DNA from: Mobula hypostoma
Lineage: Eukaryota
Assembly (NCBI RefSeq): GCF_963921235.1
Contig: NC_086108.1
Coordinates: 37,760,001 to 37,820,000, forward strand
Direction of reading: 5' to 3'
Length of the DNA: 60,000 bases
Notes under the pieces: generated by a model
Seen by the model: only the letters and a program-made list of their open reading frames with translations
The model's database searches: none
What the model was told of the DNA's origin: nothing
Program-made: the position numbers and the translations under genes
Shown: one piece after another, positions 1 to 60,000 of the stretch
Layout: every line of letters starts with the position of its first letter
How positions within the stretch are numbered: the stretch's first letter is position 1

Positions 1-2439
1 CACAAAGTAATGATAGCAAAAATTGAAAATTTTAAAGATCTACAATGAAAAGCTAATTTATGTAATCTTTTAACTGTAAGTGAAAATCTAATACAGAAGC
101 TATGGTCAAAATACAGTTATCACTGAAATATAACAATTAAGAAAAAAAGAAAACGAGATAAGGATGGAAATATTACTATGATTTAAGATATATATTTTAC
201 CAAAGGGGAGACATCTAGGATACCCTACTCGCGGGTGAAGGGAGTGATGGGAGATTTGCAACCAGAGATGTCCCACTCAGGATATTTTACTTCTTGAAGA
301 TGTAACTTGCATCTCGGACAAAATAATTTTAGTGACTTATTTTCTTGCAATGTATTCTTTTTGTACCATTGCTACCACTATGATATAGAGTATCAGAGGA
401 CATAGATGAATTTATCAATGTGATGAAGGCTAAAATCTGCTGTTTACACCAAAGCAGTCAACCTGCTTATCAACACTGCTACAAACACACACTGCACCAA
501 TAAATTCAAAAAAATGAATAGTAAATATTTATTGCATCTGTTACTTTTGGAATGAAAAACTGCATGAACCCAAAGAGTGAAAGTCTTCCTTTCCTATACT
601 TGATTTACAATTTAAATCTTCTCTCCCAAAATTATTTATCATTATATCTGGATGTATGAAATATTCTACATTTGTCCTTTAAAGGTATAACACAGCTCTT
701 CCAAGTAGGTTGCATACTGGAGACTCAAGAGTTCGTAGTTGCATGTTTCTGTTTTCGTATCATTGGCATGATCTGATAAATTCTAAATCCACATCAGAAA
801 TTACAGAGCAGCTAGAAATTGAAAAGTACCCATTGGATTTCACAATCCACTGAATTTCTTCTACACTGGTTACACAATGAAAGATACACAACCTCAGAAG
901 TGAAGGAACATTTTTTTTTAAGATTCAGCACAAAATCAAGAATTCACAGCAAGAACTGGAAACACAAGAATTTGATTGACAGATACATATACACAAATGA
1001 GTAAAATAAAAGCAGAGTAAAATCTTATAGGATTGAAGCAAGTCAGCCATAAGCAAAACAGAGAATTGAACTACAGCCCTTTGGTGCTTTCAGCATAACC
1101 TCAGCAGCCTCTGTCCCGGTCTTTTACATTTTTATATAAAGTGAAATACCTTGTTCCATGTCAATCAAATTCCTGAGTAGCCAACCTGTGAATTCTTTAT
1201 TATAAATCTGGAAACTCGTTAATCCTTGGTGACCTTTATACCTGGTATAACAATTCTATTAAATCTGCTGTTCAACCTATATTTTATTTTTATAAATGTA
1301 ACAGCATGACATAGGCAATCAAATATGTAATTACTAAAATCAAAAAGAATTCACAAAATTGTTGCCTGCAATACATTAATTTCTTTCTTGACCAATCCCA
1401 CTGGTGCTCCACTGCTAGTTCGAATTACATGGAGTAGCATGAAAGACAAATTAACATCCAATGCCTTGTCAATCATGCAAAGATTTAATTCTTTGCTTCC
1501 ATATTAATTATTACTTGGACTATACATGCATGCAGCTACTATTATAAATTCTCATTTCCCTTCTTCCCAAATGAGATCTAACATTAAGTACATTTTGTTT
1601 GGAGGAACACTGGAGGCTCTGACAATTTTTTCTATTTGCAGTTTGCATATATAATGCAAACTGACAGAATTCAAAATAATTAATAGCTGCTGATGCAGAT
1701 CATCAAATAAATGCTGCTGTACTGTGGCAATGAACCACCTTGAAGCGATAGGGAGTAAATTTCAGAAGCAGAGTTTAATGCGTATGCACTACCACATCCT
1801 GTATTTAGCATACCTAAGAGAAGATGACTTTCTATTACTCAGTTCCTGTTTGCTGGCTGATTGAAAAGCGTAAAAGTGTGAATGTTGACAAAAGGGAGGA
1901 TCATATTCTGAGATATTGATCCCACACAATCAAATAGCTCACTCCATGAAGCTGGTATGAGGAAATTGTGAGAAAAATACTGAACAGTTTAAAATAGAGC
2001 CATTGATCAAATACAAATGCATGCAGAACAAAACATCTTTGTAATTAATTTTATAAATATTCAAAGAATGTTTGCTATATCATTCTGTTTGGATCATATT
2101 GATGATATTCAATACCATAGATATTTTATACCGCAGGTATCTTCTTTAAGATTACATTTTCTTCTTAAAGAAATGTATGACACTTCACAGGGTATGGAAT
2201 TCAAAAAATTGTTGACTCGGTTTTTAAATGAAAGATTCATCGCTTTAAATATTTATTTACTGTCTGCTTTTCAGTTCCTCTAATTGATGACTTGCATTTG
2301 CTTTGCCTCAGAAGGAATCAAAAAATGTTACAGTGTGTCCGAGAAGGAACATCAAGATCAAAGAGTCAGAATTGGCGATAATTGCAGATGATTACACAAT
2401 TCTATCGGCTATTCCTAAGACAAAGAAGTTTATGTTTGC

Positions 2440-2760
2440 GCACACCAAGGTCCAACCAACATTCAGTCATGATAAATAGCAGGCAGTATTCTTGTCACAT
2501 GCTAGGTAATGACCATATCCAAGAAGATTGAGTCAAACATTTACCCTTGACAATCAATGGCACAACCGTTTCAAAGTCTTCCATCATTATTACTTTGGTG
2601 GGAGAGGGTTTGTTAACCACTGGCTAGAAAAAGAACAAAAACAGGTACAAAACTACGTTGTACAGTGTGTTTCAATTTCCCACTTCCTATGGACCTTCCA
2701 CTTTCGATGTTAAAAGTGTCACGGAAATTCTTTCACTTAGGTACATTTCCAATAACCTAA
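2440..2760 (+). mobile_element. Highly degraded old LINE (CR1/L2-type) RT C-terminal fragment
   Basis: Weak resemblance to a common shark/ray LINE segment (gcaatgaccat.tcc.a.aag...ccccttgac..tcaatggca.tacc). No ORF remains. Confidence 0.35.
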
Positions 2761-3039
2761 GGAGATACAGAGCCCACAAAGTTAAAATCATTTCATAGTG
2801 ATCTTCACCAAGAATTATTACTTGTACTAGTAACTAATATAGCCGAAACAATTGGAATATTTTCTACTCATCTAGTCATAAAGTTTACAACTCATCTCTG
2901 CATTGTGCACATGCCCAGGAAACAACCACAGAAGGTGGCACATAAAGTAAACAGTTATAAAAAACATTTATGATCAATGTAAGTACTTCATAAATAGAGA
3001 TAATTGTCAATATGGAATGCTGCAAGTCTGATTCACTGA

Positions 3040-3480
3040 TTTATTGGCGGACAGCACGGGCTCAGTAATAACAAGGACTAGGCCTCAAGCTGTGGTGTCA
3101 CCTGTATACAGCTGCCAGAAGGAAAGCGTCAAAGGCGGTGTGCTCCACTGCGGCCAGAGTGGCACAGTGTCTGGGCTGGAATCGGTGCTACCCAACACTG
3201 GCCACCCACCCCAGTATTCACCTGGCAGAAGACAAGATGTATTGTCATTGTTTGCAGATTTCTAAGGCATTCATGGACACAGAGTCTGGACCACTTTGTT
3301 TTGTGTGGCAATATTTTACTGATACTCTACATGTGCTTATTATCTTGTATATGTTATGTGTGCTGTGTGTTACTGTTGGTACTGTGTTTTACATCTTGGT
3401 CTCAGAGTAACACTGTATCGTTTGGGTATTTCATGGGTATTTGTGTATGGTTGAATGACAATTAAACTTGAATCAAACTG
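3040..3480 (+). mobile_element. Rex1/Babar- or L2-like LINE 3' end remnant
   Basis: TG-rich 3' UTR ending gtatggttgaatgacaattaaacttgaa. A related tail occurs in reverse at ~38420. Confidence 0.5.
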
Positions 3481-6400
3481 AACAATTGTGCACAAGTACA
3501 CTGTGACAATTATATAACCAGAAAATAAATGGTTAATGATGCCCATTGTCTGCAAAAGAGTGAAGAATGGAATCATATATCTGTCACCAATTGAAAAGAA
3601 TAAGAAGATAGAAGAGTATAAAATTTGCTGCTAAAGTTGCTGCTAAACTAGGAGCTAATTTACATCAACAAACACAGATGTGATGTGTAAATGATTGTTG
3701 GTAGATTGTTCTATAGTCAGGAGATAATCAGTATGATGCCCATGAGGTTTCTCATGATCTGCTGTAGTGGCTGCAGGGAATAAGAGAGCTTCTTTACACC
3801 AGCAGTTCTCTTCTGCAGTTTATATTACCCTCTAGACCTGCCCACCTCCCCCCACCTCGTCTCTTCCTCACAAAATCACTGTATGGTGTGGGCAGTGGCA
3901 CAGGTGATGTCAGACATGAACCACATGCATTATGAGGGAATTTAGATGAAGCTGACCTATGAATGGCCATTTTTAACCTTCCTAATGCACCATTCCTCCC
4001 TGTCTAAAGGTGGACAATTGGTCCTGGGAGGGAGGAAGGTGAAAAGATTAGTGGAAGTGTTGAGAGGAGGGCTGTGGAAGATGTTTTAGAAAAATAATGC
4101 ATGTTTGTTTTTGTGTATGCAAATATACAGTGTACCTATATGTGGTGACAATGTCATCTGAGCAACTATTCCGAGAGCCCAATCAGCAATAGGAGCAGGC
4201 CACAGTGACAAAGTTTCTCTCAGGTCGACAACGCTTGTTTAAACCTACAGAAGGGACAAGTGGGGCGGATGTTGTTGGGAGTAGGACAGTGAAGAGAGTA
4301 GGAGAGTCAGGCTTTGCTTCAAAGGAGGTTTCAGCTCAAAGGAGAGCTGAAAAAAGGTGCTGAAGGGAAAAGAGGAAGGAGAGGGGAGCAGTGGTGATAG
4401 GGAACTCAATAGTCAGGGAAACAGACAGGACGGGAGACACCCGAATGGTATGTTACTTCCCAGGTGCTACGGTCAGGGACATCTTTGATCATGTCCAAAA
4501 CATTTTGGAGAGGGAGGGAGAGCAGCCAGGTGTCTTAGTACATAGGAAGGAAAAGCAAAGACATCCTGAAATAAGAACTTAGAGAACTAGAGAGAAAGCT
4601 GAGAAGCAGGATCTCCCGGGTATTAATTTCTGGATTGCTGCCTGTGCCATATGCTAGTGAGGGTAGAAACAGGATGATTTGGCAGATTGATGCGTGGCTG
4701 AGAAGTTGGTGCAGGGGGCGGAGCTGTAGGTTCTTAGATCGTTGGAACCTCTTCTGGGGGAGGTATGACCTGTCCAAAAGTGACGAGTTGCAGCTGAACC
4801 TGAGGGAAAACAATATTCTCGCTGGCAGGTTTGTTAGAGCTGTTGGGGAGGGGTTAAATTAATTTGGCAGGGGAGTAAGAAACAGAGTCAAGGGACAGGG
4901 TAGGACGAATGGTTAAAATAAGCATAAAGAGTGTGCAGTCAGATTGTCAGGAAGAGCAAGCTGATGATGTGATATATTCGCAGCCAGCAGGGTGAGTATC
5001 AGTGCATTAGGGATGCGGAAGTGAAAAGGGTAACAAATGCAGTGCACAAAGTGCTATATCTCAATGCAGGGAGTATAAGAAATACGGTGGGTGATTTTGT
5101 TGCACTATTACAGATAGTCAGGTATGATGTTATGGTCATCACTGAGTCGTGGCTGAAGAATGGTTGTAGTTGGGAGCTGAATGTCCAAGGTTACATGTCG
5201 TATCAGAGGGATAGGAAGGTAGGCAGAGGGGGTGGTGTGGTTCTGCTAGTAAAAAATGGCATCAAATCAGTAGAAAGATGTGACATAGGATCAGAAGATG
5301 TTGAATCCTTGTGAGTTGAGTTAAGAAACTGCAAGGGTAAACGGACCCTAACAGCCATTATATACAGGCCTCCCAACAGTAGCTGGGATGTGGACCACAG
5401 ATTTCAACAGAAAATAGAAAGGAGTGTCAAATGGGCAATGTTATGATAGTTATGGGAGATTTCAACATGCAGGTGAATTGGGAAAACCAGGTTGGAAATG
5501 GGATCTCAGGAGAGTGAGTTTGTTGAATGCCTACAAGATGGCTATTTAGAGCAGTTTGTCGTTGATGCTACTGAGGGATCAGCTACACTGGATTGGGAGT
5601 TATGTAATAAACTTGAGTTGATTAAGGAGTCTAAGGTAAAAGAATCCTTAGGAGGCAGTGATCACAATATGATTGAGCTCAACTTGAAATTTAGTAGGGA
5701 GAAAGTAAACTCTGATATAGCAATATTTTGGCGGAATAGAGGAAATTACAGTGGTATGAGAGAGGAGTTGGTCAAAGTAAATTGGAAGATGATGGTGGTT
5801 GGAATGACAGCAGAGCAGCAATGGTGTAAGTTCCTGGGGAAAATGAGGAAGGTGCAGAATAGTTGTATTCCAAAAATGCAGAAATACTCAAATGGCAGAA
5901 CAGTACAACATTGGCTGACAAGGGAAGTCAAAGCTAATGTAAACGCAAAAGAGAGGGCATACAACAACACAAAAATAGTGGTAAAACAGAGGATTGGGAA
6001 GCATTTAAAAACTTACAGAGAGCAACTAAAATAATCATTAGGAGGAAAAAGATGAAATGAAAAGCAAGATAGGAAACAATATCAAAGTGGATAGTAAAAG
6101 CTTTTTCAAGTATGTAAAAAATAAAAAGAAGATGAGTGCAAATATAAAACCGCTAGAAAATGAGGCCAGAGAAATAATAATGGGGGCCAAGAAGATGGAA
6201 GATGAAGTAAATGCATATTTTGCATCAGTCTTCATTGTGGAAGACACTGGCAGTGTACCAGCTGTTGAAGGGTGTGAGGGAAGAGAAGTGAGTGTAGTTG
6301 CTATTACAAAGGGGAAGGTGCTCAAAAAGCTGAAAGATTTAAGGATACATAAGTCACCCCAACCAGATGAACTGCACCCTAGGTAGCACCCTAGGAAAGA

Positions 6401-7166
6401 GGTAGCGGTAGAGATTGCGGAGGCATTGGTAATGATCTTTCAAAAATCATTGGACCCTGGCATGGTGGCAGAGAATTGGAAAATTTAAAATGTCACTACG
6501 CTCTTTAGGATAGGATGGATAAAGGGGCTGTAGTGGATGTTGTATATTTAGACTTCCAGAAGGTCTTTGACAAGGTACCACACATGAGGCTGCTACCGTG
6601 TTAAGAACCTATGGCATTACAGGAAACTTACTGGCATGGGTTAGAACATTGGCTGATTGGTAGGAGGCAGGGAGTGGGAATAAAAGTATCCTTTTCTGGT
6701 TGGCTGCCAGTAACTAGTGGTGTTCCACAGGGGTCGGTGCTGAGACTGCTTCTTTTTATGCTGTATATTGCTTTGTTGCCAAGTTTGCAGATGATATGAA
6801 AATCGGTGGAGGGTCAAGTAGTGTTGAGGAGACAGGAAGGCTGCAAAAGGATGCAGACAAATTAAGAGAGTGGACAAGAAGTTGGCAAATGAAATACAAT
6901 GTTGGAAAATGCATGATCATGCACTTTGGCAGAAGAAATAAATGTGCAGACTATTTACTAAATGGGGAAAAAAATCCAAAATTCTGAGATACAAAGGGAC
7001 TTGGGAGTACTTGTGCAGAACACTCTAAAGGTTAAGTGTTAGTTGAGCTGGTGGTGAGGAAGGCAAATGCCATGTTAGCATTCATTTCAAGAGGTCTAGA
7101 ATACAATAGCAGGGATATGATGCTGAGGCTTTATAAGGCAAGGGTGAGGCCTCACCTTGAGTATTG

Positions 7167-7239
7167 CTGAAGGGTTTCGGCCTGGAATGTCGAAGTATTT
7201 TTTTCCATAGATGCTGCCTGGCCTGCTGAGTTCATCCAG

Positions 7240-7286
<47 letters not shown>

Positions 7287-7295
7287 GCTCAAATG
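7167..7295 (+). mobile_element. Penelope-like element terminal repeat (pLTR) fragment inserted in CR1
   Basis: ctgaagggtttcggcctggaatgtcga...catagatgctgcctggcctgctgagttcatccagcattttgtgtg..ttgctc is homologous to 11742-11880, 40907-41185 and 43450-43560. It splits the CR1 sequence gagtattg|tgaacagttttgg. Confidence 0.8.
7245..7284 (+). repeat. (TG)20 microsatellite
   Basis: Perfect TG dinucleotide run of 40 bp. Confidence 0.97.
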
Positions 7296-9477
7296 TTGTG
7301 AACAGTTTTGGGTTCCTCATCCAAGAAAAGATGTGCTGGCATTGGAGAGGATTCAGATGAGGTTCACAAGCATGATTGCATAAATGAAAGGAATATCATA
7401 CATGAAACATTTGATAGCTCTGGCTCTGTATTCGCTGGAATTTAGAAGAATGAGGGGGGATCTCATTGAAACCTCCTGAATGCTGAAAGATCTAGACAGT
7501 GTAGATGTGGAAAAGATGTTTCCTATGATGGGGGAATCTTGGACTCGAGGGCAGAGCCTTAGGATAGAAGGGGCATCCATTTAAAACAGAGATGCAGAGA
7601 AATTTCTTTCGCTGAGGGTGGTGAATTTGTGGAATTTATTACCACAGGCAGCCGTGGAGGCCAGGCCACTGGGCGCATTTAAGGCAGAGCTTGATAGGTT
7701 CTTGATTGGACACGGCATGAAAGGTTACAGGGAGAAGGCTGGGAATTGGGATTGAGGAGGAGAAAAAAAGAAGGATCAGCCATGATAAAATGGTGGAGCA
7801 GACTCGACAGCCAAATATGTTTAATGGTCTAAAATTATATTAAGAGTACGCAGCCAATCTCCAGTTATCCTGGAGCTCCATGCCACTGGACTAAGAACTT
7901 ATTCTTCATAGTCTATAAAGTGAATGATATGCAACGGCTGAGGAAAATGAATGTCTTTCTACGACACTCCTTTGTTTGCTATTTTAATGCATTCATTAAC
8001 TTATTTATTTGAAATGAGTTGACTCTGTCAAAACAGTGGCCAAGGAAACATCATATAGGCAAATAAGTATTTATCCACTAATGTGACCAATGGTACCGTC
8101 TAGGTCTTTTTATCATTCGCAAGGCACCAAAACAATAGTTAGAATGAGCACAGAGCCATGAACGGCTGGAAGGAAAAAAAATGTATGTGATATCTCTATC
8201 ACACCATTGTTGCTACTAGATCTAATTAATATATACAAGTCTTATTAGGGCTGTCAGAATCTGTCAGGCTGGTTTATGCATTAATCTTTCACTACACCCT
8301 CATTATGCTAGGTACCTTCGTAACAGGCTGCAGCAAGAAGCATACAAAAATCTTTCCCTGAAAGTACAAATGAATACTCTGAACCTTTGTATCAGACTCT
8401 TCAGACTGTTCCAAAGGAAGTTGTGAAGATCAAGCGTTACTGGGGTATTAAATAACAATCCTACACTGTTGTGACACTATTTCATTGTGGATATTAGGCC
8501 TCAAAGATTGGATTTCATTCAATGTCACACTCACAGTTCATCTGTAATCAACTTTGACCTAAAAGGGGTATTTTCTCAGATTAACTGTACTAAGGACTGC
8601 ATAAAAACTCTTCCAGGACAGTTTGATTTATAGCCTTGTCTTTCTCTGCGTTTTACTCACTTTTAATCTTCCTTGGTAGCAACAAGATTGCCTAATACAA
8701 GAATAAGAAAAAAGATAGAGAAGGTAGGTGAAATAACTATGAATTGTTTTAACAAAACTGTTCACACTTCACCAGATAGATAGTTAGAAAGCGAAAATAG
8801 ATATAGCAAGATAAGTGCTGAAGGCTAAATAACCATGAACAACTCAGCCAGTCTGAAAGGACAATCAGGCACAAAGAGATAAGAGCATCTTCCCAATAAT
8901 GTGAAAACAAGCCTTACACAAGATTAAAATGTCCAAAACAAGGAGAATAAATGCTCTATGAAAACTAGGATGAATAAAAAAACTTAAAATAAACAGCAAT
9001 AGATCCAAATTAACTACTCATATCACTTTGAAACATACCCATTTCTCCCAGCTAACTATATGATAATAATATTCACAAAATATATGTTAGAACAGAGATG
9101 ATAATTTATCAGAAACGTTCAGATCATCATAAATGAGTACCTATTCATTATGAATAACTAAAATAACTAAATTGAAACAGCACTGCTGCTAGGACTGAAT
9201 AAGATGAAATACACCACAGAAACATTTTGCCTTACAGGGCTCAAGACAAAATTAATGAAGAAATTTGACTGCTTACATGGGTTTGAAAAATACAGTTGCA
9301 TAACTAGAATTTTTTTCAGGTTTTTCCAAATGGAAAAGCATTTTTTTTGAAAATGAAATGTGGTACAAGCGCTTCCACATCAGTTTGTATCACTCTGGAA
9401 ATTTGATCGAGCACTTTCTTCTGCTGTGTTGCGATTTTCACATTGGGTGCGTAGGAGATCACATCATTTCTCATGCA

Positions 9478-9960
9478 TTCAAAGTTCAAAGTACACTTAT
9501 TATCAAAGTAAGTATGCACTATAAAATCTTGAGATTCATCTCCTAACAGGCAGCCATGAAACAAAGACATCCAAATAAACCCAAATATAAAAGAAGACTC
9601 TCCAACACCCAATGTGCAGAGAGTTAAAACTACATCATGCCCATAAAAGAGAACCCATTAAAAATAAAAGAATAAAATAACACTCAATAGGTAATGAAAA
9701 ACAAAATAGCTGTAACTGCAAGCTAATAGTATTTCTGAATTGAGGTCCGCAAAGAGAGACACATAGTTCAACATAGAGCAAGTAAACGTAATGATGCAGT
9801 GATCGAAACTGGTCCGTATGTAATGTCGGGCCTGACACCCTGACCTTTTCAGTCCGGCCCGGCGTTTAACTCTCCATCCAAACATCCGGTTCGGCCACTT
9901 CAAACAGCATTCTGAACCGATCCACCCCTTGCTTCGGGCCTTGACACCTTGACCTTCTGT
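9478..9960 (-). mobile_element. SINE-like / LINE 3'-tail repeat
   Basis: Starts with aaagttcaaagtacacttattatcaaagta (reverse of an AATAA..TTTGAACTTT-type tail), followed by a GC-rich body with repeated ccggc motifs. Confidence 0.45.
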
Positions 9961-11741
9961 CTCGAGAATCACCAGTATTGATTTTCCCAATATAACCCAC
10001 GAGTGGTCCAGCAACTAAATCCTTAACTAACTTCCATCATTCCGCACCCTCTCACTCTGTATTAATCTCATTCACTGTCCACCACTATTAAAATCTAGGC
10101 TGAAACACCTTGGTTCATAAATCCTTCTGGCTTCACAGCTCAGCAATGCTGAAGATCATAAAGGAGGACTTGATCTCTCAATCCATACCGCAGGCCCCAG
10201 TGGCTGTAAACCACTCCTGCCAAGACTTGAACCATGGCTTCAGACCTTTTTGGCCATTGTTAGCCATTCCTCCCAACTGACCCCTTAAACCTGGCTTCAG
10301 TTGTGACTGCAGAATACCTCACAAAAATGTGCACTCCCCAATTATTTGTGCACAAGGCCTTCAAAAGACTAGTCTTTCGCACCACTACAATACCCAACTC
10401 ACTTTGGTACCTTAGAAAAATTGGGTCATTATTTTTTATGGCTACATTACCAACAGTCACTGAGGAAGCTATCACTAGAATAAAAAAACAAGATATCAGA
10501 GTAGATGGCTGGGAGCAATCTTATCCTTTCCAGCCGCGTTGAAAACATGTCTAATGCCATCTTAGTGTAGATGCAGTAGATCAGCCCCAGTAGTCATATA
10601 CCCGCTCTAGGCTCTGAACCAAATAGAAGTTTACACTAATTGTTGTAGGTTTACATGCAGCCTTACCAGCAGTCCTTAAAAGGAATACAGCACAGAACAG
10701 GACAGCTTAGTAGCAGAATCTTCACTCCATAATGTTATGCCGAACTAACTAGTAAGGAAATGCTCAACTAAAGTAATTTCTTCTACCTACATAATGTCCA
10801 TGTCCTTCCTTTTCTTGCACATTCTTGTGCCTATTTATGAGCCTCTTGAGTACCTCTATTGTATTTGTCTCCAGCACCACCCCTGGCAGCTCACTTCAGA
10901 CACCCACCACACTGTGTGTGGAAGAAGTTTGCCCTAAACTTCTCCTTTGAACTTACCCACTTTCACCGTAAATGCATGCCCTCTGGTATAAAACATTTCA
11001 ACACTGGGAAAAAAAGATTCTGGATGCTCAATCTAAGCCTATCATAAACTTTTATCAGATCTTGTTTCAGCCTCAGCTGCTGTAGAGAAAACAGCCCAAA
11101 TTTGTCCACCCTTCTAGATGAGCTTTCCATGAGGAACATTGTCAAACACTTTACTAAAATGTACGTAGACAACATCCAGCTTCATCAATCACCATCATTA
11201 TCTCCTCCGAAAACTGACATGAATTGCCCTGCACCAAGCCATGCAGACTAAACAGGCTATGCTTTTTTTCCCAAGTGTTTATAAATCCACTGTCCATTGA
11301 TCCTCCCCAACAGGTTTTCTACCACTTACATGAGACTCTCTGGTCTATAGTTTTCCGGATAATAAAACAACATTAGCTACTCATCCATTCTCTGTGACCT
11401 GTCCTGTGGCTAGGGAGGACATGAAGATATTGGTCAAGGCCCCGGCAATGATATCCCTTGCTTTCTCAATAACCTGGAGAGTACCCCATCGGGCCCCGAG
11501 GACATTTACTTAATGTTTCTAAGAGATCCAACACTACCTCCTTTGCTTTGTCTCACAGTGTCCTAGCATATTTGCATGCTCCACACAGATCTCCCTATTC
11601 TTCTCATTGGCTAATAATGATGCAAAATACTCATTTAGGATATTATCCACATCCTTTCCCTCCTAACACGTACTCTTTCCTTTATCCCTGAGTGGTCCTA
11701 TCCACTGCCTGGTTTTCCTCTTGCTCCTAATATATGTATAG

Positions 11742-12242
11742 GCGACAACACGAGGAATTCTGCAGATGCTGGAAATTCAAGCAACACACATCAAAGTTGC
11801 TGGTGAATGCAGCAAGCGAGGCAGCGTCTCTAGGAAGAGGTACAGTCGATGTTTCGGGCCAAGACCCTTCGTCAGGACTAACTGAAGGAAGAGTTAGTAA
11901 GAGATTTGAAAGTGGGAGGGGGAGGGGGAGATCCAAAATGATAGGAGAAGACAGGAGGGAGAGGGATGGAGCCAAGAGCTGGATAAGTGATTGGCAAAAG
12001 GGATATGAGAGGATCATGGGACAGGAGACCCAGGGAGAAAGAAAAGCGGGGGGGGGGGAAACCCAGAGGAAGGACAAGGGGTATAGTGAGTGGGACAGAG
12101 GGAGAAAAAGGAGAGCGAGAAAAAGAATGTGTGTATATAAATAAATAATGGATGGGGTACGAGGGGGAGGTGGGGCATTAGCAGAAGTTTGAGAAGTCAA
12201 TGTTCATGCCATCAGGTTGGAGGCTACCCAGATGGAACATAA
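11742..12242 (-). mobile_element. 5'-truncated Penelope-like element (GIY-YIG C-terminus, pyrimidine-rich 3' UTR, pLTR)
   Basis: Minus strand reads ...FHLGSLQPDGMNIDFSNFC* followed by a C/T-rich UTR and the terminal repeat with the hammerhead-like motif. It splits the host CR1 between taatatatgtata and tcttggaattc. Confidence 0.85.
11843..11880 (-). ncRNA. Minimal type I hammerhead ribozyme-like motif (best-preserved copy)
   Basis: Minus strand: UAGUC-CUGACGA-A-GGGU CUUG GCCC-GAAA-C A U C-GACUG. Stem I (UAGUC/GACUG), core CUGANGA, stem II with tetraloop and GAAA are intact. The palindromic ACGU is mutated to ACAU. Confidence 0.7.
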
Positions 12243-12924
12243 TCTTGGAATTCTTTTTAATCCTATTTGTTAAGGACTTTTCAAGGCCACACTTGGCTCT
12301 CCCAATTCCCTTCTCGAGTGCTATCCTGGCTTCTTTATAATCTTACTGGAATAAACCTAACCTGTACTGAGCAGTTGATCTTTAAACATCCTCCAAATGT
12401 TGGATATGAACTTGCCCAATTGTTAACACCAAATAACAACTGTTAGCAATTAATTCTCTCTAGTTCCTGTCGAATATTTTTGCAACTTTCCTTTTCCAAT
12501 GAAACACTCTCATAAAATCAATATTTATCCTTGTATTTTGCTGCCTTAAATTTTAAGGAGTTGTGAGCATTGTTTGTTAACTGGTACTCCACTGAAACGT
12601 CAGTCACTATGCCACCTCATTATCCAACACCAGGTCAGTATGGCTCCTTCTCTTGTTAGACGATCTCCATATCGATTTAGAAATCTTCCTGAATGCACCT
12701 AACTAATTCTGCCCCATTTAAACTTCTTGCACTGAGGAATTAAATTAAATAAGTGGAAGTCACTTACTACATCAGCTCTGTTTTTACACCTTTCCCTAAT
12801 CTGCTTGCATATCTGTTCCTCAATGTCCAAGTGACTATTGGGGGTGTGTAGTATACATCTCAAGGGATGAGCCTTCATCATGTCCCTTCTAAATGCAACT
12901 GTAATATTACCCTTGATTCAGTTT

Positions 12925-13222
12925 TTGGTGTCAGTGATCTGTTAGATTTTTTGTGAAGGAGGGGTTGGGGGATTTGGGGTTTGATGTTCTAGCTGTCCTT
13001 TTACATGTGGGCGATCTATTAGTTTTTTGTGCGAGGGAGGGGGAAGAGGTTTGGGATTTGCAAGTTTTGTTTCTTTTTCATTTTCATGTGGGGTGGGGGG
13101 TTATGTTTTCTCTTTTAACAATACCCATGGTTTTTCTGTATTTCATGGCTATCTGGAGAAGGCGAATATCAGAATTGTATTGTACATGCATTCTTTAACA
13201 ATAAAATGAAGCTTTGAACCTT
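12925..13222 (+). mobile_element. SINE/LINE 3'-tail fragment (Rex/L2-type tail)
   Basis: G/T-rich body ending ggctatctggagaaggcgaat..cagaattgtattg..aataaaatgaagctttgaacc. A similar tail lies at 46300-46390. Confidence 0.5.
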
Positions 13223-13529
13223 ATAATTCCATGTGCTGATCCATGCTGTAAGTTCATCATCAATTGTCATAATACTCCTAGTATTATGATACACATACTT
13301 TGTCCAATTGTGTCTATCACCTTACTCCTGCCTGTTCTTACTTGTCATGACATCTGTCTTCTACTCAATATCTTCACTTTTTGATCTAGTGCTCTCATTC
13401 CTAACCTCATACCAAACTAGTTTAAATCCTCCCAAATAGCACTAGTGAATTTCCTGGCCAGGATATTAGTTTCCCTCCATTTCTGGTATAATCTGTCCCT
13501 CTTGCACAAGTCATCCCTGCCCCAGAAGA

Positions 13530-13978
13530 ATGTATTGCATTCTACTGCTATCGTAAAATAAAAACAAATTTCATGACATATGAGAGTGCCGATAAACCTG
13601 ATTCTGATACGGGTCTCTGTGGTGGACTGAGTGTGCAAACTGGGCAGGAAAAGGAAAATCATGGTTGGGAAAAGTGTAAGGGAGAGGAGAGGAGCAGGAA
13701 GCACGAGAGAGATATTCTGTAATGATCAAATAATAAATTGCTTGTCATCAAGTGACCTTGCCTGGTGTCTTAAGGCTGGGTATGTCTGCACCTGCACCAC
13801 TCCCTGCCCTGGCACTCCTTCTCTGCCACCCATCCCACACGAGTCATTCCCAACATCTTGTGCTCCCACCAGATTTACAAACCTGCTCACCACTCCACAT
13901 TGACAAATACAGTACTATGCAAAATTCTTAAGCACCCTAGCTATACATATGAGCCTAAGACTTTTGCACAGTACTGTA
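13530..13978 (+). mobile_element. Composite repeat: Rex-type LINE tail (ataaacctgattctga), G/C-skewed body and terminal Tc1-like palindrome
   Basis: The tail motif is shared with the Rex/Babar ends at 47192 and 53685. The unit ends in the inverted-repeat structure 13910-13976. Confidence 0.55.
13910..13976. mobile_element. Tc1/mariner-type miniature inverted-repeat element (67 bp)
   Basis: TA-CAGTACTATGCAAAATTCTTAAGCAC...GAGCCTAAGACTTTTGCACAGTACTG-TA: ~26-bp imperfect TIRs beginning CAGT, flanked by TA. Confidence 0.75.
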
Positions 13979-14669
13979 TTCACCTGTGCTATCTTTATAT
14001 CTTTCCCTGACTAGCACATAGAACTGAGAACAATCCAGAATGTACTAGTCTTGAGGTTCTGCTTTTCACCCTCTTTCCTCATTCCCTATGCTCACGGTGC
14101 AATACCTCTTCCCACTCTCTACCTATACTGATGTCCGCAACTCACCGGACTGAATTCAGTGGGTTGTAACGGGATCTTGTCTCAAAGGACTAACAATATT
14201 ATTAGTAAAATCTGCTGTCACAATTGACATTGATGGTGTTTTTGGGGAGTGCCTTACACCACCCTAATACTGAACGCCAGCTCTAACAATACCACTTCAT
14301 GCTCTCTTCTTATTCTCCCTAAAGACCAGCTCTCGAATACCTCCTCATGTACACATAACACAATAAAACATACAAGAGTACACAGAGAAACATGCTCTTC
14401 CACCCACAGTATTTATGCTGACTATGATGTGACTCCAAGCTAATCCCATCTTCCTGCATTCCATTTGAAACATGAATGCTCTATGTCCTATTTTAACTCT
14501 AGTCCATCTCTCCTTGTCCAATCTTGTCCCACTACATTCATAACATTTGTGATGCCCTTTGCCATTCGAACATAATTCATTCCTTAGACCCATCTGCTGA
14601 TTTTCATCTTAAAATCCTATCCTTCTGTTATCAGCCCTGTAATAGTACAGCCTCTGCTTCTTTCTAAAG

Positions 14670-15053
14670 TGTTGCACGGGGCAACTGAAGAGAACCCAAG
14701 TGCAGGACACTGGCACGTCGACTGAGTTGGGGATGCTGGCGTAGACGTGAACGTAGAACAGCAAACCGGAGGAATCTTGACAAGGAGATGGGATCTACAG
14801 GGACTGTCTTGAAACTAGAGCAGAAGTTGGAACTAAACTTAGAACTAACGGTTCTAAGCGGACAAGAGAACGAAGTATCACAGAAGAAAAGACCAACAAA
14901 CGACTGTGTAGTGACGCCATCGTACCTATTTCACAGTCTCTGATGCAAACCCGGTGTACCGTAATTAAGTAAACTAGCAGCAATTGGAAATCTAATGGCT
15001 GAAATTAGGGCATAATCAGGGAGAAAGAATAGCAACCAAACGGAACTATGACA
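14670..15053. mobile_element. Putative solo LTR
   Basis: ~385-bp CpG-containing segment bounded by TG...CA that interrupts the Penelope sequence cttctttcta|tctagaacacagacc. The target duplication is imperfect (tctaa/tctag). Confidence 0.45.
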
Positions 15054-15549
15054 TCTAGAACACAGACCCCTCAGCTACTACCCTCCTGGTTGAAATAGTT
15101 CTTACATTGAACAACTTTTTTTAGAACTCCATTTATTTTCCAAAAATAAGATTTATATCTATAGTAATTGTCTTAGTGCCACTTGTCACTCTCACGCTAA
15201 TTTAGAAGATTTTACTTTGCGGCCAATATACACCTTCACGTGGTCCATCCGTGTCTCTTTTCACCCCTTCCTTGACTTCTCTATTTCCATTTCAGGGGAT
15301 GGGCGAGCAAATACAAGCCCTCAAACACCCACAGCTGTGCTAACCAAGCCTCTTCCACTTTGGTTTAATTTTCAGTCTGTGTGTGTCTATTATTTCTATT
15401 TGGATAATGCCTCCTTTCATACCAGTTTTTCAATATATTTTTTTTTTAAATTTCTCAACTGCAAGTTCCCTTCCACCGTACCCAGCATGACCCTCAAATA
15501 TATCTGCTCCATTTCTTGCACTTCTGCTTTCACCCCACTCCTTCCCAGA

Positions 15550-18236
15550 AGACTGTAAGACCAGATTTAGGCCATTCAGCCCATCGAGTCTGCTCCGCCA
15601 TTCCGTCATGGCTGATCCTGGATCCCACTCAACCCCGTACACCTGCCTTCTTGTCATTTTCTTTGATGCCCTGACCAATCAAGAAACGATCAACTTCCGT
15701 CTTAACTATACGCACGGACTTGGCCTCCACCGCAGTCAGTGGCAGAGCGTTCCACAGACTTACGACTCTCTGGCGAAAAAAATTCCTCATTACTTCTGCC
15801 TTAAAGGTTGCCCCTCAAGTTTGAGTTGTGCCCTCTGGTTCTAGATACCCCCACCATAGGAAACATCCTCTCCACATCCATCCTATCTAGCCCTTGCAAC
15901 ATTCGGTAGGTTTCAACAAGATCCCCACACTTTCCTTTACGTTACAGTGAGAACAGGCCCAAAGTTGCTAAATACTCCTCATATGCTGAAGACTTCATTC
16001 GCAGAATCATTCACAGAATCATCCTCATGAACCTTGGCTGGACTCTCTCCAACGGCACCACACCCTTTCTGAGATAAGAGGCCCAAAACTGTTGATAATA
16101 CTCCAAGTGCGTCCTGACTACTGTCTTATATAGGCTCAGCATTATCTCCTTGCTTTTATATTCTATTTCCCTTGAAATAAATGCCAACGTTGCATTTGTC
16201 TCCTTTAACACAGACTCAACCTGTAAATAACCTTCTGGGAGTCTTGCCCCTCTGATATTTGAACCTTCTCCCCATTTAGATAATAGTTTGCACTGTTGTT
16301 CCTTTTATCAAAATGCATTATCATACAATTCCTAACAATCTATTCCATCTGTCACTTTTTTGCCCATTCTTCCAATTTGTTTAAGTCCTACTGCAATCAC
16401 ATTGACTCCTTGGCACTACCTACCCCTTCTCCTATCTTCATATCCTCCGCAAACATTGCCACAAATCCATCAATTCCATTATCTAAATCATTGACAAAAA
16501 ATATGAAAAGTAGTTGTCCCAATACTGACCCCTGAAGAACATTGCTAGTCACTGGCAGTCAACCAGAAAGGGTCCCTTTTATTTCCACTCGTTGCCTCCT
16601 GCCTGTCAACCATTTCGTTATCCATGCCAGTATCTTTCTTGTAACACCATAGGATTTTATCTTGTTAAGCAGCCTCATGTGTGCCGCCTTTTCAAACACC
16701 TGAAATTCTAAGTAAATGACAGCCACCGTCTTTCCTTTTTCTACCCTGCTTGTTACTTAACATAGAAAACATAGAAAATAGGTGCAGGAGTAGGCCATTC
16801 AGCCCTTTGAGCCTGCTCCGCCATTTATTATGATCATGGCTGATCATCCAACTCAGAACCCCGCCCCAGCCTTCCCTCCATACCCCCTGACCCCCGTAGC
16901 CACAAGGGCCATATCTAACTCCCTCTTAAATATAGCCAATGAACTGGCCTCAACTGTTTCCTGTGGCAGAGAATTCCACAGATTCACCACTCTCCGTGTG
17001 AAGAAGTTTTCCTAATCTCGGTCCTAAAAGGCTTCCCCTTTATCCTCAAACTGTGACCCCTTGTTCTGGACTTCCCCAACATCTGGAAGAATCTTCCTGC
17101 ATCTAGCCTGTCCAATCCCTTTAGGATTTTATACGTTTCAATCAGATCCCCCCTCAATCTTCTAAATTCCAACGAGTACAAGCCCAGTTCATCCAGTCTT
17201 TCTTCATATGAAAGTCCTGCCATCCCAGGAATCAATCTGGTGAACCTTCTTTGTACTCCCTCTATGGCAAGGATGTCTTTCCTCAGATTAGGGGACCAAA
17301 ACTGCACACAATACTCCAGGTGTGGTCTCACCAAGGCCTTGTACAACTGCAGTAGTACATCCCTGCTCCTGTACTCGAATCCTCTCGCTATAAATGCCAG
17401 CATACCATTCGCCTTTTTCACCGCCTGCTGTACCTGCATGCCTGCTTTCAATGACTGGTGTATAATGACACCCAGGTCTCGTTGCACCTCCCCTTTTCCT
17501 AATCGGCCACCATTCAGATAATAATGTTTTCCTATTTTTGCCACCAAAGTGGATAACTTCACATTTATCCACATTAAATTGCATCTGCCATGAATTTGCC
17601 CACTCACCCAACCTATCCAAGTCACCCTGCATCCTCTAAGCATCCTCCTCACAGCTAACACTGCCACACAGCTTCGTGTCATCCGCAAACTTGGAGATGC
17701 TGCATTTAATTCCCTCATCCAAGTCATTAATATATATTGTAAACAACTGGGGTCTCAGCACTGAGCCTTGCGGTACCCCACTAGTCACCGCTTGCCATTC
17801 TGAAAAGGTCCCGTTTATTCCCACTCTTTGCTTCCTGTCTGCTAACCAATTCTCCATCCGCATCAATACCTTACCCCCAATACCGTGTGCTTTAAGTTTG
17901 CACACTAATCTCCTGTGTGGGACCTTGTCGAAAGCCTTTTGAAAATCCAAATATACCACATCCACTGGTTCTCCCTTATCCACTCTACTAGTTACATCCT
18001 CAAAAAATTCTATGAGATTCGTCAGACTTCTTCAAAGAACTCTATCAGATTAGTCAGGCAAGATTTCCCTTTACAGAAACTATGCTAACTTTGACTTATT
18101 TTATCATTAGTCTCCAAGTACCCCAAAACCTCATCCTTAATAATAGCTTCAAACACTTTCCCAACCACTGAGGTTAGACTAACTGGCCTATGATTTCCTT
18201 TCTTTTGCCTTTCTCCCTTCTTAAAGAGTGGAGTGA
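15550..18236 (-). mobile_element. 5'-truncated CR1 LINE (RT + 3' UTR), interrupted by a younger CR1
   Basis: 3' UTR at 15550 (tttaggccattcagcccatcgagtctgctcc). Reverse frames LAFISREIEYKSKEIML and ITPLFKKGERQKKGNHRPVSLTSVVGK. Confidence 0.85.
16759..18025 (-). mobile_element. Younger 5'-truncated CR1 LINE (RT C-terminal half)
   Basis: [28 protein letters not shown] and RPHLEYCVQFWSP, with only small frameshifts. Tail (TTTTCTATG)n. Flanked by ACTT on both sides (16755-16758, 18026-18029). Confidence 0.92.
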
Positions 18237-19369
18237 TAGGATGATAATGATACAACAGTAGGATTCCCTTTCTTCTTTCCTTTGATCCCACCAGCCTCCA
18301 CATTCAACGCATTAACCTCTATAATTTCTGATACACTTAATGCAAGGTCACCACCACCCTCCACTCCCCTGTCAGCTTTAAAAGGAACTATTCTTTCCAG
18401 GATGCTCTGGGTTCATTTTTACTGATGTTTACTTCACTTCTTGCAGCACCTTCTCATGCAATTACAGGAAATGCCGCACCTGCCCTTTAATGCTTTCCCA
18501 TTATCAAGGGTCCTTTCAGATGGAATAGCAATTAACATGCATTTCATTCAATTTGGTATAATACAGTCAGTTTCCTCTATGTTAGAGAAACCTGAGGTAG
18601 ATTAAATAACCACTTTGCAGAAATCTCCAGTTAGTTCGTAAGCATAGGCCTGTTATCAATCTTCAGCCACTTAATTTCTCCATTTTTCTCCCAATTTGAC
18701 TCCTGTTTTTAGCCTCATTCATTTCCCCAATAATCTCAGATATACAGCATATCAAATTCCTACCAGGCACCTTACAGCCTTCCAAACTTAATGTTGCATT
18801 CAACAATTTCAGATAAACAGACACTCCTTATATATCCACAATTCCAATTTTTTTCTATCGATTATAAAATTCTGATGAGACATCATGCGCCTGGAATCTT
18901 AACTCTTATGTTCTCTTGGCACAACCTGCTGCTTAACCTGTGCAGCTCTTTGAGCATTTTATATTTTATTTAGAAGTAATTTCACATGGAAAAAGCAGCG
19001 GCCTTCTTTGCATATTATTAATGTGCACAAGTGCTAACATTGAGTGATTAACTGCATTTCTTGTAAATAACATAAAAGGTTGGCCATTTCAGTGTCAATG
19101 ATAATTATGCACAATGCCATTACTTGATGACAATCGGGAAGTAATTAGCTAATTACCAAGAACTAACAGGAGGAGAAAATATTACTAAGTATGCAGTAAT
19201 AGAAATAATAAATTTGTTTCAAGAACATGCATCACTTCTATTAATTATTGAAAACAACGAAGGATACGATGGATATTTTTCCTTGGTAGACTTCCATTCA
19301 ATTAAGAAGTTCCTAATTTATTGGTGCTCTATATTATTATACTCAAGTGCTTAATGTAATCATAAAAGG

Positions 19370-19970
19370 TAATGAGCCTTTTATTTCAAGGGGACTAGAA
19401 TTTAAACATGAGGAAGTGAAGTGTCAGCTATTGAGTACTTGTTCAATTTTTCTAAACTTCAAGGAAGATAACTAGCTCTTGAAAGGGTACAGTACAGATC
19501 CACCAGAATTATACAATAGCTCAGTGGGTTGAATTCTGAAGGATAGTTGCATGGATTTGGTCTGTATTTCATTCATGAAGGGATGAGAGGTGCTAAATGA
19601 AATGATCAATATTAAGAGATTGATATTAAGAAATTGATCAATAGAGCAGATGGAGAAAACCTAAATAATCTGGTGGCAGAATCTAAAGTGGGAGGGAATA
19701 ATCTTAAAATCTGTGCTGTGATATTTTGGATCAAAGTTAAAAACGTGCTTTCATATTAAGGTTACTGAAATCACGATCTCAGTTCCCCAAAAAAAGGCTG
19801 TGCTTGGATTGTTAAGGCAAAGATCGATAGACTTTAATTAGATGGGAGTATCAAGGGATACAGTTTGAAGGTAGCTGGATGGAATTGGAGTTTCGATCTG
19901 CCATGAACTAATTAAATGGTACAGAGGATTATTGGGCTGAATAGCCTTTTTTTATTTCTATTTCCTATGC
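19370..19970 (+). mobile_element. Old CR1 3' fragment
   Basis: Degenerate match to the CR1 RT end (gcctttatttcaaggggactagaatttaaa) and 3' UTR (gggctgaatagcct...ttcctatg). Confidence 0.6.
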
Positions 19971-22557
19971 AACTAACTTAGCTAATGAACTGATATTCAT
20001 CTGTTTGAAAAGTTAACCTAAGATCATTATACCTGGTAACTATTTTTAAAGAAGCATTCTCAGGTTAAGAAGGATGTTTAGCATTCTCCAAAAGTGTGCC
20101 TTCTGTGAAAAGGAATCCAAGGCAGAAGTGAATCAATACTCATCTACGATGATGCTTCAGTGAAGATAATCTTCCAGACGATCTCTATAAATTTACTGGA
20201 AGTTTTAAGAATCCAGCTGATGAAGGCTGACTTTGCTACATAAAGTCTGAAGGCAATAATGAATCAGAAATAAGTGGGAGCTAATTATAGACAGGGGCAA
20301 CCAGACACCAGCTGTAGTAAGAAATGTACCACAGGTGATAACTAACATTACAAAATTATTGCTGCTTTTGTGAATTGAAGGGCCTGCATATTTTTTTCAA
20401 GCATTCAAAGGTTAGAGACAATAAATCAGAACAAATATGTATGTGCATGAAAGAAAGATGTGGTTGCAAATTAGAAGATCAAGAAAAGCTACACAGATGC
20501 ACAGAAATACAAGTGAGCAGTTAGGAAAGTAAAAGCAGATTTGGAAATAACAAGATTACCTAAATAATTATTACAAGCCATATGCAAGAGTGAATGTAGC
20601 TAACAGATGAAGTATATTCAAAAAGATTTTTAAAAAATAGCTCCAAGCTCATTATATGACTGACTGGTACTATTTATTTGGCAGTTGTGAATAAGGACTC
20701 ATGACTCTATATCATGCAGGAGGAATAAATAAAATGATATGCTAGAATTCCTACAATTTCTGAATCAGCATACAGTCAATGTGCACACATCCACTAAATG
20801 GTGGACTCCTGGGAATCAGAGAATCAATTGCACAAGATGGTAATAACCCAAAGCACAATACATAACAATGACAACTTTCCCATGGGAAGTTCTGGAAGGT
20901 GCTGTTAAATCTGGAACACCACAAAGACATTGTGATAAGTAGCGTAGTAAATAATTTATTATGCGTGGTGTGTAACTACAGTATATGTATGATTTAACAA
21001 TATGGCACACACACAGACAGAAAACAGAGTACATCTAATAATTTGTTTAAGAATATTAAATGTCTATAAAATTATTAATTTTAAGATGAAGTAGGTGAAA
21101 AGGGAAATTTGAAGTTTTAGTTGTAAACACGTTTAAGAGTATAATAAATTGAAGCTGGTGCTGCTTAAAAAGAAATACCAGTTTTATGGGGAATAAATGG
21201 TCACAGAGCACTTACATACCAAGATGACATGGTCAAAAAGGTGCTTAAAGACAATATACAAATTCTGCTTCAACATCATCTGGAAGACTCCAATTGCAAA
21301 ACAAGCGTACAAATGATCAAAATGAGTGTCACAGAGATTAGCTCTAGCTGTACATGGATTGAAACTGCAATATGTTTGTCATCAAAGGTGTCCTTTAGAG
21401 ACCAATCTACAGAAAAGCAAGTCTTTCAATGACAGCTTTAATGCAGTGAGAAGGATTGTGAGCACTCATTTCAGCCCCACAAAAATCTTTGCAGTCCCGG
21501 CTTTGCTTTTTGTGTGATTTGTATTCCCAATCCCCAGTTGTGTAAACTACCAATGAACTCTTTGTGCTAAGCCCCCTATTGAGCTATGCCACGAGAAACC
21601 AATAAAGTGAAATGAGCAGCACAACACTGCACTCCCATAAGGTGCAACCAAAGTCTAAGTAATGCTTCTCGGCAGTTACTACTGCGATGAACTGAAAAAT
21701 TGAATTTTTGAGAGTAAGAGAGGACAGATCACTGGCATAATTAAACAAATCAGAATCATTAATGTTCTCGTTGTTATTTACAAAAGTATAAAAACAAACA
21801 GCCAATGTTGTAAGGCTTCATTTCCAGCAGGATGCTGCAACTGAACGAGCCATAGTTCAGAATTACAGGAGTACTGTCAAGGCTCTTCTTCCTGTGTTTC
21901 ATGAGCATCTATTCCCAGTGGAAGGAAGCAATTAGAAAATTATCCCTTTAATTGCATAAAACATTTTGGAGAGCTGCTAAGCAGAGACTGTGCAGTTACC
22001 GCAGAAACCGAGATTTTTCAATGGGAATCTAGTGTGATATACAGAAGCATTAAAATTTTTAAAGGAAACAAGTTGTTTTGAGTGAACTGATATATACATA
22101 AGAGTGTGTACAATGAGTTATTCATAGTTTTTCCCTCACATTTCTCCCAGGCTTGCAATAAGCAATCTGTATGTTCACTGCTGTAAGTGCAATCATGCCA
22201 GTATTTCTCTGCATCCATCCTCTAAAAAAGATAAATTTAACAGAATTAGACTTACCCTCTTATTCTTCAGGTAAGAGAGCAGTGAAGCTTCATTTGGAAA
22301 TTATTTAATGTGTTTTGAATTGATATAAAGATCCAGTGCTGTAGATAGTAACACATTGTACTTTTAATTCAGTATTTTCACAGTGCTCAACTTCTTCAAA
22401 CGGTGGTATTTAAAAGACAACTCAGCTATTTTTGACTTATTTCTGCAGTCTGTAGCACTGCCGTATGGATGCAATAAAGAACACAGGCTAAGGGTTCAAT
22501 GTATTTCTGCAACTGAGTGAGCTGCCTTGGCAAAGGGTGACCGGTGGGGTTCCTGTT

Positions 22558-23372
22558 TAGACTATAGAACATAGAACAGTACAGCACAAAAGCAGGCCAT
22601 TTGGCCCACAGTAGTATGCTGAACCAAATAGTGATCAAATGGCAAACTCAACTAATCCCAATGCTTACACAATGTCCGTACACTTTCATTATCTGTACAT
22701 TCATTGGCTGTCTAAACCTATGCACCCTCTGCAAAGCCTCAACATCCTTCCTATAATGGGGCAACTTAAGGCATCTGTTAGTCTTGCGAGACCATGGATC
22801 TGTGCCTGGAAAATCTTCACTCTCCAGGTCGCAGGCCTGGGCAAGCTTGTATGGAAGACAGGCAGTTGCCCATGCTGCAAATCTCCCCTCCCCACGACAC
22901 CGATGTTGTCCAAGGGAAGGGCATTAGGACCCATACAGCTTGGCACCGGTGTCATTGCAGAGCAATGTGTGGTTAAGTGCTTTGCTCAAGGACACAACAC
23001 GCTGCCTCATCTGGGACTCAAACTCACGACCTTCAGGTCGCTGGAATGGGGCAACTGAATTGCAGTATATCCAATACTCCAGATGCGGCCTAACTAGAGT
23101 TTTATACAACTGCAACATAAACTCCTGACCTTTGAACTCAATGCCTCGACTAATAAAGGCAAATATGCCATGTGCCTTCTTAACCACCGTATCAACCTGT
23201 GTATCCACTTTAAGAGCCATGAATTTGGACCCCGAGATAAATCTGTTCGTCAAGACTGTTAAGAGTCTTCCATGTAACAGTACTGTCTCAGTATATTTGA
23301 CCTACCAAAGTGCAATACTTTACATTTGGCTGGGTTAAACTCCATCAGGCATTTCTCTGCCCAAATCTGCCA
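22558..23372 (-). mobile_element. CR1 3' fragment with internal deletion, interrupted by a SINE
   Basis: Tail atagaacatagaacagtacagcaca. Reverse frame QVDTVVKKAHGIFAFISRGIEFK..LVRPHLEY. Confidence 0.8.
22767..23044 (-). mobile_element. tRNA-derived CORE-type SINE, 5'-truncated
   Basis: Reverse-complement homologue of 54271-54590. Perfect 12-bp TSD AATGGGGCAACT (22755-22766, 23045-23056). Confidence 0.88.
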
Positions 23373-23377
23373 CTAAA

Positions 23378-24148
23378 GATAAGTGTGAGGTGGTTCATTT
23401 TGGTAGCTCAAATATGATGGCAGAATATAGTATTAATGGTAAGACTTGGTAGTGTGGAGGATCAGAGGAATTTTGGGGTCTGTGTCCATAGGACACAAAG
23501 CTGCTGTGCAGGTTGACTCTGTGGTTAAGAAGGAATGCGGTGCATTGGCCTTCATCAATCGTGGGATTGAGTTCAAGAACCAAGAGGTAATAGGACCATG
23601 GTCAGACCCTACTTGGAGTACTGTGCTCAATTCTGGTCGCCTCACTACAGGAAGGACGTGGAAACCATTAGAAAGGGTGCAGAGGAGACTTACAAGGATG
23701 TTGCCTGGATTGGGGAGCATGCCTTACGAGAATAGGTTGGGTGAACTCGGCCTTTTCTCCTTGGAGCGGTGGAGGATGAGAGGTGACCTGATAGTGCATA
23801 AGATGATGAGAGGCATTGATCGTGTGGATAGTCAGAGGCTTTTTCCTCGGGCTGAAATGGCTAACATGAGAGGGTACATTTTTAAGGTGGCTGGAAGTAG
23901 GTACAGAGGAGATGTCAGGGGTAAGTTTTTCACGCAGACAGCGGTATGTGGAATGGGCTGCCGGCAAAGGTGGTGGAGGCGGATACAATAGGGTCTTTTA
24001 AGAGACTCTTGGTTAGGTACATGGAGCTTAGAAAAATAGAGGGCTATGGGTAACCCTAGGTAATTTCTAAAGTAAGTACATGTTTGGCACAACATTGTGG
24101 GCCAAAGGGCCTGTGTTGTGCTGTAGGTTTTCTGTGTTTCTATGTTTT
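23378..24148 (+). mobile_element. CR1 3' fragment
   Basis: QVDSVVKK..ALAFINRGIEFK, ERVQRRLTRMLPGL, LFSLERWRMRGDLI. Its 3' UTR is of the same family as 37106-37778. Confidence 0.88.
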
Positions 24149-24173
24149 TAAAGAAACAGCACAGTAGAATAGT

Positions 24174-24569
24174 CGTTATCTACATTTGGATATGGCCCAA
24201 GTGCGGAGTAAGAGACACCGGAGCGGTTGGTAGTTCACAGACTTTAATGCGAACAGAGTTAGAAGGAAAAGAAATCAATAAACGCCAGGCTAAACAGGGC
24301 CATTAACTAAAACTGTCATATGGAAAACAAAGCCAATACTGCGGCTGAAAGAAATAAACAAATATAAAACAAATTCCGCTAGTCTTCAGAGTCAGTTGAC
24401 TCAACCATCCAATTTCTCATGCAAGGCCGAATGTAAGCAGGCAGCAAAATATTGCTGTGCTTTGCTCAAGTCTCAACAAGCGCTGCGACAAAAAAAATGG
24501 AGTTAAAAACCATCACAACAAAATCAGAATTAGCTGACACATGCATATTCACAAGCGTCAATCTGTACA
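24174..24569. mobile_element. Possible solo LTR
   Basis: ~395-bp CpG-containing segment ending in TGTACA. It shares cccaagtgc with the 14670 element and has ATTAAA on the minus strand. The left TG end and TSD are not clean. Confidence 0.3.
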
Positions 24570-25478
24570 TTGTCCAACAACAGGAAGGTCTATAATGGAT
24601 CTGGTGTTGAATAATGAGACTGGCTAGGTGACTGAACTTTCAGTGGGTGAGCTGTGAGGGGACAGTGACCACAACTCTTTCAGTTTTAAGATAGCAATAG
24701 ATCAGGATAAGTATGAACCTTGTGGGAGAGTTTTAAATTGGAGCAGGACAAACTACAAGAGCATTAGACTGGAACTAGGGAAAGTTAATTGGGATCAGCT
24801 GTTTTTCCGACACGTGAAGGGTGTTTAAAGAATGACTGCAAAGAGTACAGGGTAGGTATGTTCCAGTCAGAAGCCAGGACAAGAATGGCAAGGTAAGGGA
24901 ACCTTGGATTTTGAGGGAGGTATTGAATTTAGTCAAGAAGGAAAAGGAGAAGTATGTAAAGCTTAGGAAGCAGGAATCAAACAGGGCCCTTGAGGATTAT
25001 AAAAGCCAGAAAAGAACTCAAGTAGGGAATTAGGAAAGCCTGGAGGGACAAAAAAGGTCCTTAGGAAGTGGAATTATAGAGAATCCCATGTGTTCTATAC
25101 ATACATCAGGAGTGAGAGGATAACAAGGGAGAGGGTGAAACCACTCAAGGATAAAGGGGGAAACACTTGCTTGGATGCGAACGATGTGGGTGAGGTCCTG
25201 CATGATAACTTTACATCAAAATTTACGAATGTTGAGGACATGGAAGATAGGGAGATCAGTGTATTAATTATGCTAGGACTTTTCAATGTAATGGAGGAGG
25301 TAGCGTTGAGCCTCTGAAAGAGCATAAAGGTGGCTAAGTCCCCAGGGCCTGATGGGATATATCCCAGGCCCTGATGGGATATACCCCTGGTTATTGAAGA
25401 GATTGCTGGGGCCTTGACTAGTAACTTTATGTCCTCTCTAGCCACAGGCAAGGTCCTAGCAGTTTGGCATGTAGCTAA
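24570..25478 (+). mobile_element. CR1 ORF2 internal fragment (endonuclease end to pre-RT region)
   Basis: DLVLNNE, DSDHNSF, FYTYIRSERITRERVKPLKDKGG and KSPGPDG. Contains a 22-bp tandem duplication at 25341-25387. Confidence 0.8.
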
Positions 25479-25870
25479 GTTTTTTTCCAGAATTCAAAGA
25501 ATGGGATCTGCTCACTGTCATGTGATTTCCTTCCAAACACTGGGTGATTATGTAGGAAAATTTTACATCAATGGATCCTTCCAAGGCTCCACTTTTGACA
25601 AGTTCCACGTCAGCAGTCAATGCTTCATAGATGAATCACTTGTTTACATTGATCCTATTCTTGTTGCATGAAGGAAGCAGCAATTAATGAGCTGCAGTAC
25701 ACCCCACAGGTGAAGAGGTTCGCAGAAACAAAAGGCAAAACAACAATACAGGTATGCATCACTTAACGTCCACGATACGTTCTGTGAAATTGGACGTTAT
25801 GTGATTTGGACATTGTGCAAACACCATATTACAGTATATAATTAGAAAACCTATATGGAGTATTGTAGTG

Positions 25871-27124
25871 CAGCGGTCCCCAACCACCGGGCCGCGGACC
25901 AGTACCAGACCGCAGAGCATGTGCTACCGGACCGCGAGGAAACGATATGATTTGGCGATATGAGTCAGCTGCACCTTTCCTCATTCCCTGTCACGCCCAC
26001 TGTTGAGCTTGAACGCATGTGAGGTCATTACGCACGCGTCATCCATGTCAGTCCGGGAAGAGGATCAACTCCTCGAGCTTGCGAATGACGACGGGCTGAA
26101 AAGTATATTTGACATAACATCTCTGCTGGCATTTCGGATCAAAGTCAAGGCTAAATATCCTGAGATAGCCACAAAAGCACTGAAAATGTTGCTTCCATTT
26201 CCAACATATCTCTGCAATGAATGCAACGAAAACTAAATTGCAGATTAGACTGGACATAAGGAACCCCGTTCGAGTATCGCTGTCTCCCATCACCCCTCAA
26301 TAGGACCGTCTTGTTGCAGGGAAACAAGCCCAGGGCTCCCACTGATTCAGCGATATTGGTGTGTTGCAATGATTTTATATGTTCATATCTGGAAAATATG
26401 TGCTGTGTGTTTAATATCCAAACGCTACTTAAAATGTTATGATGCTATTGATTTATAGGTGATTTATATAACCATATAACAATTACAGCACGGATACAGG
26501 ACATCTCTGCCCTTCTAGTCCGTGCCGAACATTACTCTCACCTAGTCCCACCGACTTGCACTCAGGCCATAACCCTCCATTCCTTTCCTGTCCATATACC
26601 TATCCAATTTTTCTCTAAATGATAATATCGAACCTGCCTCTACTACTTCTACTGGAAGTTAGTTCAACACTTACTTCAAGCTCCCCTGTCCTTCCCTGAT
26701 AATTGACTTATCACTATATTCATGCATGGAAAATACGTGCTGTGTGTTTAATATTAAATGTGTTAGATAAGCCCTTTTAGAAATGAAATTGAGTGTATTA
26801 GTGACTTTATCATCTATATTCCGGTTGTGATTAACACCGCACCCCCCCACCCCGACCAGAATCGCCAGAAACGATTTGTAGGAAAAAATCAGCACTTACA
26901 CGCATGCGCAAGTGACGCATACGCACACAGGTGCCCACGCAAGGCTTCATGGTCATGGCAGTCTTTCTCGGGGTAAACACAACGTATTTGACTGCTACTC
27001 TTGTCCGTTGGCAACCCTATCCACGCAACCGCTCCCCCCACCCCCCCGCCCCGGGTCAGCCGGTCCACAAGAATATTGTCAATATTAAACTGGTCCGCAG
27101 TGCAAAAAAGGTTGGGGACCCCTG
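25871..27124 (+). mobile_element. Non-autonomous Charlie-like hAT transposon with transposase C-terminal remnant and captured CR1 tail
   Basis: TIRs CAGCGGTCCCCAACC / GGTTGGGGACCCCTG. 8-bp TSD TTGTAGTG/CTGTAGTG. ORF 26003-26236 (KVKAKYPEIATKALKMLLPFPTYLC) resembles the hAT dimerisation domain of Charlie/Buster transposases. Confidence 0.9.
26468..26668 (-). mobile_element. CR1 3' end embedded within the hAT element
   Basis: Reverse complement matches the 3' UTR and TATGGTTA tail of the CR1 at 53260-53452. Confidence 0.88.
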
Positions 27125-28224
27125 CTGTAGTGTACCTGTATTGACTAAATAGCCAAGAACTTACACTAAAACTGTACACTATAATACATACATACACTAT
27201 AATTTTTAATTTCATTTTAACCTTTTTAATTTTTTTCACTTTTTAAACTTTTATGTAAACACTTTCTTAGCCTATATCACACACAATTTATCAAAGATGA
27301 TCAGGATCATCCAGATCACTGTTCTCAACTTCCTCATAATGTTCCACTGGAAGAGTTTCAGATCGAATAACCTGCGTTTGGAAGCCACGATGCACTTTAC
27401 GGTAATATTTTCGAAAGAAAATTAAACAGAGAGATAACGCTACTACACTCAAGAGACGCACGATACATTACGTCCGCTATGTCACGTTCTCCGATCGGGA
27501 CTATGGACGTATATGAGATCGGACGTCGTCCGAATGGACTTTAAGTGGCTCACACCTGTATTAATGTATTTTTTCAAATGATAGAGCCTGAATAACAACA
27601 CTCCGCTGGCAGAGACATGAATGGTAAGCAGAAGTGGGGCAAATAGAGTACACAATCTTTTATCCACGTCATGGGACATATTTCCTTTTTGCCAGCCATG
27701 GAGGAGCTGGTATATATATACCTGCCACTTTTATAGTAACACCATATGTCTTTCTACTTTGCATCTCATTACATTTCATTTTTACCAGTCTACTTCCTCT
27801 TGTCTCCCAACTCAGCCAAGGCAATTGTCATTTATAATGGAGCTGCATAAATTTGCACAATATTTGCAATCTATCTTTTGAAGAAGCAAATTCCCTTAAG
27901 GAATTGATAATATGAAGGATAGTGCTTCAGCAGGTAGGGATGTGATACATCCAAACAGCACTTCCTAATAAACTTAGAGAGCAGTTTTGGAAAAGAATGA
28001 GGCAATAAAAAAGGAAAGTTTTATTGAACATTTGTATGGACATTTTAAAATGCAAATTGTAAATTGGATTTGATTAATCTGATTACGCAGAAGTAATGCT
28101 GAAACTTATATGAGGTTGTAGATGTGGCCTTCAACAAGGTACTATTTAGCAAAACTAAATGCCCTGGAACTAAAGATATAAAAGCAGCAAAGATCCAGGA
28201 CTGGATAAAGGAGAAAAAGCCACT

Positions 28225-28830
28225 ACACCATAGGACATAGGAGTAGAATCAGGCCATTAGGCCCAACGAGGCTGCTCCGCCATTCCACCATAACTGATTT
28301 ATTGCTTCTTTCAACCCTATTCTTCTGCCTTCTCCCCATAGTCTTTGTCATCCTCACTAATCAAGAACCTATCAGACTACACTTGAGATATACCCAATGT
28401 CTTAGCCTCTACAGCTGTATGTGGCAATGAATTTCATAGTTTCACCACCTTTTAGCTGAAGAAATGTCCCTTCACTTTGAGGCTGTGCCCCCTGGTCCTA
28501 GACTGCCCCACTGTAGGTAACATCCTCTCCACATCCACTCTAGTAAGGCTTTTCAATATTCAATAGGTTTCAAGTAGATCACTCCTCCTTCTTCTAAACT
28601 CCAGTGAGTACATCCCAGAACTACCAAATGCTCCTCATACATTAATCCTTTTGTGCCTGGGATCATTTTCGTGAACCTCCTCAGAACCGTCTCTAATACC
28701 AGTGCATCTCTTCTTAGATAAAAGGCCCAAAACTACTCTCAATCCTCTTTGTGGCCTCACTAATGCCTCATAAAGCCTTAGCATTCCATTATTGCTTTTA
28801 TATTCTAGTCCTCTGGAAATGAGTGCTAAG
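28225..28830 (-). mobile_element. CR1 3' fragment
   Basis: Tail cataggacataggagtagaatcaggccatt. Reverse frame LALISRGLEYKSNNGMLRLYEALVRP. Confidence 0.8.
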
Positions 28831-30604
28831 GAGTGCCATAAGTGATGGTGTTCCAAGACACTTTTGCTCTTTCTCTTTTAAAAGTTCAGTCATTCCGAAC
28901 AACACTCAATAGTCTCTTGGTATATCCTGCTCCATCCCACCCTAGGTTTTAGATGGCTTCTGTATACTTAGATATGATGGTATCTTAATGTTGCTAGTTG
29001 CTGTGCACCAGTTTCTTCCAGTCTGAAAGGTGGAGTGATTTTTCTGTGTCCACCATGTTCAAAGAGTATAGGTAGCTCAACTCCTTGCATGTATGCACAA
29101 TAACTGTATCCGTTCCAGGAGACGCACAGATCTATCTGTGTGATGGTCAGTATTGTAGGATACCAGAAAGTCAGGTTTGTAAAGTAAAGCTGTTGTCGTA
29201 AGTGGTGTGAAGACCTCAGGTCATCTATCTGCAGCAATGAAATGACCACAAAGACATGGGAGCAAGCACCTCACTTCACTGAATTTCCATTGGACAATGT
29301 GGTGGCAGAAGGATGTATGGGGCAAGGATGAAAGCAAATGAATCCTCTTGCTCTGCTTCAGTCCGCTCTCTCCCATAGAAAGCAGAAGGCCTGACCTCCA
29401 AATGAACTTACTTCTGATCCATTGATGCCTTCGAGAAGCATCCACTGATGTCTTCTGCAGCTGACTTGCCAGGAAATGTTTGTGCCTTGAAGGTGTATTT
29501 GAGCAGGCCTTCCTTTCACCTTTCCCCAGGTCAACAGCTACACTATTCTGCAGATACATGTGTACATTCCATTGCTGTGACTATTCAATCATGTTTTGCC
29601 AATTCACCACACTGTTGCCTTAAGTGACCTGCAGGTGTCTCATATACATCAGAGTGACAATCAAATCTCCCACTATCAACGTGCATGCTAGGAATGGCTG
29701 CTTTTACCCAGCAATTAATTCTTCACTTCAATTTGCCACACCATTGAATCTTTATGGTCGAGTGGGATTGCTGTGAAAAAAAATTTAGTCAAATGACGAA
29801 GACATGGTGATTGGAGGTGGCATGAGCCTTAGTTCTCTTCTTGTTAATTATATTGAAAAAAAATCGAAGAGTATACTCAGTGCAACTAGAAGGCAAAACA
29901 TAGTTCATAATTTTTAACCAAATGCTTGGAATTTCTGTGGAAAATCTTCAGGATTGCAGCTCAAAATATCCTTTCATTTTATTTAAGAAACAGGACAAAG
30001 CTCGCATAGCTTTCCATTCATTAAAGCTCTACAATCAGTTTATCATTGATTGCCACTAATATCCCCATCCACTCCACTTTAATAAATCTCCTTGGCCCTC
30101 CAACTCTGGCCTCGTACAAACTATTTCGCTATTGGCATCCATATATGACTTTAATAGAGAAAAAGGCATAAGTAAATATTGGTGCTTTGGCATATTTTTC
30201 TCTAAGTATACATGAATATTTAACCTACTTAATATAAAATAAAATACTCAACTCAGCATAATGTAATTCTAAAGGACTAATAGAAAGTGACATCTAACTC
30301 TCAAAGAAAATAATGAATAAAAATATTTCAATTCATATGGAAAATACGCCCAAGCAAAATGACATAAATAACACAAGAAATAAAACCATATTCACATTCT
30401 CAAACTGGATAAAATTAAATGATGGTCTGTCAACTCAATATACAATAAGCAAGGCCTGTAGACGTATAAAAATACAGGCAGTCTCCATGACAACATTGTC
30501 TACTTCCACTCAAAAATTGATAAATGTAATCTTTAACACGTTATCCATGTGATTCTAAAAATAGCAAATAAAATTAAATTCTTTTATCAATGTATTCCCT
30601 GCTT

Positions 30605-30760
30605 GTTTGATCGAGGAATGACTGCACAGGTGCATGGATGTCAATGAGTTAGACCAGCGGGAAGAGTATAAAAGGCGATCATTTTTTCTTTGGCAGTTTG
30701 ATTGAAGAACGACTGCGCAGGCGCATGGATGTCAGTGAGTTAGACCAGAGTTTAAAAGAA
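30605..30760 (+). promoter_or_regulatory. Tandem-duplicated CR1 5' UTR monomer (putative internal promoter)
   Basis: Two ~55-bp copies with a 91-bp period. They contain TGCGCAGGCGCA (NRF1-like; 30714-30725), and each is followed by TATAAAA or TTTAAAA. Confidence 0.55.
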
Positions 30761-31422
30761 GACAGCTTTACAGAGTGGGCGCCGGAGAAGTGGGTGACAA
30801 AATAGCGGTAGACAGAGTAGGAGAGCTTTGGCGATAACAGGTTGAGGTGAGGTAGGTTGCCTGTGTAGAACAGAAACAGGAAATATGTCTGTGAGGCCGG
30901 TATTCTGTGCTGGTTGTCAGATAGTCCGGGAGACTCCCAGCCTCCTGGAAGGCCATATCTTTGCCAGGTGCATCGAGCTGCAGCTCCTTAGGGACCGTGT
31001 TAGGGACCTGGAGCTGCAGCTCAATGACCTTCATCTGGTCAGGGAAAGTGAGGAGATGATAGAGAGGAGCTATAGGCAAGTAGTCGCACCGTGGACTTGA
31101 GAGACCGATAAGTGGGTAACAGTCAGGAGGGCGAAGGGCAAGGGTCAGATACTAGACAGTAACCCTGTGGCTGTCCCCCCTAACAATAAATACTCCTGTT
31201 TGAGTACTTTTGGGAAGGAAAGCCTGCCTGGGGGAAGCAACAGTGGCCGCGTCTCTGGCACAGAGTCTAACCCTGTGGGGTCAGAAGGGTAGAGAAAGGA
31301 AGAAGGCAGTAGTAATGGGGGACTCTTATAGTTAGGGGGTCAGACAGGCAATTCTGTAGACGCAGGGAAGAAACTTGGATGGTTGTTGGCCTCCCAAGTG
31401 CCAGGGTCCGTGATATCATTTA

Positions 31423-33524
31423 ATAGAACATAGAACATAGAATAGTACAGCACAGTACAGGCCCTTCGGCCCACAATGTTGTGCCGACCCTCAAACTCTG
31501 CCTCCAATATAAGCCCCCACCTTAGATTCCTCCATATACCTGTCTAGTAGCCTCTTAAACTTCACTAGTGTATCTGCCTCCACCACTGACTCAGGCAGTG
31601 CATTCCATGCACCAACCACTCTCTGAGTAAAAAACCTTCCTCTAATATCCCCCTTGAACTTCCCACCCCTTACCTTAAAGCCATGTCCTCTTGTATTGAG
31701 CAGTGGTGCCCTGGGGAAGAGGCGCTGGCTATCCACTCTATCTATTCCTCTTATTATCTTGTACACCTCTATCATGTCTCCTCTCATCCTCCTTCTCTCC
31801 AAAGAGTAAAGCCCTAGATCCCTTAATCTCTGATCATAATCCATACATTCTAAACCAGGCAGCATCCTGGTAAATCTCCTCTGTACCCTTTCCAATGCTT
31901 CCACATCCTTCCTATAGTGAGGTGACCAGAACTGGACACAATACTCCAAGTGTGGCCTAACCAGAGTTTTATAGAGCTGCATCATTACATCGCGACTCTT
32001 AAACTCTATCCCTCGACTTATGAAAGCTAACACCCCATAAGCTTTCTTAACTACCCTATCCACCTGTGAGGCAACTTTCAGGGAACTGTGGACATGTACC
32101 CCGAGATCCCTCTGCTCCTCCACACTACCAAGTATCCTGCCATTTACTTTGTACTCTGCCTTGGAGTTTGTCCTTCCAAAATGTACCACCTCACACTTCT
32201 CCGGGTTGAACTCCATCTGCCACTTCTCAGCCCACTTCTGCATCCTATCAATGTCTCTCTGCAATCTTTGACAATCCTCTACACTATCTACAACACCACC
32301 AACGTTTGTGTCGTCTGCAAACTTGCCAACCCACCCTTCTACCCCCACATCCAGGTCATTAATAAAAATCACGAAAAGTAGAGGTCCCAGAACAGATCCT
32401 TGTGGGACACCACTAGTCACAATCCTCCAATCTGAATGTACTCCCTCCACTATCACCCTCTGCCTTCTGCAGGCAAGCCAATTCTGAATCCACCTGGCCA
32501 AACTTCCCTGGATCCCATGCCTTCTAACTTTCTGAATAAGCCTGCTGTGTGGAACCTTGTCAAATGCCTTACTAAAATCCATATAGATCACATCCACTGC
32601 ACTACCCTCATCTATATGCCTGGTCACCTCCTCAAAGAACTCTATCAGGCTTGTTAGACACGATCTGCCCTTCACAAAGCCATGCTGACTGTCCCTGATC
32701 AGACCATGATTCTCTAAATGCCTATAGATCCTATCTCTAAGAACCTTTTCCAACAGCTTTCCCACCACAGACGTAAAGCTCACTGGTCTATAATTACCCG
32801 GACTATCCCTACTACCTTTTTTGAACAAGGGAACAACATTCGCCTCCCTCCAATCCTCTGGTACCATTCCCGTGGACAACGAGGACATAAAGATCCTAGC
32901 CAGAGGCTCAGCAATCTCTTCTCTCGCCTCGTGGAGCAGCTGGGGGAATATTCCGTCAGGCCCCGGGGACTTATCCATCCTAATGTATTTTAACAACTCC
33001 AACACCTCCTCTCCCTTAATATCAGCATGCTCCAGAACATCAACCTCACTCATATTGTCCTCACCATCATCAAGTTCCCTCGCATTGGTGAATACCGAAG
33101 AGAAGTATTCATTGAGGACCTCGCTCACTTCCACAGCCTCCAGGCACATCTTCCCACCTTTATCTCTAATCGGTCCTACCTTCACTCCTGTCATCCTTTT
33201 TTTCTTCACATAATTGAAGAATGCCTTGGGGTTTTCCTTTACCCTACTCGCCAAGGCCTTCTCATGCCCCCTTCTTGCTCTTCTCAGCCCCTTCTTAAGC
33301 TCCTTTCTTACTTCCCTATATTCCTCAATAGACCCATCTGATCCTTGCTTCCTAAACCTCATGTATGCTGCCTTCTTCCTCCTGACTAGATTTTCCACCT
33401 CACTTGTCACCCATGGTTCCTTCACCCTACCATTCTTTATCTTCCTCACCGGGACAAATTTATCCCTTACATCCCGCAAGAGATCTCTAAACATCGACCA
33501 CATGTCCATGGTACATTTCCCTGT
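31423..33524 (-). mobile_element. Young 5'-truncated CR1 LINE with an uninterrupted RT reading frame
   Basis: The ORF is open from 33509 (ATG) to 31491, 672 aa: [58 protein letters not shown]. Tail (TTCTATG)n. The endonuclease domain is absent. Confidence 0.95.
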
Positions 33525-35679
33525 AGTCCATAGTACATATCCTGAAGTAGGAAGGTGAACAGCCAGATGTCGTGGTATATATTGGTGCCAACGACATAGG
33601 TAGGAAAAGGAAAGAGGTCCCGAAAACAGACTACAGGGAGTTAGGAAGGAAGATGACAAGGCGGGCCTCAAAGGTAGTAATCTAGGGATTATTTCCTGTG
33701 CCACGCGACAGTGAGTATAGGAATAGAGTGAGGTGAGGATAAATGCATGGCTGAGGGATTGGAGCGGGGGGCAGGGATTCAGATTTCTGGGTCATTGGGA
33801 CCTTTTTGGGGCAGGTATGACCTGTACAAAAAGGACGGGTTGCCCTTAAATCCGAGGGGGACTAATATCCTGGCGGGGAGGTTTGCGAAGGCTATTGGGG
33901 AGAATTTAAACTAGAATTGCTGGGGAGTGGGAACCAAACTGAAAAGACAGAGGAAGGGGATGTTGGCTCACAAATAGAGAAAGCTTGGAGACAGTGCAAG
34001 AGGGAGGCTAGGCAGGTGATAGAGAAGGGATGTGCTCAGACCAAAGGTTTGATGTGTCTATTTTAACACTAGGAGTGTTGTGAACAAAGCAGATGAGCTT
34101 AGAGCATGGATCAGTACTTGGACATATGATGCAGTGGCCACTACAGAGACTTGGATGGCTCAGGGACAGGAATGGTTACTTCAAGTGCCGGGTTTTAGAT
34201 GTTCCAGAAAGGACAGGGAGGGAGGCAAAAGAAGTGGGGGGTGTGGCACTGCTGATCAGAGATAGTGTCATGGCTGCAGAAAAGGAGGATGTCATGGAGG
34301 GATGGTCTACTGAGTCTCTGTGGGTGGAAGTTAGAAACAGAAAGGGGTCAATAACTCTACTGGGTGTTTTTAATAGACCAACCAATAGTAACAGGGTCAT
34401 CGAGGAACAGATAAGGAGACAGATTCTGTAATGGTGTAATAATAACAGGTTTGTTGTGGTGGAGATTTTAATTTCCCAAATATTGACTGGCATCTCCCTA
34501 GAGCGAGGGATTTAGATGGGCTGGAGTTTGTTGGGTGTGTTCCGGAAGGTTTTCTGACACAATATGTAGATAAGGATATAAGAGGAGAGGCTGTACTTGA
34601 TCTGGTATAGGGAAATGAACCTGGTCAGGTGTCAGGACTCTCAGTGGGAGAGCATTTTGGAGATAGTGATCACAATTCTATCTCCTTTACTATAGCATTG
34701 GACAGGGATAGGAACAGACAAGTTAGGAAAGCATTTAATTGGAGTAAGGGGAAATATGAAGCTATCAGGCAAGAACTTGGAAGTATAAATTTCGAACAGA
34801 TGTTCTCAGAGAAATGTAGCAAATGTTCAGGAGATATTTGCGTGGGTTTCTGCATAGGTATGTTCCAATGAGACCGGGAAAGGATGGTATCAACGGGGAT
34901 GGGAGGGGTTCCAGAGGATTGGAGGGTTGCAGATGTTGTTCCCTTATTCAAGAAAGGGAGTAGAGATAGCCCAGAAAATTATGGAGAGTGAGTCTTATTT
35001 CAGTGGTTGGTAAGTTGATGGAAAAGATCCTGAAGGGCAGGGTTTATGAACATTTGGAGAGACATAATATGATTAGAAATGGTCAGCATGGCTTTGTCAA
35101 AGGTAGGTCATGCCTTACGAGCCTGATAGAATTTTTTCAGGATGTGACTAAACACATTGATGAATGTAGAGCAGTTGATGTAGCGTATATGGATTTCAGC
35201 AAGGCATTTGATAAGGTACTCCATGCAAGGCTAATTGAGAAAGCATAGAGGCATGGGATCCAAGAGGACCTTGTTTTGTGGATCAAGAATTGGCTTGTTC
35301 ACAGAGGGAAAAGACTGGTTATAGACAGGTCATATTTTGCATGGAGGTCGGTGACCAGTGGTGTGCCTCAAGGATCTGTTCTGGGATCTCTTCTCTTCGT
35401 GATTTTTATAAATGACCCGCATGAGGAAGTGGAGGGATGAGTTAGCAAAATTTGCTGATGACACTGAGATTGGGGGTGTTGTGGATAGTGTGGAGGGCTG
35501 TCAGAGGTTACAGCAGGCTATCAATAGGTTGCAAAACTGGGCTGAGAAGTGGCACATGGAGTTCAACCCATATAGTGTGAGGTGGCTCATTTTGGGTAGG
35601 TCAAATATAATGGTAGAATATAGTATTAATGGTAAGACTCTTGGCAATTTGGAGGATGAGGGATTTTGGTTCTGAGTCC

Positions 35680-37095
35680 ACCATCATCATCATCAGGTGC
35701 CATACCCAGTTTGAGCTTTGACTGCCATGGCCCACACACTCCTGTTTCAGGTCAAGTGGATCAATTCATTGATATTCATTTCCAGTTCTCTGGCTGTTAT
35801 TTCCATCATCATTTGTGTCTTTGTCTTCCTTTTGCTTTCTTCCAGTCAATCTTTCCCATAATTATCGTGCATTCTGACTCCTCTTTCCTAATCATATGTC
35901 CAATGAAGTTACGTTACCTTTTCATGATCTCTTACATTATTTCTCTTTTTATGTTTGCTCTGTTCATGATATCCTCATTAGATATTCATTTCGTCCATGA
36001 TATTCTTTGCATCCTGCTCAAAAACCACATCTCTGCTGCTACAATTTGTTTCCTCATGTTACTAGATATTGTCTAACATTCTGACCATATAACATAAATG
36101 AATAAACGTAACATTTCAGTACTCTGAGGTGGGTTGTCATGCCTAGTTTAGTATCAGTCAGTATACTCTTCATTCTTGTAAAGGTGTCTTTTGCCATCCC
36201 TATTCTTCCTTTGATGTCTATGTTGCACCTGCCACCTGATGTCACCCAGCTTCCTAAGTAGCAAAAGTTCTGTACTTGTTTTATGTCTTCCTCATTTATT
36301 CTCAGCCTGCAGTTAAGGAGAATCACCATACATTCTGTCTTTTTGCAATTGATAGGTAGACCAATTTTTGCACTTTCTTCAACAACTATATCAATTAAGT
36401 TTTGTGGTTCTTCCTCCATACTTGCATTTAACACAGTGTCATCAGCATACCTGAAATTATTGACGTTTTCACTGCCAACTTTGATTCCCAAGATGTCTCT
36501 TATTTTTTGTGATATTGTTTCACTGTACACATTAAATACGTCAGGGGAGAAAACACACCCTTGTCTAACACCTCTCTTGATTTTCGTAAACTGACTCACT
36601 TCTTCATCTATTCTTACAGTGGCAGTTTGTTCCCAGTACAGATTTCTGATTAGGCGGAGATCTTTCGAATCTAGATCGAGAGTTTTCTGTAATATTTCAA
36701 ATAACATATTGTACTTCACTTTATCAAATGCTTTTGTGTAGCCGATAAAACAAACAATCTTTTTGCACTTTAATAGCTCGTTCTGATAGTATCCTTAACA
36801 TCAATATTGTGTTTCTTGTACCTTTGTCTTTCACAAAACCACATCGTTCTTTACCTATTTCAGCTTGTATCTTACTTTTAGCTCTTGTCATCAAAATTCT
36901 TAGAAATATCTTGGTGATATGACTCATTAAACTTATGGTCCTATGTAATTCACATTCTATTGCTCCAAGTTTCTTTGGAAGAGTGATAAATGCTGATTTT
37001 TTCATCTCTTCTGGTATTATTCCAGTCTCATAAATGTCATTGATTAAATCAGTAAGTTCTTCAATTCCATAATCTTCAAGGGCGATAATATGGAC
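35680..37095 (-). mobile_element. 5'-truncated RTE-clade LINE
   Basis: Reverse frames HRTISLMSHITKI, GFVKDKGTRN, GVRQGCVFSP, RYADD and FCYLGS. (GAT)n tail. 10-bp TSD TTCTGAGTCC (35670-35679, 37096-37105). Confidence 0.92.
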
Positions 37096-38419
37096 TTCTG
37101 AGTCCGTTGGACATTCAAAGTGGCTGTGCAGGTTGATTCTGTGGTTAAGAAGGCATACAGTGCATTGCCCTTTACTAACCGTGGGATTGCGTTCAAGAGC
37201 CGAGAGGTAATGTTACAGCTATATAGGACCCTGGTCAGACTCCACTGGGAGTACTATGCTCAGTTCTGGTCACCTCACTACAGGAAGGATGTGGAAACTA
37301 TAGAAAAGGTGCAGAGGAGATTTACAAGGATGTTGCCAGGATTGGGGAGCATGCCTTATGAGAATAGGTTGAGTGAACTTGTTCCTATCTCCTTGGAGCG
37401 TCAGAGAATGAGAGGTGATCTGATACGGATGTATAAGATGATGAGAGGCATTGATCGTGTGGATAGTCAGAGGCTTTTTCCCGGGGCTGAAATGGCTAGA
37501 GGGCACAGTGTTAAGGTGCTTGAAAGTAGGTACAGAGGAGATGTCAGGGGTAAGTTTTTTACACAGAGAGTGGTGAATGCGCAGAATGGGCTGCCGGCAA
37601 CAGTGGTGGAGGCTGATACAATAGGGTCTTTTAAGGGACTCCTGGGCAGGTACATGGAGCTTAGAAAAATAGAGGGCTATGGATAACCCAAGGGAATTTC
37701 TAAAGTAATTACGTGTTCGGCACAGTATTGTGGGCCAAAGGGCCTATATTGTGCTGTAGGTTTTCTTTATTTCTATGATTAAATGCAGACGTTAGCTATC
37801 TTGAACTTACATGAAATTGTTTGATTCAATTATTCAGGAATCATTTTGAGTGCTAGCTTGTTATAAAATTAATATAAAGGGACATAATACTCAAAAACTG
37901 TATTATGCAGTCTAAAATATCATAAAGCTAAAATTGTACTTGTTTTTCATATTTTGTGCAAATCAGTGAAGTCTTTTTTTGACTGGTGATCAGTGGCAAA
38001 TATCTCCTTATCTATTTTCTGCACAGCTGCTTACAGTAGAATTACAGCTTTACAATCAATCCGGATTTCCAAACAAATCAGAATTCATACAAAAACTCAG
38101 CCCATAATTTATGAAGTGGAAGAGGCATCTATATCTGACTTTTTTCAGCATTGTAGTTATTGGTGAAAGAATTGGAGCAGTAGAAAATTCATGCAAACCT
38201 TAAAAATGTCATGGACAAAATGTTTATTTGCCAGTCTGCTTTTAGGTTGATAAACCTTAATTTTAATCTTGCTCTAGTACAGTACAGTAGTCCACTACAA
38301 TCAGGGCACTCATATTGCAAAATATAATTTACATATTTGCTGATCCACTTTAACCAAACTGTTTTCTAATTGTCGTTAAATAATTTCACTATAAGCTGAG
38401 TATAAAACCTCAATGGATT

Positions 38420-38960
38420 ATCAATTTCAAGTCCAATTTTATTGTGATTCAACTGCATACATGTATACTACCAAACGAAACAACATTCCTCTTGACCAAG
38501 GCGCACAACAAGTAAAGTAACATTATGATAAATAAATCATTAAATAATAGAACTTAATCCAGAAGATTTCCATTTACCATCAGGGTTATTAACAACATAA
38601 GTTAAAAAGTAAATAGTACAATGCTGTTGGCACTTCATCAATGACTAGCCCTGAGAGGTGGCACGGAGCTCAGTAGTCTCATGGCCTGGGTGAAGAAGCT
38701 ATTTTCCATTCTAACAGGCCTTGTCCTGATGCTCTGTTGCCTCATGCCTGAGGATAGGGGGTGAAAGAGATAGTAGCACAGATGGGAGGGATCATTGACA
38801 ATTCTAGGGGGCCCTGCGTACATAGCACTCCTGCTAAATTTCTCAGATGGATGGAAGAGAGACCAAAATGTTCCTCTCAGCAGCTCTTGTGACCCTTTGT
38901 AGGGTCATGTGGAAAGATTTCCTGCAAGTCCTATAGCAGACAGTGATGCAGCTATTACTA
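38420..38960 (-). mobile_element. Rex1/Babar- or L2-like LINE 3' fragment
   Basis: Reverse frame IVNDPSHL..LFHPLSSGMR..SIRTR..RMENSFFTQAMRLL is typical of the Rex/Babar ORF end. Confidence 0.7.
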
Positions 38961-39169
38961 TTATTTAGTATACGATGCAGTTTAAAGACAGTTGAAGGTT
39001 AAGCATGGAAAGAATTCAGATCAACCATTGTCGATTCCTCATTAACAATGCATATACTGTATCCTGAATATCTTTCAGTAACACTTGTAATGATAGACAT
39101 TTTCAGGAGCATTGTAATCAAGATGGCTTCCATGTTCGGCATCACTAAGAGCGACGCTCACTTTATCAG

Positions 39170-39990
39170 CTTTTAAAAGCAGAATTCAGAAAAGTTAGGT
39201 TGGGAGAACACATAACTATTCTCATTGGTGGCTCAGTGGAGCAAAGAGTAAATAGTTACATATTCCTGGGCACTAACATCTGGATGGCCTGTCCTGTGCC
39301 CAGCATATTAAATGCAATCATAAATCCTTTACTTACTGAGAAGTTTTTTTATTTTTTATTTTATTTTTATTTGGATAAGGAATTCACAATTATCATGTAC
39401 TTTTTTCTTTGGCATGTCACTAAATATTCTAACTTCTACAGATGCAATGTTGAAAGTAAACTGACTGGTTGCATCACGGACCGGTAAGGCAATTACATTG
39501 CAAGGGAATACACAAGGCTGAGAGTGTTGTGGACACAGGCTAGTCCATCACAGTCTAGCCCTCTCCACCAATGACAGCATCTATAGGATGCAATGCCTCC
39601 AGAACGCAGCATTGATCATCATAGATCCCCGCCATCTGGGTCACACCCTCTTCTCACTGCAGAAACCTGAAGTCTCATACCACCAGGTTTAGGAATAACT
39701 ACTTTCCTACAACCATCAAGTTTTGAACCTACCTGAAAGCACTAAGTCTGTTACAGCAATGGAACACTATGGACCACCTCTTACACTACCTTGGACTTAG
39801 CTTTGATTGTGTCTTTGACTTCTTTTGCACTAAAGTCTTCCTTTTGCAGTCTTCTTTTCCACCAATGGTGTGGTCTGTATATTTTATATTCTGTGTGTTG
39901 TCTGTACCTATCTATATGTAATATTGCGGCAATGTAAGTTTTTCATAATAATGTAACCTACTGTACATGTTCACCTGACAACTCGATGAC
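39170..39990 (+). mobile_element. Degraded Rex1/Babar LINE 3' fragment
   Basis: VEQRVNSYIFLG, FYRCNVESKLTGCIT and DPRHLGHTLFSLL remnants, followed by a T/G-rich 3' UTR. Confidence 0.7.
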
Positions 39991-40906
39991 TTTTGTTGCT
40001 AAGCATGGAATGGTTTCATTTATCATAACACTCTGTAGACTTTTACTAGTTAGGTCAGAAGAAATTGGATTTTCCACTTCATTGTTGGTGTAAGAGATTG
40101 GATGGAAAATTGTGCTAAATACTTCTGATCTATCAAATACTTATGCATGGGCACTGAAGAAGAAAATGGTTTGAGGATTCAATTTATGCACTGACCTAAA
40201 TATTCTTTCCTTATATTACAGCAGTAACTAATATTCAATATACCTCAAGTAGCTGTAGTACTTTGGAACGTCCTTAGAATTTTTAGGCACAATTTTTTTC
40301 CTACTTGAAAATTTCTCATAAAGTAATTAGAACATAATGAATATTAATAGGTATACAACAGCGGATATTTTACTCTGATCCAAAGGAGCATTTCTGTTCC
40401 AAATTCCCTTCTTCATTAGTTACCCTCTCACTTTACTGGTGACTATATTGCCTGTAAGTGGTCTGAACATCCAACTTACCTGGGAATCGATTCCCACTGT
40501 TATAAGTCTTCTTGTGAGATAATAAGACCCAAGGCTGTAATAATGACACTCAATTGTGACATGAACAGCTATCCATGCCTTCTGTACTTGTATTTCTTTA
40601 CTCTCTCCACAGGTAGATCTAATTAATACAAGCTGAGGCAAGGCGTGTTTGAATTGCTAAGCCGAATGTACAGAGAAGTAATGATTGGATTCACTTGGTT
40701 CAATCAATGCAACATATCACCACATAATGGTAAAATAAATAGGCTTTACTATCCAACAGCAGTGAGCCAGTTCGCTTCACTTGTGTAGACCAACTAAAAG
40801 CTCTATATTTTGACTCACAGCCTAGAATTACCCTTGCTTCATAGCTATCGGGTGCCTAATTGTATAAGTACTGTTTCTAAGAGCCAGACTACTTGGTTTA
40901 AGTCAG

Positions 40907-41186
40907 TCACAAGACACTGGAGGAACTCAGCAGGTCGGGCAGCATCCGTGGAAACGATCAGTCAACGTTCGGGCCAGAACCCTTCGTCAGGACTCAGATT
41001 TAAACTTCTTCAGGGTAGGCATACCTCAAAGAGACTTCGCAGTGGAGTAGCAAATTGTAAATAGAAAATACTCTGCAGATGCTGGGGTCAAAGCAATACT
41101 CACAACACGCTGGAGGAACTCAGCAGGTTGGGCAGCATCTATGGAAACAATCAGTCAGCATTTCGGGCCGGAACCCTTCGTCAGGT
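40907..41186 (-). mobile_element. Miniature Penelope-derived element with two tandem terminal repeats, each carrying a hammerhead-like motif
   Basis: ~85-bp direct repeats at 40907-40991 and 41100-41185 (period ~194 bp). Both contain CTGACGAAGGGTTCYGGCCCGAA on the minus strand. Confidence 0.82.
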
Positions 41187-41615
41187 ATTCAAGATAATTT
41201 CTTTCACCTGAACCTCAGCATGGAGAGTTTTGTGTAATATCCATTGTACACTTCACTAAGGACATCCACACTGAAATCTGCTGCCTTCCACAGACAACTG
41301 CAACTTCAGTATAAATCAAAGACAATAATGCCATGGTTTTCAATGTAACTGTAACAGCGAATATTTGGTTCCTTCAGAGACATTTGAAGATAGAGGTAAT
41401 TGCAAAATCTTGCAATGTTCTCCCTCCTGCTATGTGATCCCTGGTATCTGCTGCAAATATTTGATTCCTCTTAAATTGTTGATATATGCATTGTCATTTG
41501 ATTTGGAAATGTGAAAGTATAATAATGTTGTCAAAAATATTAAAATATCAGAAACTATCATTATTTGGTAGCCTATCTGCATTTCAAACCACATTCACTT
41601 CAATTATTTGTTTCA

Positions 41616-41852
<237 letters not shown>

Positions 41853-43292
41853 TTAATACTGTTTATGATTCCCAGGTTACATAAAAGTCCATCACTACAG
41901 TACCCCAACAATATATGTTGTTGATTAGTAATTGATAGCATCAAAATATACCCCTTATATTCACTGAAGTGATAGAAAATATGTAATCTTCAATAACTTG
42001 AAAATTCTTGCAACTTTTATGTTCAGACTAATGTTACAGTTCTGTTTACAAAAACAAATCATAACTAATGGAAGGAAACAACAAAATAAACTTTAAGTTA
42101 CAAATCACAATCGAAAAGAATAAAAATTCACAAGCTTTTTGTAGGGTGGTTTTTTAGAGGGTGTGACAAAAGTGACTTAAGGAGTAGTCATGACTAGAGG
42201 AACAATCAATGCAGTAGAAAGTCAGCATCAAACAGTGTCCTAAGTGGAAAACAGAGGGATGAGTGATGTGATGGTATTAGGTTTGCTGACCATGAAGTTC
42301 CAAGCTCAAAGACCTTGAGTCTGATCTGATATAGATAGCTAGGGGTACGCTTAATCAAGGAAGGTAATACTGTCATTACCAAAATTTCAAAGACTGGTTC
42401 ACTTCCCTGTTCATTCTCCACAGCAGATTTAGCTGCCAATACTCACTACTTGAGTGATGGGTGCCCCCCCACCCCCGACTAAGGAGGAGATATTTTCAGC
42501 TAGCAATGTAGTTTAAACACCGTTCATTTATTTTCAGTGATACATGTTTAAATTCAAACAACATTCTTAAAACACATTTAAAAGAGGATTTCCATCTGAT
42601 GAAAGACTTCCAAATTACAAACTATTTCTAAAACGCCAAGGATTTGCAAAGCATAGGTACAATTCCTGTAAGCTAAAAAGTCATACCCACATACTGCAGA
42701 CGAACCAGTCATCTATCGCAGAAATCAAAGGCAGAAGAATGGATTCTAAATTAACTCATGCTCTGTCATGCTTCTTGATGTTGCTGGACTATTCCTAAAA
42801 AGCTAAAACTACTCTCTCAATTTAGACTGCTTCTTTCCCACTTCGGTGTCTTCACACAGATGATCTTCTTTTTCAGATGCCTTTTGACGCAAGCAGTCTA
42901 AGTGCTTCTGAAGACAGAGTTTCCAGGTACCCACAATTAATGTTGCGAAGCTGACTCACTGATCATCCAACTTGTTAATAGAGCAGCTATTGATATGCCA
43001 AATAATGATATCAATCTGGTCTGAGCTCTTCCTTGAACTAAACAACTTAGCCAACAGATAAGGATGTAACTACGAATGAGCTGTTCATGAGAACCTTCAA
43101 ATCAATCATTTGGGGCATGGAGAGATAGTGATATAGGAATGGAGGGATAGAGTAACCTTGAATGATAAAATTATTGGATGGTCCGTCTCTGGACTATTAC
43201 CATATCAAATTATAATTTGCACAAGGATGTAATAAATATAAAGTAACTTAAGCAGGTATTTACTGTGCTTTAATCTGCTATAAAAACAAATT

Positions 43293-43568
43293 CATCCCCT
43301 TCTTCTTCCCACTCTCCTCTTCTGTCAGATTCTTTCTTCTCCAGCCCTTTACCTTTCCCACCCACCTGGTTTTACCTATCACTTTCTAGCTTGTCTTCCT
43401 TCCCTACCCCCACCAGTTTATTCCGGAGTCTTCCCCCCTTCCTTTCCACTCCAGGGTCTTGGCCTAAAAAGTCATCTATTTTCATAGATGCTGCCTGACC
43501 TGCTGAGTTCATTCAGCATTTTATGTGTGTTGCTTTCGCTTACCAGTATATACAGAACCTTTTGTGTT
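43293..43568 (+). mobile_element. Penelope-like 3' UTR/pLTR fragment (hammerhead core deleted)
   Basis: C/T-rich tract, then ctcc[TGANGA lost]agggtcttggcctaaaaagtca...atagatgctgcctgacctgctgagttc..cagcatttt.tgtgtgttgc. Confidence 0.75.
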
Positions 43569-44861
43569 CAAAAATATCCTGTCCTTTCTCTGTGTTACTT
43601 TTCCAAAAGGAGGAAGAATGAAATGACACAAAATGTAGCACATTGTGTAGGAGCAGTAAAGATTCTAGATGTGTTCAAGGCCAGTGAGAAGGTTTCAACA
43701 TCGTAATCCACAGGGATTTTCCACAAAATGTAAGGCCAATGCTACTTGCTCTCAGAGCTTTCTGATTTTTAATATTTTTAAACAATAACAAATCTTCATC
43801 AAATTCTGAAGTTTTAGAAATTATATTGAGCCATAATCTGCTGTAATTGGGAAGCAAATGGTGCCTAGTTTGTTTAATCTGGTTTATTCACATTTAATTA
43901 CTGTCCCAAACTGCCTGAATGAGGAAACAAATATGCAGGGCCTTAACAAATCAGAGTGAAGGATAGATAAAACCTTAAAACAAAGATGGAAGGAAGTTTA
44001 AATTAAAGTAGATGAATCCAATTTCAAATCAGATAAACAATGAGAAATTTTTGCTCCATTCTATCGTTGCTGGGAAAATAGGCAGCAAAATTATACCGTT
44101 ATGTTTACCTTTCCATTTTTGAAAAATAGTCAACCTTAGGCTGAACACTTCACACATTATCAAATCACATTTTGTGATTCGCTGTCCAAGATTATTGCAG
44201 AATTTGATTAAATTATCCCTCATTGCATACTGAACAGGGCTGTCATCAATCTTCTTTAATTAGTTTAGCATAAACATTTATCAAGGTTGTTTGACATGAC
44301 AGGTTTTAAAGACTATAAGAGCTTCAAGTTCAATAAATTTCTTTATGCATTTGACCAATTTTTACTAGTTTCCTGTAATATCTTGAATCTCTTTGTATCA
44401 GAGATTGAAGGTAATGGACATAATATGATGCATTCAAAGAGCCACAATCTGTCCACCAGCCTAAAGTAGTTAAGTATCTTTCATTCTTCCATCAGAATAG
44501 TTTGCAATTAAAAAAAGGAGAATGAAGCACTCAGGGAATACTTTCAGAGAACAGCACCTTCAAATTGCCTTGATTTCTTTTAAAAAAGCTAGCAAAATTG
44601 AAGTTGACATAAAAAGGATTTTCTATTCAGTGAATCATTCCCCTCCCATAGAGATCAACACATTAGATCTCCATTTAAAGTTAGAGTTGTTATCATTTAT
44701 ACCATGGGGAAAGAATTGATTTCTGACAGTCTGGACAGAAAGCCAACATGCAAGGTCTCCATGGGAGAAACAATTCAAAGTAATTGAACAATTGCTCTTA
44801 TGAAGTTTTTCCACACTCTTCTCCCAACACAGTATGTATGAGAAGATGTAGCAACTTTCCA

Positions 44862-45912
44862 TCAACCATAAAACCATAGGACATAGGAGCAGAATTAGGT
44901 TATCCGGCCCATTAAGTCTTCTCTGCCATTCCAACATGGCTGATGTATTATCCTTCTCAACTTCATTATCCTATCTTCTCCCTGTAACCTTTAACATCCT
45001 TACTAATCAAGAACCTATCAACTTCTGCTTTAAATATGCCCAATGACTTGGCCTCCATGGTCATCTGTGGTAATGAATTCTACAGATTCACCAACCTCTG
45101 TAAAAGAAATTATCCTCATCTCTATTCTAAACAGAAGTCCCTCACGTTCTAAACTCCCCAACTATAGGTAACACCCTCTCCACATCCACTCTATCTAGAC
45201 CTTTCAGTATTCTACAGGTTTCAATGAGATCTCCCTTCATTCTTCTAAACTCCAGCAAAAACAGGCCCAAAGCTTTCAAATGCTCCTCATACATTAAGCA
45301 TTTCATTCCTGGGATCATTGTTGTGAACTTTCTTTGGACCGTCTCCAATACCAGCACATCCTTCCCTAGACAAGGAGACTAAAACCGCTCACAAAACTTC
45401 AAGTGCTGACTGAACAATGCCTTATAAAGCCTCAGGGTTACATCCTTGCTTCTATATTATTGTTCTCTTCAAATGAATGCTAACAGTGCATTTGCCTCCC
45501 TTAGCACAGACTCAACCTACAAGTTAACCTTTAGGGAATCCTGCACCAAGATGTCCAACTCCCTTTGTGCTTCTGATTTCTGAATTTTCTCTCCTTTTAG
45601 AAAATAGTCTACAACTTTATTCCTTCTAGCAAAGTACATGACCATTATTTCCCTATATTATATTCTATCTGCCACTTTGCCCATTCTCCTAATCTAACTA
45701 ACTCCTTCTGCAGACTCTCTACTTCCTCAACACTACCTGCCCCTTCATCTATCTTTATATCATCTGCAAACCTCATCCACAAAGTCATCAATTCCATCAT
45801 CCAAATCATTGACTTGAAATCTGAAAGATTAATGTGGTCCTATCACTAACCCCTTCAGATACCCATTAGTCACCGGCAACCAACCTGAAAAGGTCCCCTT
45901 TACTGCCATTTC
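44862..45912 (-). mobile_element. CR1 3' fragment
   Basis: Tail cataggacataggagcagaattagg. Reverse frame LETVQRKFTTMIPGMK..LEFRRMKGDLIET. Confidence 0.85.
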
Positions 45913-46059
45913 ACAGGACTAAAAGGATTTTTAACATTCTCTCTATATAGTATATTTCTAAATGTATAACAATAGTACTGATCAGAAATGAATATAATTA
46001 TCTCCCTTTATATTGATGCTGCACATGGTAAAATTCTGAACATTACAGACACTATAATA

Positions 46060-46392
46060 ATGCTGCAAATCTGAGTTCTGATGCAATTTGAGAGCCTGTG
46101 GAATGTCGAATGCTGGGTGAACAATGTAGTCTTTGCAGTACTGCAAGTGTACACTTCAGCACTCAGTGACGGGTGCCGATATTTTTGTTTTGCCGGTGCA
46201 GGGGAACCGTACTTGCTGCCTTCACACGGGAGGGAGGGGAGCTGGGAGTGTCTTTGGGGTTCTAACATTTAACTGTTGTTCATTATTTGGGGCACTCCTC
46301 TGTTTTCGAGGATGGTTGCGAAGAAAAAGCATTTCAGGATGTATATTGTATACATTTCTCTAACATTAAATGTACTTTTGAAACCTTTGAAT
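46060..46392 (+). mobile_element. SINE/LINE 3'-tail repeat
   Basis: Ends ggatggttgcgaagaaaaagcatttcaggatgtatattgtatacatt..attaaatgtacttttgaaacctttgaa, similar to 13140-13222. Confidence 0.5.
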
Positions 46393-47191
46393 TTTCAACA
46401 TACGTTTTTCCATTTGGCCTTCCAAATATCTTAATGGAGAAGTACCAAACGGTTCCCTTGTTTAACTTGTCAACCATCATGAACATCCATGCATTTTCCA
46501 TGGTAACTCCCGTGTAACTAAGAAGATGTAGCCCTTCTGTGAATCAATGAAACATCAAGGAAGGAGGATGCCCACTAGAAAAACCTAGATTTGCTTTTGC
46601 ATCAGCTCACCCAATGCTCAAAATCTATGACATGGCTTTGCTCACCATCAAGCTGGCTATTGGATAGAACTTCCTAACTCCACTCTTCCTTAACTCAACA
46701 CTATATGAAATTACCTGCTGTGCACATACAAATTCTCATCAAGTCCTATTCACTACACTATTCCTCATTACATCAAAATATATCACTACATTGGCTCCAA
46801 TTTAAATAGCAGGTTGATTTTAACATCCCACCATAGCCTTCACCACCCTGTCTCTACAATCTCCTTTTTATCGTCCCCAGTTTTATGACTCCATCATGAA
46901 CTTAACTTCAACTCCCAAGGCTATAAGCCCCCACTATCTCACTAGCTCTCTGTAGTAACTTCTACTTTGAAAAAGGCACACACGACAACTTCATGCCAAA
47001 GAAATAACTTTATCTCAAACTTCAAAACCATTATGTATATACAGAGGCTTTCACAACCCCTACAGCATTGCAGAGACACTATATCAGAACCCACTAGAAG
47101 TAAAAAGAACGGAAGCAGAACCCCCCATTATCCTAATTAGTATTAACTTACTTTTAATAATGCTCACATTACAACACTCTCTACCTCATGT

Positions 47192-47295
47192 TCAGAATCA
47201 GAATCAGAATCAGGTTTATTATCACTGGCATGTGACGTGAAATTTGTTAACTTAGCAGCAGCAGTCCAATGCAATACATAATCTAGCAGAGAGAT
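47192..47295 (-). mobile_element. Rex1/Babar LINE extreme 3' end
   Basis: (TCAGAA)n tail plus ggtttattatcactggcatgtga..gaaatttgttaacttagcagcagcag, nearly identical to 53688-53780. Confidence 0.8.
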
Positions 47296-47449
47296 TGTAA
47301 AATTTCAAGCAGGGAGGTTGCAGACAGAAATTCAAGTGGTGAATTTCTGTTCATTTTTAAAAAGTAAAACAAACTCTAATAGAACGTTTGAATTCTGAAA
47401 TGCCATGTTAAATTACTTTATACTTATAGTGCAAATACCAGAATCATAC

Positions 47450-47870
47450 TCACCTAACCCTTCTTCTTGCTGATCTACACAGTTCCTCCAAAACCACCTT
47501 AGCCCCGTCACTCCATTTTCTTTCCCCTTCTTTTCTTCCTCAGCTCATCACCCACACTCTCCTCCCCTTACTGCTTACACCTGCCCACACCAGCACTCCT
47601 ATTTGATTCCATGCTTCGCCAGCAGTTTTCATCATTGGCAGCTCTGTTACCTGGGCCCATCACCTGCTGACTTCTGTCACTATTTCTACTCTTCTCTCCT
47701 CCATATGTTCATCATCCTTCCTCACCTGAATGTAGGCATCACTTGCCAGCCATTGCTCACAACACTCTACTGGCTCTATCTTTTAGTCTAGGTGAAGAAT
47801 CTGAACCCAAAAGGTCAGCTGTCTATTTTCCTCCAGATGCTGCCTGAGCTGCAGAATTTGCTCTGGCAAG
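47450..47870 (+). mobile_element. Old Penelope-like 3' UTR/pLTR remnant
   Basis: C/T-rich tract ending agtctaggtgaag..aacccaaaaggtcagctg...agatgctgcctgagctgc. Confidence 0.5.
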
Positions 47871-49139
47871 TTCACTTCTTCTTACCAAACTAAATGCAAC
47901 TAACAGTAAAGTGAAAATCAGAGATTTACCAAAACGTACTGCACAGATTTATGCTCCGATCATAATTACGACCACGAGAAAAATTAAGATAGGAAGAAAT
48001 AATCATAACCAAATTAAAGTTTGCCACTTCCATTATTAATTTACGAAAAGGTGTACTTCATACTATCTTAAATTCACAGGGATTGAAAATGTATACTTCA
48101 AAACTGGAACAGAGCAGGCTGAGTAATGTAATTAATTATGAAGAGGAAAGCAGTGTAACTCAGTGGATTATACTGAAATCACAAAACAGCTGAGTGAAAT
48201 CTCCTGCAGGAGCAGGGGTAACATTGGACCACAGGGGACTGTTTGGCCAGAACAGGTTGGCTGCCCTCATGATCAGAGGACACATCTTATCATGGCATGT
48301 TAATCGGATTTTCATGAAACTACTGCCTCCTTCATAAGCTTTAGAGAGATTTATGGCAGCAATTTATAAAATGTAAATGAAATATTTATTTAACTGATTG
48401 CCTTCGTGGAGATTAGAAGCAGTCCTGCATGAAAGTAGATAGCATTTAAGAGGAAGTCAATGATGAAAGTAGGTTTGGGATTATATTTAAATTGATGAAA
48501 AATTCCTAGGCACTTGGTCTCAGGGATTTATACTTTTAATTTCTGCTTTTAAGTGAGCAGTTTCTGCACACAGAATCTTAATGATCAATTTTCATATGAT
48601 CTGGACAGGTGGCCTAAAATTCTAGGGTCTCTTAAGGACCATGAGTAAAATGAGATTGATCACATATGACGCAATGATTCATTTTAAAGCTCTGTATAAA
48701 ATCAGGCAAACCCCACAATAATTGCCAATTGTTTCTCACACATTGTAAAAATGGGGCTTTTGGGAAATATAAAATCTACATTTAGTGCAACATGAGAGCT
48801 TCTCTCTATCTCTGGTTGAACTATTGTTGGGACTAAGTAAAGAATCATGCAATCTGTGTGACCTTTAGTAGAATATTGATAAACAAAAGGAAAAAAATTG
48901 TAAAGTACACTTTGATTAGCAATTGAATAAATTAGTTGTCCAGTAAAATTAGTCATTTGTTTTGTTTTATGTCCATTCTTCCATTAAGTATGAATGGAAC
49001 AAGAAAAAATATTAACTGAAGATATATCATGTTCAACTTCAAATAATATCTTTTCAAAATTTCACAATATTCAATTTCTTAAATGATGTCACATTATATT
49101 TAATGTACCCTTAGAGGCATTAAATTGTGATTATTTCGG

Positions 49140-52100
49140 AGAAGGAAGTCTGAGAATCGGACTGGGAGTGCGGAGGAAGCCATTTTGAATTTTTTTGGTT
49201 TTTTTTCATCGGAGTTCAGAGAGGCGGGACTGCGCAGGCGTGTGATGTTGGGCAGTGAAGCATGGAAGTTTTACAAGGAACACAAGCCGTATACAACGGG
49301 CAGTGGAGTGAGCCAGGAGCAGTGAAGGCTTAAGGGCTTTGGCTCAATGGGCTTATGTGGAAATGGGCGAGGCGAAGAAGGTTTGGTATTCATTTGTTCC
49401 TGTTATTTGAGGAGAGGGGGAAGTATGAGTGTTAGGGCAGCTTGTTGTTCTCAGTGTCGGATGTGGGAGGTCGTGGAGTCTACCAGCCTCCTGGACGTCC
49501 ACATCTGCGCCAGGTGCGCCGAGACACAGCTCCTAAGGGACCGCATTACGGAACTGGAGCTGCAGTTCGATGACCTTCGTCTGATCAGGGAGAGTGAGGA
49601 GTTGATAGAAAGGAGTTACAGGCAGGTGGTCACACCGGGGCCACGGGAGGCAGACAAGTGGGTCACAGTTAGGAGGGGGAAGGGGAAAACTCAGGTACTA
49701 GAGAGTACCCCAGTGGCTGTGGCCCTTGACAATAAGTCCTCCAGTTTGAATACTGTTGAGGGGGACAGCTTACCTGGGGGAAGCAACATTGGCCGTGCCT
49801 CCGGCACAGAGTCCGGCCCTGTAGCTCAGAAGGGTAGGGAAAGGAAGAAGAGGGCAAAAGTAATAGGGAACTCGATAGTTAGGGGGTCAGATAGACGATC
49901 CTGTGGACACAGTCCGGAGACCTGGATGGTAGTTTGGCTCCTTGGTGCCAGGGTCCGAGACATTTCTGATCACGTCCAAGATATCCTGAAGTGGGAGGGA
50001 GTAGAGCCAGAAATTGTGGTACGTATAGGTACCAATGACATAGGTAGGAAAAGGGGAGAGGTCCTGAAAGGAGAATATAGGGAGTTAGGAAGGGAGTTGA
50101 GAAGAAGGACCGCAAAGGTGGTAATCTTGGGATTACTGCCTGTGCCACGCGACAGTGAGAGTAGGAATGCAATAAGGTGGAGGATAAATGCGTGGCTGAG
50201 GGATTGGAGCAAGGGGCAGGGATTCAACTTTTTGGATTATTGGGACCTCTTTTGGCACAGGTGTGACCTGTACAAAAAGGATGAGTTGCACTTGAACCCT
50301 AGGCGGACCAATATCCTGGTGCGGAGATTTGCGAAGGCTACTGAGGTGTCTTTAAACTAGAATGGTTGAGGGTTGGGAATCAAATTGAAGAGACTAGGAG
50401 AGAGGAGGTTAGTTCACAAATAGAGAAAGCTAGTAGACAGTGTGTGAGGGAGGATAGGCAGGGGACAGAGAACGGGAGCACTCAGACCGAAGGTGTAGGA
50501 GAGAAGGAAGAAAAAGATAACAAAGTTCTTTGCACCATTAAGGATAAAAAGAGAGTAAGAGGCGGAGAGTTTCTTAAATGCATCTATTTTAATGCTAGGA
50601 GCATTGTAAGAAAGGTGGATGAGCTTAGAGCATGGATTGATACTTGGAAATATGATATTGCTATTAGTGAAACATGGTTGCAGGACGGGTGTGATTGGCA
50701 ACTAAATATTCCAGGATTTTGTTGCTTCAGGTGTGATAGAATAGGAGGGACAAGAGGGTGAGGTGTTGCATTGCTTGTCAGAGAAAATATAACAGCAGTG
50801 CTCTGGCAGGATAGATTAGTGGACTCGTCTAGGGAGGCTATTTGGGTGGAATTGAGGTATGGGAAAGATGTAGCGACGCTTATAGGGGTGTATTATAGAC
50901 CACTTAATGGGGACCGAGAATTGGAGGAGCAAATTTGTAAGGAGATAGCAGACATTTGTAGTAAGCACAATGTTGTGATTGTGGGAGATTTTAATTTTCC
51001 ACACATAGATTGGGAAGCCCATTCTGTAAAAGGGCTGGATGGTTTGGAGTTTGTCAAATGTGTGCAAGATAGTTTTTTGCAGCAATACATAGAGGTACCA
51101 ACAAGAGAAGGGGCAGTGTTGGATCTCCTGTTAGGGAATAAGATAGAGCAGGTGAAGGAGGTATCTGTTGGGGAGCACTTCGGGTCCAATGATCACAATA
51201 CCATTAGTTTCAATATAATTATGGAGAAGGATAGGACTGGACCCAGGGTTGAGATTTTTGATTGGAGAAAGGCTAACTCTGAGGAGATGCGAAAGGATTT
51301 AGAAGGAGTGGATTGGGGCAATTAGTTTTATGGGAAGGATGTAATAGAGAAATGGAGGTCATTTAAAGGTGAAATTTTGAGGGTACAGGCTCTTTATGTT
51401 CCTGTTAGGTTGAAAGGAAAGGTTAAAAGTTTGAGAGAGCCATGGTTTTCAAAGGATATTGGAAACTTGGTTCGGAAAAGGAGAGGGATCTACAATAAAT
51501 ATAGGCAGCTTGGAGTAAATGAGGTGCTCGAGGAATATAAAGAATGTAAAAAGAACTTTAAGATATAAATTAGAAAAGCTAAAAGAAGATATGAGGCTGC
51601 TTTGGCAAGTAAGGTGAAAATAAATCCAAAGGGTTTCTACAGTTATATTAATAGCAAAAGAATAGTGAGGGATAAAATTGGTCCCTTAGAGAATCAGAGT
51701 GGACGGCTATGTGCAGAGCCAAAAGAGATGGGGGAGATTTTGGACAATTTCTTTTCAGTATTCACTAAGGAGAAGGATATTGAATTGTGTAAGGTAAAGG
51801 AAACAAGAAGGGTAGTTATGGAAAGTATGATGATTAAAGAAGAGGAAGTACTTGCGCTTTTAAGGAATATAAAAGTTCATAAGTCTCCGGGTCCAGACAA
51901 GATATTCCCTAGGACCTTGAGGGAAGTTAGTGTGGAAATAGCAGGGGCTCTGACAGAAATATTTCAAATGTCATTAGAAATGGGGATGGTGCCGGAGAAT
52001 TGGCGTATTGCTCATGTGGTTCCATTGTTTAAAAAGGGTTCTAAGAGTAAACCTAGCAATTATCGGCCTGTGTGTTTGACGTCAGTGGTGGGTAAATTGA

Positions 52101-53452
52101 TGGAGAGTGTTCTCAGAGATGGTATATATAATTACCTGGATAGACAGAGCCTGATTAGGAACAGTCAACATGGATTTGTGCGTAAAAGGTCATGTTTGAC
52201 AAATCTTATTGAATTTTTTGATGAGGTTACTAGGAGAGTTGACGAGCGTAAAGCAGTGGATGTTGTCTATATGGACTTCAGTAAGGCCTTTGACAAGATT
52301 CCACATGGAAGGTTAGTTAGGAAGGTTCAATCATTAGGCATTAATATCGAAGTAGTAAAATGGATTCAGCAGTAGCTGGATGGGAGATGCCAGAGAGTGG
52401 TGGTGGATAACTGTGTGTCAGATTGGAGGACCGTGTCTAGCGGTGTGCCTCAGGGATCTGTACTGAGTCAAATGTTGTTTGTCACACATATTAATGATCT
52501 GGATGATGGGGTGGTAAATTGGATTAGTAAGTATGCAGGTGATACTAAGATAGGTGGAGTTGTGGATAATGAAGTAGGTTTTCAAAGCTTGCAGAGAGAT
52601 TTAGGCCAGTTAGAAGAGTGGGCTGAAAGATGGCAGATGGAGTTTAATGCTGAAAAATGTGGGGTGCTACATTTTGGTAGGACTAATCAAAATAGGATAT
52701 ACATGGTAAATGGTAGGGCATTGAAGAATGCTGTAGAACAGAGGGATCTAGGAATAATGGTGCATATTTCCCTGAAGGTGGAATCTCATGTGGATAGGGT
52801 GGTGAAGAAAACTTTTAGTATGCTGGCCTTTATTAATCAGAGCATTGAGTATAGGAGTTGGGATGTAATGTTGAAATTGTATAAGGCATTGGTGAGGCCA
52901 AATTTGGAGTATTGTGTACAGTTCTGGTCAGTGAATTATAGGAAAGATGTCAACAAAATTGAGAGAGTACGGAGGAGATTTACTAAAATGTTGCCTGGGT
53001 TTCATCTCCTAAGTTACAGAGAGAGGTTGAACAAGTTAGGTCTTTATTCTTTGGAGCATAGAAGGTTGAGGGAGGACTTGATAGAGGTATTAAAATTATG
53101 AGGGTGATAGATAGAGTTGACGTGGATAGGCTTTTTCCATTGGGAGTGGGGGAGATTCAAACAAGAGGACATGAGTTGAGAGTTAAAGGGCAAAAGTTTA
53201 GGGGTAACATGAGGGGGAACTTCTTTACTCAGAGAGTGGTAGCTGTGTGAAACGAGCTATCAGCAGAAGTGGTTGAGGCAGTTTCGATGTTGTCATTTAA
53301 AGTTAAATTGGATAGATATATGGACAGGAAAGGAATGGAGGGTTATGGGCTGAGTGCAGGTCGGTGGGACTAGGTGAGAGTAAGAGTAAGGACTAGAAGG
53401 GCCAAGATAGCCTGTTTCTGTACTGTAATTGTTATATGGTTATATGGTTATC
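49140..53452 (+). mobile_element. Full-length CR1 LINE (5' UTR, intact ORF1, ORF2 with several stops, TATGGTTA tail)
   Basis: ORF1 49425-50360. ORF2 pieces: YFNARSI/ISETW, VGDFNFP, NDHN, KSPGPD, QHGF, YMDFSKAFD, GVPQGS and KYAGD. ORF2 has stops or frameshifts near 50761, 51325, 51568, 52375 and 53101. Confidence 0.95.
49425..50360 (+). CDS. CR1 ORF1 protein (zinc finger/leucine zipper + SGNH esterase), open frame
   Basis: MSVRAACCSQC..HICARC (zinc finger), LLRDRITELELQFDDL (zipper), IGNSIVR, PGAR-like LGARV, IGTNDIG and DELHLN esterase blocks. No stop over ~311 aa. Confidence 0.8.
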   Translation: MSVRAACCSQCRMWEVVESTSLLDVHICARCAETQLLRDRITELELQFDDLRLIRESEELIERSYRQVVTPGPREADKWVTVRRGKGKTQVLESTPVAVALDNKSSSLNTVEGDSLPGGSNIGRASGTESGPVAQKGRERKKRAKVIGNSIVRGSDRRSCGHSPETWMVVWLLGARVRDISDHVQDILKWEGVEPEIVVRIGTNDIGRKRGEVLKGEYRELGRELRRRTAKVVILGLLPVPRDSESRNAIRWRINAWLRDWSKGQGFNFLDYWDLFWHRCDLYKKDELHLNPRRTNILVRRFAKATEVSLN

Positions 53453-53684
53453 AGTTGTTTACCAACAGAATTTTCATGAAAATTCAATTATTAATATAAT
53501 TGAGCAAAGTTTTCTGTTCCAAAATATTTCAAATACTAATTACATTTAATTCCAAGAAAGAAATGGGGAGGACACAAATAGAACATGTAAAAAAGAACAT
53601 TTGTGAAGTTGATAGAAATTAAGCATAGATAAATTGGGACAAACCTTAACATGTAAAAGGCAGTGACTTTCCTAGCAGGTAATC

Positions 53685-55312
53685 AAAATCAGAATCAGAA
53701 TCAGGTTTATTATCACTGGCATGTGATGTGAAATTTGTTAACTTAGCAGCAGCAGTTCAATATAATGCATAATCTAGCAGAGAGAAAAAAATATAATAAA
53801 AGTAATATTAATAAATAAACAAGTAAATCTATTATGTATATTGAATAGATTTTAAAAATGTGGAAAAACAGAAATACTGTGTATTTAAAAAAAAGTGAGG
53901 TAGTGTCCAAAGATTTAATGTCCATTTAGGAATAGGATGGCAGAGGGGAAGAAGCTATTCCTGAATCGCTGAATGTGTGCCTTCAGGCTTCTGTACCTCC
54001 TACCTGATGGTAACAGTGAGAAAAGGGCATGCCCTGGGTGCTGGAGGTCCTTAATAATGGACGCTGCCTTTCTGAGACACTGCTCCCTAAAGATGTCCTG
54101 GGTACTTTGTAGGCTCGTACCCAAGATGGAGCTGACTAGATTTACAACCTTCTGCAGTTTCTTTCAGTCCTGTGCAGTAGCGCCTCTGTACCAGACAGTG
54201 ATGCAGCCTGTTAGAATGCTCTCCACCGTATAACTATAGAAGGTTTTGAGTGTATTAGTTGATATGCCTAGTGTGGACACGTGGTCAAGTGGTTAAGGCA
54301 TTGGACTAGCTACCTGAAGTTCGTGAGTTCGAGCCCCAGCTGAGGGAATGTGTTGTGTCCTTGAACAAGGCACTTAATCACACATTGCTCTGCGACGACA
54401 CTGGTGCCAAGCTGTATGGGTCCTAATGCCCTTCCCTTGGACAACATTGGTGTCGTGGAGAGGGGAGGCTTGCAGCATGGGCATCTGCTGGTCTTCCATA
54501 CAACCTTGCCCAGGCCTGCGCCCTGGAGAGTGAAGACTTTCCAGGCGCAGATCCATGGTCTCGCAAGGCTAAAGGGTGCCTTTCTTTTTTGTTGATATGC
54601 CAAATCTCTTCAAACTCCTAATAAAGTATAGCTGCTGTCTTGCCTTCTTTATAACTACATCGGTATGTTGGGACCACGTTAGATCCTCAGAGATCTTGAC
54701 ACCCAGAAACCTGAAACTGCTCACTCTCTCCACTTCTAATCCCTCTATGAGGATTGGTATGTGTTCCTTCGTCTTACCCTTCCTGAAGTCCATAATCAGT
54801 TCTTTCGTCTTACTGACGTTGAGTGCCAGGTTGTTGCTGCAGCACCACTCCACTAGTTGGCATATCACACTTCTGTACACCCTCTCCTCACCACCTGAGA
54901 TTCTATCAACAATGGTTGTATCGTCAGCAAATATATAGATAGTATTTGAGCTATGCCTAGCCACACAGTCATGTGTATATAGAGAGAAGAGCAGTGGGCT
55001 AAGCACACACCCCTGAGGTGCACCAGTGTTGATCATCAGTGAGGAGGATATGTTATCACCAATCCGCACAGATTGTGGTCTTCCGGTTAGGAAGTCGAGG
55101 ATCCAATTGCAGAGAGAGGTACAGAGGCCCAGGTTCTGTAATTTCTCAATCAGGATTGTGGGGATGATGGTATTAAATGCTGGGCTATAGTTGATGAACA
55201 GCATCCCGACATAGGTGTTTGTGTTATCTAGGTGGTCTAAAGCCGTGTAGAGAGCCATTAAGCTTGCGTCTGCTGTTGACCTATTGTGGCGATAGGCAAA
55301 TTGCAATGGGCC
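53685..55312 (-). mobile_element. 5'-truncated Rex1/Babar LINE (RT + 3' UTR), interrupted by a SINE
   Basis: Reverse frame [67 protein letters not shown]. Tail (TTCTGA)n. Confidence 0.9.
54271..54590 (+). mobile_element. Full-length tRNA-derived CORE-type SINE with RTE-like 3' tail
   Basis: A box TGGTCAAGTGG (54282), B box GTTCGAGCC (54327), CORE-like gtgtccttgaacaaggcacttaa and a T-rich tail. 11-bp TSD GTTGATATGCC (54258-54268, 54591-54601). Confidence 0.9.
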
Positions 55313-55397
55313 TGGAGTGGGTTAAGTCCATTTAAACAGTAAAGTTGTCAGTATAATGTAAATTGATGTCAAACTGAGAGTGTAAAAACCTCATCGT

Positions 55398-56290
55398 AGT
55401 CATAGAATCATGGACCTGTATAACACAAAGTGAGTCTCTTTGGCCCAGCACATTCTTGGTGACAGTGATGGCTATCTACACTTATCCCACTTCCCTACAT
55501 TATGCCATATTCCTGAGTGACTCTTCAATCCAAATACCTGCCTAAGTGTCTTTTAAATGTTTAAGTTGTTTCTACTTTGACCTCCTCCTCTGGCATTTCC
55601 AAAATCCATCACCTTCCACATGGAAAAACTAGCTTCTTCGATTTTCTTCAAAATTCTCCCATCTTATACCTACAATATGCCCTCGAATTTTAAAATTTTC
55701 TACCCCAAGGGAGAAGACTCCGTGACGTTTGTAACCCTGAAATACTGTTATCTCTATAAAGTCACCCTCAGCCGACCTACACTCCAAAGAAAACAAACCC
55801 AGTCTGTCCCATCTCTTCACATAATCAAAGCTCTCCACTCTAGATAATATCCTGATGAATCTCTTCTGCATTCTTTCTAAGTTACCACACCCTTCTTCAG
55901 TTATGGTGAATAAAAATGTACACAATACTCCCAGTGCGGTCTAACCAACACTTCATACGGTCCAACATGATGTCCCAAATTGTGTACTCAATACTTTCAT
56001 CTGTGAAAGCAACCATTTCAGATGCCTTCCTTATATCCCTATTCATATACATCATCCTCTTCAGGAACCAGGAACTTGCAACCAAGTTTTTCTGTACTTC
56101 AGCACTCCTAGGGTCCTTGCCATTTACTGTATTTGTCCTGCCTATAGTTGGCATGCCAGAAAGCATTACCTCATACTTGTCTGTATTAAATTCAATCTGC
56201 CACTGACTGACTCATCTTTTCAGTTGACGCATGCCCCTTAAACAACCTTCCTTGCTGTCTACTATTTCACCAATTTCTGTCACTAATGTG
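55398..56290 (-). mobile_element. Old CR1 3' fragment
   Basis: Reverse frame LERMQKRFIRIL..DRLGLFSLECR. CR1-type tail agtcatagaatcatgg. Confidence 0.7.
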
Positions 56291-57739
56291 GGAGAGGAAA
56301 GTTGGTAATTCAATTACGATGGAATAAAATAAAATAACTGCAAAACTACATCAAGAAATTACTGTACTTCCCCTGTTTTTGGATTCAATGATGAAGGCTA
56401 TGTATGTCAAGAAAGGCGGGCAGTGTTCCAAATCCCACAATCTGACCACTTCATTTTAATTTGCAACTCTTACACCAAAGCACCTTGTCAGCTGCACTTT
56501 CTAATGTTCCCATTTCTACAGTCACCACTGACATTTAGCCTCATTCAGATCCAAATGCATCTTCTTCCGTTCTCACTAAGCTCCAGTTCCATCAATCCAC
56601 ATACCCTCATTGTTTTACCCTGACTCATTGCTCTCTCTCTCTTTCTGCAGAAACAGGAGGTGAAGCAGAAAATGGGAAATATTTCTCTGCCATCAGCCAA
56701 CTAATTCCATTGAGTCAACAGGGATATTAGTATGAATAGGCACCGGAGATGGAAAGATAAGTGTTCACAATCACCTGGTGACAATTCTATTTCAGTTAGA
56801 TATTGGGATATAATACTCTTCTGACATGGCATTAGCAGTGAGTGAAAACAACGCAAAAACTGTAAAAACTTAAAAATTCACATTTTAGTCCTCAATTCTT
56901 AACAAATTCTCCAGCAATACTACTGGACACGCAGCGGGACTACAGTGATAACTGCTGGCTTTCATCTACTAATACAGATATTCACATTTTCATAGGGCTA
57001 ATAGGAAAGATGTGGGTCTGTGCACCAAAAGTGAACATCAGCAGTCAATGTACATTGCATCAGGAACAGGGATATGACAGAGGTGTTCCCAACAGAGACT
57101 GAATGACTCTCCAATCTCTGATGCTGCTGCTCAGGGTAGGTAAACAACAAACTACTTCTAGAGGTGGATGGTTAGGTGTTGACCTGAATCACATTGTGCA
57201 GATAAAGTGGAGGAACTCTTCTTGAATGTGTAAGTGACAATGCCAGCACTTTCACAGAGATATCCAAAGAATTACAAATAGTCCACTTCTGAATCACGAC
57301 CACACTAAATATAATAGATATTTCACCATTGGTATCCCATACCCCAATAACCCATCGCAAACTGAAACATCTTATTCCTTCCTTCTGCCTTGAAAATATT
57401 CTCTAATATCAACTTTCCACAAGTTTTTAGACATTCAACCCAACATCTCCTGACATGGCTTGGCATCAATTCCTGTCTTCTGAACCCACAATGAACACCT
57501 TTGGGATGTTTCTCTAGTTTAAAACACTGATTAAATAAAAAGATTTGCTGTTTTGTTTAATAATAGAATCAGTAAAACTAGTCGATAAAATACTGAAAGA
57601 CTCAAATAAAAGTCAATGATAAAGTAATAATTATTTGGAAGGTTTTTGCAATAAAAGGTGTTCATTAAGGTGAAGAACAAACAAGAAATTGTTAAGTGAT
57701 TCACTTTGGCGAGAAAATGAGATGTGACAATATGATGAA

Positions 57740-58040
57740 AATGGTACTGTATTAACTGCAGGAACAGAGACCCCTGTGGCCTCTTCAAAGGTAGCAGGAC
57801 AATCAAGAAGACATTTAAAGAAGGCAATTGGAATTCTTGTCTTAATGAAAATAAGCACTGACTAAAAGAGCGACTACTAATGGTAAACACTGACAAAACA
57901 TTGCTTAGGCCCTGTGTGATGCACTGTGGCCATGGGTGGCTCCTTACAGAGGTGTCAGAGGGGATTAATTAGGATAAATTCTGTCATGTGGAGAGAGAAA
58001 TTGTGACATTCGCCTTAAAGCATAGGAGGTTAAAGAGAAG
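57740..58040 (+). mobile_element. Highly degraded CR1 RT-end fragment
   Basis: Weak similarity: ttcaaaggtagcaggaca..aagaaggcaa.tggaattcttg..aaacattg.ttaggccc. Confidence 0.4.
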
Positions 58041-58607
58041 TTTACAAGAATGTGATTTTTCTGTTATTCAGGAAAAGGAGAAATTATTGATTTTATAACA
58101 AGCCAATTTGTTTGTGCCAAGGGCAAGTGTAAGGTTACTAATGCAGTATAACGTTTCATTCACTCTGTCCCAGTACTATAATTCAGGCCAATCTTGAGAA
58201 AGGAATATGATTACACCCCTCACATTGTGGCTCCTCTAAAGGATGGTATCCAATTAAAGACAGTTTTATGTATCAATTCAGATCCACTAGAAACTGGATT
58301 GATATAAGACAAAAAAGGCCATAAACAACTCCTCTAACCATCCGAGAGTTCAAAATCTATTATACAGAGCTGGATATGAACAGAGCCCTAGAGATGAAAA
58401 GCCAGTGAACTACACAACAGCCTTCAATATATTATCTGAATAGATAAAATGTCTCCTATTCTAAACTTCATTTGTCCTGTCTTTCGTTAGAACATAAATT
58501 AGAAGGTAAGTTATGCAAAAGCTTTAAAAAATGCTGAAATTAAATAGTACATACATAAAAGTAATATGTTTACATATTTGCACTCAAGTACCTTTGTGAC
58601 ACAGGAC

Positions 58608-58630
58608 ATTTATTTATTTATTTATTTATT
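58608..58630 (+). repeat. (ATTT)5+ simple repeat
   Basis: Direct reading of attt tandem units. Confidence 0.9.
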
Positions 58631-58881
58631 AAATTGAAGGTATTAAAGAGGTTATTGAGTCAGTGGCAACCTCTAGTTTGTGGAATCAATACTAATTCTA
58701 ATTAACTACTTTACTCAAATCATTGTTGGGAAGATTACTTTGGCAATCCAGACAGAATGACATTGCAATATTAATCACTTTCCATGAAATTACACTTCCA
58801 GGCACATCTCCCTCTCTCCTCGCCTATTTAATTCAGATGGTACCATTTAATTCATTACTCTGATTAGTTCTTTCCTCCTGG

Positions 58882-59413
58882 AACATATAACAATACAGCA
58901 TAGCACAGGCCCTTCAGCCCATAATGTTGTGCCAATCTCTTAATCTACTCTAAATTCAATCTAACACTTCCCTCCTACATAGCGCACCATTTTTCTATCA
59001 TCAATATGCCTATCTACGATTTTCTTAAATGCCCCTAACGTATTTGCCTCTACTACCACTCTTGCCAGGAAGTTCACAACTCTCTGTGTAAAAATTTACC
59101 TCTGACATCCCCCAACATTTTCCTCCAATCTCCTTAAAATTATGCCACCCTGTACTCGCAATTTTCATCCTGGGAAATCGTCTCCGGTTGCCTATTCAGT
59201 CATTATCATTTTGTACACCTCTATCAAATTACCTCTTGTTCTCCTTTGCTTCAATGAGAAAAACCCTAGCTTGTTCAACCTGTCTTCATAAAACATGCTT
59301 TCCAATCTAAGCAGCTACCTGATACATTTTCTCTGCACCCTCATTAAAGCTTCTACATCTTTGCTATAATGAGGAGATCAGTACTGAACACAATATCCCA
59401 CATGTGATCTAAC
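58882..59413 (-). mobile_element. CR1 3' fragment (target of the second hAT insertion)
   Basis: Tail aacatataacaatacagcatagcacaggcccttcagccc, followed by RT-end similarity up to cacaatatcccacatgtgatctaac. Confidence 0.75.
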
Positions 59414-60000
59414 CCGGGGTCCCCAACCTTTTTATCACTGCGGACTGGGGCGGAGGGGGCGGGGGTGGTGGTAGGGTTGCCAACGGACAAGAGTAGAGCC
59501 AAATACGTTGTTTACACAGAGAGACTACAATGACCATGAAGCCTTGCGCGGGCACCAGTGCACACGCGTGCTTTGTGCATGCGTGCTTTGCGCATGCGTG
59601 TACGTGCCGATTTTTTCTACAAATCGTTTTCAGCGATTCTGTTGGGGGCGGGTGTTAATCACGAGCGGAATATAGGTGATAAGTGGCTAATACACTCAAT
59701 TTCATTTCTAAAAGGGTTTATCTAACGAATTTAATATTAAACACACAGCACATATTTTCCTCGCATGAATACAGCGATAAGTCAATTATCGGGGGAGGAC
59801 AGGGGAGCTTAAAGTAAGTGTTGAACAAACTTCCAGTAGAAGTGGTAGAGGCAGGTTCAATATTGTCATTTGAAGTTAAATTGAATAGGTATATGGACAG
59901 GAAAGGAATGGAGGGTTATGGGCTGAGTGCAGGTCGGTGGGACTAGGTAAGAGTAGCGTTGGGCACGGACTAGAAGGGCAGAGATGGCCTGTTTCCGTGC
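59414..60000 (-). mobile_element. Second copy of the Charlie-like hAT element with captured CR1 tail (runs off the window end)
   Basis: TIR C(c)GGGGTCCCCAACC. Reverse-complement homologue of 26490-27124, including the same hAT/CR1 junction. Confidence 0.9.

What the first reader, a model, noticed from the sequence alone, without database searches (positions are those of the whole stretch)
40907..41186. Tandem hammerhead-ribozyme mini-element (retrozyme-like) just downstream of the KCNT2 exon, in sense orientation
Seen: two ~85-bp direct repeats ~194 bp apart. On the minus strand they read AGUC-CUGACGA-A-GGGU UCUG GCCC-GAA(-)CGUU-GACU (40959-40994) and C-CUGACGA-A-GGGU UCCG GCCC-GAAA UGCU-GACUG (41152-41185). 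There is no coding sequence between them. Established: Penelope-like retroelements carry minimal type I hammerheads with a palindromic, stemless helix III that are thought to act as dimers, and non-autonomous tandem-hammerhead elements (retrozymes) give short circular RNAs. Inference: this is an ORF-less Penelope derivative whose ancestral transcript could fold a double hammerhead and release a ~194-nt monomer or circle. It would be co-transcribed in KCNT2 pre-mRNA ~460 nt after the 5' splice site. Both copies here have core lesions (one lost an A of GAAA; the other lost ACGU and the 5' arm of stem I), so this copy may be dead even if the family is active.
Basis: partly seen in the sequence, partly recalled or inferred. 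Interest (0 to 1): 0.75.

Follow-up and report, generated by a model that had tools for sequence, protein, structure and literature searches.

The report
Dead twice-copied Penelope leader, not retrozyme
The two hammerhead motifs in this potassium-channel intron are real but broken, and are likely one accidental insertion in which a very common Penelope-type jumping gene copied the front of its own RNA twice, so the piece is predicted not to release a circle and is ordinary in kind.

Summary
The repeats are real: 86 nt, 88% identical, cores 194 nt apart, 463 nt below a KCNT-family exon, in sense. They belong to a very abundant hammerhead-bearing repeat of Penelope type (three more copies in the window). 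The spacer is not unique filler: in contigs of this species and a relative it runs on into the element's body (146 of 1,129 and 90 of 610 laid contigs), and 0 of 32 listed pieces cross the junction at 40995. This locus's own junction was not listed either, so a low-copy family is not excluded. Two relatives lack the element at both edges, so the insert is 40907-41185 and copy 1 likely never had its stem I arm. A double hammerhead could then cut once at most; later lesions break both sites. Best reading: reverse transcriptase ran off the RNA's 5' end at the hammerhead foot, jumped to codon 9 and ran off again (0.55). The retrozyme and circle reading is not supported. This scan has noted similar units before, in this genome and others. 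Interest 0.17.

The parts
40907..41185 (-). Whole insertion, 279 nt, no target-site duplication
   Evidence: Organism C contigs stop matching at 40906 and 41186 and each run on 241 other letters; one organism E contig spans both flanks with 476 other letters between; organism B holds both element edges (table 8)
41153..41185 (-). Hammerhead copy 1: core 41184-41178, stem II 41176-41165, GAAA 41164-41161, damaged helix III strand (U16.1 is C at 41158), predicted cut after 41157, stem I 3' arm 41156-41153; stem I 5' arm absent but for C41185
   Evidence: edge
41100..41152 (-). Rest of the pLTR-like repeat, copy 1
41062..41099 (-). Likely 'tail' segment where most family copies end (limits approximate)
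   Evidence: summed contig depth falls 16-fold between bins 41065-41083 and 41046-41064; the window copy at 11879 ends here too; tail defined in PMC11167929, PMC8557442
41023..41061 (-). Leader of the longer element (likely 5' UTR)
   Evidence: multi-copy in all runs laid
40996..41022 (-). ATG plus eight codons, likely the start of the element's ORF
   Evidence: the family continuation table 7 has no stop in this frame for 10 codons (read by eye; weak, one other frame is also open)
40995..40995 (-). Single G at the junction, not from the leader's continuation
   Evidence: against table 7; whether it is untemplated is inferred
40960..40994 (-). Hammerhead copy 2: stem I 5' arm 40994-40991, core 40990-40984, stem II 40982-40971, GAA lacking one A, predicted cut after 40964, stem I 3' arm 40963-40960
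   Evidence: table 4
40907..40959 (-). Rest of pLTR-like repeat, copy 2, ending 83 nt after C3
41649..41748 (-). Host KCNT-family exon (context)

Best explanation
This 279-nt insert holds the first 190 nt of an abundant hammerhead-bearing repeat followed by its first 88 nt again, and was likely made in one Penelope-type retrotransposition event in which the reverse transcriptase ran off the RNA's 5' end at the hammerhead foot, jumped onto a leader at codon 9, and ran off at the hammerhead again; both hammerheads are broken and are predicted not to cut. Shown: the anatomy, the edges, the leader identity of the spacer, the lesions. Inferred: priming about 83 nt below C3; run-off at 40994 leaving one extra G; the jump; the second run-off at 41185; loss of about 470 nt of host DNA with or after the insertion; an age between the split from organism C and the split from organism B.
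For: Both copies begin at the hammerhead foot: copy 1 one base before C3, copy 2 exactly at the first base of stem I; a third window copy, inside a CR1-type LINE, also begins in the core (7165-7169). A random deletion would end within 3 nt of that point with odds of about 0.01 to 0.001 for a 300- to 3,000-nt target (crude). The leader runs on into one shared continuation in 146 of 1,129 (X1), 90 of 610 (X9) laid contigs; 0 of 32 listed pieces bridge 40995. 7 of 10 differences between the copies are CpG-type, compatible with near-identical templates and decay since. Internal priming and tail: PMC11167929. One X1 contig joins the same leader to a hammerhead start at another joint (table 5c), so such joints arise independently.
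Against: No genome was held, so the junction was not counted genome-wide; this locus's own junction contig was not listed, so absence is weak for low copy numbers. What normally precedes the hammerhead in this subfamily was not shown, so the G may be templated. The 3' end at +83 is shorter than the usual tail and there is no target-site duplication; a later deletion could explain both. No RT or GIY-YIG domain was found. The run-off idea was sharpened by unchecked earlier notes of this scan.
Confidence: 0.55

Rival explanations
1. A full-length Penelope-type copy (5' pLTR, ORF, 3' pLTR) inserted here and later lost its body by one DNA deletion from codon 9 to the second hammerhead.
For: Partial tandems with two pLTRs are the usual layout (PMC8557442); internal deletions are described (PMC3846280); the site also shows loss of host DNA. 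Both bases of one CpG differ between copies (41141-41140), which fits two slightly different pLTRs.
Against: The right break sits exactly at the stem I foot with no body sequence left and no microhomology seen; no intermediate state in organisms B, C or E.
Confidence: 0.22
2. One reading: a low-copy non-autonomous family (non-LTR retrozyme) with a 194-nt unit that is cut by paired hammerheads, circularised and copied by the Penelope enzyme; this locus is one decayed member of 1.4 units.
For: Unit size and minimal type I motif fit non-LTR retrozymes (PMC7229834); such elements are reported in one chondrichthyan genome and derive from pLTRs (bioRxiv 10.64898/2026.07.22.740005). The family core is intact (extra A in 25, 12, 5, 3 contigs). 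The junction test lacked a working positive control.
Against: 0 of 32 listed pieces cross the junction; the leader's dominant continuation is the element body. The unit as a circle: -39.9 kcal/mol against -38.0 +/- 4.1 for 200 shuffles. A template circle closed at the cut site would give the same junction only if a parent locus already had it.
Confidence: 0.13
3. Two independent stubs: a second Penelope insertion landed at the head of an earlier stub.
For: Copies are dense (5 in 60 kb); the enzyme can nick its own pLTR (PMC11167929); the double CpG difference hints at two templates.
Against: Both copies are of the same minority subtype (88% to each other, 69-84% to the other window copies); no relative laid shows one stub alone; no duplication at the joint.
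Confidence: 0.07
4. The motif is kept by selection and cuts or regulates the channel pre-mRNA.
For: Sense orientation, 463 nt from the donor; copy 2 forms stems I and II with pairing probabilities 0.88-0.97.
Against: Core lesions in both copies, those of copy 1 shared with organism B (its three differences all lie in the flank); absent in organisms C and E; decay is CpG-type; single minimal motifs did not cut in vitro (PMC4209133).
Confidence: 0.03

Closest known systems
Minimal type I hammerheads in pLTRs of metazoan Penelope-like elements (Cervera and De la Pena 2014, PMC4209133; parts 1-2 of 4 read)
   Same: CUGANGA and GAAA boxes, extra base between 9 and 10.1, G10.1-C11.1, palindromic helix III strand with no loop, 4-bp stem I, mostly dispersed truncated copies
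   Different: Both motifs here are damaged; stem II is 4 bp rather than 7-8; two motifs lie 194 nt apart rather than about 3 kb
EN+ Penelope-like insertions with partial tandem pLTR and tail (PMC8557442 and PMC3846280, passages; PMC11167929, parts 1-2 of 4)
   Same: 5' truncation, head-to-tail pLTRs, 3' end downstream of the hammerhead, ORF starting near the pLTR
   Different: Almost the whole body is missing; no inverted pLTR; no target-site duplication; clade and protein not determined here
Non-LTR retrozymes of animals (PMC7229834, part 2 of 6 and passages; bioRxiv 10.64898/2026.07.22.740005, parts 1-3 of 5)
   Same: Tandem type I hammerheads, unit in the 150-450 bp range, no full ORF, pLTR ancestry
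   Different: Only 1.4 units; neither motif complete; junction not seen elsewhere; unit not self-paired beyond chance; no RNA evidence

Membership tests
Non-LTR retrozyme | At least two consecutive units, each with a complete hammerhead (criterion of the 2026 preprint) | tested here: not met
   1.4 units; both cores damaged, copy 1 without stem I arm
Non-LTR retrozyme | The unit, with its junction, recurs as a family | tested here: inconclusive
   0 of 32 listed pieces bridge 40995, but own junction not listed either; no genome
Non-LTR retrozyme | Stable, highly self-paired circular unit | tested here: not met
   z -0.46 against 200 dinucleotide shuffles
Non-LTR retrozyme | Expressed as linear and circular monomers | not testable with these tools
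   only contigs of runs guessed to be RNA were on hand
Minimal type I hammerhead (PLE type) | Core boxes, stem II with G-C base and extra base, palindromic helix III strand, stem I | tested here: met
   met by the family as read from the two copies and majority letters; not met by either genomic copy alone
Minimal type I hammerhead (PLE type) | Self-cleavage as a dimer | not testable with these tools
   forced dimer fold costs 23.5 kcal/mol for the genomic sequence; no assay
Rfam hammerhead families | Covariance-model match | tested here: not met
EN+ Penelope-like element | RT plus GIY-YIG ORF | tested here: inconclusive
   only a 21-residue ORF end at about 12240-12180 was available; no true relative found
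EN+ Penelope-like element | pLTR with hammerhead, 5' truncation, 3' tail | tested here: met
   five window copies aligned; depth step at 41064
EN+ Penelope-like element | Target-site duplication (optional in PMC3846280) | tested here: not met
   best flank match 6 of 12 or 4 of 7

The most novel reading that the evidence does not exclude
Run-off at the hammerhead foot plus re-priming near codon 9-13 is a preferred route of the Penelope enzyme, which repeatedly builds about 200-nt hammerhead-to-hammerhead units; those with both stem I arms intact become transcribed, circularise and found low-copy retrozyme families, and this locus is a decayed witness of how animal retrozymes are born.
Probability: 0.12. 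Interest if true: 0.55.

Novelty: new member of a known kind. Interest (0 to 1): 0.17.

Why it matters
For the host gene, probably not at all: the motifs are broken and lineage-restricted. As a data point it bears on two open questions: where Penelope reverse transcription stops, and how pLTRs turn into tandem retrozymes (the 2026 preprint states ancestry but leaves the mechanism open). One dated junction with empty sites in relatives is useful only as part of a genome-wide count.

Tried and rejected
Whole genome not held, so no BLAST count of the junction. Rfam: nothing. Pattern scans for the element in metagenome, viral and prokaryote collections: 0 matches in 4 scans. Protein searches with the short ORF end of the 11879 copy: 0 of 29 candidates; 1 hit, a repeat-rich unrelated protein, rejected; no Pfam family; no Atlas hit. 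No RNA holder listed; two runs guessed to be RNA hold the leader with the body continuation (9 of 36, 7 of 30 contigs) and no listed junction piece, which says nothing on expression or circles. Earlier findings by sequence and near this place: none. Back-splicing as origin of the junction: rejected by eye, since the leader's continuation does not start with GT and the AG before the core is kept. Tandem Repeats Finder does not report the unit. Two pairings were mis-indexed and were redone. Summed depths (flank 12, spacer 16,000-26,000, pLTR up to 4.8 million) are not copy numbers and are used only as rough ratios.

Full report
Observation. On the minus strand two 86-column repeats (41185-41100, 40991-40907) are 88.4% identical (E 1e-25). 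Their CUGACGA cores lie 194 nt apart. The exon at 41748-41649 matches KCNT1 chains and its donor is 463 nt above the element; KCNT2 rather than KCNT1 was not tested. Rfam gives no ribozyme. Three more copies of the repeat lie in the window at 7169-7251, 43453-43536 and 11759-11879. That the animal is a ray comes from earlier notes of this scan and my recall, not from a call of mine.

Ribozyme anatomy. Read against PMC4209133 (parts 1-2 of 4), the motif is a minimal type I hammerhead: 4-bp stem I, core, one extra base, 4-bp stem II, GAAA, a palindromic strand in place of helix III. The family core is intact: the A missing from copy 2 is present in 25, 12, 5 and 3 contigs of four runs, and majority letters differ from copy 1 at 41160 and 41158. 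In a double hammerhead the core of copy 1 cuts copy 2 and needs copy 1's stem I 5' arm; the core of copy 2 cuts copy 1 (established hammerhead geometry). The first site has 1 contiguous pair of 4 in stem I; the second lacks one A and has C at 16.1. Predicted pairing of helix III and of both cross stems is 0.00; forcing the dimer costs 23.5 kcal/mol, and with point lesions set back 13.9 (one site) or 24.7 (both). These are model energies and ignore protein help, which PMC11167929 found necessary for the anole element, and pairing in trans with other transcripts. The 193-nt cut-to-cut unit folded as a circle is no more stable than 200 shuffles (z -0.46).

Edges and age. Of 24 runs listed I laid six, four per call, two of them twice. 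In one search, organism B holds both element edges; its right-flank contig covers 41152-41320 with three differences, all in the flank, so it shares the lesions of copy 1. Organism C's contigs stop matching at 40906 and 41186 and each continue 241 other letters; one organism E contig spans both flanks with 476 other letters where the window has 287. Flank differences are 5 of 333 (B), 11 of 262 (C), 13 of 243 (E). So the insert is 40907-41185, likely arose after the split from C, has no target-site duplication, and likely replaced about 470 nt. I did not see those letters, so their nature is unknown. Copy 1 starts at the edge, so its stem I arm was likely never there, and the ancestral transcript of this locus could not release a monomer in cis. 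7 of 10 differences between copies are CpG-type.

The spacer. It is multi-copy (summed depth about 1,300-2,200 times the flank, about 145-fold below the pLTR part; rough). Matches stop at 40996 and go on into one shared sequence in 146 of 1,129, 90 of 610, 9 of 36 and 7 of 30 laid contigs. An ATG at 41022 opens nine codons that end at 40996, and the continuation stays open for ten more codons (by eye; weak). So the spacer is likely tail, 5' UTR and ORF start of the longer element. None of the 32 pieces shown (1,783 not shown; the longest are kept) bridges 40995. Against this: the locus's own junction was not shown either, probably because assembly prunes low-depth paths between high-depth repeats (inference), so only a large family is made unlikely. 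A few single-copy rearranged joints near 40996 did survive, one of them joining the leader to a hammerhead start by a different joint (tables 5 and 5c).

Mechanism. Shown: both copies start at the hammerhead foot, one G separates leader and stem I, the 3' end lies 83 nt below C3. Known: the anole element primes inside its RNA about 111-118 nt into an ORF that starts at the hammerhead, which makes the tail (PMC11167929, parts 1-2 of 4). Inferred: priming in the pLTR, run-off at an RNA end at the foot, an added G, a jump to codon 9 of a leader, and a second run-off (0.55). A later DNA deletion of a full-length copy gives the same parts but must hit the foot by chance (0.22). A low-copy retrozyme family is not excluded (0.13). 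The RT and endonuclease were not found, so Penelope identity rests on the hammerhead, tail and truncation pattern, on earlier notes and on recall.

Comparison. Works like: a rearranged Penelope insertion with pLTR hammerheads. Not a member of non-LTR retrozymes by the criterion of bioRxiv 10.64898/2026.07.22.740005 (parts 1-3 of 5), which asks for two consecutive complete motifs; that paper already reports such elements in one chondrichthyan, about 43% of Xenopus copies in introns, and cleavage for 1 of 9 dimers tested. PMC7229834 (part 2 of 6 and passages) describes the expressed, self-paired circles that this unit does not resemble. PMC8557442 and PMC3846280 were seen as passages. Two paper searches showed no paper on ray pLTR junctions; supplements were not read. 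Earlier notes of this scan (unchecked) describe stubs that begin at the hammerhead foot and several one-off tandem units in this genome; they are leads, not support.

Verdict. Real, dead, ordinary in kind. Interest 0.17; new member of a known kind.

Noticed in passing
window 7165-7297 (+): Solo stub of the same repeat inside a CR1-type LINE, starting within the hammerhead core, with a (TG)20 expansion and what looks by eye like an 11-bp target duplication decayed at a CpG.
   Followed up: partly
window 11745-12245 (-): About 500-nt 3' fragment of another subfamily inside a CR1-type LINE: 21-codon ORF end, pyrimidine-rich region, hammerhead with a change in the palindrome, full tail.
   Followed up: partly
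window 43290-43580 (+): Decayed 3' fragment with pyrimidine-rich upstream region, core partly deleted, tail present; start approximate.
   Followed up: partly
window 40996-41044, in runs X1, X9, X11: A few contigs repeat 37-49 nt of the leader, with joints 0-13 nt beyond 40996; a possible re-priming hot spot, but the tool shows only joints with up to 40 letters between.
   Followed up: no
window 40907-41185 in organism C: Both flank contigs run on by exactly 241 letters beyond the element edges; unexplained, perhaps chance.
   Followed up: no
window 31491-33791 (-): 766-codon open frame of a CR1-type LINE reverse transcriptase, the longest of many LINE fragments in the window (family name from recall).
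   Followed up: no
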